A DNA stretch of 64,000 nucleotides from Gammaproteobacteria bacterium (GCA_030431775.1 JAUIHW010000001.1:70900-134899), one strand, 5' to 3'; shown: positions 1 through 64,000, counted from the stretch's first letter. Made by a program: numbers and translations. The notes: generated by a model not told the origin, from the letters alone.

Positions 1-597
1 GCCGACAATTACTGCATCAGGATCACTAAGGTTGGCAATGTCTGCTATCAGGAGCTCAATCCCTGACCCACGCGCAGCCCTTGCAGCGGCAACCGCGGCA
101 GCGGCGGTATCGATAAAAGGTGCGCCGTCGTATTCAATGCCTAGCAATTGGTAGGGCTGGTACGGGTAGTCGTTCAGATGAATGCCGAACATCGCAATCC
201 GTCGACCGGCTGCATGGATAACCACACCGAGATCGTTTGCGGTGTTTTCCGCAATCGGGTACCTGCTTAGAATTGCATTTGCCCATAGGGCTTGGTTCCG
301 TTGTTGCTGCTCGTAAAGGTGGTAGCCCAAAGTCGCGGCAATGTCTGGTGCGCGGCTAGGACCTGACGCAGGACATACAGCCGTGCACGGATCGGATTCG
401 GCCCGCACCTCGCCCAGAGCAATAATGTCGGGATCGATGGCGCGAATAACCGCCACCGTTTCATCGATGGTCTTGCCGTCGTTGACGCCAGCGCCATAGC
501 TGTTGAAGTACATAACAGTCAGGCGCAATGGCGGCCGATCGCCGGTGGCGCCAACACAGCCGCTGAGCAGCGCGAGAATAAGCAAAACTTTGTGCAT
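1..597 (-). CDS. endonuclease/exonuclease/phosphatase (EEP) family lipoprotein, N-terminal 199 codons (C-terminus lies beyond the window start)
   Basis: The gene is absent from the ORF track because it runs off the window edge. My own minus-strand translation from ATG 595-597 stays open to position 1: MHKVLLILALLSGCVGATGDRPPLRLTVMYFNSYGAGVNDGKTIDETVAVIRAIDPDIIALGEV... It has an LLSGC lipobox, and DPDIIALGEV resembles the N-terminal EEP motif. Track ORF 267..497 is an out-of-frame artefact inside it. Confidence 0.55.
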   Translation of the reverse strand, partial: MHKVLLILALLSGCVGATGDRPPLRLTVMYFNSYGAGVNDGKTIDETVAVIRAIDPDIIALGEVRAESDPCTAVCPASGPSRAPDIAATLGYHLYEQQQRNQALWANAILSRYPIAENTANDLGVVIHAAGRRIAMFGIHLNDYPYQPYQLLGIEYDGAPFIDTAAAAVAAARAARGSGIELLIADIANLSDPDAVIVG

Positions 598-622
598 GGT
601 GATGGGCCGACAACCTATTTGC

Positions 623-988
623 TCAAGGCTGGTAAATTGCGTAAACCTTACGAGTGGTTTCCAGTACTTCCCACTCACCCTCGAATCCGGCTGGAATAAC
701 AAAGTTGTCCCCGGCTTCAAGCATCGACTCTTCGCCATTAGCGTGACGCAGGATCGACCGCCCGCCTAATATCTGGCAAAACTCATTTTCGGTATAGCGG
801 ATTTTCCAGCAACCTGGCTCCGCCTCCCAGATGCCTGCAAAGAATTTATCGTCGCTGCTGCTGAAGTGATTCCAGCTGCGTTGCATTGGCAGACCTGAAA
901 CGCATTTTTCGGCCGGGGTCGGGTTTTCGCTGAACTCAGCCTGGTTGTGCTCGAAGAAAACCGGTCTCGTATTATTTGGCTCTGTCAT
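623..988 (-). CDS. small cupin-fold protein (DUF861/EutQ-like cupin)
   Basis: This is track ORF 623..1120. Its first 44 codons are Arg-rich and not coding-like, so I moved the start to ATG 986-988 (MTEPNNTRPVFFEH...). The C-terminal half (ILGGRSILRHANGEESMLEAGDNFVIPAGFEGEWEVLETTRKVYAIY) looks like a single cupin barrel. It lies 26 nt upstream of the EEP gene on the same strand. Confidence 0.6.
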   Translation of the reverse strand: MTEPNNTRPVFFEHNQAEFSENPTPAEKCVSGLPMQRSWNHFSSSDDKFFAGIWEAEPGCWKIRYTENEFCQILGGRSILRHANGEESMLEAGDNFVIPAGFEGEWEVLETTRKVYAIYQP

Positions 989-1534
989 GCCTGCTGGTAC
1001 CTGGTGCCTGTCACTTTGAAGAGTATACCAGCGGCGTCTGAATAAGCGGCAACTGGGTCGACCAATGTAGTTCCAAACAGATTGAATCTTGGTCGGGAGA
1101 AGTCGGCGCTTCGACACCATTCGCGGAATGTCAGAACAGTTGCGTGTGCCGTAGCAATGCGGATCGGAAGAACAGGAAGTTCACCGTGACGTATGAGAAG
1201 CTACGAAAACGATGGAGGATGTGGCCCTCGGGAGTCTACCTGCAGGGGCCGGCTCCAAACCACCTTTAAGCGGCATTGGCTGAAGACCGTTGTCGTGAGC
1301 GTTAAAGGAAAAAGCGCATCCATGAGGTGCGTCAGGTACGAATCGAGAAGACGAGTACAAGCGAACCACCGTTTAGATCAGTGTGTCAGAGAAATCCCAC
1401 AAGAAAAGATTCAGCACTGTGGCTTGAGGCCATTCAGGGGGGCACTGAGCCATCCACACAAAGTGTCCGGTATTGCTTTAGCTGTAGTTGAAATGGACAA
1501 CAACACTAGCATTGCCATCGAGGTAAGTATTCTC

Positions 1535-2209
1535 TTAATCGCTAACATCATCCTCTCCTTTGCTTGCTTTAGTATCGTAAACTAGGCCAGGACCGCCATC
1601 GATCCGAGGATCGTCCTCACCAGGAATCTCCTCTACAGATTTCTCAGTGCTTTGTTTGTAGGCATCTGATGCTAGTGTCATTAGCACTCGAACACCATCG
1701 GGGTCTTGCGTCGCTAACGTGACAAAATCAGTTTCACTGAAGGAAGCACTCGTCATCTCCCTTGCTCTTTCCGCTGCCAAGAGGTTTTGTCCTTCTTCGG
1801 AGAGACGGCCAATAAGTTCGTTATAAAACTGCGTGATTGCCGCTCTCTCAGCGCGCACAGCATCGTGCCAAATCTGCGCCATTTCAATCGGGCTACCATC
1901 CTCCACCGAAGCTTTTTCCCGCAGCTGCATCATCATGGGCTCCATTGCCTTGATAATTCCAGTGGGTTTGCCCGCATTCTTAATCGTTTCTACATCTTTA
2001 TCGGGTAGCCCGTAGGTCTTACCCAATTGAACATATCTGACCAAGCGCCGGTTAATGAAGGTTTCCCCATAGGGATCTTCGTTTGCTTTGATTGTCGATG
2101 TGTTTTCAGCTAGAAGCCGGTTTAATCGATCATTTTCTTCGGTTCCAGCGCCTGCCATCCCACCTATTCCAAGTAAAGTAAATAGAATAAAAAAGCGTAA
2201 TAGAATCAT
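1535..2209 (-). CDS. hypothetical secreted protein (no family recognised)
   Basis: This is track ORF 1535..2257. I moved the start to ATG 2207-2209, which is preceded by GGAGG (CAGGAGGTTAATATG on the minus strand). MILLRFFILFTLLGIGGMAGAG looks like a signal peptide, and the remainder is acidic. The gene and its upstream region are visibly AT-richer than their neighbours. Confidence 0.55.
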   Translation of the reverse strand: MILLRFFILFTLLGIGGMAGAGTEENDRLNRLLAENTSTIKANEDPYGETFINRRLVRYVQLGKTYGLPDKDVETIKNAGKPTGIIKAMEPMMMQLREKASVEDGSPIEMAQIWHDAVRAERAAITQFYNELIGRLSEEGQNLLAAERAREMTSASFSETDFVTLATQDPDGVRVLMTLASDAYKQSTEKSVEEIPGEDDPRIDGGPGLVYDTKASKGEDDVSD

Positions 2210-2491
2210 ATTAACCTCCTGTAGATATTTATATATTCTATTAAAGCTGCAATCCACTGCTCATTTGAGTAAAGATACGAAAAGAACTTCAATTTGAAGC
2301 AAGCTTACCGATATAGTTATGTTTTAATCAATATGGCTATTAGATTAAAATGAAATAACACTTTTTATTGTTATGACGGACCATTCTAAGGTTGTTAGTA
2401 GGTGAACGAATTGGCGGTTTTGTCGGGAACTGGCCTACTTTCAGCATCGATCTATACTCAGTTATCCAAATCAACCATATTCGGATAATCA

Positions 2492-2611
2492 ATGATCAGT
2501 TTCAAAGGCCGTCATCACCAGCAGGATACCATTTTGCAGTGCGTGCGGTGGTATGTGGCCTACTCACTGAGCTATCGTGACCTTGAAGAAGTGATGCAAG
2601 AGTGTGGCTAC
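2492..2611 (+). pseudogene. IS6-family (IS26-like) transposase, N-terminal ~40-codon fragment
   Basis: My own translation from ATG 2492 gives MISFKGRHHQQDTILQCVRWYVAYSLSYRDLEEVMQECGY. This closely parallels the IS26-type N-terminus FKGRHFQRDIILWAVRWYCKYGISYRELQEMLAERGV (from memory). The frame then diverges and stops at 2636-2638. Confidence 0.65.
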
Positions 2612-2945
2612 GCCCGGTGTATCGGCCAAAGCGCATGAAAGTCAAAAGCTGGAAAGACTGTGCCGATATATTACCCGACCGGCGGTTTCTGAAAAACGAT
2701 TGTATCTGACATCAGGTGGCAACATTCGTTACCAGCTCAAGACACCGTATCGCGACGGTACCACGCATGTGATTTTCGAACCCTTGGATTTCATACCCAA
2801 AGCATTCGCTGACGCGGGGCAAGCTTTTGCCTGTATCGAAGATCCGGTGGTGATCAAGAAGATACTGGACCATATCGGGCAAAAGGAACAGGCAGAGCAG
2901 TATAGTTCATTTACAATCTCATTGCCTGAAAAATTGAGAAAGTAG
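2604..2945 (+). pseudogene. IS91-family (rolling-circle, Y2) transposase, C-terminal fragment with internal deletion
   Basis: The track ORF contains LERLCRYITRPAVSEKRLYLTSGGNIRYQLKTPYRDGTTHVIFEPLDFI, the conserved IS91/IS801 C-terminal block. It then jumps directly to ...ACIEDPVVIKKILDHIG, the extreme C-terminal block. The catalytic N-terminal two thirds are absent. Confidence 0.65.
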
Positions 2946-3177
2946 TTCCTCGCCGGATAAGACGTTTTGACTGGGCTTAAAGTGGCGCTAAAGGTGACGG
3001 TTAGTTTGAAATCGCACAAATATCGGCGACAACCAAGCCCGTTCTTCGTCGGACGCTAAGCAGTTGCCAAATACTATGCAGTGTTCCGGCGCATGATACT
3101 GACGAACTGTTTGCCCGAACGCATCTCGCATGGATGCAATCGGGTCTCCTTTAGACAAGACAGCCCACACATTATTC

Positions 3178-3696
3178 TCAAGGAGAAGCAACAACCGCCT
3201 TTAGCCGAGCTTGCCCGGAATCGGACACGGCAAGCTGTGCAATAGCTGCTTCCCTAAGTTGTTTCTCCAGCGCCAGAGCTTTCTCCTTCGGTGCAAAAAA
3301 CGCCTCTATTCCATAGCGCACCCGATACGCTTCGCTGTCTTCTTCGTACACCCGGCTTTGCACCCTGCCGCGCAGGTAAGGGCCGTTGGCCGGCGGGGTA
3401 AGGCTGGCGCCAGCGTACTCGTGCAGGCCGTCGCGTTCACGAAGCAGCACATAAACCACCTCGCCATTACGCAATGGCTCGCTGCCGGCAAATTCCTGGC
3501 TGTCTATTCGCGAAAAAGCGTAGCGCAGGCGCGCGTAGTTGCCACGAAACAGTGAGCGAGGGTCCACCGGCTCGGTGCGTACGTTCAGGTCGGAGCCAGT
3601 CCATAGTGGCAGGGCGGCAACGGCTACCATACCGGTCAGAATCAGGCACTGGAAAACAATGGCTGCGGTGAACAGTGCTGCACTCTGGCGTTTCAT
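3178..3696 (-). CDS. GDYXXLXY domain-containing protein
   Basis: This is track ORF 3178..3891. I moved the start to ATG 3694-3696 (MKRQSAALFTAAIVFQCLILTGMVAVAALPLW, a signal or TM anchor), which overlaps the upstream stop as ATGA. It has the motif variant RGNYARLRY followed by GIEAFFAPKEKA, typical of the family. Confidence 0.7.
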   Translation of the reverse strand: MKRQSAALFTAAIVFQCLILTGMVAVAALPLWTGSDLNVRTEPVDPRSLFRGNYARLRYAFSRIDSQEFAGSEPLRNGEVVYVLLRERDGLHEYAGASLTPPANGPYLRGRVQSRVYEEDSEAYRVRYGIEAFFAPKEKALALEKQLREAAIAQLAVSDSGQARLKAVVASP

Positions 3697-5000
3697 ACGT
3701 GGTCTTCCGTTTGCTGCTGGCGTTGCCAGAACTTGGCTGCCGCTAGCAGCAATGCAGCGAACAGCAGGAATAACAGGGTGCCGCCTATATAGTCGCCGAT
3801 CAGGTCCATGTAGCGCAGCATGGCAACCAGCAGCAGTGTGGCTACGCCCAGAAAGAAGTAGTGCGAGATGCCCGCGGTCAGACCTCGCCACAACAGGTAA
3901 ATACCGGTAGTCACGGCAACGATGTTGGCAAGCACCTGAAAAAAGACTGCATGATTCTTATCAGCGCTCAGTATCAGCGCGGTCAGCGTGCCCAGGAACA
4001 ACACAAGCCAGTAGATCAGCGGTACAAATCGGCCACTCAATACCGCCAGGCCGAGCGCTCCAGCAAGTAACGCGGCCACAATAAGCGACAGTGACATCAA
4101 GTGGTTCCAGGGCGCTTCCAGAAGCGCTTCCCAAGGTGATGCAAAGCTCATGACCAGCAGGAACAACAGGGCAAAACGCAAGCTCCACAGCTTAAGTATG
4201 GCAGCGTAGTCGCGAGCCAGCAGTGCCGGGCGCTGTGCCAGCCAATCGCTGAAGGCCTGCAGCAGTATGAACAGAGCGAGGCTGGCACCGACATGCTCGG
4301 CCTGAAAGCGGTAGTGGCGCTGTTCGCGCCACAGTTCGGCCAGAGTGTACTCAAAATAGAGCGCAATACCGGCAACGCACGCCAGCAGTAACAATACATT
4401 GGCCGGGCCGCGCAGCAGTGCGTACGCAGAGGCCGCCACAAACAACGGAAACAAGGCTGGGTAGAAACCCATACCGCTTTCAATGAGGAACCAGATGAGA
4501 GCCAGCACCATGGCCTGCAAGGTCAGCCAGGGATGCAGCGTTAGAAGAGCAAACGGCAGGCTGCCAAGCGCCCACCAGAATACTCCGTCAGGCATGTGTT
4601 CACCCAGGTGGTAAATTTGGGCAATCAAAATGATAGCAGCGCCGAACAGCAGATTGCCGAGAAAGAACACGGTGGCCGCGCCGTCGGGATCACCGCGTAA
4701 ATACTTGCGCAGCCCAAATGCCTGCACAACGACAGTCAGTATCACCAGGCCACCCATGCGCAGACCGCGCGGAATGTTTTCCCAGTTGGCCCCCAGCAAG
4801 GTGATCACCGCCAGGCCAACAAAAAGGTAGGCCAGTGTGACCAGCACGTTATAGCCCAGCGACCGATTGCGCACCTGGTGGAAATCCACGCCGTAGTGGG
4901 CACAGATTTGTTCGGCCTGGCCCTGGTCGATAATACCCTGCGCTACCCAGTCGTCGGTTTCTCTGGCCAGGTCATTTTTTAACAGTCGAATCAGGCGCAT
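3693..5000 (-). CDS. DUF2157-type polytopic membrane protein (DUF2157 N-terminus plus long multi-TM region)
   Basis: 435 aa. The N-terminus LARETDDWVAQGIIDQGQAEQICAHYGV is followed by about 11 hydrophobic segments. DUF2157 proteins are habitually paired with GDYXXLXY proteins. Confidence 0.7.
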   Translation of the reverse strand: MRLIRLLKNDLARETDDWVAQGIIDQGQAEQICAHYGVDFHQVRNRSLGYNVLVTLAYLFVGLAVITLLGANWENIPRGLRMGGLVILTVVVQAFGLRKYLRGDPDGAATVFFLGNLLFGAAIILIAQIYHLGEHMPDGVFWWALGSLPFALLTLHPWLTLQAMVLALIWFLIESGMGFYPALFPLFVAASAYALLRGPANVLLLLACVAGIALYFEYTLAELWREQRHYRFQAEHVGASLALFILLQAFSDWLAQRPALLARDYAAILKLWSLRFALLFLLVMSFASPWEALLEAPWNHLMSLSLIVAALLAGALGLAVLSGRFVPLIYWLVLFLGTLTALILSADKNHAVFFQVLANIVAVTTGIYLLWRGLTAGISHYFFLGVATLLLVAMLRYMDLIGDYIGGTLLFLLFAALLLAAAKFWQRQQQTEDHV

Positions 5001-5014
5001 GATGGTGGTCGGAA

Positions 5015-5764
5015 TCAGGCCGCGTAGGTGTCTTCCAGATAACGCACGATATCACTGGACTCGAACATCTCTTCGCCGGTGTTCGGGTCAATCAGGTAGG
5101 GGATGGCCACCTTACCGGTGCGTTCCAGCAGTTCCCGGCGGTTGGCTACCTCGGGGCTTGCCTCAACACCCAAGCGCTCTCGCAAATCCTGCGGTACCCA
5201 GTCCTGCCACTGGCTGCGGCCACTATTGCGCAAAATGTAGGGAATTTCCAGTTCGGTGAGTTTTTCACGTACCAGTCTGGCGAACGGACTGCTTTCAAAA
5301 CTGTACAGCACCAGGGGCTCTTCAGGCAGGATGGCGGCCCGCAGGCGGTGGCCCTGGCCGGGTCGCAAGGCTGACGCCAGGCTGGAGCCCAGTTTTTGCA
5401 GTGTGCTGGCCTGCCATTTCAGTGGCACCGGGCGCTCGGCATAAGTTTCAAAGAGATAGCTGATGATGTCGGCCGATTCGTACATTTGTACGCCGGTGTT
5501 TGGGTCCACCAGGTAGGGGAACTGCGCCTTGCCGCCCATTTCCACCACTTTTGGCCGGAAGCGTTGGCCATTTTTGGGGCAGGGGTAGATCAGGGCGTCC
5601 AAATTCAGCTCGGTCAGAGCTTCACGCGCGATTCGACAGAAGGGACAACCTTCCATGTCATACAGTTCCAGCAACTGCTCCGGCTGCCTGACGCCGGGCT
5701 GAGTGCTGATGCCCACACCGGGGCGCACAAAAGTGGCCAGTAAGGAAGGAAGTACATTCAACAT
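5015..5764 (-). CDS. tandem glutaredoxin/GST-N-like thioredoxin-fold protein
   Basis: There are two repeats of the same about 80-aa module. Repeat 1 is LELYDMEGCPFCRIAREALTEL...FPYLVDPNTGVQMYESADIISYL. Repeat 2 is LVLYSFESSPFARLVREKLTEL...IPYLIDPNTGEEMFESSDIVRYL. Confidence 0.75.
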   Translation of the reverse strand: MLNVLPSLLATFVRPGVGISTQPGVRQPEQLLELYDMEGCPFCRIAREALTELNLDALIYPCPKNGQRFRPKVVEMGGKAQFPYLVDPNTGVQMYESADIISYLFETYAERPVPLKWQASTLQKLGSSLASALRPGQGHRLRAAILPEEPLVLYSFESSPFARLVREKLTELEIPYILRNSGRSQWQDWVPQDLRERLGVEASPEVANRRELLERTGKVAIPYLIDPNTGEEMFESSDIVRYLEDTYAA

Positions 5765-5879
5765 GTCGGGTATCCCTGGTTTGCTTGCCGAAACTGACGC
5801 ACCGTGAGCACGCCAGGATCACATCATGCCTGAATATTGGCATAATGTGCGCTTTGGCGCCATGTGAAGGAGTAGAGCA

Positions 5880-6215
5880 GTGCAAATCCAGCAGCTAGAT
5901 GAGCAAGTGAGCGTTTCCGAGCAAATCACCACCACGGATATCCCGGGGCTGGTCGAAGATGGGGTGGTTGTGCTGGTCTGCAACCGGCCGGATGGCGAAG
6001 CTTTTGATCAAACACCGTTTGCCGAAATCCAGGCAGCAGCACTGGAGCAGGGCCTCGAAGTGCACAATATCCCTTTTCCTGGTGACGCCATGACGAGCGA
6101 GCACGCCCGACAGTTTGCCGAGCTGATGGCCACCGGCAAGCGTATTCATGCCTACTGCCGCTCCGGCACCCGTTCCGGCAACCTTTGGGCCTCTGCCAAA
6201 CAGCTGTCTAGCTAA
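5880..6215 (+). CDS. DUF442 / TIGR01244-type phosphatase-like (sulfur-transferase) domain protein
   Basis: The GTG start has AAGGAG 7 nt upstream. It carries the P-loop-like HAYCRSGTRS near the C-terminus and a VLVCNRPDGE block. Confidence 0.65.
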   Translation: MQIQQLDEQVSVSEQITTTDIPGLVEDGVVVLVCNRPDGEAFDQTPFAEIQAAALEQGLEVHNIPFPGDAMTSEHARQFAELMATGKRIHAYCRSGTRSGNLWASAKQLSS

Positions 6216-6224
6216 GCCCTGAGC

Positions 6225-7826
6225 ATGCGCTTGGCGGCCAGCCGTGCGTTGGCGATTTGCGGGCTGCTGCAGATTCTGCTGGCTCCGCTTGTTCTGGCCG
6301 CCTGCCGCGGCACGGTTGACCCGGCTATTCGGGTAAGCGGTTGGGGTATTAACACCCACAACCATCGTTTTATAACGGCTGCGGCGGCGGGTATCACCGC
6401 CGGCACAGTTACTGAGTTGCGCCTGAAGTGGGCCTTCGCGCTCCCGGGTACCGAGGCGCCCCGATTTCTGCCCCTACTCACCGCCAATACCGTGGTGGTA
6501 GCCGATGACAGTGAGGCCGTGTACGCCCTGGACCGCGAGACCGGCTGTATACGCTGGCAATATGAGGTGGGTAGTATGGTGCGTACGGCCTTGCAGGCAG
6601 TGACTGTGGCGGGTCGTACCTTGCTGACTTTAGGCACCATCGAAGCCGATGTTATTGCGCTTGACCTGGCTACGGGTGAACGGGTTTGGCAGCAACGTGT
6701 CAGCGAGCACCCGCAAGCCATGGTCTCCGGTTCGCACGCACAAGCCGGAGACTTGCTGATTCAACCGGTCTCGTCCTGGGAAGTGGCCTGGGCGGCCAAT
6801 CCTTTTCATGATTGTTGTGATTTTCGTGGGCCGATCGTGGCGCTGAACGCTACTAACGGAAAAATACAATGGCGTGCATATACCATTCAGCAGCGGGCCG
6901 AAGTGCAACAAAAGCGCTGGTTGCTGGGGGACCACCAGGGCCCGTCCGGTGCGCCAGTGTGGTCACAGCCGACTGTGGACAGCAAACGTGGGCGCTGGTA
7001 TGTGGGCACCGGAGAAAACTACTCGCTACCTGCAACGGGCACCAGCGACGCCATACTGGCGTACTCAACAAGCTCTGGGGAGTTGCTGTGGGCCCAGCAG
7101 CTGCTCGCTGACGATGTGTGGAATGTGTCCTGCGAGTTACCCTTTGCGATCAACTGCCCACAGCAGACTCCCGGGCCCGATTACGATTTTGGAGCGCCGC
7201 CGATACTGGTCAATGCCAGTGGTCGTGATCTGCTGCTTGCCGGCCAGAAAAGCGGCGCTGTATTTGCGTTGGACCCCGACCGGAAAGGACGGATTGTCTG
7301 GCGAGCCAAGCCAGGCGCAGGAGGCAAGGCCGGTGGTGTGCATTTTGCCATGGCGGTTAATCCGGAGCGCGGTGAGCTGTACGTACCCATCAGTGATCGT
7401 GACGTCGGGTTTTTTGGCAGCAACCCGCAAGGCGAGCCCAATCCATCGCTGCACGCGCTGGATATTGCCACTGGCAAAACGCTGTGGCATATCGCCGCGC
7501 CCGGTGATTGTCTGGGCCAGGACAGCGAGCCGATTGACAAGTGCTTTCGCGGTTTTTCCGCTGCGCCAACGGCCACCGATGAGCTGGTGTTCGCACCGAC
7601 ATTGGACGGCGTAATTCGAGCCTTCGATGCGCGCAGCGGTGAGCAGCTTTGGGCGCATGACACACTGCGTGACTACCCGGCAGTAAACGGTGGCAAGGCG
7701 CGCGGAGGCAGCATCGATTACGGCGGGGTATTCCTGGATGCCGGCCAGCTGTTTGTCAGTTCGGGTTATGGAATGGTTGGGCAAATACCGGGCAATGCCT
7801 TTCTGGTTTTTGAGGTGAGTGAATAG
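6225..7826 (+). CDS. PQQ-like beta-propeller repeat protein (exported; no haem c motif)
   Basis: It has a signal or lipobox (LVLAAC) and at least seven A-x-D-x-x-T/S-G-x-x-x-W blades: VYALDRETGCIRW, VIALDLATGERVW, IVALNATNGKIQW, ILAYSTSSGELLW, VFALDPDRKGRIVW, LHALDIATGKTLW and IRAFDARSGEQLW. No CxxCH motif is present. Confidence 0.8.
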   Translation: MRLAASRALAICGLLQILLAPLVLAACRGTVDPAIRVSGWGINTHNHRFITAAAAGITAGTVTELRLKWAFALPGTEAPRFLPLLTANTVVVADDSEAVYALDRETGCIRWQYEVGSMVRTALQAVTVAGRTLLTLGTIEADVIALDLATGERVWQQRVSEHPQAMVSGSHAQAGDLLIQPVSSWEVAWAANPFHDCCDFRGPIVALNATNGKIQWRAYTIQQRAEVQQKRWLLGDHQGPSGAPVWSQPTVDSKRGRWYVGTGENYSLPATGTSDAILAYSTSSGELLWAQQLLADDVWNVSCELPFAINCPQQTPGPDYDFGAPPILVNASGRDLLLAGQKSGAVFALDPDRKGRIVWRAKPGAGGKAGGVHFAMAVNPERGELYVPISDRDVGFFGSNPQGEPNPSLHALDIATGKTLWHIAAPGDCLGQDSEPIDKCFRGFSAAPTATDELVFAPTLDGVIRAFDARSGEQLWAHDTLRDYPAVNGGKARGGSIDYGGVFLDAGQLFVSSGYGMVGQIPGNAFLVFEVSE

Positions 7827-7896
7827 TCGTTAATGCCGCCGCCAGTCGGCAGCGGGTAGACTCCTGCCATGATTAACTGAGAAGTAACACAGAGGC

Positions 7897-9378
7897 TTGA
7901 GCGTGGCGACAGACAATTCCTGCCGAGTAGCGGTAATTGGTGCTGGCCCCGGCGGTCTAGCGGCTGGGCACGAATTGCTTGCTCAGGGCTTTAGCAACTT
8001 CACGATTTTTGAGAAAGCCAGCGCGGTTGGTGGCACCTGGCACTTGCACACTTACCCAGGCCTGGCCTGCGATGTGTGGGCACATTACTACACGTTTTCT
8101 TACCGCCCCAACCCGGACTGGAGCGCCAACTTTGCCGAGCAGGCTGAAATACAGGCCTATTTGCAACAGTGCGCGACCGAGTTTGGACTGGACCCGCATA
8201 TTGAGCTCAACACGAAAATAGTCACTGCTAAATATCAGGATAACCAGCGCTGGCTGCTGACTACCGAAAGTGGTGAGCAGCATGAGTTTGATGCGGTGAT
8301 TAATGCCATGGGTAACCAGCACACGCCGGTCTACCCGGACGTTGAAGGTATCGACAGTTTTCAGGGAGACTATTGGCACGGGACCCGCTGGAACCACGAT
8401 GTGTCCCTGGACGGCAAACGGGCGGTTGTCGTAGGGTCGGCTGCCAGTGCCATTCAGATTGTGCCGGAAATTGCGCCGCAGCTTAAGCATTTGACGGTGT
8501 TGCAGCGCTCACCGAACTGGATCATGGCGCGCAACCGCAAGCCCTATTCTGCCTGGCTTAAAAACTGCTTTAAGCATTTCCCCTGGCTGGTTCGGATGCA
8601 TCGCTGGGCGCAGGCCAAGATGATGGGCTTTGTGCTGGATGGCGTGCGCCTTGGGCACAAACGTATGGAGCAGTTTGAAGCGCAGGCCAAAAAATTTATT
8701 GAGCAGTCCATTAGCGACCCTGAACTGCGAGCAGCGGTCACGCCGGATACACGCTACGGCTGCAAGCGCGGGCTGGTGTCGGATGATTTTTACACCACGC
8801 TCACCCGGGACAATGTGGAATTGGTGGCCGAAGGCTTGCAGGCTGTGACCCCCAGTGGAATACGCACCGCCAGCGGCCGTGAAATAGAAACAGATATCAT
8901 CATCTACTGCACCGGTTACCGAATACTGGATTACGACCGCATCAAGGTCACCGGCAGGGATGGCCAAAACCTGGCCGAGGTAATGAACGCCGCACCGCAA
9001 TCCTATAAGGGTATTGTTGCTCCGGGCTTCCCGAATTACTTTTTTGCAGCAGGCCCGAATGGTCTTTGCATTAACGTGTCGTTTTTCACGGTGATCGAGC
9101 AAAATGTCAAGAGCATTGTTAAACTGTTAGTGGAAAAAGAGCAGGCCGGTATAAAAGCCATCGATGTTAAGCGGCGCTTGCATGAAGAATACAATGCGGA
9201 GCTTAAGCGGCATTTCGCGGAGTATTCCTGGGGCCACCCGAGCTGCACCAGCTATTACCGCACCGCAGACGGGTATGCGCCATTTTTATACCCGGGTGGG
9301 TTTAAGGATTATGCCCGCATGCAATCCGAGATTTCATTGCAGGATTTTGACGCTGTCACCAGGGGGGCAGTTAATTAG
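7897..9378 (+). CDS. flavin-dependent Baeyer-Villiger-type monooxygenase (FAD/NADPH)
   Basis: It has VAVIGAGPGGLAAG (FAD GxGxxG), FQGDYWHGTRW (the BVMO fingerprint FxGxxxHxxxW) and VVVGSAASAIQ (a second dinucleotide site). The track start is TTG 7897. GTG 7903 has better spacing to AGAGG and may be the real start. Confidence 0.85.
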   Translation: MSVATDNSCRVAVIGAGPGGLAAGHELLAQGFSNFTIFEKASAVGGTWHLHTYPGLACDVWAHYYTFSYRPNPDWSANFAEQAEIQAYLQQCATEFGLDPHIELNTKIVTAKYQDNQRWLLTTESGEQHEFDAVINAMGNQHTPVYPDVEGIDSFQGDYWHGTRWNHDVSLDGKRAVVVGSAASAIQIVPEIAPQLKHLTVLQRSPNWIMARNRKPYSAWLKNCFKHFPWLVRMHRWAQAKMMGFVLDGVRLGHKRMEQFEAQAKKFIEQSISDPELRAAVTPDTRYGCKRGLVSDDFYTTLTRDNVELVAEGLQAVTPSGIRTASGREIETDIIIYCTGYRILDYDRIKVTGRDGQNLAEVMNAAPQSYKGIVAPGFPNYFFAAGPNGLCINVSFFTVIEQNVKSIVKLLVEKEQAGIKAIDVKRRLHEEYNAELKRHFAEYSWGHPSCTSYYRTADGYAPFLYPGGFKDYARMQSEISLQDFDAVTRGAVN

Positions 9379-11441
9379 TCGGTTATCTCTCCGGTTCCGC
9401 CTGCTCGTTCGAACCACGCCAGGATGTGTGCGACCTTGCTCACCAATTGACTGGGCCGTCTGGCAATAAAGTGGGATGCTCCCGGCATTTCAATAAGCAT
9501 GGTATCGATTTTGCGGAGTTTCAGTGCATGGTACAGCTGCTTGGCTTCAGACAAAGGAGTTCGCAAATCATCCGTGCCCACCATTACCATGGTGGGTGTT
9601 TGTATGTTGCCAACTAATGACACCGGAGAGAATTTCATATAGGTTTCTATGTTTTCCCAGGGTTGCCCAGGGTAACGATAATCCGCATAATTAAAATAAT
9701 TATCGGCAGTCAGCGTCTTGCTCACCCAATTCATCACGGGCTTGATCACCGCGGCTGATCGAAAACGGTTATTCTTGCCTATCATCCAGGCCGTCATGAT
9801 TCCTCCGGCACTGCCTCCGGTTACGTATAAACTGTTTTCATGTGCAATACCCTGGCGAATCAACTCATCAACGCCGTCCATAATGTCCTGGTAGTCTTCA
9901 CCCGGGTAATTGTTGAATAACAGGTTGGCGAACTCTTCGCCGTACCCTGTGCTGCCGCGTGGATTTGGGTAAAAAACTAGGTAGCCTGCCGCCGCGTACA
10001 GTTGTATTTCGGGAGAAAATCTGGGCCCGTAATTTGAAATCGGGCCGCCATGGTTCTCTACAAGTAATGGGTACTGTTTGCTGGCGTCATAGTGCGGAGG
10101 TAGCACCAGCCATCCCTGTAAATCCCGCTGATCAAAAGAGGACTGATACCAGATTTCACGGACTTCGCCCAGCCGGCGCTGCGCCAATGCGTCTTCGTTG
10201 AGCGCAGTAATAATCCGCAACCGGTCGCGCCCCGAAAGAACGGCAAGCTCCGCAGGCCGGTGGGGTGTGGAGTAAGTATAGGCGATAGCATTATTGCGGG
10301 ACACGCTGAATGAACCGCCGCCATAGGGCCTGCCCATTGCTTCACCTCCGAGGCTGTCGGCTACATGCTTGTTAGCCCCCCGAAGGCCCGCGTAGCCAAT
10401 TTTGGTGTCTCCGTGTTCATCGTACTGATAATAGAGGCCGCTGCTGTCGGCGGCCCAGGCAATTGCATCGATGCTGCGATCAAAATCGCTCAACAGTTCG
10501 CGCTTTGCTGAGCCATCTGTTCTCATTAACTGCAATTTGTTCAACTGGTAAGCCTGCACACGATCAGTAAAACCGAGGTAAGCGATATACTTTCCGTCTG
10601 GTGATGCGACCGGGGCATAATCTGGACCGTTGCGCTCAGTCAGTGCGGCTATTTCGCCGGTATTGATGTTTGCCCGATAGATTTCCGAGTTTTTGAAAGC
10701 GTGTTCCCAGTCCGAGTTGCGATTGCCGGAGAAAAAAATCTGCTGGCCATCTGCAGACCACGCCAACTCAGCGGCGTGGCGAAACGCGCCATGTGTGATT
10801 TGACGCGGTGTGCCACCGATGGAATCCAGTACATAAACCTGCAGATAGCCGGGTTGCAGGCGACCTTCTCCGTCGGCTTCATACTTTAACTGCGTCGTAA
10901 TTCGTGGTGGCTCCGCCCATTCGGCCCCGTCCGGCTTTTGTGGAGGCTTGACCAGAACGACCGGTTCCTCAGGGGCAAGCATCGTGAACGCAATACGCTG
11001 ACCGTCCGGTGACCAGACCATTGGCCCGGGCTGTTGCGACAGACGGGTCAGGCGGCTGCTTTTTCCATGCTGTAGCCAGTGGACATGAATGTTTGTGCCA
11101 TGTTCGGTCGCAGCGATGTAGGCTACGCGCGTCCCATCCGGCGACCAGACCGGCTGACTCTCCTGAACATCATTGCCGGTCAGGGGACGGTGTCCGCTGC
11201 CGTCACTGTTTATCAACCATAAGCGGGACTGGCGCTTATCACTCATCCGGTCCATGCTTTTCCGGGTGTAGACGACCTGGCGGCCGTCTGGTGAGATCAT
11301 CGGTTGTGAAACCCATTCCAGATTAAATACGTCGTCACTGCTGAACACCGCCTGCTGTGCCACAGCGAGTAGGGGTATGCTTTGGCCCCAGAGCAGCATC
11401 GCGACGGCAACAATAATTTTACGCAGGTTTTTCTTCCCCAC
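9375..11441 (-). CDS. S9 family serine peptidase (prolyl oligopeptidase/acylaminoacyl-peptidase type) with N-terminal beta-propeller
   Basis: It has a signal peptide, TolB-like repeats (SPDG.. W.PDG..), the catalytic block YVTGGSAGGIMTAW, and a C-terminal GTDDLRTP...H. Confidence 0.9.
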   Translation of the reverse strand: MGKKNLRKIIVAVAMLLWGQSIPLLAVAQQAVFSSDDVFNLEWVSQPMISPDGRQVVYTRKSMDRMSDKRQSRLWLINSDGSGHRPLTGNDVQESQPVWSPDGTRVAYIAATEHGTNIHVHWLQHGKSSRLTRLSQQPGPMVWSPDGQRIAFTMLAPEEPVVLVKPPQKPDGAEWAEPPRITTQLKYEADGEGRLQPGYLQVYVLDSIGGTPRQITHGAFRHAAELAWSADGQQIFFSGNRNSDWEHAFKNSEIYRANINTGEIAALTERNGPDYAPVASPDGKYIAYLGFTDRVQAYQLNKLQLMRTDGSAKRELLSDFDRSIDAIAWAADSSGLYYQYDEHGDTKIGYAGLRGANKHVADSLGGEAMGRPYGGGSFSVSRNNAIAYTYSTPHRPAELAVLSGRDRLRIITALNEDALAQRRLGEVREIWYQSSFDQRDLQGWLVLPPHYDASKQYPLLVENHGGPISNYGPRFSPEIQLYAAAGYLVFYPNPRGSTGYGEEFANLLFNNYPGEDYQDIMDGVDELIRQGIAHENSLYVTGGSAGGIMTAWMIGKNNRFRSAAVIKPVMNWVSKTLTADNYFNYADYRYPGQPWENIETYMKFSPVSLVGNIQTPTMVMVGTDDLRTPLSEAKQLYHALKLRKIDTMLIEMPGASHFIARRPSQLVSKVAHILAWFERAGGTGEITD

Positions 11442-11471
11442 TGTTTTCTCCAGACCTAAATTACATTGACC

Positions 11472-12530
11472 CTAACGAAGCGCTGCCATCAGCGGTGCGA
11501 TCATGGCCGCGCCGTGGTTGGGGAAATCGGCAAAATTGCTGTCCACTTTCATCATGGCCATCATTTTCTTTTCAAGAATCACGGCGTAACGCCACATCAC
11601 GAACAGTTCGTACCAGGCGGTATGGTCTATGGGCAGGCCGGTCAGTTCATGCCACTCGCGGTAAGCGTCGGCAAATTCCGGTAAACCGCCCATTTTTTCG
11701 GTGCCCAGGCCCACCGAGTTGGCGTGGTCAATCCAGAAGTACCAGGTCAGGTCGCTCAGTGGGTCAGCGATATTGGCAAGCTCCCAGTCCACCACGGCAA
11801 CCGGCGCAAGGTCGCGAAAAATCATATTGCCCGGGCGCGAATCCCCCCAACACAAGCGGCGCGGGCCGTCTGTGGGTACGGTGGATTGCAGTAACTTCCA
11901 GCACTCATCGATGATCGGATCGGCGCTGTCGCGAATCCCGAGTTCGCGCAGGCGCTGGTATTTGCGCATTTCTTCAGCAACGGGCGGCTCGCTGGCGGCG
12001 GCCTGTGGAATGCTGGGCAGGTCGTAGTGGTCGATCGGAATCTGATGAATTTTGGCCAGGGTATGCAATCCGTTTTGCCATAAGGTGGCGCGTTGCTGGT
12101 CATCCAGCTCGGTAATCCAGCTGCCGAAGGCCATGGGCGGCTGGTCCGGCGGAATTTGCCCATCGACGAAATTCATCACGTAGAAGTCGCTACCGATCAG
12201 GGCCTTATCCGGTTCGTACCCCACCAGGCCCGGCACCGGCACATCATGCTTGGTCATAATTTGCATCAGCTGGTATTGCAGGTACAGGTCGTGACTCTCA
12301 AAAACCTCGCTGGTTTTAGGCACCATGCGCAACACCATTTTGTCCCGCTCGGTTCCGCCATCCGCTGTTAGGGTCGTATCAAAAATCAGCGTAACACTGC
12401 TTTCTCCGCTGGCTTCAGGGAAGTTCAGCTCACCAATAGTGAATTCATTGCCCTTGCCCAGCTTGTCACGTAGCCACTCCTGCAATTGCTCGCGAATCTG
12501 GCCCAGATCACCAACGTCTTGTTTGGCCAT
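11472..12530 (-). CDS. phosphotransferase (APH/choline-kinase-like) family protein
   Basis: It has the catalytic-loop-like LCWGDSRPGNMIF and VVDWELA. The start lies 1 nt after the sulfotransferase stop. Confidence 0.8.
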   Translation of the reverse strand: MAKQDVGDLGQIREQLQEWLRDKLGKGNEFTIGELNFPEASGESSVTLIFDTTLTADGGTERDKMVLRMVPKTSEVFESHDLYLQYQLMQIMTKHDVPVPGLVGYEPDKALIGSDFYVMNFVDGQIPPDQPPMAFGSWITELDDQQRATLWQNGLHTLAKIHQIPIDHYDLPSIPQAAASEPPVAEEMRKYQRLRELGIRDSADPIIDECWKLLQSTVPTDGPRRLCWGDSRPGNMIFRDLAPVAVVDWELANIADPLSDLTWYFWIDHANSVGLGTEKMGGLPEFADAYREWHELTGLPIDHTAWYELFVMWRYAVILEKKMMAMMKVDSNFADFPNHGAAMIAPLMAALR

Positions 12531-12531
12531 A

Positions 12532-13785
12532 TTAAGTCTCCCCTAGAAATCGATCGGTGTAAAAACGAAAACGTTCGCGCAAGGCGCCCATGTCGGCGCC
12601 GAATTGTCCGGCCAGGTCAAACTCTACCCGGCCGTAAGCGCCTTCTTTTTCTTTCACAAAGCCGTGTAAAGCATTGTGCGCGGTGTCGGTCATCGGTAGT
12701 TTTGCCTTGTGGTAAATTTTTTCCACCCAGGCCACATCATCAACAATGAACTGTTTAAACGGCACATCAATCGCTTGTGCTTCGGGCAGTGCATCACGGT
12801 CTTGCACACAGGCGCGCAGCAGGTGTTCGATACGATCGGCCCAGTAGTCCAGCAATTCCTGCATCAGCACCCGTTTGCGGCTTATGCGCTGGCCATAGGC
12901 CTGCATCGTAACCGTGGATGCCAGAACATTTAAAGGGTCACGGTGGGTAACCGCAAAAGTAGCGTCCGGAAAGACTTTCTGCAGCACCGGCAATTGCTCC
13001 AGGTGCTGCGGGCATTTCAGCACCCAACGGGTGGGCCGGCTGGTATCGCGTTGCTGCCAGAGTAACAGCTTCAGCACGTCGCGCATGTATTCGTATTGTG
13101 ATGTTTGATCAGTGGCGTAGTAATGGTCGCGCCAGGCAGGTGTGTGCGCCAGCCATTCGTAATTATAGGAACCGAAATTGGGCCCCATCAATTCCAGCTC
13201 TTCGTGAATATGTTCTGGGTCCATGGGGTGCATGGCGGCAACCAGTTCAGAGGTAGCCTGCATGGCTGCCCAGGCATCCGCACAGCGCTGGTAGCGCGGG
13301 TCGGTACCGTCTTCCAGCAGGCCCTCACCTGGCCTTGGCACCGGTTCGTAGCTTTCCCACAGTGGCAGCGAGCGCAGCCGGGAATCGGCGGCCATCAGGT
13401 TCAGCAAGTGCGTGGTGCCGGACCGCGGCAGGCCCACCACAATAATCGGTTTTTCAATGTTGAGATCAAGAATTTCCGGGTGGCGCGTCCATTGGTCCTG
13501 AATCAACAGACGGCTGGTGGCGTGTTGCAGCAGTTTATTGCGCAGGCTTAAGCGACCAATCTGGGTAAGCTCTGGGTCGTTGTGCCAGGCTTCGCACAGA
13601 ATATCGAGCCGCTCGATGAAATCGTCAGGGCCCCAGTCGCTGAGGCCAACGGTCTGCTCGGCTTCGGCCATAATGCCGGCCCGGTCGATGCTGATGTTCA
13701 GCGTTTTGCCGTACTCCAGAGCCGCTTTTTGGGTGTCATTCAGCACTGGTCGGGCCAGGTCGTCGATGCGGATTTTGTCGCTCAT
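12532..13785 (-). CDS. sulfotransferase family protein (PAPS-dependent type)
   Basis: It carries the 5'-PSB loop VVGLPRSGTTHLLNLM. Track ORF 12532..13944. I prefer ATG 13783-13785 (MSDKIRIDDL), since the 53 upstream codons are not conserved-looking. The start is uncertain. Confidence 0.8.
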   Translation of the reverse strand: MSDKIRIDDLARPVLNDTQKAALEYGKTLNISIDRAGIMAEAEQTVGLSDWGPDDFIERLDILCEAWHNDPELTQIGRLSLRNKLLQHATSRLLIQDQWTRHPEILDLNIEKPIIVVGLPRSGTTHLLNLMAADSRLRSLPLWESYEPVPRPGEGLLEDGTDPRYQRCADAWAAMQATSELVAAMHPMDPEHIHEELELMGPNFGSYNYEWLAHTPAWRDHYYATDQTSQYEYMRDVLKLLLWQQRDTSRPTRWVLKCPQHLEQLPVLQKVFPDATFAVTHRDPLNVLASTVTMQAYGQRISRKRVLMQELLDYWADRIEHLLRACVQDRDALPEAQAIDVPFKQFIVDDVAWVEKIYHKAKLPMTDTAHNALHGFVKEKEGAYGRVEFDLAGQFGADMGALRERFRFYTDRFLGET

Positions 13786-14023
13786 GGCGTAGCCTTGTTT
13801 GGTCGAACTGTGGGCGGCTGGGCTGTTGTATTGTCGGCTGTTTGCCACCGGAAAGGTATTACGAATCGTTTCGAAACCCCAATGCCTTTTCTGCAAGTAG
13901 GTGGGGCTTGCCAGTTGAGCTGCCAGCTGTGGTTTAATATTCAAAACAGAGCAGGGCGATGAGCCGGGCGACCCTCATAAAAAGTATTGCGGGCCGGCTT
14001 GCCAGGTGTGTGAGTGGAGTGAT

Positions 14024-15217
14024 ATGAAAAAGTTCGCCTTCGGAGTGATTGTTGTACTGGCCTTGGGTGCCGCCTATTTGGCCGGGCGGCTGCAGGCACG
14101 CGAGGTGATAGAGGTACCACCGGCCAGTTGGGCTGAAGCCAGCCCGGCGGCCAGCGCATGGCGGCAACTAGTGGTCAGCCTGGAAGCCGCCGCTGCGAAG
14201 GTGTTTGCGGCAAGCGATAACCCACAAGATCGCCTTGATGGTTTGCAACTGCTCGCAGACCTGTTGTCGGCATCGCTGGAAATGAAGCTGTCGAAAAATA
14301 GTCCAGCTGAACCGCAGTTCACCAACTGGATGGCTGATTACCGCAAATTTCTCGGTGACAGTCCCGATGCGATCTACCACACGGCAGAAATTTCCTCCGC
14401 CTATCGTTATGAAGTTTCCGGCAATATCGGCGAGGCTGATTATCTTGGTTTCATGTTATACGGCATTGGGCTCAATGGCTGGAACAGAGCCGTGGCCAAC
14501 CTGGCGAATGATGCACTGGTCATTGACGACAATGGTGATTTCAGAATCGTCTTGAGCCAGAGTCGCCCGCAGGGGGAGGCCGATTGGCTTGGGTTGGAAG
14601 ATGATGTGCATATGCTCATGGTTCGTCAGTACTTCCATGACCGGCCCAATAGCACGCCGGCAACACTTCGCATTCGAAATCTTGACCTCGTGGAAAGCCA
14701 TAAGCGCAGCGATGAGCATATGGCGGCGGCACTGCAACAGGTGAGCGGGTTTATTAATGCCACGCTCGATGGCGCCATTGCACTGAGCGACATGATTTCC
14801 GCAGAGCCAAACAGCGCAGAGCCACCAAAGGCCTACAACCAGGATTTCGCCGGTGTTTTCTACCCGACGTTTGACAACCAATACCTGGGCACCTGGTTCC
14901 AGGTGGCTGAAGACGAAGCGTTGGTGATCGAAGGCGACGTACCGAAGGCCGCATACTGGTCGGCCTCGGTGCAAAACCGCTGGCTGCAATCGCTGGACTA
15001 TCAGCACCATCCGGTCAGTCTGAATAACAGCGCCATCACAACTGAGAATGGGCGTTATCGGATAATACTCGCACACCGGCAGCCTGAAGGAGAGAACTGG
15101 TTGTCCACGGCCGGCTACACCGAGGGACTGCTGGCTATTCGCTATCAGCAGCCGCAAAGCCAAACCAAGGCCCCCACGCTGACTCTGGTTAAGTGGGCGG
15201 AGTTGGCTAAGGAATGA
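14024..15217 (+). CDS. DUF1214 domain-containing exported protein
   Basis: ATG 14024 lies 5 nt after GGAG. It has a signal anchor (MKKFAFGVIVVLALGAAYLAG) and DUF1214-like blocks PDAIYHTAEISSAYRYEVSG..DYLGFMLYG and GDFRIVLSQSRPQGEADWLGLEDDVHMLMVRQYFHD. Confidence 0.65.
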   Translation: MKKFAFGVIVVLALGAAYLAGRLQAREVIEVPPASWAEASPAASAWRQLVVSLEAAAAKVFAASDNPQDRLDGLQLLADLLSASLEMKLSKNSPAEPQFTNWMADYRKFLGDSPDAIYHTAEISSAYRYEVSGNIGEADYLGFMLYGIGLNGWNRAVANLANDALVIDDNGDFRIVLSQSRPQGEADWLGLEDDVHMLMVRQYFHDRPNSTPATLRIRNLDLVESHKRSDEHMAAALQQVSGFINATLDGAIALSDMISAEPNSAEPPKAYNQDFAGVFYPTFDNQYLGTWFQVAEDEALVIEGDVPKAAYWSASVQNRWLQSLDYQHHPVSLNNSAITTENGRYRIILAHRQPEGENWLSTAGYTEGLLAIRYQQPQSQTKAPTLTLVKWAELAKE

Positions 15218-15435
15218 AGCAAGGCCGCACGCTAAGCTTTTGGCGAAGTGCTCGAGATCAATAGTCCTGGCAAGCCGAGCACGCGATTTAGCACGCTATT
15301 GCAAGTTTTGTTGTCGTACTAAAACAAATATTCGTCATCAGTTATCAATATCTTAAGCGCCGTCCACTCTAAAGTAGCCTTAGGTTCGTGGCGTGGATGT
15401 CTCGCCGCGCAGACATTTTGAATCGGAGGCTTCCT

Positions 15436-17178
15436 ATGAGTGCGGACACAAAGGCGCTACACGGCAAAATAACCGGTGGGCATCTGTTGGCCAAGGCGAT
15501 GGCAGACAAGGGCATCACCCGTGTGTTTTCGGTTTGCGGAGGTTTTATCAACCCGGCCTATATGGGCTGCGAGCATTTCGGGATTGAAGTGATTGGCTGC
15601 CGGAACGAATTGGAAGCTGGCTTTATGGCCGCTGCAACAGCCCGCTTGACTCGAGAGCCAGCGGTGTGCCTGGTCGAGCCCAGTGGCTTCACCAATTACA
15701 TTTCGGCGGTCGCCGAAGCCTACTACATTGGTGACCCGGTTATTTTTGTCAGTGCTTCTTCTAATTTCAATAATTTCGACAATGCAGGGTTTAAGGAAAT
15801 GCCGCAACCGGAGGTGGTTGACTGCATGACCAAATACGCAATCGAGGTGAATGACGCGCAACGCATCGGCTGGTTCTTCGACAAAGCCCATGACATCGCT
15901 ATTAATCAGCCGGCCGGCCCAGTACAGTTGACTATTCCCACAAATTTTCTCTACTCCGGCAAGGTGGAACTGGAATCGCCAGAGGGGTCTAGGGCCTTTG
16001 ATCCGCGGCGCAACAAAGTTCATAAACCAGCCCCAAACCCGGATGATCTTGCGGACGTCCTGCAACAGCTGCAGGCAGCTCGCAAACCGGTAATTATTGC
16101 TGGCCCGGGAACTTGGTTCAGTGAAGCCGAGCAAGAGTTGGAGGCTCTGGCAGAGCGCTATGACATTCCGGTTTTTATCCCGGTTACCCACGTTAAGCTC
16201 TATGACATGAGTCATAAGTGCAATGTTGGTATTGTCGACTATCACCAAAATCCTTGTTCGCGTGTGCTCTGTGACGAAGTTGATCTGGTGCTATTTCTCG
16301 GCGGCCGGCTGGACTTTCCTTTGAATTTTGGTGAAGCGCCTCTGTTCAATACCAATCTTAAAATGATTGCTGTGAATCCGACCGCGAGGGAGCTCAGCAA
16401 TAACATGCTAGTGGATACCCGCCTTTGCAGTGACATTAAAATGTTTCTACAGGCGATCTCCAAAAACATGAACGTGTTTAACGCCGAGCCGGGCTGGCTT
16501 GAAAGCATTCGGCAGCGGAGGGCTAGCGATTGTGAAGAGTTCCGTCAGGTATTGGAGGCAAGCGATGGCTTGGTGCACCCGGTTCGCCTATGCTACGACG
16601 CTCTGATGTCGCTGGGTGAGAACGATATCATGGTGGTGGATGGCGGTGATATTGCCTGCTGGTTTGAAACGGCTGTTAGCATTTGGTCGCAGCACGGACG
16701 GAAGATAAAAGGCATCTTGAGCCCCGGGCCTTGGGAGCAGATGGGCACCGGGCCCGCATATGCGACGGCCGCGAAAATGGCCTATCCAGACTCTAAGGTT
16801 CTGCTGGTCACAGGTGATGGCTCCCTTGGGCTGTCCCCCGGGGTAACCCCGTTGGAAACTTCGATAGATCACAGTGCTCCAGTGACCATAGTGGTTGCCA
16901 ACAATTCACAGTGGGGCATGATTCAGGAGCAGCAAAAAGAGATGTGGGGCGTAGTGTCGGCAACTTCGTTGCGCGATGTTGATTTTGCGGCCGTGTTCAA
17001 AGGTGGCGGTGCCTATACGGAAACGCTGCGTTCACCCGCCGAGTTGGTTCCGGCCATCCAAAGGGCGCTCAAAGAGAATAACTCAATTTCGGCCTTGCTG
17101 GATGTGAAGACACCCAGCATTAAGTCTCCTCTGACACAGGGAATGATCGAAATGCGCGTAAGAACGGCGGCCGAGTAG
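15436..17178 (+). CDS. thiamine-diphosphate-dependent enzyme (acetolactate-synthase-like superfamily; substrate unknown)
   Basis: ATG 15436 lies 6 nt after GGAGG. It has an N-terminal Pyr domain (GGHLLAKAMADKGITRVFSVCGG...E) and a ThDP-binding motif VTGDGSLGLSPG...NN. Confidence 0.85.
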   Translation: MSADTKALHGKITGGHLLAKAMADKGITRVFSVCGGFINPAYMGCEHFGIEVIGCRNELEAGFMAAATARLTREPAVCLVEPSGFTNYISAVAEAYYIGDPVIFVSASSNFNNFDNAGFKEMPQPEVVDCMTKYAIEVNDAQRIGWFFDKAHDIAINQPAGPVQLTIPTNFLYSGKVELESPEGSRAFDPRRNKVHKPAPNPDDLADVLQQLQAARKPVIIAGPGTWFSEAEQELEALAERYDIPVFIPVTHVKLYDMSHKCNVGIVDYHQNPCSRVLCDEVDLVLFLGGRLDFPLNFGEAPLFNTNLKMIAVNPTARELSNNMLVDTRLCSDIKMFLQAISKNMNVFNAEPGWLESIRQRRASDCEEFRQVLEASDGLVHPVRLCYDALMSLGENDIMVVDGGDIACWFETAVSIWSQHGRKIKGILSPGPWEQMGTGPAYATAAKMAYPDSKVLLVTGDGSLGLSPGVTPLETSIDHSAPVTIVVANNSQWGMIQEQQKEMWGVVSATSLRDVDFAAVFKGGGAYTETLRSPAELVPAIQRALKENNSISALLDVKTPSIKSPLTQGMIEMRVRTAAE

Positions 17179-17235
17179 CAGGTCGTCGATACGATCCGTC
17201 TTAATCGTTTCGGACATCCGTTGAGGTAGAACATT

Positions 17236-18594
17236 ATGACTGAACCAAAAGAAGCAAGCTTGTCGGATCACCTCTGGCGCCCGCTAACACAGCACCAGAC
17301 ATTGCGCGGCGTTGTGCCCAAGCGAATGGTAAGTGCCAAAGGGTGCCACCTTAAAGATGAGGAAGGGCGGCAATATCTGGATGCCATTGCCGGCTTATGG
17401 TGTGTCAATATCGGTTATGGGCGGGAAGAGCTTGCTGACGTGGCACGCCAACAAATGAAAGATCTGAATTTCTTGGCACCGATGTTCACCAATGGACCGG
17501 TTGTAGATTTTGCCGAAAAATTGCAGAAGTTGCTGGGTTTCGATTGCCACGTGTATTTTTCATCCAGTGGCTCTGAGGCAAACGAAACGGCCTTCAAAAT
17601 TGCTCGCCAGTATCACCTTCAGTCTGGGGCGCATGGGGAACGGCGGTTTAAAATCATTTCTCGCTACCGGGCGTACCATGGCAACACCATGGGCTCCATG
17701 GCGGCAACCGGTCAGGCGGAGCGCAAAATCGGTTACGAACCTGGTCCGGCGGGTTTCATCCATGTCATGCCACCGTATCCGTACCGCGCACACCCTAAGC
17801 TGACGCTTGAAGACCATGGAGAAGAGTGCGCTCGTCTTCTGGAGGAAACCATCATCCATGAAGGGGCGGAAACAGTGGCCGCCTTTATTATGGAGCCGCT
17901 GCTCTCTGGCGGCGGAGTTCTGGTACCTCCTGATAACTATATACCGCTGGTACGAGAGATTTGCGATCGTTACGGTGTGCTTTTGATCTTCGACGAGGTG
18001 GTATCCGGCTTTGGCCGTCTTGGCACCATGTTTGGCTATGAGCATTGGCGAACTGAGGCAGATATCTATACCTTTGCGAAAGGTCTGGCCAGCGGTTACC
18101 TGCCAGTTGCTGCAACGGTCGCGAAAGAATTCGTTTTTGAAAAATTCTATGGCAGCCCGGAGAGCCAGCGTCATTTCCGCCAGGTAAATACTTACGGTGG
18201 TCACCCGGTGGCATCAGCTGTAGCGCTCAAAGCAATCCAGATCGTCGAAGATGAAGCTCTGGCCGACAATGCGGCACAAGTCGGAAATTACCTGCGTCAG
18301 CAGCTTGCAGATGCGCTTGCAGAACACCCTTATGTGGGCGAGGTTAGAGGTAAAGGGATGATCATGGGTGTAGAACTCGTGGAGGACCGCGAGAGCAAAG
18401 CGCCACTTAATGATGCCACGGTAATGAAAATCGTCAATGGCTGCGTACAAAACGGCGTAATGTTAGGGCGCAACAATAATACGATCCCAGGCCGCTGCAA
18501 TGTGCTTCTTATAGCGCCACCATTGGTTTTGACTAGAGAAGAAGCCGAGCAGATTGTGACAGTAGTTGTTGCTGCGATGAACGCGGTGTTGTAA
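17236..18594 (+). CDS. class-III (omega-) aminotransferase, PLP-dependent
   Basis: It has FSSSGSEANE, IFDEVVSGFGRLG and the PLP-lysine block TFAKGLASGYLPV. Confidence 0.9.
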   Translation: MTEPKEASLSDHLWRPLTQHQTLRGVVPKRMVSAKGCHLKDEEGRQYLDAIAGLWCVNIGYGREELADVARQQMKDLNFLAPMFTNGPVVDFAEKLQKLLGFDCHVYFSSSGSEANETAFKIARQYHLQSGAHGERRFKIISRYRAYHGNTMGSMAATGQAERKIGYEPGPAGFIHVMPPYPYRAHPKLTLEDHGEECARLLEETIIHEGAETVAAFIMEPLLSGGGVLVPPDNYIPLVREICDRYGVLLIFDEVVSGFGRLGTMFGYEHWRTEADIYTFAKGLASGYLPVAATVAKEFVFEKFYGSPESQRHFRQVNTYGGHPVASAVALKAIQIVEDEALADNAAQVGNYLRQQLADALAEHPYVGEVRGKGMIMGVELVEDRESKAPLNDATVMKIVNGCVQNGVMLGRNNNTIPGRCNVLLIAPPLVLTREEAEQIVTVVVAAMNAVL

Positions 18595-18612
18595 TTCCAA
18601 GGAGCCATAATA

Positions 18613-18903
18613 ATGATCAGGCAGATAACGGTTATTAAGTTCAAGCCAGAGGTTACTCCTAGCGATATTGACGCGGTGGGGGACGGCTTCGCAAAAATAT
18701 CTGATATTGTCGACGGTATCGCGCGCTTCGAGTACGGGCCCAACTTGCAGCTTATGAAAGGTACGTATGACTATGCGCTGGTAATCGACTTTGAGTCGGA
18801 AGCAGCATTGAAAAGCTACCAGGTTCATCCGCTTCACCTTGAGTTTGCAAAAAACTTTGTACCTCTAAGTGAACAGGCCGTTAGAGTGCACTACGCTGTA
18901 TAG
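18613..18903 (+). CDS. Dabb (stress-responsive alpha+beta barrel) family protein
   Basis: 96 aa with AGGAG upstream. It shows the canonical pattern ITVIKFKPEVT...FEYGPN...YALVIDFESEAALKSYQVHPLHLEF. Confidence 0.8.
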   Translation: MIRQITVIKFKPEVTPSDIDAVGDGFAKISDIVDGIARFEYGPNLQLMKGTYDYALVIDFESEAALKSYQVHPLHLEFAKNFVPLSEQAVRVHYAV

Positions 18904-18912
18904 CGGGAGCTG

Positions 18913-20007
18913 TTATGGGATTATTCTGCTACGGGCGACGGTATATAAGCCGATCGTTAGCAGCGGTATGATGTATATCAGCAGGTAAGCCCAGGCGAGA
19001 TTACCGTAACCCTGGGCCACCAGGGCGATGATGCCAAGCTTGCTAAGTAATAAGCCGGTAAGCAATGCCAATGCTGTTATAGCGGCATGCATTTTTCGTG
19101 ACAGTGTTTTTTGTCGAAGTTCCAGGCTCCATACGTCAAGGCGTTCTAAAAGTCCGTGTATCAGGCCCGCTACAGTCTGAATAATCATCCCAAACAGAAC
19201 GATGACGTACGCCACCATCAGCAATGAATTATCCAACTGACCAATCATCCAGTAAGTGGGTATCGCCTCATTGAGAACTTCTGGGTAGGCAGACATGAAA
19301 CAGAAATGGAAGATCAACGCTGGAAATGCGCCCATTATGCCGGCACAAAGGCCCGCACTGATGGCTTCGCCGCAACTATTAATGTCTCTGACGCAGTATA
19401 AAAGTATTGGAATGACCGCCGTATTGTACAGTGCGTATTGCAGGCCGCTTTTGAACCAATTGCCGTGGATTGGTTCAGTGCCAAATACCTGCCTGATGTT
19501 TTCCCCTCGTTCCACGAAAGAGATAACAAACAGCACCAGCAAGATGATCGTGAGGGCGATCATCCAAAAGGCCATTGACCTGGTCAGGAAATTCCGTCCG
19601 AAAAAACTGAGAGCGACCACCAGACCAAACAGTAAGCCGCCGCCTACGAATTCGGGTACGCCAAACTGATCTTGTATAATTGTTCCAGCAGCCGAACCGT
19701 TGACCGCGAGCACCAGTAGCAGGCCTGTTAGGAAAAGCAGCTCAAAGCCGATCCAGCCGCGGCCAATTAGCACTTTCATAAATCCTCGGTAGTCGTACGT
19801 CTGCGTGAATCTGGCCAGCTCGAAACTTAACGCGAGGACGAGCCCGAACCCGGCGGCAATCACTGCAAGTGCCAACAAACCACCAACCGGACCGTGCATG
19901 CTGACAAATTCTGCGATTTCACGGCCGGTGCCGTAAGCGCCACCAAATATCACCGATTGAAAAACCGCTGCCGGTATAAGAACTACCCTGAAGAATTTTG
20001 AGCCCAT
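18913..20007 (-). CDS. YkvI-like polytopic membrane protein (APC-superfamily-like putative transporter)
   Basis: It has about 11 TM segments. The N-terminal block AAVFQSVIFGGAYGTGREIAEF resembles the YkvI family signature (from memory). Confidence 0.65.
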   Translation of the reverse strand: MGSKFFRVVLIPAAVFQSVIFGGAYGTGREIAEFVSMHGPVGGLLALAVIAAGFGLVLALSFELARFTQTYDYRGFMKVLIGRGWIGFELLFLTGLLLVLAVNGSAAGTIIQDQFGVPEFVGGGLLFGLVVALSFFGRNFLTRSMAFWMIALTIILLVLFVISFVERGENIRQVFGTEPIHGNWFKSGLQYALYNTAVIPILLYCVRDINSCGEAISAGLCAGIMGAFPALIFHFCFMSAYPEVLNEAIPTYWMIGQLDNSLLMVAYVIVLFGMIIQTVAGLIHGLLERLDVWSLELRQKTLSRKMHAAITALALLTGLLLSKLGIIALVAQGYGNLAWAYLLIYIIPLLTIGLYTVARSRIIP

Positions 20008-20189
20008 AGTGGCCTACATTGTTTTTTTGATTCACTACCAAAGGCTTGGTGTTTTCCGAGACCTTAGCAGCGTTAGTTTTGATATTATTGTATTGAAGCG
20101 TCAGAAATTTGATTTTACGTGCCAAAAGAGCGGGTAGTAAAAGTAAGCGGGCAGCAGCCCAGGCATCATTTATTTGGAGTGTCTTTATT

Positions 20190-21188
20190 GTGAACTATCT
20201 GGTTCGCGCGCGAACATTACAGGGCTTCGAAGAGCTGGTTCTCTCACTTGGTGCAGATCCTGAAGCAGTCCTGGAGCGCGCCGGGCTTAATCCCGGTGTG
20301 TTAAGCCGGGCGGAGGACTGGATTCCGTTCAAGTCGGTATTGATCGCCTATGAAACCGCGGCGATGCTTACCGGTAGTGCTAACTTTGGCCTGCAGTTGT
20401 CCGGACAACGCGACTTGTCTTATCTTGGTCCAATCGGACTGATCTTCAAATACTCCAAAGATCTGCAAAGTGGTATGTATTCCATTATGAAATACATGAC
20501 AGTGCACAACACCGGTTACTATCCCAGCCTGGACAAAGCAGATGATGAGGTCAATTGGCGGCTGACCATACGCGGTTCATTACGAGCGTACGCAAATCAG
20601 TGGATGGAAGAATCGATGCTGACGACGCTGAACTGCCTGCGTATGTTTTTGGGTGAGGATTACGTGCCACGCGCGGTCGCGCTGCAACATAGCCCCAGCC
20701 CGAACGTAGACTATGACAGCTACTTTGGCGCGCCCCTGCAATTCTCTGCGGCATTCGATGGATTGATTCTTGAGCGCCAAGAGCTGAACGCACCCAACCC
20801 AATTGGTGATGGCGACCTTTATCAGTTCTTTGTTGGATACTTTGATTCGCGCGTACTGCGAGCCGAGGGTGATATACCCAGTGCCGTCGAGGCGCTGCTG
20901 AGAAGTCTAATCCCAACAGGCAAGTTCTCGGTAGACATAGTAGCCGACCAGCTTGGCCTGCACCGCCGCAAATTGCAGCGCCTACTAAATGACGCGGGGC
21001 TCACTTATGCAGAGATATTGGATCAATCGCGCAGGCAATTAGCCGCTGAATACCTGGCTACCAGCAACTTGCCAATGGTGAATTTGGCCTATCTGCTGGG
21101 TTACTCTGACCAAAGCGCTTTCAATCATGCGTTTCGGCGCTGGTATGGAGTAACGCCGCGGAAATGGAAAACACTTAAGCAGGCTTAG
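20190..21188 (+). CDS. AraC-family transcriptional regulator with AraC-type ligand-binding (Arabinose_bd-like) N-domain
   Basis: It has a C-terminal HTH pair (...LAYLLGYSDQSAFNHAFRRWYGVTPRKW). I placed the start at GTG 20190, 10 nt after GGAG. The track start 20109 adds a basic non-conserved leader. Confidence 0.8.
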   Translation: MNYLVRARTLQGFEELVLSLGADPEAVLERAGLNPGVLSRAEDWIPFKSVLIAYETAAMLTGSANFGLQLSGQRDLSYLGPIGLIFKYSKDLQSGMYSIMKYMTVHNTGYYPSLDKADDEVNWRLTIRGSLRAYANQWMEESMLTTLNCLRMFLGEDYVPRAVALQHSPSPNVDYDSYFGAPLQFSAAFDGLILERQELNAPNPIGDGDLYQFFVGYFDSRVLRAEGDIPSAVEALLRSLIPTGKFSVDIVADQLGLHRRKLQRLLNDAGLTYAEILDQSRRQLAAEYLATSNLPMVNLAYLLGYSDQSAFNHAFRRWYGVTPRKWKTLKQA

Positions 21189-21413
21189 TCCAGAGAGTTG
21201 TGTGTAAAAGGACTTGCTCTTACGTCACCTGAAATCAATATTTAGTCATCTATTCACAATTTCTGTAAAAAAACCGTCAGTAGTATTCAAGGTGATCCCA
21301 TTGGGCCAAGGTCCATGGGAACTGGCAGCTGCGCACTGGGAGATTTCACCGGATAATTGGTTCCGGTGGTCCCGCATATAGCACAAAACCAAACTATTGA
21401 CGGGGTATCAGAC

Positions 21414-23582
21414 ATGAAAAAGATGATTAGCAGACTATTCATTGCTTCGCTCGCCACTCAATCCTGGTTTGCCAATGCCCAGGGCAGCGGCATGCTGGAA
21501 GAGGTGGTGGTAACGGCGCAAAAACGGGAGCAGTCGGCGCAGGATACACCGGTTGCGGTAACTGTGCTGACCGGTGACGCGATGACGAAGTTGGGAGTGG
21601 AGAGCAGCAACGACATTGCCGATTACACTCCGGGCCTAAGCATATCCCCGGTCTTTGGTGCGGGCAATATTCCAAATATTGCCATAAGAGGCGTCGGTCT
21701 TAATGACTTTCGTGACTACCATGAAAGCCCATCAGCGGTTTATGTGGATGAGGTATACAAAGCGGCGCTGGCGAGCCTGGACTTTCAGTTGTTTGATGTG
21801 GAGCGGGCTGAAGTGTTGAAAGGTCCTCAAGGGACTTTGTTCGGTAGAAATGCCACTGGCGGGCTGATTCAGTACATAACCAACAAGCCCGGCGAAGAGC
21901 TGGAGGGTTTCGTGCGCTTGGGGGCCGGTTCTCTTGGTGAAACCAAAGCCGAGCTGGCCGTCGGTGGTCCGATTGCTGACGGGGTCGCCGGGCGAATTTC
22001 GGCCGTCTACCATAAGAACGACGGTATTCATAACAACGTTAACCCGGCTGGCGATGACGCTAACCAGACTGACCTGTCGGCTTTTCGAGGTCAGCTAAAA
22101 TTTGACCTCTCTGATGCGGCTACTTTGCTGTTATCTGTTGAGACGGCCAGCAATGATAACGATGGCGGTAACCCATACCGTTATGCCCCTTCATTCTTTG
22201 CGGCAGACAGTCTCGCAGTTATTGACGAAGCGAATCGAAATGTTGTGGTGGGCACGGATGACCGCAATGACATCAACGCAAGCGGTGGGCTGGCGCTCGA
22301 ATCGGACTACACAGCAGGTACCGCACGCCTGAATTGGAGTTTCGAAGCATTTGACCTTGTTTCCATCACCAATTTCCAGGATTTTGAGAAAGAGCATGTC
22401 CAGCAGGACTGTGACAGTACTCCGGATGATTTTTGCATAACAGAGTTTATTTCGGACACCAAGCAGTTCAGCCAGGAATTGCGCCTGCAGGGTGATCTGG
22501 ATGCCATTCAGTGGGATGTGGGGGTGTTCTACTTCGACTTGCAAACAGATGGAACACAAACCCTGACGGGACCAATTGCCGGAATATTTTTTGGCACAGA
22601 ATTCGGTACGACCCAGTTCGATACCGAAACCACCTCGTGGGCGGTATTTGGTCAGCTGGCCTATCACCTCACTGACGAGCTGACCTTGAGCGGAGGCCTG
22701 CGCTTCACCAACGATGAAAAGGATATGACCCAGAGCTTTCTGATCGGTGTGGTTCCTGGTGGTGTAGTGTATGACAGCAGCACGGTCGGACCACTGGCGA
22801 CCCAGGATGAAGACAACGTATCTTTTATGGCGAAGTTGTCCTGGGATGCTGGTGAAAACCTGATGGTGTATGGGGGTGTTTCCAAGGCATTCAAATCCGG
22901 CACTTTTAATACCGGTTTTGGTCCTGTCGACCCGAGTCAATACTCGGTAGAACCAGAGGAGCTAACCAGTTTTGAGCTGGGCTTCAAATCAACCCTGGGG
23001 GGCGGGCGTCACCGACTGAATGGCGCTGTGTTTTTCTACGACTACCAGGACCATCAAGCCTTCGTATATAGAGACTTAAATCAACTGCTGTTCAATGCCG
23101 ACGCCGAAGTATTCGGGGCCGAATTGGAATGGACCGGTTTGCCAACGGATTCGCTGGAAATCTCGGTAGGTATAGGCTATCTGGATTCCACTGTGAAAGA
23201 TGTCCAAGACCGCTCTGGTGCGATCCGCGATCGTGAGATGGTGCTTGCTCCTGAACTCAGTATCAATGTGCTGGCCAGGTACAGCTGGACGATCGCCGGT
23301 GGCAGTATTCTTGCCGCCCAACTCGATGGCAGTTACAGCTCTGATGTGTTTTACGACAACCTAAACCAGCCGGCGTTGAAGGAAGACGCCTACACCCAAA
23401 TTAACTCGCGCGTTTCCTGGTCAAGCGCCGATGATAGCTGGGAGCTGGCAGTATGGGGCAAAAATCTGGCCGATGAGGAATTTCGCATCTATGCCTTCGA
23501 CCTGACCGCAGACCTGGGTTATGTTCAAGAGGTTTACCACGCACCCAGAACTTTCGGAGTCAGCGTTGGTTATTATTTTTAA
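21414..23582 (+). CDS. TonB-dependent outer-membrane receptor
   Basis: It starts MKKMISRLFIASLATQSWFANAQG (signal). It has a plug domain (LEEVVVTAQKREQSAQDTPVAVTV...) and a C-terminal beta-barrel ending ...TFGVSVGYYF. Confidence 0.9.
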   Translation: MKKMISRLFIASLATQSWFANAQGSGMLEEVVVTAQKREQSAQDTPVAVTVLTGDAMTKLGVESSNDIADYTPGLSISPVFGAGNIPNIAIRGVGLNDFRDYHESPSAVYVDEVYKAALASLDFQLFDVERAEVLKGPQGTLFGRNATGGLIQYITNKPGEELEGFVRLGAGSLGETKAELAVGGPIADGVAGRISAVYHKNDGIHNNVNPAGDDANQTDLSAFRGQLKFDLSDAATLLLSVETASNDNDGGNPYRYAPSFFAADSLAVIDEANRNVVVGTDDRNDINASGGLALESDYTAGTARLNWSFEAFDLVSITNFQDFEKEHVQQDCDSTPDDFCITEFISDTKQFSQELRLQGDLDAIQWDVGVFYFDLQTDGTQTLTGPIAGIFFGTEFGTTQFDTETTSWAVFGQLAYHLTDELTLSGGLRFTNDEKDMTQSFLIGVVPGGVVYDSSTVGPLATQDEDNVSFMAKLSWDAGENLMVYGGVSKAFKSGTFNTGFGPVDPSQYSVEPEELTSFELGFKSTLGGGRHRLNGAVFFYDYQDHQAFVYRDLNQLLFNADAEVFGAELEWTGLPTDSLEISVGIGYLDSTVKDVQDRSGAIRDREMVLAPELSINVLARYSWTIAGGSILAAQLDGSYSSDVFYDNLNQPALKEDAYTQINSRVSWSSADDSWELAVWGKNLADEEFRIYAFDLTADLGYVQEVYHAPRTFGVSVGYYF

Positions 23583-23633
23583 TAACACGGTAGCGAGGCA
23601 GGTGGCTGCAGCTCGCTGGTCGCAAGAGAAGCC

Positions 23634-24851
23634 ATGAGTGTGGACTTTGCGCCGTATCAGGATGCGGCCACTACCGATCAGGCATTTAGTACTCACCTAG
23701 GTCGTGGCCCGGTAGACTACATGCATGCTTTGGGCACCGCCATTCATTACGGGCAGCGTCAAGGGGCAAGAGTACAAGATGCCTTTACCGGCAAGTGGTA
23801 TTGGGATTGCCATCGGAACGGTTCTCTCTACAACTTAGGCCATCGTAACCCGGCAATTGTTGCCACGCTGTCGCAGGCCCTGCAACAACTGGAGGTAGGC
23901 AACCTGTTCCTGGCTTCCGGTCAAAAGGCCTTTGCCGCTGAGCGGCTTGTTGACAGTAGTTCTGGGATGCTGCCAGGTGTTACTTTTGCGGCCAGCGGAG
24001 CTGAGGCCAGCGAGATTGCGATTCGCGCTGTTCGAGGATTTACGCGACGCAAGAATCTGGTTTCCTTGGAAGGCAGCTACCATGGGAGCACCTGCTTCGC
24101 AATGGCTGCCGGTGGAAACAAAGAGTTCAGGCAGCGTTATTTGCTGGATTTCGACGAAATTACTTTCGTTCCATACAATAATATGGCTGCCATGCGCGCG
24201 GCAGTCGATCAGGATACGGCTGCAGTATTATTGGAAGCATCGCCAGCGCAGTTGGGCTTTCCGGAACCAGATCCCGGGTACTTTCAAGCCGTTGCGGCAA
24301 TTTGCCGAAACGCCGGCGCACAACTGATTGTGGATGAGGTGCAAACTGGTCTGGGCGGCACCGGCAGTTTCTGGTTCTGGCAGCAGCAGGGAGTTGTGCC
24401 TGATGTGGTAACCATAGCCAAGGGCCTTGGCGGTGGGCTGCTAGCAAACGCAGCTGTGCTACTCGCGCCACCTATCAAGGAATGGTTCCACGACTCGCTC
24501 TACCCGCACAGCTCCACCTTTGCGGGGAATGAGCTGGCCTGTGTGATAACGAGCAAGGTCTGTGAGATGATTATGGCGGAGGGCTTTCTCGATCATGTGC
24601 GTGCGCTGGCCGAGCAATTCAAACAGGGCTTTTGTGGTGCGCCGTTCAAAGTTAATCAGAATGGTTTGTGCATGGGGCTGATCTCGAATGGTGAGGACAA
24701 CGTGACAATGACCCGTAAACTGTTTGAGGCCGGTGTGCTGGCCATACCGGCCAAATACGATAGCAGAGCCATAGAATTTCGCCCAATCTTGGTGCTAAGC
24801 CAGGAAGAGGCCAACCAGATTATCAGTATCGTTCGCGATACGCTTGGATAA
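23634..24851 (+). CDS. class-III aminotransferase (ornithine/acetylornithine/GABA-aminotransferase-like)
   Basis: It has FAASGAEASE, IVDEVQTGLGGTG and VTIAKGLGGG (PLP lysine). Confidence 0.85.
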   Translation: MSVDFAPYQDAATTDQAFSTHLGRGPVDYMHALGTAIHYGQRQGARVQDAFTGKWYWDCHRNGSLYNLGHRNPAIVATLSQALQQLEVGNLFLASGQKAFAAERLVDSSSGMLPGVTFAASGAEASEIAIRAVRGFTRRKNLVSLEGSYHGSTCFAMAAGGNKEFRQRYLLDFDEITFVPYNNMAAMRAAVDQDTAAVLLEASPAQLGFPEPDPGYFQAVAAICRNAGAQLIVDEVQTGLGGTGSFWFWQQQGVVPDVVTIAKGLGGGLLANAAVLLAPPIKEWFHDSLYPHSSTFAGNELACVITSKVCEMIMAEGFLDHVRALAEQFKQGFCGAPFKVNQNGLCMGLISNGEDNVTMTRKLFEAGVLAIPAKYDSRAIEFRPILVLSQEEANQIISIVRDTLG

Positions 24852-24863
24852 CTTATAAAGAGT

Positions 24864-26141
24864 ATGCCCATGATCCGATTGCTACCTAAGAACTCGCTCC
24901 TTCTGCTGGCTACGGCCAGCTTCGTCTGCAGTCTCGCCGCTTACGGCCAAAGCGACCCGGATGCGTTTGCCCGACTGAAAGCGCAGGGCTCCAAGGACGA
25001 AGCGACGATTCAGCTCAATCCCAAGGACCCCAGTTTCAATGTTTGGAAGCAGGTGCGCAAAGACTTATCGACTGGCAGAGAGCCAGGACTGATAAATGTA
25101 CAGCGCTTTGTTGGACACTATCCGTGGATCGGAATTCCGACTTTTTTTCATCTGCCAGTGGCTCTGACACCGGCCGATCTAAAGGCCGCAAAAGTTGAGG
25201 TGGCCATAATGGGTGCCGAACTGACTGGTGACCCGAGGGCAAGAAGCTGGGGTCCCGCTGAAATGCGAAATCCTCGTAGCTCGGAGGTCTATCACGTTTG
25301 GGGTGATTTCTCCATGCCCGAGCTGGATACGGGAGCGACAGCAATGAATGAGCTCGTGGTGGCTGACTATGGCGATGCGCCAAGTGAGCCGTTTAGCATC
25401 GAGCGCAGTATTCCCGAAATAAGACGAATGGTTCGTGAAATCGCCGAGACTGAAATTGCGGCGGGAAAAAGAACAATCCCGATTATTGTAGGTGGGCCAC
25501 ATGCACTGATGTACCCCGACGTGGCGGGCCTTGTGGATGTTTACGGAAAAGGCAATGTCGGAGTGATTCATTTCGATGCGCATGCAGACATGGCATCCAT
25601 TGGCTTTGGACATCTGGTCACGCATGGCAATCCGATCAGAGCATTGGTAAATGATGGCCTGGTTGATGGAGAGGATATCATCCAGGTTGGACTGAGAGGG
25701 CCCACGTCGACGGATCTGGCCACTGTGGAATGGGCACGCGAGCATGGCCTGCGTTACCACATGATGGCCGAAGTGGAAGCTCGCGGCTGGGATGCAGTCA
25801 TGGAAGACGTGCTGGAGGAAGCGATTCAGGGAGCGGACCACCTGTTCGTTTCTTTTGATTTGGATGTAGTCGATCCGGTCTTTATTCCGGGTACATCAAC
25901 ACCTGAGCCCGGTGGCTTATACATGCGAGAGGCCTTGCCACTGGTAAGACGTTTATGTGCTGAGGCGAATATTGTGGGTTTCGAGCTGGTAGAGCTACGC
26001 CCCGACTCAGACCCTGGCTACACCAGTGTACTTAATGCAAAAGCCATTTTGCGCCAGTGTCTGAACGGGTTGGCAATTCGTAAACGGGGGATTAGCGAAA
26101 AGGCTTACCTGCACCCGAAACTAAAAGATGATGGTCGTTAG
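24864..26141 (+). CDS. agmatinase/arginase-family ureohydrolase with N-terminal signal peptide
   Basis: It has Mn-ligand motifs GVIHFDAHADM, GGPH and FVSFDLDVVDP...PEPGG. The signal is LLLLATASFVCSLAAYGQ. The alternative start ATG 24870 has better SD spacing. Confidence 0.85.
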   Translation: MPMIRLLPKNSLLLLATASFVCSLAAYGQSDPDAFARLKAQGSKDEATIQLNPKDPSFNVWKQVRKDLSTGREPGLINVQRFVGHYPWIGIPTFFHLPVALTPADLKAAKVEVAIMGAELTGDPRARSWGPAEMRNPRSSEVYHVWGDFSMPELDTGATAMNELVVADYGDAPSEPFSIERSIPEIRRMVREIAETEIAAGKRTIPIIVGGPHALMYPDVAGLVDVYGKGNVGVIHFDAHADMASIGFGHLVTHGNPIRALVNDGLVDGEDIIQVGLRGPTSTDLATVEWAREHGLRYHMMAEVEARGWDAVMEDVLEEAIQGADHLFVSFDLDVVDPVFIPGTSTPEPGGLYMREALPLVRRLCAEANIVGFELVELRPDSDPGYTSVLNAKAILRQCLNGLAIRKRGISEKAYLHPKLKDDGR

Positions 26142-26152
26142 AGCGCTCTGAC

Positions 26153-26324
26153 GCTTACCCACTTATCACAGTTTAACCCGCTGGCACAGCAAGCTGTGCC
26201 AAATAGTCGCTGCGCTCTATGTCGTTTGTCCACGATCGATAGTCCACCGAGTCCCATGGCATATTAACCGCGACACGACCTGATTCCTGGCGGTAGAAGC
26301 TGTGCACATTGGGGTAGGACCAAA
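26153..26324. repeat. direct repeat, copy A (172 nt, 8 mismatches versus 29305..29476)
   Basis: I aligned the copies by eye, base by base, with no gaps. Homology ends abruptly on both sides. Confidence 0.95.
26173..26324 (-). pseudogene. displaced C-terminal 50-codon fragment of a BVMO gene
   Basis: The minus-strand translation is WSYPNVHSFYRQESGRVAVNMPWDSVDYRSWTNDIERSDYLAQLAVPAG*. It is in frame and has 4 aa differences from the C-terminus of the intact gene 29325..31244. No upstream coding continuation exists. Confidence 0.9.
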
Positions 26325-26599
26325 AAGTATAGAAACAGTAAACCTCTGTTGTCAGTAGATGGAGTTGCTGAAGAATATTCGATGTTGGCGGTGAAGGTGT
26401 TGAACTGCACTGAATATTGGGTCCAAATCAACATCAGGGGCTTACTTTACCCTTACTCTCCTATAATGCAACGCCAATAGCGTCATTCAATTGTTTGTCC
26501 CATCTGCGACAAGTGGGTAAACTCACAGATTAAACTAAGAATGCTGATCACACCAAGATCAAAAGAAGCCAATAATTAGAATAAATATAGGAGAATCAA

Positions 26600-26914
26600 T
26601 TGCTATACGTCACCGATGAGTTTCATATACCCGCTGCCAATATTGAGGAGGTTTTGGCACGCATAAACAATGTCTATTTTCCGCACGCCAGCGAGCGGGG
26701 TTATTCCCTGGAAAGCAAGCGCATCATGCCTGCTAGTGGTCAACAGGAAGACAGGATATTGTGGGTAACGTGGAGCCTGCCCGACATCATGAGCTTTTAT
26801 ATGAGCCGCGCAGGTCAATCACGAGTGACGATGGAGTTTTGGATGGGCTTGGAACCATTAATCACTAAACGCCACCGCCATATCACCGCCTCCGTAGAAG
26901 AAGCTTACTCATGA
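26600..26914 (+). CDS. hypothetical ~100-aa protein, predicted ferredoxin-like alpha+beta barrel (NIPSNAP/Dabb-like)
   Basis: The TTG start lies 6 nt after AGGAG. A beta-alpha-beta-beta-alpha-beta pattern can be read from the sequence (MLYVTDEFHI / IEEVLARINNVY / YSLESKRIM / ILWVTWSLPD / ...). The stop overlaps the next start as ATGA. The fold call is an inference. Confidence 0.55.
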   Translation: MLYVTDEFHIPAANIEEVLARINNVYFPHASERGYSLESKRIMPASGQQEDRILWVTWSLPDIMSFYMSRAGQSRVTMEFWMGLEPLITKRHRHITASVEEAYS

Positions 26915-27510
26915 GGACGACCACACAAATTTGGACGCAAGAAGGTGTCACACAAGAATCCATTCAAGCTGAAATTGCAGATAAACTAAGCGGCGCAGAT
27001 TTTCTCCATTTGGGACAAAATATTGAAGGCACTGTCGGCGGCGGTAATTTCACTCTAGATGCGGCGAACGCTGACCTAAACGCATTGCAATCTCTACAAG
27101 ACATCGCAGCCGTCACTGAAGCTGACACGGCTACCTATGAGTGGCTAGAAACCGGTGCTCGTGGAGACAATACAGATAACACTATCTGGAGAACCTTGCT
27201 GCTCACGGTGAAAGACGGAACCGATCAAAGAGCGGTAGAGCAGTTTGAACATGACTTGCTGCAAATGCCTACCCATATCCAAACCATCAACAAATGGGGG
27301 CTGGCGCGAGTAATCTCTGACAGCCGCTGGACGCACGTTTGGCAGCAAGAATACGCCGATATTACCGGGCTTGTTGGTGAGTACTTGTCGCACCCGTATC
27401 ACTGGGCTTGGGTAGACACCTACTTTGATATGGAAAACCCACGCCACATCGTTGAGCCAAGTATTGCGCACTGTTTCTGCCCACTCTCGGGCACCATCAT
27501 CAAGAGCTAG
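26911..27510 (+). CDS. two-domain Dabb-like (alpha+beta barrel) protein
   Basis: The C-terminal half IWRTLLLTVKDGTDQRAVEQFEHDLLQMPTHIQTINKWGLARV...WQQEYADITGLVGEYLSHPYHWAWVD matches the Dabb pattern, including the Y..HP.H motif. The N-terminal half has the same secondary-structure rhythm but is degenerate. Confidence 0.65.
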   Translation: MRTTTQIWTQEGVTQESIQAEIADKLSGADFLHLGQNIEGTVGGGNFTLDAANADLNALQSLQDIAAVTEADTATYEWLETGARGDNTDNTIWRTLLLTVKDGTDQRAVEQFEHDLLQMPTHIQTINKWGLARVISDSRWTHVWQQEYADITGLVGEYLSHPYHWAWVDTYFDMENPRHIVEPSIAHCFCPLSGTIIKS

Positions 27511-27526
27511 CGGTACGGAGTCACTA

Positions 27527-28570
27527 ATGACCAGTATGATTTACGGTGCCTACGGTTACACGGGCACATTAGCCGTTGAACTTGCGGTAGAAGCTGGCGA
27601 CAAGCCGATTCTTGCTGGCCGCAGTGCCGACAGGCTAAAGCCACTTGCCGACAAATACGGACTAGAAGCACGCGCTTTTTCGTTGGATGACAACGCCAGT
27701 GCCAAGCAAGCCTTAAATGATGTTGCTGCGGTGTTTAACGCAGCAGGCCCATACTCATCAACTGCAGCTGCAATGACGTCGTTGTGCATGCAAACCAACA
27801 CGCATTATGTGGACGTAACGGCCGAAAGCGATGTAATCCTTGCTATGCAGGCACAAGACAAGGCGGCCAAGGAGGCTGGTGTGATGATTCTTCCTGTGAT
27901 GGGTGCTGGTGGAGGCCCACCAGACTGTGCCGCGGCCAAGCTCAAGCAACTATTACCTGATGCCACCGAACTGGAATTTTTTGGCGGTTCACTACAAAGC
28001 GTTTCACGCGGCACCGCTAAAAGCGCCATGGAAACCATTCATGTAGAAACCAAGGTCAGACGCAACGGTGCGCTTGTCAGCCTCAAGAAGCCCTTATTCA
28101 AAACCATCAATATCAATGGCAACCCAAGAGAAAGCGTGACCATGCCGTTGTGCGAGCCAATCATTTGCTATTGGTCGACAAAAATTCCCAATATCACCAC
28201 CTATGTAGAAAACGCCGGCGCGGTTAAGCAGATGAGTTCTATTCCGGGATTTGTAAAGAAGCTGCTTGGCACTCGAATTGGGCAGAAGTTCATGCTCAAG
28301 CAAATTGAAAAAAACCCCGTTGGGCCTTCTGAGGAAGAGCGTGCCGCCGGAGTGTATGCCAATGTCGGTGTGGTTAGAAATGCCGCTGGTGACGAAGTTT
28401 CCATCATGGCGCATGGCCCTGAAGGCTATACAATCACTGCCCTATCTGCGTTAGAAGCCTTGCGACGAGCCAGCGGCGGCTCTTTCATACAGGGCTATCA
28501 AACGGCATCAACCGCGTATGGCCCAGAATTTTTTGAGAGCATTCCAGGCTGCCGTTTTGAGCAGCTATAA
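27527..28570 (+). CDS. saccharopine-dehydrogenase-like NAD(P)-binding reductase
   Basis: This is track ORF 27425..28570. I moved the start to ATG 27527, 6 nt after GGAG. The N-terminal Rossmann motif is MIYGAYGYTGTLAVELAVEAG..PILAGRS, followed by HYVDVTAE, typical of the Sacchrp_dh_NADP family. Confidence 0.8.
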   Translation: MTSMIYGAYGYTGTLAVELAVEAGDKPILAGRSADRLKPLADKYGLEARAFSLDDNASAKQALNDVAAVFNAAGPYSSTAAAMTSLCMQTNTHYVDVTAESDVILAMQAQDKAAKEAGVMILPVMGAGGGPPDCAAAKLKQLLPDATELEFFGGSLQSVSRGTAKSAMETIHVETKVRRNGALVSLKKPLFKTININGNPRESVTMPLCEPIICYWSTKIPNITTYVENAGAVKQMSSIPGFVKKLLGTRIGQKFMLKQIEKNPVGPSEEERAAGVYANVGVVRNAAGDEVSIMAHGPEGYTITALSALEALRRASGGSFIQGYQTASTAYGPEFFESIPGCRFEQL

Positions 28571-28605
28571 CCAGAAACGTGTTAACTAAGAGTTAACTAT
28601 TAACA

Positions 28606-28640
28606 GGACAGGACAGGACAGGACAGGACAGGACAGGACA
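28606..28640. repeat. pentanucleotide microsatellite (GGACA)x7
   Basis: There are seven perfect tandem GGACA units, read directly from the sequence. They lie between the convergent genes 27527..28570(+) and 28774..29031(-). Confidence 0.97.
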
Positions 28641-28672
28641 AACCCGATGGCTCCCAAGCAATCATCGGGTTT
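28640..28672. terminator. hairpin AAACCCGATG-N13-CATCGGGTTT, candidate bidirectional terminator
   Basis: It has perfect 10-bp arms (28640-28649 and 28663-28672) with a 13-nt loop. Each arm ends in TTT on its own strand. It sits between convergent genes. The U-tract is short, so confidence is moderate. Confidence 0.45.
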
Positions 28673-28773
28673 GTAACTACGTTTTTAATAGGTTGCTATC
28701 TCCGTTGTTAGCTCCTGAACGATGCGGCAGTAACTTCACCAGCGCCATTCATACTCTAATTCACCGTGCCTAT

Positions 28774-29031
28774 CTACTTACCTGAAGACTTATCGATGAT
28801 CGACATTAAATATTTTTCGCCTATAAGGGAAGTATCATGATCTAACTCGGCAAGCTTCATGCCATCGGTTTTTACTTGGTCCATTTTCGCAGACTGCTCT
28901 CTTTCTGCCAAAGCTGCTACAGCACAGCTTTGCAAGTCCTGCGATACAGAATCAGCATTCGCAATCATGGATTGAGTAGCTGCAACGGTGATTAACCCAC
29001 ACTTCAACAAGCTTTGAATTGATACTGACAC
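28774..29031 (-). CDS. small hypothetical secreted protein (85 aa)
   Basis: The GTG start lies 7 nt after AGGAG. The N-terminus MSVSIQSLLKCGLITVAATQSMIANA/DS looks like a signal peptide with an AxA cleavage site. The region is AT-rich and I recognise no family. Confidence 0.45.
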   Translation of the reverse strand: MSVSIQSLLKCGLITVAATQSMIANADSVSQDLQSCAVAALAEREQSAKMDQVKTDGMKLAELDHDTSLIGEKYLMSIIDKSSGK

Positions 29032-29304
29032 AGTAAAACTCCTGCGATTAGCATTTGAAAAATTTCTATCACCAACGCTCTACAAGTCGATGCATACGTT
29101 GGCGATGTAAATACGCTACTCCCGTTACACTCTGATGAGAAGTTGTTGAAATGCACCGAATACTGAGCCACGTGGTGTCGATATTTGCATTTAAAGATAA
29201 ACCACAACGCACTCGAAAGTGCAGAATAATTCAGTATGTTAGATCATTTTTAAGGGGGGTAATTGTCAGTGCAAATTCTGGGTCAAATTCGGTGCAATTC
29301 AATA

Positions 29305-29476
29305 GCTTACCCACTTATCGCAGATTAACCCGCTGGCACAGCAGGCTGTGTCAAATAGTCGCTGCGCTCTATGTCATTCGTCCACGCTCGATAGTCCACC
29401 GAGTCCCATGGCATATTAACCGCGACACGACCTGATTCCAGGCGGTAGAAGCTGTGCACATTGGGGTAGGACCAAA
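29305..29476. repeat. direct repeat, copy B (3' end of the intact BVMO gene plus 20 nt of 3' flank)
   Basis: It pairs with 26153..26324, with 164 of 172 positions identical by my count. Confidence 0.95.
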
Positions 29477-31244
29477 CGGTCTTGCTAAGGGCTTCGCTCA
29501 GCCGTTGTTCGTAAGCGTCTGCGGCTTCTTGTTTGCACTCCAGGCTGCGGAGCTTGTCTTCCACCATCCAGCGCACGGCCTGCATGATGTAACGTACCTG
29601 GCATTCGCCGATGTAAATACAGTTGGTGGTGTGAGCAACATTGGTGTTGGGTCCGTACAGGCAGAAGAAGTTTGGAAACTGTGGCACGCTGATGCCAAGA
29701 TGGGCTTTGGGGATATCCTGCCAAACCTGGGCGAGATGTGTGTTCCCACGGCCGATAATGTCCAGTGGCCAGACAAAGCGGTCGGTTTGGAAGCCGGTTG
29801 CCCAGACAATCACGTCAGCCTCGGCGGTTTCGCCATTGGCGGCCACTAAAGTGTTGCCGTCAATCTGGCTGACCCGGTCGGCAATCAGGCGCACGTTGTC
29901 CTGTTGCAGGGTGGCCAACCAGCTGCCGTTGTCCTGCAGGGTGCGAGTGCCCATGGGCGGGTAGTCGGGAATGACTTTCTCCAGCAGTTCCGGGTCGTGT
30001 ACCTGGCTGCTGATGTAGGCAACCAGCCATTCGCGCATCATTTTATTCTCCGGCCCGCAGGACAGTCCGTTATCGTCCCAGTCCGGGTCAACCAGAATGC
30101 GCGGGCTGGCCTTGTCGCACATCGGCCACATGCTCATAATGCGATACCAGCGGGCGTAGCCGGGTAGATTGTCCAGGCACCAGGTGTGTTCTTCGGAAAC
30201 CCGGCTGTGGTAGTTGGGGTTCGGAAACATCCATTGCGGTGTGCGCTGAAACACTGTCAGCTCGCCGGCCATTTTTGCCAGCGCCGGCACCATTTGAAAC
30301 GCGGTTGCTCCGGAGCCAACCACTGCAACCCGTTTGCCGTTGACATCAACATTGTCGTCCCACTGAGCCGAGTGCATCTGGTGGCCGTTGAATTCTGCAC
30401 GGCCTGGTACATCCGGAATATTGGGGCGGTTCAGTTGCCCGACGGCGCTGACCAGAATATTGGCAACCACTTGCTGGTTCTTGCCGTCTTTGTGGTAGTC
30501 CACGTGCCACCGGGCAGTGGCTTCATCGTAGCGCGCGCTGTGGGCTTCCGCCTCGAAAACAATTGAACCATCCAGGTCATGGTGTTCGGCAACCCGGGCA
30601 AAATAGTCGCGCAGTTCCTGGTGCTCGCCAAACTCATGCTGCCAGTTCTGGCCGTGTTCAAAGGAGTAGGAATAGGCGTAGCTGGCAATGTCCACCCGAC
30701 AGCCCGGGTAGCGGTTTTCGTACCAGGTGCCACCCACACCGGCGTTTTTCTCCAACACGGTCACGTGAATGCCAGCCTCCTGCAGACGCAGTGCCAGCAT
30801 CAGGCCGGACATACCCGCTCCCACAATCACCGCGCTCAAGTCAGTCTGGCGGGCTGCTTCCGGGTCAATGGGCACCCGCTTCGGGTCGCTGGCGTTGATG
30901 TCCAGTTCCTCGAGCATCATGGCGCGGTACTTGGGCGGGAACTCGTCCAGGCCAGCCACAAAGGCCAACATGCGGTGCAAGGTATCCTCAGCAAGGTCCA
31001 ATACGGGCGGTTTGCCAGACGCGAAATACTCTTTGATAAGCTGCTTTGCCTGCGCGCGCACCGTGGCGAGTTCGGCCTCGCCAAGCCCACCCTGCATTTC
31101 CAGCATTTCCGGTACATCGGGCTTGATTGGCCCGTCCAGCAGTGACGAATCACCCGTCATATGGATCATGGCCATCATCAGGGCAGGCGTGCTGGCATCT
31201 GCGAGTGCTTTATCCAGAAAGTCGTCATCGGGCAGTGTGGACAT
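29325..31244 (-). CDS. flavin-dependent Baeyer-Villiger-type monooxygenase with ~130-aa N-terminal extension
   Basis: It has VIVGAGMSGLMLA (FAD site), GGTWYENRYPG, FNGHQMHSAQW (BVMO fingerprint) and VAVVGSGATAFQ (NADPH site). Confidence 0.9.
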   Translation of the reverse strand: MSTLPDDDFLDKALADASTPALMMAMIHMTGDSSLLDGPIKPDVPEMLEMQGGLGEAELATVRAQAKQLIKEYFASGKPPVLDLAEDTLHRMLAFVAGLDEFPPKYRAMMLEELDINASDPKRVPIDPEAARQTDLSAVIVGAGMSGLMLALRLQEAGIHVTVLEKNAGVGGTWYENRYPGCRVDIASYAYSYSFEHGQNWQHEFGEHQELRDYFARVAEHHDLDGSIVFEAEAHSARYDEATARWHVDYHKDGKNQQVVANILVSAVGQLNRPNIPDVPGRAEFNGHQMHSAQWDDNVDVNGKRVAVVGSGATAFQMVPALAKMAGELTVFQRTPQWMFPNPNYHSRVSEEHTWCLDNLPGYARWYRIMSMWPMCDKASPRILVDPDWDDNGLSCGPENKMMREWLVAYISSQVHDPELLEKVIPDYPPMGTRTLQDNGSWLATLQQDNVRLIADRVSQIDGNTLVAANGETAEADVIVWATGFQTDRFVWPLDIIGRGNTHLAQVWQDIPKAHLGISVPQFPNFFCLYGPNTNVAHTTNCIYIGECQVRYIMQAVRWMVEDKLRSLECKQEAADAYEQRLSEALSKTVWSYPNVHSFYRLESGRVAVNMPWDSVDYRAWTNDIERSDYLTQPAVPAG

Positions 31245-31377
31245 GGCATTGGGGGACCGTCAGAATTCAAATACAGCATACCACCGCAGGCCGGCCACAA
31301 TAGAATTACAATCGTGTTCGAATTTGCTCTGGCGATTAGTTCTGGGTTAGGTCCGCGACTGTAGTTGGCAGCACTTG

Positions 31378-31794
31378 TCAGGTGAACGGGTTGAGCAAGC
31401 GCACGCCCATCCCGTCAAAATCGCCGGTGTTACGAGTCACTAGCGTCAGATCGTTACTCAATGCGCTGGCCGCAATCTGCTTGTCAATCGCATTTTCGTA
31501 GCGTGGCACGCGCAAGCGGCCCCATAGCTGCGCATCGTCGCTGGTGAAATCTAAAATTCGGTCGGAATAGTCTTCCAGTAAGGCGCCCAGCCATTTTTCC
31601 AGTTGACTAGCCTGCGGGATATCTCCCCTATGCCTGATGAGCTCGATGCCGCGGCGTAACTCGCCAATTGTAATGACGCTCAGGTAGAGGAACGATTCCC
31701 TGGCTGACGCTTCTGTAAAGAAGGTTTGTACCCCGGCATTGGCTTTGTTGCGCTTGCGGCATTCACTGACAACATTGGTGTCAATCAAATACAT
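31378..31794 (-). CDS. vapC: type II toxin, PIN-domain ribonuclease of the VapC/FitB type
   Basis: MYLIDTNVVSE...SVITIGELRRG...IAASALSNDLTLVTRNTGDF...LLNPF parallels FitB/VapC, including the acidic PIN residues. The ATG at 31792-31794 overlaps the antitoxin stop by 14 nt. The track ORF extends to 31872. Confidence 0.85.
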   Translation of the reverse strand: MYLIDTNVVSECRKRNKANAGVQTFFTEASARESFLYLSVITIGELRRGIELIRHRGDIPQASQLEKWLGALLEDYSDRILDFTSDDAQLWGRLRVPRYENAIDKQIAASALSNDLTLVTRNTGDFDGMGVRLLNPFT

Positions 31795-32014
31795 TGGCAG
31801 CATCGCCAAGCTGCTTGCGCTCAAAATCTTCGTCTCTGCCAACCGCCGGTATGGCTTGCAGGACCTGAGCAAAGCTCTTCTTTTTCGGGCGTTTCAATGC
31901 CGCTTCCAATATTCTTCGGTGTTCCGCTTCAGCGCTGATACCGCGTTGCCCCGCGCGCGCTTTCAACGCTTTAACAATGTCGTCGTCAATATTGCGTACC
32001 ACTAGGTTTGCCAT
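31781..32014 (-). CDS. vapB: type II antitoxin, ribbon-helix-helix FitA/VapB type
   Basis: MANLVVRNIDDDIVKALKARAGQRGISAEAEHRRILEAAL is a typical FitA-like RHH N-terminus and is followed by an acidic tail. The gene lies immediately upstream of, and overlaps, the PIN toxin gene. Confidence 0.8.
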   Translation of the reverse strand: MANLVVRNIDDDIVKALKARAGQRGISAEAEHRRILEAALKRPKKKSFAQVLQAIPAVGRDEDFERKQLGDAANVFD

Positions 32015-32046
32015 TACCAATGTACCTCAGGGAGTATCAGCGAGAA

Positions 32047-32086
32047 TGATAGCAATGATTGCGCTTGGTTGCAATCATTGCTATCA
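32047..32086. promoter_or_regulatory. perfect 16-bp inverted repeat TGATAGCAATGATTGC-N8-GCAATCATTGCTATCA, candidate FitAB/VapBC autoregulatory operator
   Basis: I read it directly from the sequence. It lies 33-72 nt upstream of the antitoxin ATG, in the divergent intergenic region. The outer octamers TGATAGCA and TGCTATCA equal the half-site I remember for the Neisseria FitAB operator. Confidence 0.55.
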
Positions 32087-32134
32087 GTCACTGTGAGTTA
32101 TGATAGTGTGCCAAGGCAAAACATTGGAGTTCCC

Positions 32135-33142
32135 ATGAAGCAAGTACAAGTCAAGAAGCCCGGCGGGCTGGATAATCTCTTGCTCACTGAAGGCGAAGCG
32201 CGCGATCCTGGCCCCGGTGAAATTAAAGTGCGCGTGCACGCTTCCTCGCTAAACTTTCACGACTACGCGGTGGTGGTTGGCCTATTGCCGGTGGACGACG
32301 GGCGTATCCCGATGAGCGACGGCGCCGGGGTGGTGGAAGCCGTTGGCGCAGGCGTCACGGAGTTTGCCGTGGGCGATCATGTGATGAGTCACTTCTTTCC
32401 CGCCTGGCAGGACGGCCGTGCCGACTGTGCGGCGAAAGTTGGCTCGGTTCCGGGTGACATGATCGATGGCTTTGCCGCCGAGAGCGTGACCATGCCGGTG
32501 GCGGCATTTGGCAAGATGCCGCGAGGTTACAGCTTTGAACAGGCCGCGACTTTGCCGTGCGCGGCTCTGACCGCCTGGCGTGCGGTGGCCGTGGAAGCGC
32601 GTATTAAACCGGGCGACACGGTAGTCGTGCAGGGCAGCGGAGGAGTATCAGTGTTTGCACTGCAATTCGCCAAAGCCGCCGGCGCGCATGTGATAGCCAC
32701 TTCGTCATCTAACGAAAAACTGGAGCGGCTTCAGGCGCTTGGTGCCGACCAGCTGATCAACTACCGCGAGCATGAACACTGGGGCGACAAAGTGACAGAG
32801 CTTACCAATGGGCGCGGTGCTGACCTGATTGTCGAAATCGGCGGCTCGGGTACCTTGCCGCAGTCCATTCAGGCCGTTTGCATGGGTGGGCACATTTCGC
32901 TGATTGGGGTTTTAACTGGCTTCAGTGGAGATATGCCGGCTGCGGCGCTTTTTCAGAAGAATGCGGTCATCAGTGGGATTACCGTGGGCTCGCAGGCCCA
33001 CCAGCGTGATATGGTGACGGCGATAGAAACCAATGGCATTGAGCCAGTGATAGATCGCAGCTTTCCATTGGACGAAATTGCCGAGGCATTCCGCTTGCAG
33101 GAATCGCAGCAGCATTTCGGCAAGATCTGCCTGGCCTATTGA
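32135..33142 (+). CDS. zinc-type/MDR-family NAD(P)-dependent alcohol dehydrogenase / quinone oxidoreductase
   Basis: ATG 32135 lies 5 nt after GGAG. It has GEIKVRVHASSLNFHD, GDHV and the Rossmann motif VVVQGSGGVSVFALQFAKAAGA. Confidence 0.85.
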   Translation: MKQVQVKKPGGLDNLLLTEGEARDPGPGEIKVRVHASSLNFHDYAVVVGLLPVDDGRIPMSDGAGVVEAVGAGVTEFAVGDHVMSHFFPAWQDGRADCAAKVGSVPGDMIDGFAAESVTMPVAAFGKMPRGYSFEQAATLPCAALTAWRAVAVEARIKPGDTVVVQGSGGVSVFALQFAKAAGAHVIATSSSNEKLERLQALGADQLINYREHEHWGDKVTELTNGRGADLIVEIGGSGTLPQSIQAVCMGGHISLIGVLTGFSGDMPAAALFQKNAVISGITVGSQAHQRDMVTAIETNGIEPVIDRSFPLDEIAEAFRLQESQQHFGKICLAY

Positions 33143-33153
33143 GGAGACACATC

Positions 33154-34107
33154 GTGATTGTAAGAACAGCTACTTGTTTGGTTTTTCTGCTGGTGGCGCT
33201 GGCCGGCCCCCTAGCGGCTGAGGAGCATTGCAAACCCTCCAAATGGGGCGTTGATGATCAATTGGGTGGTGCCAATCACGTAAGCCCGGAAAACACCTTG
33301 CAGGCAGTGAAGCTGGTGAAGCGTGGCGAATCGCATCCTTTGGGCATCGTCATCGACCCGAACATGCCGGCTTTTCCACCACGCAAGATGATGCTGCAGG
33401 TGGTACAGCCCAACCAGCAGAATGGCCGCTCTTTGGAAAAGGATTTTGGCTGGCCCGCCGTGTTTAATGATGACGTCGCCCAGCTCTGGTGGGGCATAGG
33501 CCCGCAACTCGACGGCCTGGGCCATATGGGTGAGCATGGGGTTTATTACAATTGCAACAAGGCAGAGGACTTTTCGCTGCTTACCGGCTTGACCAAACTG
33601 GGCATTCACCAGATTCCGCCCATGGTCGGGCGCGGTGTGCTGATCAATATGGCCAAATACCATGGTGTTGAGCACATGGCTGGTGGTCAGGGCATCAGCA
33701 GTGCTGACATCAAGGCCGCGCTGAAGGCTCAGAAACTAACGCTGCAGAAGGGCGATGTGATTTTATTTCACACCGGCTGGACCGACGCCAAGCTGGAGGC
33801 CGCCCCTAGCGAGTGGGGCTCAACCCACCCCGGGCTCAGCAATGAAGCAGCTGTTTACCTCGCACAATTCGAACCAATGGCTGTGGGCGCCGACACCTGG
33901 GGCCTGGATGCCGTGCCGCCTGTTGAAGGCGACAAGCTGTTTTATGGGCACGTCACTTTTTTGAAGCACAATGGCATCTACATTCTGGAAACCATGAACA
34001 CCGGGCGCCTCGCTAAAGAGGGCGTCACGGAATTTCTGTTTGTGCTGGGCCAGGCCAGGGTCAAAGGCGCCGTGCAGATGATGATCAACCCGGTGGCGAT
34101 GTGGTGA
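33154..34107 (+). CDS. putative cyclase family protein (kynurenine-formamidase-like fold), exported
   Basis: GTG 33154 lies 7 nt after GAGGAG. It has a signal peptide (TATCLVFLLVALAGPLAA) and cyclase-like blocks QLDGLGHMGEHG and GDVILFHTGW...GADTWGLD. Confidence 0.65.
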   Translation: MIVRTATCLVFLLVALAGPLAAEEHCKPSKWGVDDQLGGANHVSPENTLQAVKLVKRGESHPLGIVIDPNMPAFPPRKMMLQVVQPNQQNGRSLEKDFGWPAVFNDDVAQLWWGIGPQLDGLGHMGEHGVYYNCNKAEDFSLLTGLTKLGIHQIPPMVGRGVLINMAKYHGVEHMAGGQGISSADIKAALKAQKLTLQKGDVILFHTGWTDAKLEAAPSEWGSTHPGLSNEAAVYLAQFEPMAVGADTWGLDAVPPVEGDKLFYGHVTFLKHNGIYILETMNTGRLAKEGVTEFLFVLGQARVKGAVQMMINPVAMW

Positions 34108-34162
34108 GGATGCTCTGGCCGCATGCTGCCTGGAATCAGCCAGCGAGGGCAAACGACGAAAG

Positions 34163-35227
34163 CTAGTCAGCCGCTGCCTCGCGGAATGAACCCGCGGTGC
34201 GTCCGGTCCATTGCTTGAAGCCTCGGTAAAAAGATCGGGGCTCAGCATAGCCCAGTTTGGCCGCGATGGTATCCAGGCTAAGCGATGTGTTTTCGAGGTA
34301 ATGTAAGGCCAGTTCCAGTCTTAACTCATTCAGCACAGTCTTGTAACTCGTCCCTTCTTCGGTGAGCTTTCGTTGTAAAGTACGCTCGCTCAGACCCAGA
34401 TTTTCGGCAATAAGAGTGGTGGAAGGCGGGTGCTCCTTGAGTATCAATCGCAGCAGGTTTTTGACCTGATGGGTTACGGACTGATTGCGGTCCAACTCTG
34501 CGAGCAGTTCGGTGGCATGCTCCAACAGCGTCTGCAGCAGTGCTTCGTTGGCTTGCGGCAAGGGTTCATCCAGTTTGGATGAAGGAATCAGAATGCCACT
34601 GGCGGCTTGTGAGAACGCCAGCTCGCAGTCGAAGTGAGCGTGATAGCTGTCCAACAATTCAGGTTTATCCGGTGCTGGGTGTTCAAACCAGACGGCTCGG
34701 GCAAAACTGGCGTCCATATCCAGAAATCGTCGCGTATAGGCGTACCATGAACCGATAACGGTTTCGACTTCGTGGCGCCTGGCGATCGGATTGCTGAACT
34801 GGCACTGCCATCGTTGCAGTACACAGTCGCCCTGACATTCGGTGGATGAAACCCCCATATCGCCGACGATTTTCTCATAAACTGGAATTTTTGCGAGTAC
34901 TTCACGGAGCGTCGAACAGTTCATTGAGATGTAGCCAAGTACGCTGTAGCTTGCTGGCTCGACATAGTGGGCGGCATGCAGGCCAAGACAGGGGTCAGCG
35001 CTGGCTTTAACCAAAAGTTCGATCAGTTGCTCCATTGCTGCGCTGGATACATGCTGGCGATTGTTCTGCAGCACAAGCGGATCAATACCTACTTGTATGA
35101 GCAATGGTGCAGCGTCGATACCATGGGCTTCAGCAGCTCTCAGGTACTGTTTGACAGCGGGTACGGATGCGAGCCCGGTTTGAGCCGGTCGAGTCTCGTC
35201 GTTTGTGGCAGAAAATGTGACTGTCAT
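34163..35227 (-). CDS. AraC-family transcriptional regulator (Arabinose_bd-type N-domain)
   Basis: It has a C-terminal HTH pair (...IAAKLGYAEPRSFYRGFKQWTGRTAGSF). The architecture matches the regulator at 20190..21188. I chose ATG 35227 as the start. TTG 35257 is an alternative. Confidence 0.8.
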   Translation of the reverse strand: MTVTFSATNDETRPAQTGLASVPAVKQYLRAAEAHGIDAAPLLIQVGIDPLVLQNNRQHVSSAAMEQLIELLVKASADPCLGLHAAHYVEPASYSVLGYISMNCSTLREVLAKIPVYEKIVGDMGVSSTECQGDCVLQRWQCQFSNPIARRHEVETVIGSWYAYTRRFLDMDASFARAVWFEHPAPDKPELLDSYHAHFDCELAFSQAASGILIPSSKLDEPLPQANEALLQTLLEHATELLAELDRNQSVTHQVKNLLRLILKEHPPSTTLIAENLGLSERTLQRKLTEEGTSYKTVLNELRLELALHYLENTSLSLDTIAAKLGYAEPRSFYRGFKQWTGRTAGSFREAAAD

Positions 35228-35303
35228 GTCGCCGAAAGACAGTGATCGTAAGTGCAACGAATCGTATCATATTGCTCGCACTAAACCGGTTTTGGAGGCA
35301 GCG

Positions 35304-36914
35304 ATGCGACGATGGAACGCCTGGGGTAATGAGGACAGCAAATACACCAGCGAACTGAATGATAATTTGCGACAGATACTCGAGGCCTTGGTCGGCCCGT
35401 CGAAAGGCTTGCCAATGGCAAGTTTGCAGGATGTTCTGCCTGCAGTACCGCCATCCCGTTTGGTAGCGAATCGCTTGGTGAATACAGACGCCGAGGTCCG
35501 GGTTCGTCACGCGCGCGGACAGAGTTTTCCGGACTGCCTGGCAGTTCAAAGTGGCAACTTCGGAGCTTTTCCCGACGGTGTGGCATTGCCGGAAAATACT
35601 GAACAAGTGCAGGAGTTGCTGCGCTATGCCACGGAGCATGGCGTGGTTGTGATTCCATACGGTGGCGGCACCTCCGTGGTGGGCCATATCAATCCGGAGC
35701 CTGATGACCGGCCGGTGCTGACGATCAGCATGGCGCGAATGAATAAGTTGTTGGAGCTGGACCGGGAAAGCCAAATTGCTACCTTTGGCGCGGGCACGCC
35801 CGGGCCGGTTCTTGAAGAGCAACTCAGAGCGGAAGGCTTTATGCTGGGACATTTTCCGCAGTCCTGGGAGCTGTCGACGCTTGGTGGTTGGGTGGCCAGT
35901 CGCTCCAGCGGGCAGCAATCGCTGCGCTATGGGCGAATTGAACAGATGTTTGCCGGTGGGACAGTGGTCACGCCTATCGGTGAACTTGATATTCCAACCA
36001 TTCCTGCTTCGTCAGCGGGACCTGATATTCGCGAAATGTTCCTGGGTTCTGAAGGTCGCATGGGCATTATTACCGAGGTAAAGGTCAGAGTAACGCCATT
36101 ACCCGAGGAAGAGTACTTTCGCGTCATCTTCTTTCCATCCTGGGTTGAAGGCATGGCAACGGCAAAGACCCTTGTGCAGCAAAAAACTCAGTTGTCGATG
36201 GTGCGCTTGAGCAACCAGATGGAAACCATCAGTCTTTTACACATGGGTAATGACGCAGAGACCGTGAGCGCTTTGGATGCTGAGCTTGCCGCTCAAGGCA
36301 TTGGTGACAGCAAAGTGATGATGACCGTGGGCATTACCGGTAGCAGCGCACAATGTGAGGCTTCGCTAAAGCAGCTGGTCGACTACTGTGACAGCAACCA
36401 GGGGGTAATGGTTTCCCATGAGTTCGGTGAGCGTTGGGCGCACGGCCGCTTTCGGGCACCTTACCTGCGTGAACCGCTGGCCATGGGTGGCTATGCGGTG
36501 GATACGATGGAGACCGCGGTTGACTGGTTAAAAGTGCCCGAGGCGATGGAGGGTATTGAACATGCAATTCGCGAGTCTTTGAGTGACGAAGGTGAGCGGG
36601 TGCATGTCTACACCCACCTGTCCCATGTGTATGGGCAGGGTTCCAGTATCTATTCAACTTACTTGTTTCGTTACGCCGACAGTTTCGAAGGAACCTTGCA
36701 GCGGTGGCGGAAGCTAAAACAGGCCGGGGCGCAGGCAATCGTTTCCTATGGTGGCACGATCAGCCATCAGCATGGTGTGGGTGTCGATCATCGCGATTAT
36801 TTACCAGCGGAAAAGGGAGAGCTGGGTATTGCCGTTATTCGCAAAGTATGTCGCTTGTTTGACCCCAATGGCTTGATGAACCCGGGCAAGCTCATTGCTG
36901 ATCAGCGGTCTTAG
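35304..36914 (+). CDS. FAD-linked oxidase, alkyl-dihydroxyacetonephosphate-synthase (AGPS)-like
   Basis: ATG 35304 lies 5 nt after GGAGG. The N-terminal MRRWNAWGNE is typical of bacterial AGPS homologues. It has an FAD_binding_4 block VVVIPYGGGTSVVGH and a C-terminal HQHGVG. Confidence 0.85.
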   Translation: MRRWNAWGNEDSKYTSELNDNLRQILEALVGPSKGLPMASLQDVLPAVPPSRLVANRLVNTDAEVRVRHARGQSFPDCLAVQSGNFGAFPDGVALPENTEQVQELLRYATEHGVVVIPYGGGTSVVGHINPEPDDRPVLTISMARMNKLLELDRESQIATFGAGTPGPVLEEQLRAEGFMLGHFPQSWELSTLGGWVASRSSGQQSLRYGRIEQMFAGGTVVTPIGELDIPTIPASSAGPDIREMFLGSEGRMGIITEVKVRVTPLPEEEYFRVIFFPSWVEGMATAKTLVQQKTQLSMVRLSNQMETISLLHMGNDAETVSALDAELAAQGIGDSKVMMTVGITGSSAQCEASLKQLVDYCDSNQGVMVSHEFGERWAHGRFRAPYLREPLAMGGYAVDTMETAVDWLKVPEAMEGIEHAIRESLSDEGERVHVYTHLSHVYGQGSSIYSTYLFRYADSFEGTLQRWRKLKQAGAQAIVSYGGTISHQHGVGVDHRDYLPAEKGELGIAVIRKVCRLFDPNGLMNPGKLIADQRS

Positions 36915-36921
36915 TTTCGCA

Positions 36922-38505
36922 ATGCAAACACCAGTCTCATTTACTAAGCGTGATAAGTTGCTGGCGCAATTGCGCCGAGATGAAGCAAATGATTGGGATT
37001 TGATTGTTGTCGGAGGGGGTATTACCGGAGCGGGTGTGCTGCGGGAAGCTGCGCGGCGCGGATATCGGGCGCTACTGTTGGAACAGCAGGACTTTGCCTG
37101 GGGAACGTCGAGTCGTTCTTCAAAGATGATCCATGGTGGCTTGCGCTATTTGGCATCCGGCGATCTGCGTTTGACTCGACAGGCGCTCACTGAGCGGGAA
37201 CGTTTACTGCGAGAAGCGCCCGGGCTGATCGAGCGCATGGGCTATTATTACGTGCTGCGTAAGGGCGGTTTCCCTGGGCGATGGGCGATGTCACTAGTTC
37301 TGGCAATCTACGACAGCATCGCGCGCATCAAAGATCACCGGTATGTTGACAATTCAAAATTGCTTCAAGAGTTCCCGGGCCTGAGCGATACCGGCCTGAC
37401 AGGGGCCTGCTATTACACCGATGCAGTAAGTGATGACGCCCGATTGGTGTTGCGAGTGTTGCAGGAGGCTATCGCGGACGGTGGTGAGGCACTGAACTAT
37501 GTCACAGTTCAAAACTTATTGCTTGAGGAAGACCAGGTTGCCGGAGTCAGTCTAACGACTGACAGTGACCGCGAGCCAATAAGGCTTCGTGCGCCGGTGG
37601 TCATCAGCGCCACCGGAGCATGGGCCGACCAGCTGCGCGGTGAAGTCCACACTGAGAAACGTATTCGACCGCTGCGCGGCAGCCATCTCGTTTTGCCAAA
37701 ATCACGACTGCCGGTTAACAATGTGTTGGCCTTCCAGCATCCAAAAGACAAGCGAGCGGTTTTTATTTTTCCTTGGGAAGGTACTACGGTGGTGGGGACC
37801 ACCGACCTTGATCACAGCGATGACCTGAATATTGAAGCGGGTATCACAGCGGAGGAAGTGGACTATCTTCTGGAGATGGTCCACCATCAGTTTCCGAAAC
37901 TGCATATTTGCCGTGATGATGTGCTATCGACATGGTCGGGGGTTCGCCCTGTAATTGGTTCCGAAAAATCGAGGGACGCCTCGAAGGAACGTCGGGACCA
38001 CGCGGTGTGGGTCGATAAGGGCCTGGTAACGGTGAGCGGTGGCAAACTGACGACTTTTCGCCTGATTGCTCTGGACGCCCTGAAGGCTGCAGCTGCCCGT
38101 CTACCCGAGCGTGACGTGGTGCATGATGATACGGTATTTCGAAGCGGTGATCCGAGTGCTGGAACCGGGAAACATGATAACGCCGTCATGCTGCGAGCCC
38201 GTTATGGGGTCAATACAGCAAGCCTGTTGGAAGACGCCGAAATAAACGAATGTAAATGTGTTGAGGGTACATCGTATTCGCTGGCGGAATGCCGCTGGGC
38301 GTTACGGCATGAAGCCGTGCAGCACCTGGATGATTTGCTGTTACGACGAACCCGGCTGGGTCTTATTACGCCTAACGGTGGCAGCAAGTTGCTGGAGACG
38401 CTGCAAGTGCTGTGTAAGAACGAGCTTGGATGGAACGAGGAGCGTTGGATCAGGGAAGTTGAGAGATACAGTAAGATCTGGCAACAATATTATTCACTGC
38501 CTTGA
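36922..38505 (+). CDS. FAD-dependent glycerol-3-phosphate dehydrogenase/oxidase (GlpD-like)
   Basis: It has DLIVVGGGITGAGVLREAARRGYRALLLEQQDFAWGTSSRSSKMIHGGLRYL, the GlpD N-terminal signature. It lies 7 nt after the preceding gene. Confidence 0.85.
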   Translation: MQTPVSFTKRDKLLAQLRRDEANDWDLIVVGGGITGAGVLREAARRGYRALLLEQQDFAWGTSSRSSKMIHGGLRYLASGDLRLTRQALTERERLLREAPGLIERMGYYYVLRKGGFPGRWAMSLVLAIYDSIARIKDHRYVDNSKLLQEFPGLSDTGLTGACYYTDAVSDDARLVLRVLQEAIADGGEALNYVTVQNLLLEEDQVAGVSLTTDSDREPIRLRAPVVISATGAWADQLRGEVHTEKRIRPLRGSHLVLPKSRLPVNNVLAFQHPKDKRAVFIFPWEGTTVVGTTDLDHSDDLNIEAGITAEEVDYLLEMVHHQFPKLHICRDDVLSTWSGVRPVIGSEKSRDASKERRDHAVWVDKGLVTVSGGKLTTFRLIALDALKAAAARLPERDVVHDDTVFRSGDPSAGTGKHDNAVMLRARYGVNTASLLEDAEINECKCVEGTSYSLAECRWALRHEAVQHLDDLLLRRTRLGLITPNGGSKLLETLQVLCKNELGWNEERWIREVERYSKIWQQYYSLP

Positions 38506-38545
38506 TCTTTAATTTTATCAAAACAAAGTCATAAAGAGGTCTGTC

Positions 38546-40111
38546 ATGTCAGGGGCCGGTCAGCGTTATTTACTCGCCATTGATAATGGTACACAGAGTG
38601 TCAGGGCTCTGCTGTTTGATCAGTATGGCGAACTGCACGCAAAGAGCAAGGTGGAGATTGAGCCCTATGTTTCGCGCCAGCCTGGTTGGGCGGAACAGGA
38701 CCCGGAGTACTACTGGTCGTCGCTTTGTGAAGCCTGCCAGCAACTCTGGCCCTTGTTGGATATTCCACGGGCTGCTATTGAGGCGGTTTCCGTGACTACG
38801 CAACGCGCCACCGTGGTGCCACTGGATAAGAATGGACACGGTGTCTATCCCGCGATTACCTGGCTGGATCAAAGGCAGGTAGACAGTAAGCCAGCATTGG
38901 GCCACCTCGAATCCTTGCTGATGAGAGTGCTGGGAGCGAAAGCACAGGTCGACAATTTCCATGTGCAAAGCGAGGCCAACTGGTTGGACCAACACGAGCC
39001 CGAGGTGTGGAAAAATGTTGACAAGTTTCTGTTGCTGTCGGGCTATCATATTCACAAGCTCACAGGCCAGTATCGAGATGCTATTGCCAGCCAGGTGGGT
39101 TACGTACCGTTTGATTTCAAAGGTTTGCATTGGGCTGATGCGAAATCCTGGGAGTGGCGTGCGCTGGCCATTCAGGCATCGATGTTACCCGAGGTGCTGC
39201 CAGCAGGCGCGAGGCTGGGAACTGTTTCAGCTGGCGCGGCAATGGAAACCGGTATTCCGGAAGGTCTGCCGTTGATCGCGTCCGGCTCAGACAAAGCCTG
39301 TGAGGTCCTGGGTTCAGGCTGTGTGGATGAGCTCACAGGCAGTATGAGTTATGGCACGACCGCAACCTTTAACAAAATATCCAAGCGGTATTTGGAGGCT
39401 ATTCCATTTCATCCACCCTACCCGGGTGTAATACCCGGTACTTATAATGTTGAAATGTACGTGCCGCGAGGATACTGGATGGTGAGTTGGTTCAAGCACG
39501 AATTTGGCTTGCGTGAGAAGCAAATCGCTGAGCAACAAGGCATTGCTGTCGAACCATTGTTTGATGAGTTGTTGCAAGCCGTCCCGCCAGGCTCTTTAGG
39601 TTTGACCCTACAGCCGTATTGGTCCAGCGGCGCTGGCAATACCGGCCCGGAGGCCAAGGGCGCGATTATTGGCTTTGGTGATGTCCATACGCGGGCACAC
39701 ATTTATCGTGCATTGATTGAGGGTCTGACGTATGCGTTACGAGAAGGGAAAGAACTGGTAGAGAAACGCAGTAAACAAAAACTGCAGCATTTGATGGTAT
39801 CCGGCGGCGGCTCACAGAGCGATCAGATCATGCAGATTACCGCGGATATTTTCGGCATGGAGGTTCAGCGACCGCATACTTTCGAAACATCGGGACTGGG
39901 CGCCGCGATTGCCGCTGCAGTGGGTTCTGGAATCTATCCGGACTTCCAGTCTGCAGTGAGCTACATGACGCACGTCGGTCAGCGTTTCGCGCCTGACCCC
40001 AACAATTCGTCTACCTATGATCAACTGTATCGTGACGTCTACCTGGGCATGTACGCTAAGCTGCAGCCGCTCTACCGAGCGATTCGAGCAATTACAGGCT
40101 ATCCAAAATAA
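38546..40111 (+). CDS. FGGY-family carbohydrate/polyol kinase
   Basis: It has YLLAIDNGTQSVRALLFD (the FGGY N-terminal phosphate-1 motif) and a C-terminal GGGSQSD block. Confidence 0.85.
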   Translation: MSGAGQRYLLAIDNGTQSVRALLFDQYGELHAKSKVEIEPYVSRQPGWAEQDPEYYWSSLCEACQQLWPLLDIPRAAIEAVSVTTQRATVVPLDKNGHGVYPAITWLDQRQVDSKPALGHLESLLMRVLGAKAQVDNFHVQSEANWLDQHEPEVWKNVDKFLLLSGYHIHKLTGQYRDAIASQVGYVPFDFKGLHWADAKSWEWRALAIQASMLPEVLPAGARLGTVSAGAAMETGIPEGLPLIASGSDKACEVLGSGCVDELTGSMSYGTTATFNKISKRYLEAIPFHPPYPGVIPGTYNVEMYVPRGYWMVSWFKHEFGLREKQIAEQQGIAVEPLFDELLQAVPPGSLGLTLQPYWSSGAGNTGPEAKGAIIGFGDVHTRAHIYRALIEGLTYALREGKELVEKRSKQKLQHLMVSGGGSQSDQIMQITADIFGMEVQRPHTFETSGLGAAIAAAVGSGIYPDFQSAVSYMTHVGQRFAPDPNNSSTYDQLYRDVYLGMYAKLQPLYRAIRAITGYPK

Positions 40112-40113
40112 TA

Positions 40114-41970
40114 TTATGCAATTAGCAAGACGACCAGTGTCCACAAAAGTGCGGCGCAGCTTGCTGCTAAGCTCGCTGGTACAATTTGCGTCTTCACATG
40201 GTCCATCAAATCACAACCTGTGGTCATTGCGCTTAATATAGTGGTGTCAGAGATGGGTGAGCACTGATCGCCGTACACACTGCCATTGAGTACGGTCGCA
40301 AAACACACGGCCATATAAAGTTCCGGGTTAGCCAGGCCTTGTGAACTGGCCACTGCCCAAGCCAAAGGCATTGCCAAAGGGAAAGCAATTGCGTAGGTGC
40401 CCCAACTGGTACCGGTGGAAAACGCAGTAATCATCGTGATGAGCTGCAAGCTCAGGGGCAAAAGCCAGTACGGGATGGATCGCCCCAATAATTCGACCAG
40501 GTAAAAACCACCGCCAGCTTCTTTGCTAATCGCACCGACGGTGATCGCGAGCATCAATATTACCGATGCAACAACGACACCCTTCAAGCCATCGCCAAAG
40601 CCTTCAATAACATTGCCAAGCGACATTCCCTTGAACAGCGCAATAATGGCGCTCACCAATAAAGCAGTACCGAAAGCCCAGTTCACTTTCGGAATACCCG
40701 TTATGATGAATGTCCCCACCGCGATCCCAATGATCAAGATAATGGGAATGAAGAACTCTATGACGTGCGGTGGGTAGCCTTTTGGTACGCGACTCACCTC
40801 CAATTCACGGGCGCTGAGCGGGCGGGCACCCGGAGCATCCAACTCTCCTGTACTGCGCGAGCGTTTGATAGCGTCGCGAATACCCTGGCCGCTGAATTTA
40901 GTAAATTCAATACTGACCAGGAATGTACCAAGTACTGCAAACATTGCGTAGAAACTAAATGGTACGCTGTTGAAGAAAAAGCTAATTCGGTCAGCTTCTG
41001 TAGCAAGAAAAGCGACACCAGGTACAAATATCAGCGCTTGTATATAGGCTGGCCATGCGTTGAATGCCAGAAGAGCTGCAATCGGAGATGCAGTAGAGTC
41101 AACGATATAGCTCATTTCTTCATGGCTGATATTTTCTTTGTCGGCTAAAGGTTTTACAGTGGTACCCACCAGTACCGTACTGACCGAACCTCCCTGGAAG
41201 AAAATCACTCCAAGCAGCCAGGCAACCAGCTTTGCTGACTTGGGACCGCGCACGAAGCGCTGGGTCATAAAAGTTGCAAACGCTTGCGCAGCACCCGTCT
41301 TCGACCAGATGCCGAGAAGCCCCCCTAACAGCCAGAGATACAGGAGTAAAACTCCAGCAGCATTACGCGTGGCAAGGTTGGAGATCAGTACTTGGTCAGT
41401 CAGATCAAAGCGACCGAGCATAAATGCGCCAACTATGATTCCAGATAGAAGCGCAGTCAAAGGCTCTTTCGTTAACAGGCACAGAGCAATCGCGACTATC
41501 GCTGGTAATAAAGACCACGCTCCAAAATGAAACTTGGCCTCAAGCAAGAAATACTGCTGCTTGATACCTTCCGGCTGTAAAGTAGTTTCTACCGCCCATT
41601 GTTGCCGAATTTCGGGTGGGCCGCTTAATTGGTCCAAATTTTGTTGTCGAAGCTCTGCTTTTTCATAGGGAACAGCCTGGTCTATTCTGGACTCCTTGCC
41701 CCTATTGAGATAGACCAACTCTCCGTTAGCATTTTCGTATACCTGAATAACAGTTTTTTGCTCACGCCATTGAGGTTCGACTGACTGACTGACGTAAAGC
41801 CCAGCGATCAGGCTGATTATTGCTACCCAAAAAGCGGGTTCCAAAAGTGGCTGCAGAAAGGGTGCACGTCGAGTATCCAAAGATGGATGCGATGAAGTTG
41901 GAGTAGCACTTTCTTCAAGCGTGGCGGAGGGCTGCCTGGAACCTTCTGAATCGTTATTGTTTTTCTTCAT
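40114..41970 (-). CDS. NhaC-family (Na+/H+ antiporter-like) transporter with N-terminal extension
   Basis: It is polytopic, with at least 11 TM segments, and has NhaC-like C-terminal blocks ([21 protein letters not shown]). The start ATG overlaps the upstream stop (ATGA). Confidence 0.65.
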
Positions 41971-42788
41971 TGCTTGCTCGTTATGGCGTTTTGTTGGTTG
42001 CTTTTACGCGCCCAGGCCTGCTCAAATAGAGACGCATTGCGTAGCCTGTCTGCAAACAATGCTTCATAGAAATCACTGCCGATTAACTCCTGATAGGCTT
42101 GGACGGTCTTTTTTACGATTGAAGGGTCGGTATTTAAGCTGTAAGCCATATACAGGCCGTCAGAAAAATCTTCTAAAGCAAGTGCTGGCTCCAGTAAGGT
42201 GCAATCAAAATTCAGCTGTGCGCAAAGGGGCAGTAGGCCTCCAGCACTGATTGGGAAAAGATCAATCCGGTTCAATAGCAACTTGCGCAGGTTCTGGGCA
42301 CTACTGTTCACAGGCTGAATATTTTTGAAGCCTTCGGAAAGTAAATATTCGTGGTGAACGTGATCATTGACAACGCCGATGTTCAGAGCTTTGGCTTGTT
42401 CTATATCAGTCAGCTGTAATTCAGTTCGACTTCTCAACTTGAATAGATAGTATTTGATCGGGATTATCTTTCCTACCCAGACGAACTCACTCGCCCTGCT
42501 TGTGGTGCGGGCAATGGGATAAATTAGAATGCTGTCGCGTGTTTGAGCATAGCGATATGAGCGTTTCCAGGGTGTGAAAGAAAAGGTATAGTCGATACCA
42601 GCTCGATCGAGAATTGCTTTTACGAACAGTGTTGCCTCTCCGTCACGTTCTACTGGCTGTTGCCGTAAAGTAAATGGCGTCGCTTCGGTCATGACGTCGA
42701 TTCTTAGTGAATCGGCAAGCAGCAAAGAGTGCATCAGTGATAAGGTTGTTGCGATCAAGCCGCAAATGAAGTTTTTGTGTTCGCTCAT
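41967..42788 (-). CDS. orphan periplasmic solute-binding protein (family-3-like), likely sensor accessory
   Basis: It starts at ATG 42786-42788 ([25 protein letters not shown], a signal) and overlaps the HK stop as ATGA. It resembles SBP_bac_3 ([12 protein letters not shown]...IYPIART). No permease or ATPase gene is nearby. Confidence 0.55.
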
Positions 42789-45121
42789 GTTGGAAGTTTC
42801 AGCGAAGGATGTAGGGTGAATAGCCGCTGCAGGCTTTCGTTGTGACATTCTTGAAGCTTTGCAATGTGATTCATAGCCTCTGTGGACTGTCCGGCTTCTG
42901 CTGCCGATTCAATGCACTCTGCGATGCTGCCAAGTTTCATGAACCCGAAGTTTGCACACAGCCCTGCTAGCGCATGGGCTCGCTCTCTCAACCATTCCAT
43001 ATCAAGCGTTTCGTTACTCTGCAACTCATTGATACGAAGGTCGGTTGATTCAATAGCCTCCAGGTATAGGTCACGGAATTTGGTGTCTCCTAATGCATCG
43101 AGATGTTGGCTAACCAGTGCCCTGTCAATTTGCTCCATGTGCTTGGACAGCTTGCTGTTGCCGGTCTCTTTTTGTACAACCTGTCGCAATGTGCGAGCGA
43201 GTTTGGTTTGATCAACCGGCTTGATGATCACTTGATTCATCCCGGCGGCTAGACATTCCTCTATCTTCTGCTCGGAAATATTGGCGGTAATTCCAATGAT
43301 TGGTAGATCGCTGTGATCTCCCTGGCGGATTTTGTGGGTCGTTAAGATGCCGTCGAGGCCTGGCATATGTAAGTCCATCAAAACCGCGTTGATTGGTTCT
43401 TGCTCAATCAATTGTAAGGCTTCTTTCCCGCCCGCTGCCAGGAAAACTCTATGGCCTTCATTCTCCAGTTGGCCCTGAGCAAGTTTTCGATTAATGCTTA
43501 GATCGTCAACTACCAGCACATTGATGCTGGGAATCGTCTCCTCGCCAATAGCCTTGGCCTCGGTAGAGATGGGTTCTTCTGAGACTTCGAATGGTAGCTC
43601 GAACACGAAGCGTGACCCTCTGGCTTCGCCGTGATCATTTTTTCCCAGAGGGCTTTCACAGCTGATTTGCCCGTTCTGCTGCTCGATAATCTGCTTGCAA
43701 ATGGCGAGTCCCATGCCACTGCCACCAAATCGTCGGCTGATCGTGCCGTCAGCTTGAGTGTAGGGCTCAAAAATGTGCTCGAGTGCTTCTGCATCAATAC
43801 CCATTCCACTATCGCTTACTGTGAACTGCAGGCGCACAACTCCCGGTTCTGATATTTCTCCGGGAACCGGTTTAACAGAAACAGTGACATGGCCATCATA
43901 AGTAAACTTGATCGCATTGGTGATCAGGTTAAGCAGAACCTGACGGAGCTTCTCCGGGTCGCCATACAAAGCACTTGGTACATTCTCGGAGACTTCGCTA
44001 TTCAATAGGATGTGTTTGGATTCAGCCGAAGCGGAAAGCAGGAAGATAATACTGTAAATCAGATGGGTAGGATCAAACACGACACGTTCGAAGGGCATCT
44101 GGCCGTGTTCGTATTTCGAGTAATCGAGAACGGAATTCATTAGAGCCAGTAATGATTTGCTGGACTCAATGATTGCGTCCGCGTATTCTTTTTGCTTGGA
44201 ATCACTGCTGCGAATCGCCAGCAATTCGGCCATACCCAGTATTCCACTCATCGGCGTACGGATTTCATGGCTCATCATTGCCAGAAACTCGGTCTTGGCC
44301 ATGTTCGCCTCAATGGCAAGCGATCGTTCAATTTCCAGCTCTTTGTTACGTTGATCCAATTGTTCGGTACGTTCGCTGACTAGAGACTCCAGGTTTTCAT
44401 TAGCTGCGACGATTTGGTGTTTTTGTTCTTCAATTATGGCGATATGCTCATTGAAGGCGCCAAACAGGGCGCCAATTTCGTCTCCGGCGTGGCGTTCGGG
44501 CAAAGTGATCTGGATTTTGTCCTTGCCTTTAAGTATTGGTTGGCTCGCCCTTAGAATTGAACGAGTGAACGTGAGGTAGAACACCGCAAAGATACAAACC
44601 GCCAGGATGATATTACGTATAAAACCGGCCATGAATACGACGATGGATCGCTGCATGAACGACTCTGCTGTCAATGATGGATCAACAACGATACTCAGTT
44701 GTCCAACGCTCTGATCATGGATGCTGGGGTTCTTAAGCTCGCTAGTGATCGTTTCCAGGGGGCCAAAAATCCAGCTGTATAAAACCGTTGTATTTGGGTG
44801 CGAATTATTTTCCGCCGTACCCAGGACATCGCCAAAATCGTCCACGATAGTGGCTTTTATAATTGGGTGGTTGCTGACCAGTCCTCGCGTAATTTGCAGT
44901 GCCCCGGATTCGTCGATATTAAAGGCAGCATGAAATGCAGCGCTGTGGGCGGTTGCCAGGGCATTATTCACCGATTCGCGGGTTTGGGATTGTTCCGCGA
45001 AATAGTCAATATAAATCTGAATGCTGCTTAGAGTGACGCCTATGATGAATGCGACGATGACAGTGTATTTTGTCTGCTGATACGAAAGACTTCGGCGTAA
45101 CGGAATGGCGCTGGTGCTCAT
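42785..45121 (-). CDS. hybrid sensor histidine kinase (periplasmic sensor - HisKA - HATPase - REC - HPt)
   Basis: It has two TM segments flanking an about 130-aa periplasmic domain. It also has an H-box AMMSHEIRTPMSGILG, a G-box GSGMGLAICKQI, a REC domain VLVVDDLSINRKL...DLHMPGLDG, and a C-terminal HPt HALAGLCANFG. Confidence 0.9.
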   Translation of the reverse strand: MSTSAIPLRRSLSYQQTKYTVIVAFIIGVTLSSIQIYIDYFAEQSQTRESVNNALATAHSAAFHAAFNIDESGALQITRGLVSNHPIIKATIVDDFGDVLGTAENNSHPNTTVLYSWIFGPLETITSELKNPSIHDQSVGQLSIVVDPSLTAESFMQRSIVVFMAGFIRNIILAVCIFAVFYLTFTRSILRASQPILKGKDKIQITLPERHAGDEIGALFGAFNEHIAIIEEQKHQIVAANENLESLVSERTEQLDQRNKELEIERSLAIEANMAKTEFLAMMSHEIRTPMSGILGMAELLAIRSSDSKQKEYADAIIESSKSLLALMNSVLDYSKYEHGQMPFERVVFDPTHLIYSIIFLLSASAESKHILLNSEVSENVPSALYGDPEKLRQVLLNLITNAIKFTYDGHVTVSVKPVPGEISEPGVVRLQFTVSDSGMGIDAEALEHIFEPYTQADGTISRRFGGSGMGLAICKQIIEQQNGQISCESPLGKNDHGEARGSRFVFELPFEVSEEPISTEAKAIGEETIPSINVLVVDDLSINRKLAQGQLENEGHRVFLAAGGKEALQLIEQEPINAVLMDLHMPGLDGILTTHKIRQGDHSDLPIIGITANISEQKIEECLAAGMNQVIIKPVDQTKLARTLRQVVQKETGNSKLSKHMEQIDRALVSQHLDALGDTKFRDLYLEAIESTDLRINELQSNETLDMEWLRERAHALAGLCANFGFMKLGSIAECIESAAEAGQSTEAMNHIAKLQECHNESLQRLFTLHPSLKLPT

Positions 45122-45855
45122 GTTTGCCCGTTTATCTCAGCGACAAAAACGTATCCAGTACCATGCGCCGTTGAAATGTATTTTGGCAAATCCCGGTCAT
45201 CGCCAAGTTTCTTGCGAATTCTGGCAATAAGGACGTCAATGGTGCGATCGGTCGGTAACCAATCGCGTCGATCCATGCAGTGCATTAGTGAATCACGACT
45301 CAGCACATTACCGGCGTTGTCGATCAGGGTAATTAGCAGCTTAAATTCGCCTTCGGTGAGCTGAACCGCTTCGCCATTGTCCGCAGTCAAAAGGCGGCGT
45401 CCCGGTTGCAGACACCACTTATCAAAATGAATGCTCTTGCTGCTAATACCATTACCCGAATGAGAGGTGCCAAGAGGATTCTGTAGTCTTGTGACCAGAT
45501 TACGTACTCGAACAATGAGTTCTCGAGGGTTATACGGCTTGGTAACATAGTCATCTGCGCCGAGCTCTAGTCCCACGATGCGATCAATGTCATCCTTTTT
45601 GCTGGTTACCAGAATAATGCCTACCCTGGATTTTGCTCGCAATTCACGAGTCAATGACAATCCATCTTTTCCAGGCAGATTAATGTCCAGCAATATAACG
45701 TCAATAGCACGTTTCTCAAGAATACTGATAGCCTTTTCTCCGCTCTCCGCCTTGTAAACGGTATATGCTTCTTTTTCAAAATAGCTTGCCAGGAGGTTGA
45801 GACTGGCAATTTCGTCCTCAACGATCAGCAGCTTTGTGGAACGGGTGCTTTCCAT
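45118..45855 (-). CDS. OmpR/PhoB-family response regulator (REC + winged helix)
   Basis: It has MESTRSTKLLIVEDE...DVILLDINLPGKDG and a C-terminal winged helix (LTEGEFKLL...TAHGTGYVF). ATG 45855 is preferred over the track TTG at 45864. The stop overlaps the HK start (ATGA). Confidence 0.9.
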   Translation of the reverse strand: MESTRSTKLLIVEDEIASLNLLASYFEKEAYTVYKAESGEKAISILEKRAIDVILLDINLPGKDGLSLTRELRAKSRVGIILVTSKKDDIDRIVGLELGADDYVTKPYNPRELIVRVRNLVTRLQNPLGTSHSGNGISSKSIHFDKWCLQPGRRLLTADNGEAVQLTEGEFKLLITLIDNAGNVLSRDSLMHCMDRRDWLPTDRTIDVLIARIRKKLGDDRDLPKYISTAHGTGYVFVAEINGQT

Positions 45856-45946
45856 GATTACCAAAGTAACTTGTGTACAGGAATTGCGCAGGAGACGTCG
45901 TAAGCGTGCCAGCCACTTGACCGAAATGCAATTCCAATATCCGCTG

Positions 45947-45997
45947 TTAACAACTGATTAACAACTTCACACAAATTAATACATAAGATAAGCGAGG
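45947..45997 (+). promoter_or_regulatory. three helically phased TTAAC(A/G)AC direct repeats, candidate OmpR-family response-regulator binding site
   Basis: The copies are TTAACAAC at 45947-45954 and 45958-45965 (11-bp period) and TTAACGAC at 45990-45997 (32 bp further on). They sit in the divergent RR/TonB-receptor intergenic region, 62-112 nt upstream of the receptor ATG. Confidence 0.35.
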
Positions 45998-46058
45998 CGT
46001 TAACGACTATTGCTCTACCATGGCGGCGCCATTCTAAAAACACCAGCGGAGATCAATC

Positions 46059-48989
46059 ATGTTCGTTCCCAAAAGGTACTCAGCTATTCACCTGTCGGTA
46101 GTCGCTGCACTGTCCACCATATCCCCTGTACTGAGTGCTCAGCAGGCAACCGATGGTACTGAACCCACATTAGAAGAAGTGATTGTCGTAGGATCGCAGA
46201 TTCGTGGCGCCAATATAGAAGGGACACTTCCGGTAACTGTAATGACGGCCGACGACATTGTTGCATCTGGAGCTGTTTCCGGAGATGAGCTTCTACGCTC
46301 CATCCCTCAAATAGGTGCGGTCGGATTTAATGAGTCGGTTACAACCGGTGTTAACGCTGCGCGTGGCGATGTGAACTCCATTAATCTCCGCGGTTTGGGC
46401 ACGGGGAATACGCTGGTTTTGCTGAATGGTCGGCGCATGGTTTTGCACCCTGGCACACAGACAGAAAACTTTATTCCGGTAGTTACCACCAATTCAAATA
46501 CCCTGCCAGTTGCCGGTCTCGAGAGGGTAGAAGTCCTTCGCGACGGTGCCGCGGCATTGTATGGAACAGATGCTGTTGCCGGAGTAATCAATTATGTAAT
46601 GAAGGACGACTATGAAGGGGGCGAGTTGAATTTTCGCTATGGAAGCTCAGTTGGTACAGACCTGGATGAAATTACGGTCAGCGGTGCCAAGAGTTTCAGG
46701 TTCAACGAAGGAAGAACTTATCTAACGTTGATGGGTTCTGTATATGATCGGTCGTCGATGGATGCTTCCGATCGGGATTATTCAAAAAACTCCGACCTTC
46801 GAGGTTTTTTTGATGGGGATCCTCTTTTTGAAGGTGACACCAGTCTGGATAATCGTTCCAGCATTCATGGTTGGGGAGAGTTCATTTTTGAGGGCGTTGG
46901 ACGCCAGCATGTAAGGCCGACTGATCTTTTAAGGGATAACGGCGATACGCTGGATGTTGGCGATTGCAGTTACGAGTTGACGACAGACCTTTGTCTTGAC
47001 CCGGGTGGCGGGGACCGCGCTTTGCGAGGAAATCGAAATGCAACTCGTCAGGTGTCCCCGGATAGCAAGCGCTATAACTTTTTCGCATTCCTCAATCATG
47101 AGCTTGACAGCGGGATGGAATTTTACTCCGAAGTCGGCTACTACAAGGCTGAGGTTGAGCGCACCCGGGAAGCTGCGGGCTTATTGTCAAATAGCCGCTT
47201 TGAAGTTCCTGCGGACTATTATTGGAATCCTCTAGGCCCGGTCACATTCGCAGACGGGCGGGTCAACCCCAACAGGATTCCAGCCGCAGGCGATCCAGAA
47301 GTACCCGATGAAGGCCTGGGTTTCACTCTACGGACCATGGCGCCCTATGATGTTGGGCCAAGAATGGTTACCGTAGACGACGACAGCTATCGTATTCTAG
47401 GTGGATTGCGTGGCAACTGGGGTGACTGGGATTGGGACACCGCAGTTCTCTACAGTGAAGCGGAAACCAAGGACCATACTCGCAATCGTGTGAGCCACAC
47501 GCTTTTCCAGCAGTCCCTGATGTTGGATACGGCGGACGCATATAACCTGTTTACCGGTTTGGATACCAATAACCCGTCAGCGCCGTTCGATCCCACACCC
47601 AATCCCGAGGCTGTACTGGATACCTTCCGAATCAACGTGACACGCAAAAGTGAGACCAGTCTTGCGCTCGCGGACTTTAAGCTCTCGAATGCTGAGCTGT
47701 TCACTCTGCCTGCCGGGGAAGTAGGTGCTGCCTTCGGGATCGAGTGGCGCGAAGAGGATTTCACAGAAGATCGTGATCCGCGCTCTGACGGAACCATCCA
47801 GTTTACTGATCAGGTAACGGGTGATTTGCAGAATGTCAGCGACATAATGGGCAGCAGCGCATCGCCAGATGCGTCCGGTTCCAGACGAGTGACCTCATTG
47901 TTTGCTGAGTTTATTGTTCCACTGCTCAATGAGGTGCCTGGAGCCAAAAGCCTCGACATGCAAATAGCGGCTCGCTATGAGAACTTCTCTGATGTGGGAA
48001 ATGTGACAAAGCCGAAGTTCGCTCTGTCCTGGTATCCAGTTGACTGGCTGCAGTTTCGAGGCGCATTCTCCAAGGGGTTCAGAGCCCCGAACCTGCTGCA
48101 GCTGCACCAGGGGGCAATCTCCGTCGTGAATACCCGCACAGATCCAGTAACCGGCGAGAGCGTGGGCCTGGAAGAACGTCGCCTTGGCAACCGGGATCTT
48201 GAACCGGAAGAAAGTGAAAACACAACCTTCGGTATCGTTCTGACACCCGCTCCCGGTCTGACGTTGACAGCCGACTGGTGGAAGATCGAACAGGAAGGTG
48301 TTATTGGAATTCTTGGCAGCTCGAACGGTTTGCAACTGGACGCTTTGCTTCGTGAGCAGGGCTCTTTCAACCCGAATGTGATTCGCGAAGAGACCACAGA
48401 TGGTTCCATTGGCGAGCCGATATTGTTCAGGGATGTTTACCTCAACCTGGATCCTCGCACGATCGAAGGTTTTGATTTTGGAGTGTATTACAGCTTTGAT
48501 ACAGGCGCCGGTGAGTTTGACCTTAAGCTGAATGGCGCCTATCTGATCGCATTTGATCAGGAGCCTAGCCCAGAGTTGCAATTGCTGATCGATGCGGGGC
48601 GCGCTGCCAGTAACGCCGGCACGCTGATCAAGGAAAATGGAAGGCCTCGCTGGAGAAGCACCGCGTCGCTGCAGTGGAGAAAAGGCCAGTGGGATGCAGG
48701 AATATTCGCCAAATACATTGGTGATGTGGTTGATACCAGCACAAGAGCAGACAGCGATACAGCATCACCAAACACTCCACTGCCCGTTGACAGCTATTTT
48801 ACCATGAGCGCCAATGTCAGCTTTAGAGTTGAAAATTCAGGTATTCTGAATGACACGCGCTTTAGACTGGGTGTCAGGAATATGTTTGATGAAGAGCCAC
48901 CGGTTACCGACGAGCAGTTGGGCTATTTTGGTAGTCTTCACTCGAATCGCGGCCGTTATGTGTATCTGGACATTAGCAAAAAGTTTTAA
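46059..48989 (+). CDS. TonB-dependent outer-membrane receptor (large, 976 aa)
   Basis: It has a signal peptide, a plug domain (LEEVIVVGSQIRG...NLRGLG...LLNGRR) and a barrel ending ...RYVYLDISKKF. Confidence 0.9.
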   Translation: MFVPKRYSAIHLSVVAALSTISPVLSAQQATDGTEPTLEEVIVVGSQIRGANIEGTLPVTVMTADDIVASGAVSGDELLRSIPQIGAVGFNESVTTGVNAARGDVNSINLRGLGTGNTLVLLNGRRMVLHPGTQTENFIPVVTTNSNTLPVAGLERVEVLRDGAAALYGTDAVAGVINYVMKDDYEGGELNFRYGSSVGTDLDEITVSGAKSFRFNEGRTYLTLMGSVYDRSSMDASDRDYSKNSDLRGFFDGDPLFEGDTSLDNRSSIHGWGEFIFEGVGRQHVRPTDLLRDNGDTLDVGDCSYELTTDLCLDPGGGDRALRGNRNATRQVSPDSKRYNFFAFLNHELDSGMEFYSEVGYYKAEVERTREAAGLLSNSRFEVPADYYWNPLGPVTFADGRVNPNRIPAAGDPEVPDEGLGFTLRTMAPYDVGPRMVTVDDDSYRILGGLRGNWGDWDWDTAVLYSEAETKDHTRNRVSHTLFQQSLMLDTADAYNLFTGLDTNNPSAPFDPTPNPEAVLDTFRINVTRKSETSLALADFKLSNAELFTLPAGEVGAAFGIEWREEDFTEDRDPRSDGTIQFTDQVTGDLQNVSDIMGSSASPDASGSRRVTSLFAEFIVPLLNEVPGAKSLDMQIAARYENFSDVGNVTKPKFALSWYPVDWLQFRGAFSKGFRAPNLLQLHQGAISVVNTRTDPVTGESVGLEERRLGNRDLEPEESENTTFGIVLTPAPGLTLTADWWKIEQEGVIGILGSSNGLQLDALLREQGSFNPNVIREETTDGSIGEPILFRDVYLNLDPRTIEGFDFGVYYSFDTGAGEFDLKLNGAYLIAFDQEPSPELQLLIDAGRAASNAGTLIKENGRPRWRSTASLQWRKGQWDAGIFAKYIGDVVDTSTRADSDTASPNTPLPVDSYFTMSANVSFRVENSGILNDTRFRLGVRNMFDEEPPVTDEQLGYFGSLHSNRGRYVYLDISKKF

Positions 48990-48992
48990 GGC

Positions 48993-50744
48993 ATGAACCG
49001 GGCAGTTAGTCTGTGCCTCTTGGCCGCACTGTTAGTTAGCGGTTTGCCAGCCTTGGCCGGCAAACCGCAGCAAAGTGGAACACCAAAGCACAGCATACTT
49101 CGCTACGACACCATTCATCGTCCGCTCGTGGGGGAAGGCGGTATGGTCGTGAGTCAGCGGGCAATTGCCAGCGAGGTGGGCGCCCAAATTCTTCGTCAGG
49201 GGGGTAACGCAATTGATGCAGCCGTTGGCGTGGGTTTTGCTCTGGCAGTTGTGTTGCCGCGCGCGGGTAATATCGGTGGCGGCGGGTTTATGCTCTTGCA
49301 TTTGGCCGACACTCAGCGGACTTTCACTATCGACTATCGTGAAACTGCTCCGCTCGCAGCTAATGAGGACGTGTTTATTGATGGCGAGAGCGGTGACGTG
49401 GATCACCAGGCTCAACGAGCCAGTCACCGCTCGGTGGCTGTTCCTGGAACGGTCGCCGGCCTGCATCACGCCCTCAGTAAATATGGAACCATGTCGCTCG
49501 ATGAAGTCTTGAAACCCGCGATTTTATTAGCGAGAGATGGCTTTTTGATGGATTACGATACATCTTCGGCTATCGCAACCAGGAAGGCGATGCTGAGCCG
49601 TTGGAAGAGCACTGAGGCGCTGTTTTTTGGCAGCAACGGCAAGGCGGTTGAACCGGGAGAACTGTTTGTCCAGCCAGAGTTGGCAAACACGTTGCAAAAG
49701 ATTGCTGAACAAGGGATCGACGCCTTTTATCGTGGCGCTATCGCCCGTTTGATTGTTGACGAAATGCAACGCCACGATGGACTGATTACTCTGCAGGATC
49801 TCGCTTCTTATCGCGTGTTCGAGCGTGAAGCTGTCACAGGCAGCTATCGTGGCTATAAGATAGCCTCGATGCCTCCTCCGAGCTCAGGCGGTATTCACCT
49901 GATTCAGATGCTGAATGTGCTTGAGAACTTCCCAATAAAGAAAATGGGCTTACAATCTGCCAAAACCATGCATTTGCTTGCGGCGACAATGAAGCGGGCT
50001 TATGCCGACCGAAGTAAGCACCTGGGCGATCCGGGTTTTTATCCAGTGCCGCAAGCGTGGCTGACCAGTAAAGAATATGGCAATCAGCTTGCTCAACAAA
50101 TAAAACTGGCAAGTGTGGTGCCTTCGTCTGAGATATATCCCGGTCAAGCGCCTGCTGAGGAAAGCATCGATACCACGCACTATTCTGTGGTGGATCAATG
50201 GGGTAATGCTGTTAGTAACACCTACACACTGAATTTTTCTTTCGGTTCCGGAATTCTGGTGCCCGGTGGGGGGTTCTTGTTGAATAACGAAATGGCAGAT
50301 TTCAGTGCGAAAGCAGGCGTGCCCTATGCTTTTGGTTTACTTGGTGGAGAGGCTAACAGTGTTCAGCCAGGAAAGCGGCCTCTCAGCGCGATGACGCCAA
50401 CCATGGTCTTTAAAGAAGGTAAGCCTATGTTGGTAACGGGAAGTCCTGGCGGTAGCCGGATAATCAGCACAGTGCTGCAACAAATCATTAATGTAGTCGA
50501 TCATGATCTCAATATTGCTGAAGCGACGCACGCCGGGCGAATACATCACCAGTGGTTTCCCGATCAAATAGAAGTTGAGGCATCCGTCAACGCTGACTCC
50601 CTTCGCATTTTAGAGAGCATGGGTTACAAGGTTGTTCCCAGTGGCACGATGGGCAGCCTCCAGTCGATAGTTTGGCGCGATGGCCGTTATTACGGTACTG
50701 CGGACCCGCGCCGGCCGGGAGCTGGTGCTGTCGGACTGAGATGA
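48993..50744 (+). CDS. ggt: gamma-glutamyltransferase, periplasmic (paralogue 1)
   Basis: It has a signal peptide, GGNAIDAAVGVGFALAVVLPRAGNIGGGGF, the autoprocessing and catalytic Thr in DTTHYSVVD, and GSPGGSRII. The start lies 3 nt after the receptor stop. Confidence 0.9.
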   Translation: MNRAVSLCLLAALLVSGLPALAGKPQQSGTPKHSILRYDTIHRPLVGEGGMVVSQRAIASEVGAQILRQGGNAIDAAVGVGFALAVVLPRAGNIGGGGFMLLHLADTQRTFTIDYRETAPLAANEDVFIDGESGDVDHQAQRASHRSVAVPGTVAGLHHALSKYGTMSLDEVLKPAILLARDGFLMDYDTSSAIATRKAMLSRWKSTEALFFGSNGKAVEPGELFVQPELANTLQKIAEQGIDAFYRGAIARLIVDEMQRHDGLITLQDLASYRVFEREAVTGSYRGYKIASMPPPSSGGIHLIQMLNVLENFPIKKMGLQSAKTMHLLAATMKRAYADRSKHLGDPGFYPVPQAWLTSKEYGNQLAQQIKLASVVPSSEIYPGQAPAEESIDTTHYSVVDQWGNAVSNTYTLNFSFGSGILVPGGGFLLNNEMADFSAKAGVPYAFGLLGGEANSVQPGKRPLSAMTPTMVFKEGKPMLVTGSPGGSRIISTVLQQIINVVDHDLNIAEATHAGRIHHQWFPDQIEVEASVNADSLRILESMGYKVVPSGTMGSLQSIVWRDGRYYGTADPRRPGAGAVGLR

Positions 50745-52510
50745 TGCACATGACAATACACACTAACAGGGCATTTCCTATTGTCTTGGTAATAGCGCTG
50801 TCGATGCTGTTACAGGCTTGCCAGCTTAGCCCTTCCGAACCCGGTAAAAGTCCGGCACCTACAACAAACGACGCAATATTGCGCTATGACTCAGTACATC
50901 ATCCTGTAATCGCGCAATATGGCATGGTGGTAAGCCAGAACGCACTGGCCACCAGGGTTGGGCAAGACATTTTACGCGGCGGTGGTAATGCCGTGGACGC
51001 CGCAGTGGCGGTGGGGTTCGCGTTGGCTGTTACTTTACCGCGTGCCGGGAATCTTGGTGGCAGTGGCTTCATGCTGATTCATCTCGACGGGGAGGAGACT
51101 CCGGTTGCACTGGACTTTCGCTCAGTGGCCCCTCGCGCAGCACATTTGAATGATTTTATTGACAGCGAAGGTGATATCGACTGGGATTCAATGACCTTTG
51201 GGCCAAAGGCAGCTGGAGTGCCTGGGACCGTCGCCGGATTGCACTATGCTTGGCAACACTTTGGTTCGCTGCCCTGGCCACAACTGCTTGAGCCGGCCCG
51301 GCAACTGGCCGCAAATGGCATAAAGGTAAGCAATGATTTAGCCTTCGCTCTGGGCTCGGCGATGCCGGTTATGTCGCAATACCCATCCAGTCTGCGAGCC
51401 TATTCGAAAGGGAATGACCAAGTATATGCTCCGGGCGACAAGTTGGTACAGGCGGATCTTGCGCATTCAATTGCAATGTTAGCAGAGCATGGGGCAGATG
51501 CTTTTTATCGCGGTGAAATTGCCGGCAGGATTGATAAATTCATGCGCGAGGAAGGAGGTTACATCCGCAGGGAAGACCTTGCCGACTATCGAGTGCGGGT
51601 AAGACCCGCTATAGAGACAGAGTATCGTGGCTATCGTGTTGTAACTATGCCCCCTTCCAGTACCGGTGGGCTGGCGTTACTGCAGATGCTCAATGTGCTG
51701 CAGAACTTTGATCTGGCTCAGTACCCTGCAGGTAGCGCTGACAGCCTGCATTTGCTAGCCGAAACCATGAAGCTGGTTGCGGCGAATCGACGCATCAATA
51801 TCGGTGACCCTGATTTTGTCGACGTACCAACACTTGGAATGTTGAGCAGAGCAATGGCTGCAAACATAGCTTCTGAGATAAGCATGAGTCGAGCCCGGCC
51901 TGTAAAAACGATCCAGCCGATGGATGCCAACAAATACGAAAGCCGCGAGACTACGCACTATTCGATTGTAGATGGGAATGGCAATGCAGTGTCGACGACC
52001 TACACCCTGGGTTACTCGTTTGGATCTGGAGTGGTAGTGCCGGGTACTGGTATTTTATTGGACAATCAGTTGCGTAATTTTTCGCACAGACAGCAAGGCC
52101 ATGCCAATGCAATGAAACCCGGTAAACGCATGCTCTCGACCATGACCCCTACCATGGTTTTCGACCCAACCGGAGCCCTCACTATTGTGACCGGTACACC
52201 CGGTGGCAGCCGGATCCACAATGTAATCTTGCAGCTGTTGGTCAATGTGATCGATTACGATATGAATATAGCTGAAGCCAGCAACAGGCCGCGTATTCAT
52301 CAACAATGGCGCACACCTCAACTTGGTGTGGAGCGCGGTATTGGCGTGGACACCATTCAGCTCTTAGAAAACAGAGGGCATATTGTACAGCGCCAGCAGA
52401 CCATGGGAAGCACCCAGTCTATCGTCCGCCAAGGTGGCTATTTGTTCGGCGCGGCGGATCCCAGGCGACCGGATGCGCTTGCACTTGGAGTTAATGAGGC
52501 AGTGCCTTAA
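50741..52510 (+). CDS. ggt: gamma-glutamyltransferase, lipoprotein (paralogue 2)
   Basis: The ATG overlaps the preceding stop (ATGA). It has a lipobox (LLQAC), GGNAVDAAVAVGFALAVTLPRAGNLGGSGF, ETTHYSIVD and GTPGGSRIH. The track start 50672 adds a non-coding-like leader. Confidence 0.9.
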   Translation: MMHMTIHTNRAFPIVLVIALSMLLQACQLSPSEPGKSPAPTTNDAILRYDSVHHPVIAQYGMVVSQNALATRVGQDILRGGGNAVDAAVAVGFALAVTLPRAGNLGGSGFMLIHLDGEETPVALDFRSVAPRAAHLNDFIDSEGDIDWDSMTFGPKAAGVPGTVAGLHYAWQHFGSLPWPQLLEPARQLAANGIKVSNDLAFALGSAMPVMSQYPSSLRAYSKGNDQVYAPGDKLVQADLAHSIAMLAEHGADAFYRGEIAGRIDKFMREEGGYIRREDLADYRVRVRPAIETEYRGYRVVTMPPSSTGGLALLQMLNVLQNFDLAQYPAGSADSLHLLAETMKLVAANRRINIGDPDFVDVPTLGMLSRAMAANIASEISMSRARPVKTIQPMDANKYESRETTHYSIVDGNGNAVSTTYTLGYSFGSGVVVPGTGILLDNQLRNFSHRQQGHANAMKPGKRMLSTMTPTMVFDPTGALTIVTGTPGGSRIHNVILQLLVNVIDYDMNIAEASNRPRIHQQWRTPQLGVERGIGVDTIQLLENRGHIVQRQQTMGSTQSIVRQGGYLFGAADPRRPDALALGVNEAVP

Positions 52511-52535
52511 ACCACGGTTATCGGTTAGGCTGTTG

Positions 52536-53555
52536 CTACTGGGTTTTGTTGGATTTCTTGCGCTGCTTCGGGTGTAATGATTTCCCCAGAATATGCTCGC
52601 TGCGACCAATCACATGCCCACTGTGGCCTACAATCAGGGGGTCCGGGCCCTTGTCAATGCGGCTGTCTTTGCCGGCGTAGGGCAGGCTTGCCAGAAAGTG
52701 CTGCATGGTGTTCAGGCGTGCGCGCTTTTTGTCATCAGACTTGATGATTGTCCAGGGTGCATCCGCAGTATCCGTATAGAAAAACATGGCTTCCTTGGCC
52801 TCTGTGTAGTCTTCCCATTTGTCCAGCGAGGCCAGATCAATGGGTGAGAGCTTCCACTGTTTCAGAGGGTCTTGCTTACGCGATTCGAAGCGGCGGCGTT
52901 GCTCTTCACGGGTTACTGAAAACCAGTATTTGTACAGACGAATTCCGGAACGAACCAGCATCTGTTCCACATCCGGGCATTGGCGCATGAATTCCAGATA
53001 GTCGACCGGCGAACAGAAATCCATGACCCGCTCTACACCGGCGCGGTTGTACCAGGAGCGGTCGAATAGCACTATTTCCCCGGCAGACGGCAAATGCTTG
53101 ATATAGCGTTGGAAATACCATTGCGTGCTTTCCGACTCGGAGGGTTTTTCCAAGGCGACCACGTGCGCGCCGCGTGGATTCAGGTGCTCCATAAAGCGCT
53201 TGATGGTTCCGCCCTTGCCGGCAGCATCACGCCCTTCGAACAGGATCACAATCTTTTGTCCGGTTTCCTTAACCCATTTTTGCATTTTCAGCAGCTCGGC
53301 CTGCAGGTACGCCTTTTCCTTTTCGTAAGCAGCGCGCCGCATGGGAGTGCGGTAGGGGTAGATACCGGTTTCGAATGAGCGTCGAATCGCCTCAGGATTA
53401 TGGCGCATCTCAGCGAGTTCATGAGTGGTGTGTGCACCGCTTGGCCTGTCAGGGGCTGAATTTTGGCCATTGCTCTGCGAGGCCTTCGAATTTCCGGTTG
53501 CGCGGGGCGGCAACTCGGCAGATTGCTCAGTGATTTCCTGTTGCTCTTCTTTCAT
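52536..53555 (-). CDS. ppk2: polyphosphate kinase 2
   Basis: It has FEGRDAAGKGGTIKR (Walker A of PPK2), FDRSWYNRAGVE, and a low-complexity N-terminal extension of about 60 aa. Confidence 0.9.
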   Translation of the reverse strand: MKEEQQEITEQSAELPPRATGNSKASQSNGQNSAPDRPSGAHTTHELAEMRHNPEAIRRSFETGIYPYRTPMRRAAYEKEKAYLQAELLKMQKWVKETGQKIVILFEGRDAAGKGGTIKRFMEHLNPRGAHVVALEKPSESESTQWYFQRYIKHLPSAGEIVLFDRSWYNRAGVERVMDFCSPVDYLEFMRQCPDVEQMLVRSGIRLYKYWFSVTREEQRRRFESRKQDPLKQWKLSPIDLASLDKWEDYTEAKEAMFFYTDTADAPWTIIKSDDKKRARLNTMQHFLASLPYAGKDSRIDKGPDPLIVGHSGHVIGRSEHILGKSLHPKQRKKSNKTQ

Positions 53556-53852
53556 AGATGACCCCGATGCGAATGTTGTTTAGCTCTATTAATATTAGTA
53601 ATTATCGGTCGGGCTAAGCTGACATTGTTTGCGCCAGATCAAAGCAGCAACAATTCCAATGGGTTACATCCGTTTTCATCCAGTTTGCCACCTTGCGGAT
53701 GCCGTAATTCAACAATGCTGTGTCGTAAACACAGAGTGTCACAGGCTTGGGGCTGGTTACACTGCGAGGCTAGATGGCATAGTAGCGTTTTCGCGCCGGC
53801 TATTGAGCAACACCGAAACCGGGTGTACAGAGCCGCATGGAGTTTATGAGTA

Positions 53853-56420
53853 ATGGCTAAGTTTCCTAAACGGGCAAAAGTGGTAATCATCGGTCAAGGG
53901 GGCATAGTGGGGGCCTCGGTCGCCCACCACCTGATTGAGCGCGGGTGGAGCGATATTGTAGGCATTGACAAATCGGCGATACCCACAGATATCGGGTCCA
54001 CTGCTCACGCATCGGATTTTTGCTTTAACACTATGCATGATCAGATGACCATCCACACCACCAAATACAGCATCGACTTCTTTGAGAAGATGGGTCGCTA
54101 CGAACGTATCGGTGGGATAGAGGTGGCCAGAGTAGGTGATGATGAGCGCCTGGCCGAGTTGCAGCGCCGGGTATCATCCGGCAAAGCCTTTGGAAATCGC
54201 GTACAGATGATCAGTGCTCGGGAAGCAAAAGAAAAGCTTCCATTGCTCGAAGAAAGCCTGGTGCAGGCAGCACTGTGGGATCCGGATGCCGGTCTGGTGG
54301 TGCCCCGTTCGCAGACTGTTGCCGGCGAATTGGTGGAACAGGCTGTGGTTAGCGGTAAGTTGCAGGCTTTCGCGAACACCGCCTGCACCGGTCTGGTCAT
54401 CGACGACGGGCGTATTCGTGCGGTAGAGACCACTCGGGGCACTATTGAAGCAGAAAAGGTGGTGGTGTGCGCGGGCCTTTGGGGCCGTCTGATTGCCGAG
54501 ATGGCGGGCGAGGATCTGCCCATTATGCCGGTGGACCACCCACTAACCTTCTTCAAACCCTTCGATGAATTTGCCGGCACCAAAAAAGAAATCGGTTACC
54601 CGTTATTGCGTGACCAGGGCAACTCGGCTTACCTGCGTGACACTGGTGATCCGACTACCTCTGAAGGCGGTGCGTTAGAGTGGGGTTACTACGAAGAGAG
54701 CAATCCGCGAATGTGCCACCCGCGCGACATTCTGGAAAAGGAGCAGGCCAGGTTGTCGCCCTCACAGCGCGACCTGGAGCTGGAGCAGATCATAGACCCG
54801 CTGGAACGGGCTATGGAACTGACGCCCATCCTGGCCGAGATGGGTTATGACGAGAAATATTCTTTCAATGGTTTGCTGCAGGTTACCGCGGACGGGGGGC
54901 CGTCTATTGGTGAGTCGGGCAATGTCCGCGGTCTGTGGTACGTGGAGTCGGTGTGGGTCAAAGACGGGCCCGGCACCGGCAAAATAGTTGCCGACTGGAT
55001 GACCGACGGGGTCACGGAGTTTGACCACGCAGGCATTGATGTGGCGCGTTTTTACCCTTTCCAGCAGAACGAGCAATACATTCATGACCGCTGCTACGAA
55101 TCGGCTTTCAAAATTTACAACCCGCCGGTTCACAACCGTGAGCCTTATACGGCCGCACGGAACCTGCGGCGCAGCCCTTTTTGGGAGCGGGAAAAAGAAC
55201 TGGGCGGCTACTTTATGGAAGCGGCCGGCTGGGAGAGGGCGCACGGTTACGCCAGTAATGAGCACTTGCTGGACGAATACGCAGACCGTGTGCCGGTGCG
55301 CGAGCACGAATGGGACAATCGCCACTTCTGGCGTGTGTCCAATGCCGAACACCTGAAAATGTCGGACGACGTTGGCATGGTGAACCTGTGCCACTTCGCT
55401 ATTTACGATGTGCACGGAGAAGGCGCCGCTGAGTTTATGGAATACACCTGCGTGGCTAAAGTGGCGGGCGATACCCCCGTGGGTAAGGGTGTGTATACGC
55501 ATTTCCTGGACCAACGTGGCGGTGTGCGGGCCGACCTGGTGGTGTTACGCCTGGGCGAGAATCACTTCCGTGTGATCGATGGCGGTGACGCTGGCAATCG
55601 TGATTTCGTCTGGATGAAGCGTCTGGCTGAAGATCAGGGCTTTGGCCAGGTAACCATTGAAGACCGCTGTACTGACTTTGGCTGCATTGGTTTGTGGGGA
55701 CCTAACGCACGTACTACGTTGCAGAAAGTCGTGGACGACCCAGCCGCCGTCAGCAACGACAGCTTTCCGTTCGCGGCGGTCAGGGACATTGTGGTCAACG
55801 GGGTCGCTGTCACGGCCTTCCGCATTTCCTACGTGGGCGAGCAGGGCTGGGAGCTGCACTTCAATTTGCAGGACGGCCTCGCCGTGTGGGATGCCCTGTA
55901 CGCCCAGGGCGTGACCCCGGTCGGTGTGGAAACTTATGCCAACAGCCGCCGCCTGGAAAAAAGTCTGCGCCTGCAAAACGCCGACTTGTTGACGGAATAC
56001 AACCTGGTCGAAGCCGGGTTGGAGCGCAAATCAGTGAAAGCTGCCGATTTTCATGGCAAAGAGGCCTATCTCGCTATTCGGGAACGCGATCAGCAGCCTG
56101 CTTACTTGTGTACCCTGAGCATGCTTGAAAACACAGACTCGCAGGGCGTGGCCCGTTACCCGGTTGGCATTTGTCCCATTATTGACCCTGCCAGTGGCGA
56201 AACCCTGATCGACTCCGCGGGTCGGCGTTCCTACACCACCAGCATTGCCTACGGCCCCAGCGTTGGCAAAAACATTGCCCTCGGCTACCTGCCGCTTGAG
56301 TATTGTGAAGTTGGCCGTGAGCTGCAGATAGAGTACTTCAACGAACCGTACCCGGTGGTTGTGGAGGCGGTGGGTTGCGTGGGCCTTTACGACCCGGACA
56401 ATCTAAAGCCGAAAAGCTAG
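53853..56420 (+). CDS. FAD-dependent amine oxidoreductase fused to GcvT-like folate-binding domain (dimethylglycine/sarcosine-dehydrogenase-like)
   Basis: It has VVIIGQGGIVGASVAHHL (a DAO domain). The C-terminal about 400 aa has aminomethyltransferase-like blocks (ISYVGEQGWELH, ...RLEK). Confidence 0.85.
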   Translation: MAKFPKRAKVVIIGQGGIVGASVAHHLIERGWSDIVGIDKSAIPTDIGSTAHASDFCFNTMHDQMTIHTTKYSIDFFEKMGRYERIGGIEVARVGDDERLAELQRRVSSGKAFGNRVQMISAREAKEKLPLLEESLVQAALWDPDAGLVVPRSQTVAGELVEQAVVSGKLQAFANTACTGLVIDDGRIRAVETTRGTIEAEKVVVCAGLWGRLIAEMAGEDLPIMPVDHPLTFFKPFDEFAGTKKEIGYPLLRDQGNSAYLRDTGDPTTSEGGALEWGYYEESNPRMCHPRDILEKEQARLSPSQRDLELEQIIDPLERAMELTPILAEMGYDEKYSFNGLLQVTADGGPSIGESGNVRGLWYVESVWVKDGPGTGKIVADWMTDGVTEFDHAGIDVARFYPFQQNEQYIHDRCYESAFKIYNPPVHNREPYTAARNLRRSPFWEREKELGGYFMEAAGWERAHGYASNEHLLDEYADRVPVREHEWDNRHFWRVSNAEHLKMSDDVGMVNLCHFAIYDVHGEGAAEFMEYTCVAKVAGDTPVGKGVYTHFLDQRGGVRADLVVLRLGENHFRVIDGGDAGNRDFVWMKRLAEDQGFGQVTIEDRCTDFGCIGLWGPNARTTLQKVVDDPAAVSNDSFPFAAVRDIVVNGVAVTAFRISYVGEQGWELHFNLQDGLAVWDALYAQGVTPVGVETYANSRRLEKSLRLQNADLLTEYNLVEAGLERKSVKAADFHGKEAYLAIRERDQQPAYLCTLSMLENTDSQGVARYPVGICPIIDPASGETLIDSAGRRSYTTSIAYGPSVGKNIALGYLPLEYCEVGRELQIEYFNEPYPVVVEAVGCVGLYDPDNLKPKS

Positions 56421-56497
56421 TGCGGTGGGCACACAGCACGTTCTCGCCAATGCCAAAATCGTAGCCATTGGCGGACAGCTACGGTAATGTAGGCGGC

Positions 56498-58063
56498 ATG
56501 AAAGCCACGAATTGCCTGAATTACCGGTGTGTTGTCTTTGCGTTTACCTGCTGGGTAGCGGCTGCATCCATTGCTGCGTCGGCTGAGCAAAACAAAACCA
56601 ATTTATTATTTATTCTGACCGATAACCAGCCGGCTTCGATACTGGGTGCCTACGGCAACCCGGACGTACGCACCCCGAATATTGACCAGTTGGCCCGCGA
56701 AGGCATGCGCTTTGACCGCGCATTTGCCGTCAATGGCATGTGCTCGCCAACCCGAGCCACCTTGATGACTGGCTTGATGCCATCGCAGCACGGGGTGCAT
56801 AACTGGTTGGATGACGAGGAAATGAAGCACTGGCCACAAGACTGGTCAGCCATTGCCGAGCTGAGAACCTTGCCATTGACCTTGCGTAACCAAGGTTATC
56901 AAACAGCATTGATCGGCAAATGGCATCTCGGCCAGCCCTGGAAGGCCTCCATCGGTTATCAACACTGGGTAACCTTTACCGATGGCCACACGCTGGACTT
57001 CTGGAGTAACACGGTTATTGATAATGACAAAACCTATCCGGTCAAAGACCGGCATATCGTGGATTTTTTTACCGATAAGGCCGTGGAGTATCTGGAAAAC
57101 TACGATGGCCAGCGGCCGTTCTATCTGCAACTCAATTACGATGGGCCCTATTTAAACCCACCCACCAATATGGGGCCGGCGCGCAATCGGCATTATGCAA
57201 GCTATCTGGGTGAGCGATTTGAGTCTTTTCCAAGAGTGGCGGTAAACAGCAATATTGTCGAGCAATTGCTGGACCCGGCTACCCCACCTTTTTTAATGAC
57301 CAAGCACCAAGAAGGCCTGGCCATGCACAATGATCCGGCCACGATGGCTAATGTGGCCTCGCAAAACACCGTGGTGGATGATGGGGTGGGGCGGGTCATG
57401 GCCGTGTTGAAGAAACGCGGTTTGGATAAAAACACATTGGTTGTGTTTTCCAGCGACCAGGGTAATTTCTACGGGCAACACGGTTTGTGGATGCACACGG
57501 TGGTAACGACACCGGCTAATTTGTACGAGGCGGCCTTGAATATTCCCCTGATAATACGCCACCCTGACAGAATTCCCGCGGGCTCCGCCAACCCGCAGCT
57601 GATCGGCCAATACGACTTACCGCTTACCCTGCTCGATTATCTCGGCATTCACGATGTGGAGTTTGCCGGCAGCCCTGGCCAGAGTTTCGCTGCCAGCCTG
57701 CGAGGTGAGCCACCAAATCCCCGGCCAGCGATTTTCTATGAGCAGGAAGAAACGCGCGGAATTCGTACCGATCGATATGCGTACTGGGCGCGTTTACACG
57801 GCACCGGCGAGTCTGAACTCTACGATATGCAGGAAGACCCCGGCCAGCTCGTGAACCTTGCGACTCGCCCCGACATGCAAGCGGTGGTTAAGCGCCTGCA
57901 TACGCAGCTGGAGCAGTTTTTCGACGAATACAGTGATAGGCGTTATGATCTTTGGAACGGAGGTACGGCGAAAGGCTCAGTAATCCGGCCGGCCATGTTC
58001 CAGGCGATCTATGGTGAAGACTGGCGGCCTAAAACCGAGCGCTTTCCCCCGTTTGTTGAGTAG
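56498..58063 (+). CDS. sulfatase (formylglycine-dependent arylsulfatase family), exported
   Basis: It has a signal peptide, NLLFILTDNQ, the formylglycine motif MCSPTRATLMTG (CxPxR), and GKWHLG. Confidence 0.85.
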   Translation: MKATNCLNYRCVVFAFTCWVAAASIAASAEQNKTNLLFILTDNQPASILGAYGNPDVRTPNIDQLAREGMRFDRAFAVNGMCSPTRATLMTGLMPSQHGVHNWLDDEEMKHWPQDWSAIAELRTLPLTLRNQGYQTALIGKWHLGQPWKASIGYQHWVTFTDGHTLDFWSNTVIDNDKTYPVKDRHIVDFFTDKAVEYLENYDGQRPFYLQLNYDGPYLNPPTNMGPARNRHYASYLGERFESFPRVAVNSNIVEQLLDPATPPFLMTKHQEGLAMHNDPATMANVASQNTVVDDGVGRVMAVLKKRGLDKNTLVVFSSDQGNFYGQHGLWMHTVVTTPANLYEAALNIPLIIRHPDRIPAGSANPQLIGQYDLPLTLLDYLGIHDVEFAGSPGQSFAASLRGEPPNPRPAIFYEQEETRGIRTDRYAYWARLHGTGESELYDMQEDPGQLVNLATRPDMQAVVKRLHTQLEQFFDEYSDRRYDLWNGGTAKGSVIRPAMFQAIYGEDWRPKTERFPPFVE

Positions 58064-58223
58064 TCAAGATTGACGACTCACTGTTAGCGAAGACACCCAC
58101 CCTGCCCAAAATGACAGTGGACTGCGCAAGCACGCCATGTAGAATGGCGCTTGTTAGGTGGTAAAGCGGGCTTGCCGGTTGCATGGCAATGCGCCCTGCC
58201 CGAATAATAAACACAATAAGCTC

Positions 58224-59093
58224 ATGGAAATTCTACAAATTCTGATCAGTGGCGTGTCCCAGGGCTGTGTATACGGCCTGATTGCAATGGGCTTTGTGCT
58301 GATCTACAAAGCCACCGAGATGGTCAATTTCGCCCAAGGCGAGCTAATGATGCTGGGCGCCTATTTTGCCTATACGTTTATCAATATTCTGGGCATGGGT
58401 TACCTGTTCGGGTTTATGGCAACCGTGCTCAGCATGGGGCTGGTGGGGGTGGTTTTGGAGCGTGGAATTTTGCGCCCAATGATTGGCGAGCCACCGTTTG
58501 CCGTGTTGATGATCACCATAGGCCTGGGCTTTGTTCTGCGCGCTATAGCAGGCGCCGTGTGGGGCACGGAGACCAAGTCTTTATCCAACCCGTTCACCGG
58601 CCAGGTGGCCCGTGTGGGTGAGCTTGCCGTGGGCTATGAGAACCTGGCCATCATCGCCGGAACCACTGTTCTGTGCATCGGGTTTTATCTGTTTTTCCGC
58701 TTTACCCGGCTGGGAATTGCTATGCAGGCGGCATCGCAAAACCAATTGGCAGCGTATTACGTCGGCATTCCCGTTAAACGTATTTATTCTCTGGTTTGGG
58801 CTTTATCAGCTGCCCTCGCGGCGGTCGCAGGGGTGCTGGTGGCCCCGGTGTCGCTGCTGGAGCCGGTGATGGGCTTTATCGGCATCAAAGCCTTTTGTGC
58901 CGCGATCGTCGGCGGCTTTGGCAGTTTGCCCGGCGCCATCCTAGGTGGTCTGATCGTTGGTATTGCCGAGCAGTTTGCCGGTCTGTACCTGCCGCCGGGC
59001 TTTGCCGCCACCACGGCCTATGTCATTTTGCTGGTAATGCTGCTGGTGCGCCCGCAGGGCCTGTTTGCCACCATGCAGCAGAAGAAGGTCTGA
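58224..59093 (+). CDS. branched-chain-amino-acid-type (LivH-like) ABC transporter permease
   Basis: MEILQILISGVSQGCVYGLIAMGFVLIYKAT is a typical LivH N-terminus. The protein is polytopic. Confidence 0.85.
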   Translation: MEILQILISGVSQGCVYGLIAMGFVLIYKATEMVNFAQGELMMLGAYFAYTFINILGMGYLFGFMATVLSMGLVGVVLERGILRPMIGEPPFAVLMITIGLGFVLRAIAGAVWGTETKSLSNPFTGQVARVGELAVGYENLAIIAGTTVLCIGFYLFFRFTRLGIAMQAASQNQLAAYYVGIPVKRIYSLVWALSAALAAVAGVLVAPVSLLEPVMGFIGIKAFCAAIVGGFGSLPGAILGGLIVGIAEQFAGLYLPPGFAATTAYVILLVMLLVRPQGLFATMQQKKV

Positions 59094-59098
59094 ACGCG

Positions 59099-60175
59099 AT
59101 GCGCTTTATTTTCAAAACGCGTTACCAGCAGGACATCGACCTGTTCAAACACAATGGTCAACGCTTTTGGTACGGCGTGCTGGCTGTTCTGGTGTTGGTG
59201 GCGCCGTTGTTTCTGGATACCTTTTACCTTGGTGAGCTGTCGCTGGTGTATATCTACGCCATCGCCGGTATCGGCCTGATGTTACTGGTGGGCTACACCG
59301 GCTTGGTCAGCCTGGGGCATGCCGCGTTCCTCGCCATTGGTGCCTATGCGCACTCCTGGTTTATGCGCCAGGGTTTGCCGCTGCCCTTATCCATGCTGGC
59401 CGCGGGCCTGGTGAGTGCCGCTGCGGGTGCGATGGTGGGCAGGCCGACCCTGCGCATGACCGGCATTTATCTGGCCATTGCCACCTTGGCCTTTGCCATT
59501 ATTGTTGAGCAGATTATTGCGCACTGGGAGCCGGTCACTGGCGGCTTTCGCGGTCAGCTGGTGCCCGACGCCGTGTTCGCGGGTGTCGATCTCAGCCGGG
59601 GAGCACCATTCTATTACCTTTGTCTGCTGTCCACCGTACTCTGCCTGCTGGCGGCTCTTAACCTGCTGCGCAGCTCCAGTGGCCGGGCGATGATTGCGAT
59701 TCGTGATTCCGAGGTTTCCGCACAAAGCATGGGCATTGACCTGGCCCGCACCAAGACCGTTGCGTTTGCAGTATCGGCCGGTTTTACCGGTGTGGCCGGC
59801 GCGTTGTTTGCGCACAAGTTGGGTTACCTCGCACCGGATGCCTTCACCATGCTGACCTCCATTCAATTATTGCTGATGGTGGTGGTCGGTGGCCTGGGCT
59901 CAATGCCGGGCGTATTTTATGGGGCTATTTTCATTGTTGTTCTACCGCAGTTCATTGCCATCATGCGCGACACGCTACCGGCGGCTGTGGGTCAGATACC
60001 AGGCCTGGAGCCAGGACTGTTCGGGCTGATTCTGATACTGTTTCTGATTTACGAGCCGGAAGGCATACGCGGGCGCTGGGTGAAGATCCGCCAATTCTTC
60101 TCCGAGTTTCCCTTATACCGAAAAGCAACCCATAAGCGGCAGAAATCCTACCTGCGTACGGAGCGGGTGCGATGA
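59099..60175 (+). CDS. LivM-like ABC transporter permease
   Basis: It starts at ATG 59099 (MRFIFKTRYQQDIDLF...). It has LivM-like GYTGLVSLGHAAFLAIGAY. Track ORF 58796 is an artefactual upstream extension that overlaps the LivH-like gene. Confidence 0.85.
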   Translation: MRFIFKTRYQQDIDLFKHNGQRFWYGVLAVLVLVAPLFLDTFYLGELSLVYIYAIAGIGLMLLVGYTGLVSLGHAAFLAIGAYAHSWFMRQGLPLPLSMLAAGLVSAAAGAMVGRPTLRMTGIYLAIATLAFAIIVEQIIAHWEPVTGGFRGQLVPDAVFAGVDLSRGAPFYYLCLLSTVLCLLAALNLLRSSSGRAMIAIRDSEVSAQSMGIDLARTKTVAFAVSAGFTGVAGALFAHKLGYLAPDAFTMLTSIQLLLMVVVGGLGSMPGVFYGAIFIVVLPQFIAIMRDTLPAAVGQIPGLEPGLFGLILILFLIYEPEGIRGRWVKIRQFFSEFPLYRKATHKRQKSYLRTERVR

Positions 60176-60933
60176 CGGCTTTGCTGAGTGCACGCAATCT
60201 GGCCTTGAGCTTTGGCGGTGTACACGCGGTGCGTGATGTCAGCTTTGATGTAGAGCAGGGTGAGGTGTTCAGCATTATTGGCCCGAATGGGGCCGGTAAA
60301 ACCAGTATTTTCAATCTGATCAGCCGACTCTACAACGCAAATGCCGGGGAGCTTTTGTTTGCTGGCCAGAGCATTTTGCAGGAGCCGCCGCATCGCATAG
60401 CGGCACTGGGTATTGCGCGCACTTTTCAGAACACGGAATTGTTTGAGCATGAAACGGTCTTGAACAACATGCTGATTGGCCGACACGTGCATCGGCGCAC
60501 GAATTTGTTCGGCGAAATGTTGTTTCTCCCTAAAGTACGACGCCAGGAACTGGAATTTCGCCGCGTGGTTGAAGACGTCATTGACCTGCTGGACCTGCAA
60601 AGTTACCGCAACAAGGTGATTGGCAGCCTGCCTTATGGTGTGCGCAAAATGGTGGAAGTGGCACGGGCCTTGTGTATACAGCCCAAACTGCTGCTGCTGG
60701 ATGAACCGTCGTCCGGGCTGAACCCTGAAGAAACCGAAGACGTGTCCTTCTGGATTGAGGACATCAGCCGTGATTACGGCGCCACGATTATCATGGTAGA
60801 GCATGATATGAACCTGGTGTCACGCGCCTCAGACCGGGTGCTGGCCGTAGCCGATGGCGCGGTGGTGGCTGTCGGTACAGCTGAAGAGATTCAAAATCAC
60901 CCGGACGTTCAACGGGCCTACCTGGGTGACTGA
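60172..60933 (+). CDS. LivG-like ABC transporter ATP-binding protein
   Basis: It has Walker A GPNGAGKTS, the signature LPYGVRKMVEVARAL and Walker B LLLLDEP. Confidence 0.85.
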   Translation: MTALLSARNLALSFGGVHAVRDVSFDVEQGEVFSIIGPNGAGKTSIFNLISRLYNANAGELLFAGQSILQEPPHRIAALGIARTFQNTELFEHETVLNNMLIGRHVHRRTNLFGEMLFLPKVRRQELEFRRVVEDVIDLLDLQSYRNKVIGSLPYGVRKMVEVARALCIQPKLLLLDEPSSGLNPEETEDVSFWIEDISRDYGATIIMVEHDMNLVSRASDRVLAVADGAVVAVGTAEEIQNHPDVQRAYLGD

Positions 60934-61715
60934 TGGGGTTCACTGAGATGGCAGGCACTCTGGTAGTCAAAAACATTGAAACCTACTATGGCCCGATCAT
61001 GGCGATCCGCGGCGTAAGCCTGGAAGTGCGTGCCGGGCATATAGTCGCGCTGTTAGGTGCGAACGGCGCTGGCAAAACAACAGTGCTGAAGACAATTAGC
61101 GGAGCAATGGAGCCTCAGAAAGGTTCGGTCGACCTGGATGGTGACGCCATTGTCAACCTGGACCCGGATGTTATTGCCCGGCGTGGCGTTGCCCATGTGC
61201 CTGAGGGCCGGGAGGTGTTTCCGTTCCTGAGCGTGGAAGAGAACCTGCAGGTTGGAGCGTTCAGCCGCAACGACAAAGCGGTCAAGGACGACCTGGAACA
61301 AGTATACGAATATTTTCCCGCGCTGCTGGAGCATCGCAGTCTGGCGGCAGGCTTTCTGTCCGGCGGGCAGCAGCAGATGCTGGCCATTGGTCGGGCGCTG
61401 ATGCTGCAGCCGCGCATTATGTTACTCGATGAACCGTCTCTGGGCCTGTCGCCGCGCTATGTCGCGGAAATTGCTGCCATTATCACCCGGCTTAACAAAG
61501 AACGCGGCATTACCGTACTGCTGGTTGAACAGAATGCCAAAGTGGCCCTGGACATCAGCGAATACGGCTATGTGATGGAGAACGGGCGTATTGTGATGGA
61601 AGATACAAGCGAGCGGCTTAAAGAGGCAAGTGATATTCAGGAGTTTTACCTCGGTATGAAAGACGAAGGCGTGCGCGGCCGGCGGCGTTGGAAACAACGG
61701 AAAACCTGGCGCTGA
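60933..61715 (+). CDS. LivF-like ABC transporter ATP-binding protein
   Basis: It has Walker A GANGAGKTT, the signature LSGGQQQMLAIGRAL and Walker B MLLDEPS. The alternative start ATG 60948 (MAGTLVVKNIETYYG) may be the real one. Confidence 0.85.
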   Translation: MGFTEMAGTLVVKNIETYYGPIMAIRGVSLEVRAGHIVALLGANGAGKTTVLKTISGAMEPQKGSVDLDGDAIVNLDPDVIARRGVAHVPEGREVFPFLSVEENLQVGAFSRNDKAVKDDLEQVYEYFPALLEHRSLAAGFLSGGQQQMLAIGRALMLQPRIMLLDEPSLGLSPRYVAEIAAIITRLNKERGITVLLVEQNAKVALDISEYGYVMENGRIVMEDTSERLKEASDIQEFYLGMKDEGVRGRRRWKQRKTWR

Positions 61716-61716
61716 G

Positions 61717-63543
61717 ATGGCACAAGCGGAAACCAACATCGAAGTCGCTGCTTGCAATACCATTCCCAGGCTGTTCTGGAAACGGGTGGAGGAACTCGCG
61801 GACAAAGTCGCATTGCGCGAGAAAGACTTCGGCATCTGGAATGAGTACAGCTGGGCTGCTTATGGGGAACAGGCCATGCTGGCGGGGCTGGGTCTGAAGG
61901 CACTAGGTATGCAGCGAGGTGAGGTCTGCTCGATCGCCTCGGAGATCAACAAAGAGTGGATGTTTGCTGATCTCGGTATCGTCTGCGTTGGCGGCATCTG
62001 CAATGGTGTGTACCCAACGGATGCTGCTGAGCAGGTGGAGTACCTGATCACCGACAGCGGGACGCGATTTTATTTTGCCGAAGATGAAGAGCAGCTCGAT
62101 AAGGTACTGGAAGTCAGGGCACGTACACCTAGCCTGGAAAAGATCATTATCTTTGACATGGAAGGCCTCAAAACCCTGGACGACCCGCAGTGCATGAGCT
62201 TCGACGCACTGCAGGCGCTGGGCCGTGACTACGCCAGCAAGCATCCGCAGGCCTGGCAGAATGAACTACAGGCGGCCAATCCGGAAGATATCATGGTGCT
62301 GACCTATACCTCGGGCACCACCGGGCCGCCCAAGGGGGCGATGATCAGCCAGCGCAATATGTTGTACATGACCCAGGTCTTGCAGACCATCTATGGTATT
62401 CGTGCTGACGACGAACAACTGGGTTTCTTACCATTGGCGCATATTGCCGGACGCATGTTCTACACTTTCTCGCCACTGGAAAGCTGCTCTACGGTGAACA
62501 TTGTCGAGAGCCTGGAAACCGTCAACCAGGATATCCAGGAAGCCTCGCCGTCCATTCACTTTGCCGTACCAAGGGTGTGGGAAAAACAGTTTGCGACCAT
62601 TGCCATCAAGCTCAAGGACGCCACCGCGCTGGGGCGTTGGGCGTACGAACGCGCGCTGGGGGTCGGGGAAAAGCTGGCGGCGTACCGCAAGGCCGGGCAG
62701 GCTATTCCATTGCCGTGCAAAATGCTGGGGTTTTTGGCCGAGCACAGTGTGCTGAAAAACTGCCGAAAATTGTTGGGCATTAATGACGCGCGATGGTTAT
62801 CCACGGCGGCGGCGCCTATTGCACCTGAATTGATCGACTGGTACTGGAGCCTCGGTAAACCGATGTACGAGGTGTATGGCCAAACGGAGTGTACCGGGCT
62901 GGCGACTGCGAATTTACCGCATGACTTCCGCATTGGCAGCATCGGCAAAGCAGTGAAGGGCACTGAAGTAAGGCTTTCGGATGAGGGTGAAATTTTAATT
63001 CGTGGACCCGGCGTGATTCGTGGTTACTGGAACAAGCCGGAGAAAACCGCCGAAACTTTTCGGGATGGTTGGTTGCACACTGGTGACGTGGGGCGGATCG
63101 ACGAGGACGGTTTCATTTACATCCTGGACCGGCTGAAAGACATCATCATCACGGCTGGCGGCAAGAATATCACTCCCAGTGAAATCGAAAACCGCCTGAA
63201 GTTCTCAGCGTATATCTCTGATGCTGTCGTGGTGGGTGACAAACGCCCTTATCTGAGTTGCCTGGTTATGATTGATGAGGAAAACGTCACCAAGTTTGCT
63301 CAGGATGCCAACGTCCCATTTACCAACTACACCAGCCTGTGCCACACTCGCGAAGTACAAGACCTGATCTGGGAAGAAATTGAGAAGGTGAACAGCAAGT
63401 TTGCGCGGGTTGAAACCATCAAGAAGTTCCGCCTGATTGACCAGTTGCTGGACCCGGAAGATGAAGAGCTCACGCCCACGATGAAATTGAAACGTAAAGT
63501 CGTGAACGTGAAATACGCCGAACTGATCGAAAGCATGTACTGA
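61717..63543 (+). CDS. AMP-dependent acyl-CoA synthetase/ligase (long-chain-fatty-acid-CoA-ligase-like)
   Basis: It has the AMP-binding motif LTYTSGTTGPPKGAM, plus YGQTE and TGDVGRIDEDGFIYILDRLKD. Confidence 0.85.
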   Translation: MAQAETNIEVAACNTIPRLFWKRVEELADKVALREKDFGIWNEYSWAAYGEQAMLAGLGLKALGMQRGEVCSIASEINKEWMFADLGIVCVGGICNGVYPTDAAEQVEYLITDSGTRFYFAEDEEQLDKVLEVRARTPSLEKIIIFDMEGLKTLDDPQCMSFDALQALGRDYASKHPQAWQNELQAANPEDIMVLTYTSGTTGPPKGAMISQRNMLYMTQVLQTIYGIRADDEQLGFLPLAHIAGRMFYTFSPLESCSTVNIVESLETVNQDIQEASPSIHFAVPRVWEKQFATIAIKLKDATALGRWAYERALGVGEKLAAYRKAGQAIPLPCKMLGFLAEHSVLKNCRKLLGINDARWLSTAAAPIAPELIDWYWSLGKPMYEVYGQTECTGLATANLPHDFRIGSIGKAVKGTEVRLSDEGEILIRGPGVIRGYWNKPEKTAETFRDGWLHTGDVGRIDEDGFIYILDRLKDIIITAGGKNITPSEIENRLKFSAYISDAVVVGDKRPYLSCLVMIDEENVTKFAQDANVPFTNYTSLCHTREVQDLIWEEIEKVNSKFARVETIKKFRLIDQLLDPEDEELTPTMKLKRKVVNVKYAELIESMY

Positions 63544-63562
63544 ATTGATTAAGGAAGTGATT

Positions 63563-64000
63563 ATGACCCGACTCGCGATAACCGTGCTGCTTGCCAGCGC
63601 GCTGCTGGCTGCCTGCGGCCAAAGTGGTAATGACACCGGCAGCAATGGCGCAAGCAGCGTACGTGGGGTAAGCGATACTGAAATTGTATTGGGAACACAC
63701 ACTGACCTTTCCGGTCCAATCGCAACCCTGGGGGTTGATGGCGTGAACGGCGCGCGCATGCGCTTCGATGAAGTCAATGAGGCCGGCGGCATTCACGGCC
63801 GCAAGATTCGCTATGTGGTAGAGGACACCCAGTACCAGGTGCCGAAGGCTATTCAGGCAGCAAACAAGCTTATTCACCGCGACAAAGTGTTTGCAATGGC
63901 GATTACCCTTGGTACGCCTACCAACAACGCTGTACTGACCCAGCAGCTCAAAGAAGGCGTGCCCAATTTATTCCCGATTACCGGTGCGCGCAGCATGGTG
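63563..64000 (+). CDS. LivJ/LivK-like periplasmic solute-binding lipoprotein, N-terminal 146 codons (continues beyond the window end)
   Basis: The gene is not in the track because it is truncated by the window edge. My own translation from ATG 63563 gives MTRLAITVLLASALLAACGQSGND (lipobox) ...EIVLGTHTDLSGPIATLGVDGVNGARMRFDEVNEAGGIHGRKIRYVVEDTQYQVPKAIQAANKLI..., a typical Peripla_BP_6 N-terminus. Confidence 0.75.
   Translation, partial: MTRLAITVLLASALLAACGQSGNDTGSNGASSVRGVSDTEIVLGTHTDLSGPIATLGVDGVNGARMRFDEVNEAGGIHGRKIRYVVEDTQYQVPKAIQAANKLIHRDKVFAMAITLGTPTNNAVLTQQLKEGVPNLFPITGARSMV

Follow-up and report, generated by a model that had tools for sequence, protein, structure and literature searches.

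A cassette of four open reading frames (ORFs) lies just downstream of an intact gene for a Baeyer-Villiger/flavin monooxygenase (BVMO), enclosed by two imperfect direct copies of the 3′ end of that gene. Most probably the 172-nt repeat was left behind by one recombination event and does not represent an att site of an active mobile element. Our preferred account of that event, offered tentatively, is that the cassette was captured from a close relative by host homologous and illegitimate recombination. We refer to the whole stretch of DNA analysed, 64,000 nt in length, as ‘the window’, to the orphan repeat as copy A, and to the repeat that forms part of the BVMO gene as copy B. The features discussed are collected in Table 1.

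Table 1. Features of the BVMO locus, in order of position (counted from the first nucleotide of the window)
Feature	Position	Strand	Details
Ureohydrolase module, 10.8 kb	15321–26141	+	Collinear with loci L123 and L008
Copy A, orphan BVMO 3′ end (pseudogene fragment)	26153–26324	-	About 49–50 codons, stop and 20-nt flank
Motif M1 in copy A, 22 nt	26153–26174	+	Outer end of copy A
Cassette between the copies, 2,980 bp	26325–29304		47.7% GC
Motif M2, 16 nt	26400–26415	+	TTGAANTGCACYGAAT; cassette non-coding DNA
M1, inverted third copy	26502–26523	-	20/22; about 25 nt upstream of predicted -35 for ORF104
ORF104, small protein, first operon gene	26600–26914	+	GGAG Shine-Dalgarno, TTG start; no Pfam match
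Dabb-domain protein, 199 aa	26911–27510	+	PF07876, E 1.4e-9
Saccharopine-dehydrogenase-like NAD(P) reductase (SDH), 350 aa	27518–28570	+	PF03435
Microsatellite, (GGACA)7.6	28603–28640		Sequence repeat
Terminator-like hairpin (28639–28673) and T-run	28639–28690	+	3′ of reductase gene; from folding
ORF85, small ORF	28774–29031	-	42.6% GC; BVMO's strand; AGGAG Shine-Dalgarno site
M2	29146–29161	+	Inverted repeat with 29287–29302
M2	29287–29302	-	4 nt from M1 of copy B
M1 in copy B, 22 nt	29304–29325	+	Abuts BVMO stop codon
Copy B, functional BVMO 3′ end	29305–29476	-	About 50 last codons, stop and 20-nt flank
Intact BVMO, 639 aa	29325–31244	-	End-to-end alignment with homologues

The two copies align without gaps and are identical at 164 of their 172 positions, the eight mismatches amounting to a divergence of 4.7%. 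At all four edges the homology breaks off sharply, and a repeat search of the whole window returned no other high-identity repeat of at least 30 nt. Copy A begins some 11–12 nt past the ureohydrolase stop codon and is the sole extra BVMO-like piece in the window. It retains the reading frame and the stop codon; upstream of it there are in-frame stops and no ORF of at least 50 aa, nor any that could be used. Judged from its sequence, copy A is an unexpressed orphan. The earlier note had described the repeat in just these terms (gapless, with eight mismatches, abrupt at every edge, copy B the end of the intact gene and copy A an in-frame orphan 12 nt past the ureohydrolase stop), and our analysis recovered the same coordinates and counts.

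The differences between the copies are few. Six are coding (four non-synonymous and two synonymous, tiny counts) and two lie in the flank. The ratio pN/pS between A and B is 0.57, compared with about 0.13 for the same gene region in relatives, and the differences would fit relaxed constraint on one copy. Only residue 602 can be polarised: the nearest homologues keep L602, and the Q found in copy A is derived. Seven of the eight mismatches fall in the gene-distal 83 nt (P = 0.07, not significant), and the gene-internal 36 nt are identical (P = 0.15, not significant). Clustering of this kind, together with an identical internal stretch, is also to be expected from site-specific crossover at the internal end, a point that counts against capture.

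At 47.7% GC, the cassette is the lowest of all the 2,980-nt stretches in the window (mean 53.4%, sd 2.8%), its genes ranging from 43 to 51% and its non-coding quarter averaging 41%. The compositional contrast proposed earlier is thus real, but far smaller than spot counts on single lines had suggested; the ureohydrolase gene, put at 65% GC from one such line, has 53.7% overall. Third-position GC (GC3) rises from 0.51 (cassette mean) to 0.56 in the ureohydrolase block, 0.65 in the ancestral neighbours and 0.71 in the BVMO gene.

The cassette comprises a three-gene operon (ORF104, Dabb and the SDH-like reductase) and the small ORF85. The Dabb start overlaps the ORF104 stop (ATGA), and the hairpin that follows the operon folds with a z-score of -2.75, matched by none of 200 shuffles. 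ORF85 belongs to no family found in Pfam, PHROGs or NCBIfam; its N-terminus looks like a putative signal peptide. All four ORFs, the microsatellite and the hairpin had been reported before, and all were found again. ORF104 is homologous to a 121-aa gene of contig L007 (E 1e-6) and a 122-aa gene of contig L125 (E 4e-7), both of which precede a Dabb gene, and the Dabb protein has homologues in the same two contigs (E 1e-26 to 1e-28). Because the trio is found together in three unrelated metagenomic contigs—in the order SDH-122aa-Dabb in L125 and L126, and BVMO-278aa-SDH-adh_short-121aa-Dabb in L007—we regard it as a metabolic unit. Its closest reductase relatives are just 54–59% identical. Linkage of the trio with a BVMO was seen only in distant contigs (L007). 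Elsewhere, SDH homologues also lie near homologues of DUF1214 and sulfotransferase genes, a set of the kind that would be expected beside a BVMO in a donor.

Signs of mobility were sought widely. None of the four cassette ORFs resembles a recombinase, integrase or transposase in Pfam, PHROGs or NCBIfam, which bears out the earlier statement that the insert carries neither integrase nor transposase. No large ORF of the 64 kb encodes a recombinase or transposase, and neither the cassette nor those ORFs include an excisionase or other mobile-element gene. The 64 kb contain no tRNA. The cassette shows no resemblance to plasmids or phages, its ORFs gave no match in PHROGs or NCBIfam, and the large ORFs of the window likewise bear no phage or plasmid signature. 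Nor did any collection searched contain the cassette a second time; the best protein relatives are those 54–59% identical. The cassette's genes form a conserved metabolic set, with none for mobility among them.

The BVMO gene has long resided at this locus, as its conserved linkage in three relatives shows: the order BVMO-sulfotransferase-APH-GST recurs in L004, L001 and L005, and the last of these also shares FMO and PQQ genes. Relatives carry one BVMO gene at the locus, the nearest being 61% identical. The ureohydrolase block is a separate module. It encodes a TPP enzyme, two aminotransferases, a 364-aa unknown protein, an AraC regulator, a TonB receptor and an arginase-family enzyme, and its edges are sharp, with unrelated flanks in all three genomes that have it. 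Synteny with L123 and L008, the nearest relatives with this block (87% and 77% amino-acid identity), stops at the ureohydrolase stop codon, and unrelated genes follow the block in both. Copy A is located exactly at the joint between this module and the cassette. Since it lies where the module ends, two compositionally distinct modules of lower GC3, the ureohydrolase block and the cassette, are stacked just downstream of the BVMO stop.

Two short motifs recur around the cassette. M1 marks the outer ends of both repeats and occurs a third time, inverted, ahead of ORF104; the four ORFs are therefore bracketed by inverted M1. The earlier note held that the insert had no terminal inverted repeat, which is not strictly so: the third copy pairs at 20 of 22 positions with the M1 of either repeat. 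Because M1 lies outside the four ORFs yet within the direct repeat, the inverted pair may be incidental or regulatory. No further M1 was found in the 64 kb or in 127 other loci, and viral contigs showed chance-level matches only, with no enrichment. M2 occurs three times, always in non-coding DNA of the cassette. To within 1 nt, the outer edge of M1, the edge of the repeat and the end of the ureohydrolase module fall together. This would not be expected of a random illegitimate event and also speaks against capture.

The reading that we tentatively prefer would run as follows. On the resident chromosome, a gap of about 31 nt would once have separated the end of the ureohydrolase block from the BVMO stop, and copy A would be that chromosome's original BVMO 3′ end. 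The donor would have been a closely related strain, about 95% identical in BVMO, with the cassette beside its own allele. On one side, donor DNA would have recombined homologously inside the BVMO gene; on the other, it would have been joined illegitimately at 26324/26325. The route could have been homology-facilitated illegitimate recombination (HFIR), or else a 3,152-bp fragment could have circularised and entered by a single, RecA-dependent crossover. The donor 3′ end (copy B) would thereby have been placed on the gene and the old end displaced, to drift since as a pseudogene (copy A). M1 and M2 would then most simply be operator-like sites common to the cassette's two promoter regions. A unique, well-defined repeat, the lack of any recombinase, tRNA, phage or plasmid trace, the conserved trio, the ancestral BVMO, the separate ureohydrolase module, the lowered GC3 of both modules and differences between the copies that fit relaxed constraint on one of them (pN/pS and residue 602) together lend this history a plausibility that falls a little short of even. 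It comes near the earlier suggestion that the insert was captured when the locus recombined homologously with a foreign allele. The two haplotypes it assumes are inferred, not observed, because no BVMO closer than 61% identity and no ureohydrolase block closer than 87% was found. Neither a donor-type nor a recipient-type haplotype was present in the genome and metagenome collections searched, in which the best cassette protein is 59% identical. Nor was there a sign of an empty site at which the ureohydrolase and BVMO genes converge; L123 and L008 are too distant to refute its existence.

HFIR is reportedly a process of naturally transformable bacteria, the description being ascribed to de Vries and Wackernagel in 2002; its illegitimate joint usually has a few nucleotides of microhomology to the donor. 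Capture by HFIR or by a single, Campbell-type crossover resembles our case in that the host's recombination acts at a single segment of homology and brings in the foreign DNA next to it, with no dedicated recombinase required and imperfect homology tolerated. During conjugation in Escherichia coli, for example, circular molecules that integrated by a single crossover left 109–950 bp of the homologous segment directly duplicated around the insert, without a site-specific recombinase (PMC3240628), a range that includes the 172-nt anchor duplication flanking the cassette. Those laboratory events differ in having known donors, whereas here the donor, the recipient haplotype and microhomology at the joint are unobserved.

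A different origin for the repeat, which we consider unlikely, is suggested by the cryptic prophage e14 of E. coli K-12. Like phage 21, e14 integrates in icd, according to the accounts in PMC6379469 and PMC13626634 of the work of Hill et al. 1989. The cassette might be the remnant of a comparable circular element that carried its own BVMO 3′ end and integrated site-specifically close to where the repeat ends inside the gene. The element's integrase would later have been deleted, or would act from elsewhere, and M1 and M2 may be leftover recombinase-binding sites. The architectures are alike: in both, the last 165–172 nt or so of a protein gene are present twice, the inner copy keeping the gene intact and an in-frame orphan lying at the far end, and in both the repeats are imperfect (12 mismatches in 165 nt, the length of the icdC pseudogene, for e14; 8 in 172 here). 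The identical internal 36 nt and the clustering of mismatches towards the 3′ end suit a crossover at the internal end; the short motifs repeated in both inner flanks and the low GC of the insert also favour an integrative element. Yet e14 is 15.2 kb long and has an integrase, an excisionase and phage genes, whereas the insert here is 3 kb of conserved metabolic genes with no recombinase, no second copy in any collection and an M1 that viral contigs do not favour. The substitutions also appear to differ. Gene-end copies of the att type are expected to differ mainly synonymously because both derive from functional genes, and those of e14 do (10 synonymous, 2 conservative non-synonymous); here the figures are 2 and 4, besides the two in the flank (one-sided Fisher P = 0.057, small counts). 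So of the earlier reading of the locus as an element's footprint, the structure stands (an insert beside a gene with a doubled 3′ end, the orphan outermost), but nothing found speaks positively for the mechanism. No recombinase, tRNA, phage or plasmid similarity or second copy backs the idea of a minimal or decayed island that is mobilised in trans; the cargo is a conserved metabolic trio, and the substitutions, though few, look unlike those of a genuine replacement 3′ end.

Copy A might instead have been copied from copy B on the same chromosome, the two being identical at first and diverging later. This is improbable in our estimation, though two routes can be envisaged: tandem duplication of 3,152 bp (26325–29476), followed by deletion or replacement of the first unit, or templated filler drawn from 3 kb away by template-switching repair when the ureohydrolase module joined the locus. 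No donor haplotype would be needed. The novel joint at 26324/26325 is exactly the one that such a duplication would leave, copy A occupies the very point where synteny of the ureohydrolase module breaks off, and a near-neutral pN/pS together with the derived residue 602 fits changes accruing in a dead copy. Against this, the first route takes two precise steps and the second a multi-switch event rarely documented in bacteria. A divergence of 4.7% implies that a useless fragment persisted for long, and neutral drift of copy A predicts an even spread of mismatches, not the uneven one seen (seven of eight in the distal half, not significant).

Mobile insertion cassettes and MITE-like elements have terminal inverted repeats and are mobilised in trans. 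The cassette shares with them passenger genes, without a transposase, between short inverted repeats, so that a non-autonomous transposon or site-specific cassette between inverted M1 copies (26502–29325), or a 371-bp MITE-like unit (26153–26523), might be envisaged; the recombinase would be encoded elsewhere, and M1 would be the site of module exchange downstream of BVMO. The inverted copies do surround the four ORFs, and the outer edge of M1 is where three boundaries of homology converge (those of the A/B repeat, of copy B against the third M1, and of the ureohydrolase module). We nevertheless think it very improbable. There is no target-site duplication at either candidate unit (flanks TTTGTCCC and TAACCCGC, or GCTCTGAC and CACAGATT), no matching transposase, and no other copy of M1 in the 64 kb or the 127 other loci; and one arm of the inverted repeat sits within the 172-nt direct repeat, abutting a stop codon.

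Decay in place of a full-length tandem BVMO paralogue, with ancestral intervening genes, which the earlier note had named as the history that would refute its reading, would explain why copy A keeps its frame and stop, and is highly improbable: relatives have a single BVMO, no other remnant lies between 14 and 29.3 kb (tblastn, word size 2, E up to 50), and homology is cut off at 26324 instead of fading, the frame upstream being unrelated and interrupted by stops. A chimeric join of two strain haplotypes during metagenome assembly is scarcely to be credited either. Database entries for the proteins come from one 263.9-kb contig only, but reads can be placed uniquely because the copies differ at eight positions, all genes at the joints are intact, and an assembler could pass from offset 172 of copy A to the cassette only if that BVMO-like sequence also stood ahead of the cassette in some real genome.

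As a very long shot, finally, a recombinase with its gene elsewhere in the genome might recognise M1, aided by M2 as an accessory site, and swap integrase-less modules in and out just downstream of the BVMO stop. Recombination at this one site would then have produced the repeat, the right-hand boundary of the ureohydrolase module and the third, inverted M1 alike, and the locus would represent a chromosomal cassette-exchange system with a logic like that of integron cassettes or Xer-dependent dif modules, acting at a new site.

The cassette is enclosed by the single long direct repeat that a search of the whole window returns. As the earlier note described, the two copies of this 172-nt repeat align without gaps and with 8 mismatches (repeat search of 24-33 kb and of the whole window), and alignment with 50-nt flanks shows homology ending abruptly at all four edges. 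Copy B consists of the final 50 codons, the stop codon and 20 nt of 3' flank of an intact gene for a flavin/Baeyer-Villiger monooxygenase (BVMO). Copy A retains the frame and the stop, and is an orphan fragment, because the frame upstream of it is unrelated and contains stops. Six of the mismatches affect codons and the other two the 3' flank; two of the six are synonymous, and four change the protein (L602Q, A620S, T632A and P634L, from B to A). The positions of these and other features are collected in the table.

Features of the repeat-bounded locus and its surroundings, in window coordinates
Feature	Position	Strand	Remark
Group II intron match	1214-1337	+	Rfam RF01999
Conserved segment 5' of TPP-enzyme gene	15321-15365		TTTTGTTGTCGTACTAAAACAAATATTCGTCATCAGTTATCAATA
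Ureohydrolase block	15321-26141		10.8 kb
Copy A	26153-26324		orphan
M1 in repeat A	26153-26174		
Palindrome in copy A	26182-26201		20 nt, TGGCACAGCAAGCTGTGCCA
Cassette	26325-29304		2,980 bp
M2	26400-26415	+	
M1, third copy	26502-26523		inverted, 20/22 match; just upstream of predicted ORF104 promoter
ORF104		+	first operon gene; no family match
Dabb-domain protein		+	199 aa; start overlaps ORF104 stop
Saccharopine-dehydrogenase-like NAD(P) reductase		+	350 aa; third operon gene
Microsatellite	28603-28640		(GGACA)7.6
ORF85		-	small, low-GC; signal-peptide-like N-terminus, read from sequence
M2	29146-29161	+	
M2	29287-29302	-	
M1 in repeat B	29304-29325		
Copy B	29305-29476		
BVMO	29325-31244	-	639 aa, intact; ORF and family match
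Palindrome counterpart in copy B	29334-29353		imperfect
vapBC-like pair	31378-32096		PIN domain and FitA-like RHH
Inverted repeat	32037-32096		26 nt
Gamma-glutamyltranspeptidase paralogues	48993-52510		583 and 612 aa

The insert contains the four ORFs, microsatellite and hairpin that had been noticed in it. ORF104, the Dabb gene and the reductase gene follow one another as a plus-strand operon, and then come the microsatellite and a terminator-like hairpin. The microsatellite, a perfect pentanucleotide repeat, adjoins this hairpin in the intergenic DNA that separates the reductase gene from the convergent ORF85, and the tract may be prone to slippage. PHROG and NCBIfam searches match none of the four insert proteins to a family, and the insert DNA has no match in plasmid and phage collections. 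The reductase has no relative closer than 54-59% identity, and a search with the SDH-like profile adds one locus among metagenome contigs and one among genome contigs. At the loci of these relatives the same genes occur together, so the cassette is a conserved metabolic gene set of unassigned function. Two contigs (L125 and L126) have the reductase, a 122-aa gene and a Dabb gene; on a third (L007) the order is BVMO (35% identical), a 278-aa gene, reductase, SDR, a 121-aa gene and Dabb. ORF104 is homologous to the 121-aa and 122-aa proteins, and the 199-aa protein to their Dabb partners. DUF1214 or sulfotransferase homologues are present at other reductase loci, and genes for BVMO, sulfotransferase or DUF1214 stand beside cassette relatives in one or two loci each. 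The set of reductase, 104-122-aa protein and Dabb protein is thus seen on three unrelated contigs, once beside a BVMO (L007, 3690-9567; L125, 8042-10244), often accompanied by SDRs, a glyoxalase and an esterase, and is a candidate for an uncharacterised pathway.

The insert had been judged AT-richer than its surroundings from spot counts on single lines. It is indeed the lowest in GC of all 2,980-nt stretches of the window (47.7% versus a window mean of 53.4%, ~2 sd below), but the contrast is far smaller than those counts implied; the ureohydrolase gene, put at 65% GC, has 53.7% over its whole length. The cassette genes range from 43 to 51% GC and the non-coding quarter of the cassette has 41%. 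GC3 is more informative than GC. Mean GC3 is 0.51 for the cassette genes, 0.56 for the ureohydrolase block and 0.65 for the ancestral neighbours (GST to DUF1214), and is 0.71 for BVMO; the cassette stands apart from the ancestral neighbours (P = 0.006) and is not distinguishable from the ureohydrolase block (P = 0.11). Within BVMO, a compositional step at the repeat edge was considered as well: GC3 is 0.62 in the last 50 codons and 0.71 in the remainder, and 6.6% of 50-codon windows are equally low, so that the drop is not decisive.

The nearest homologue of the BVMO is 61% identical. Three loci on other contigs (L001, L004 and L005) have a BVMO ~58% identical and share its long-range neighbourhood: in the orientation of the reversed window, BVMO, sulfotransferase (73%), APH (64-70%), GST (68-80%) and FMO/PQQ keep their order and orientation. 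By this shared gene order, BVMO is an old resident of the locus. What varies among the genomes is the segment directly downstream of it, which in the window consists of a DUF1214 gene, the ureohydrolase block, copy A and the cassette. Directly upstream of BVMO lies a vapBC-like toxin-antitoxin pair, with an inverted repeat in its promoter region; in relatives a DUF6116 gene takes its place. On the right flank, none of the 55 fetched loci is syntenic through the cyclase gene.

The ureohydrolase block encodes a TPP enzyme, two class-III aminotransferases, a 364-aa unknown protein, an AraC regulator, a TonB-dependent receptor and a secreted, signal-peptide-bearing arginase-family enzyme. It is collinear with two further fetched loci, L123 (507-11271; 87% amino-acid identity for the ureohydrolase, and 71-74% at the DNA level across the block) and L008 (558-11263; 77%). 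In both, the ureohydrolase stop codon marks one limit of synteny and a point near 15321 the other, and the genes beyond these edges are unrelated in all three genomes. By this comparison the catabolic block behaves as an independently assorting unit. Because its synteny in relatives ends at the ureohydrolase stop, copy A, which begins after a gap of 11 nt, lies at the very edge of such a module. The ~45 nt 5' of the TPP-enzyme gene are conserved in L123 and L008, and are probably an operator or promoter of the AraC-regulated module. No repeats common to the left edge of the block and the cassette region were found.

Both repeat copies have as their outer end a 22-nt motif, M1 (AGCTTACCCACTTATCGCAGAT), and a 16-nt motif, M2, recurs in the cassette. 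Neither is found elsewhere in the window, and none of the other 127 fetched loci contains M1. Three boundaries meet within 1 nt: the ureohydrolase module ends there, as do the A/B repeat and the similarity between copy B and the third M1 copy. M1 and M2 may be operators or sites of recombination. M1 is not a conserved 3' element of BVMO genes, being missing from the orthologue flanks in L001, L004 and L005; as a widespread or viral site it matches viral contigs at chance level; and, judged visually against the dif consensus of E. coli, it shows no convincing resemblance to a dif/Xer-like or attC-like site. The palindrome in copy A has a perfect 8-9 bp stem, 41 nt past the ureohydrolase stop; two of the eight A/B differences fall in its imperfect counterpart in copy B. 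As a terminator of the ureohydrolase operon this hairpin was rejected: it has no T-run, and its z-score of -1.5 is not significant against shuffled sequence.

Family searches of the four ORFs bear out that the insert holds no integrase or transposase. None of the large ORFs of the window encodes a recombinase or transposase, the window has no tRNA genes, and no known RNAs or tRNA targets were found near the insert. The search for an empty site met with no close BVMO relatives in GTDB genomes; an exact 44-mer of the repeat has no match, and no other record has an identical BVMO or ureohydrolase protein. Far from the cassette, a low-GC stretch (1-3 kb, 46.7% GC) contains a match to group II intron domains D1-D4, type 2 (81.8 bits, E 7e-15); downstream of it the plus strand shows no ORF large enough for a reverse transcriptase, so the intron may lack an ORF or be degraded. 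Two tandem gamma-glutamyltranspeptidase paralogues lie downstream of a TonB-dependent receptor.

The arrangement needs an event that placed the cassette and a BVMO 3' end beside the gene, and stranded the other 3' end at the ureohydrolase module. The reading we favour, tentatively, is capture by the host's own recombination. DNA from a closely related strain, in which the cassette adjoined that strain's BVMO allele, would have recombined homologously within the BVMO gene, and on the other side an illegitimate join would have formed at 26324/26325. By an alternative route, a circularised 3,152-bp fragment might have integrated by a single crossover. There is experimental precedent: in E. coli conjugation, single crossovers gave duplications of homologous segments of 109-950 bp around the inserted DNA (PMC3240628). 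Host capture explains why there is no recombinase, why the repeat is both long and imperfect and why its edges are abrupt; it also accounts for a cargo functionally suited to a place beside BVMO. It is established how the locus is built, that BVMO is ancestral there, that both neighbours are modules and that mobility genes are lacking; the donor haplotype, the recipient haplotype and the type of joint we infer.

A decayed integrative element, inserted site-specifically with a replacement 3' end as prophage e14 is in icd, is a less likely rival. The architecture fits, as does the identical internal stretch of the repeat; e14 carries intE and xisE, whereas the insert here has no recombinase. We built a benchmark from E. 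coli K-12, comparing icd with its e14-displaced pseudogene icdC. These share 165 nt with 12 mismatches, 10 of them synonymous and two conservative non-synonymous, as against two synonymous and four non-synonymous coding differences between our copies (one-sided Fisher P = 0.057). Between the copies pN/pS is 0.57, compared with ~0.13 for the same gene region in relatives, and at an omega of 0.1 the chance of at least four non-synonymous changes among six is 0.04. Three of the four changed residues are in the variable C-terminal tail, and at the conserved site L602 the derived state is carried by copy A. The substitution pattern and this derived residue speak, on small numbers, for constraint having relaxed on copy A and less for two alleles that both long stayed functional. 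Seven of the eight mismatches fall in the gene-distal 83 nt and the gene-internal 36 nt are identical (P = 0.07 and 0.15, not significant), a clustering that fits a crossover at the internal end and also fits a weaker constraint on the tail.

An origin within the genome, by duplication or templated insertion while the ureohydrolase module was being joined to the locus, we rate about as probable as the integrative element; in its favour are substitutions close to neutral in pattern and a copy A that lies where the module ends. Mobilisation in trans of an M1-bounded cassette is unlikely: the earlier note saw no terminal inverted repeat, and inverted M1 copies do exist (20/22), but neither M1-bounded unit has a target-site duplication. 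A decayed tandem BVMO paralogue is unlikely too, as permissive tblastn finds no second BVMO remnant in 14-29.3 kb, and so is misassembly. The M1 boundary coincidence leaves a slight chance of a new site-specific cassette-exchange system.

We judge the locus to be a genuine genome scar of a fairly ordinary sort, with one odd detail, the M1 boundary coincidence; were this a real recombination site, the locus would be considerably more interesting. It also teaches caution, for a duplicated gene end around an insert should be taken for an att site only when a recombinase, a second copy or an empty site goes with it, and the e14 benchmark (10 synonymous to 2 non-synonymous) offers a simple test for telling att sites from scars. 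An uncharacterised pathway is indicated by the conserved trio and by the homologues of BVMO, sulfotransferase and DUF1214 that accompany it on individual contigs. We have here a clean natural example of a metabolic operon added beside a resident gene whose working 3' end was kept, apparently without a dedicated recombinase, and this supports the view that ordinary homologous and illegitimate recombination, beside mobile elements, builds the gene clusters of environmental bacteria.
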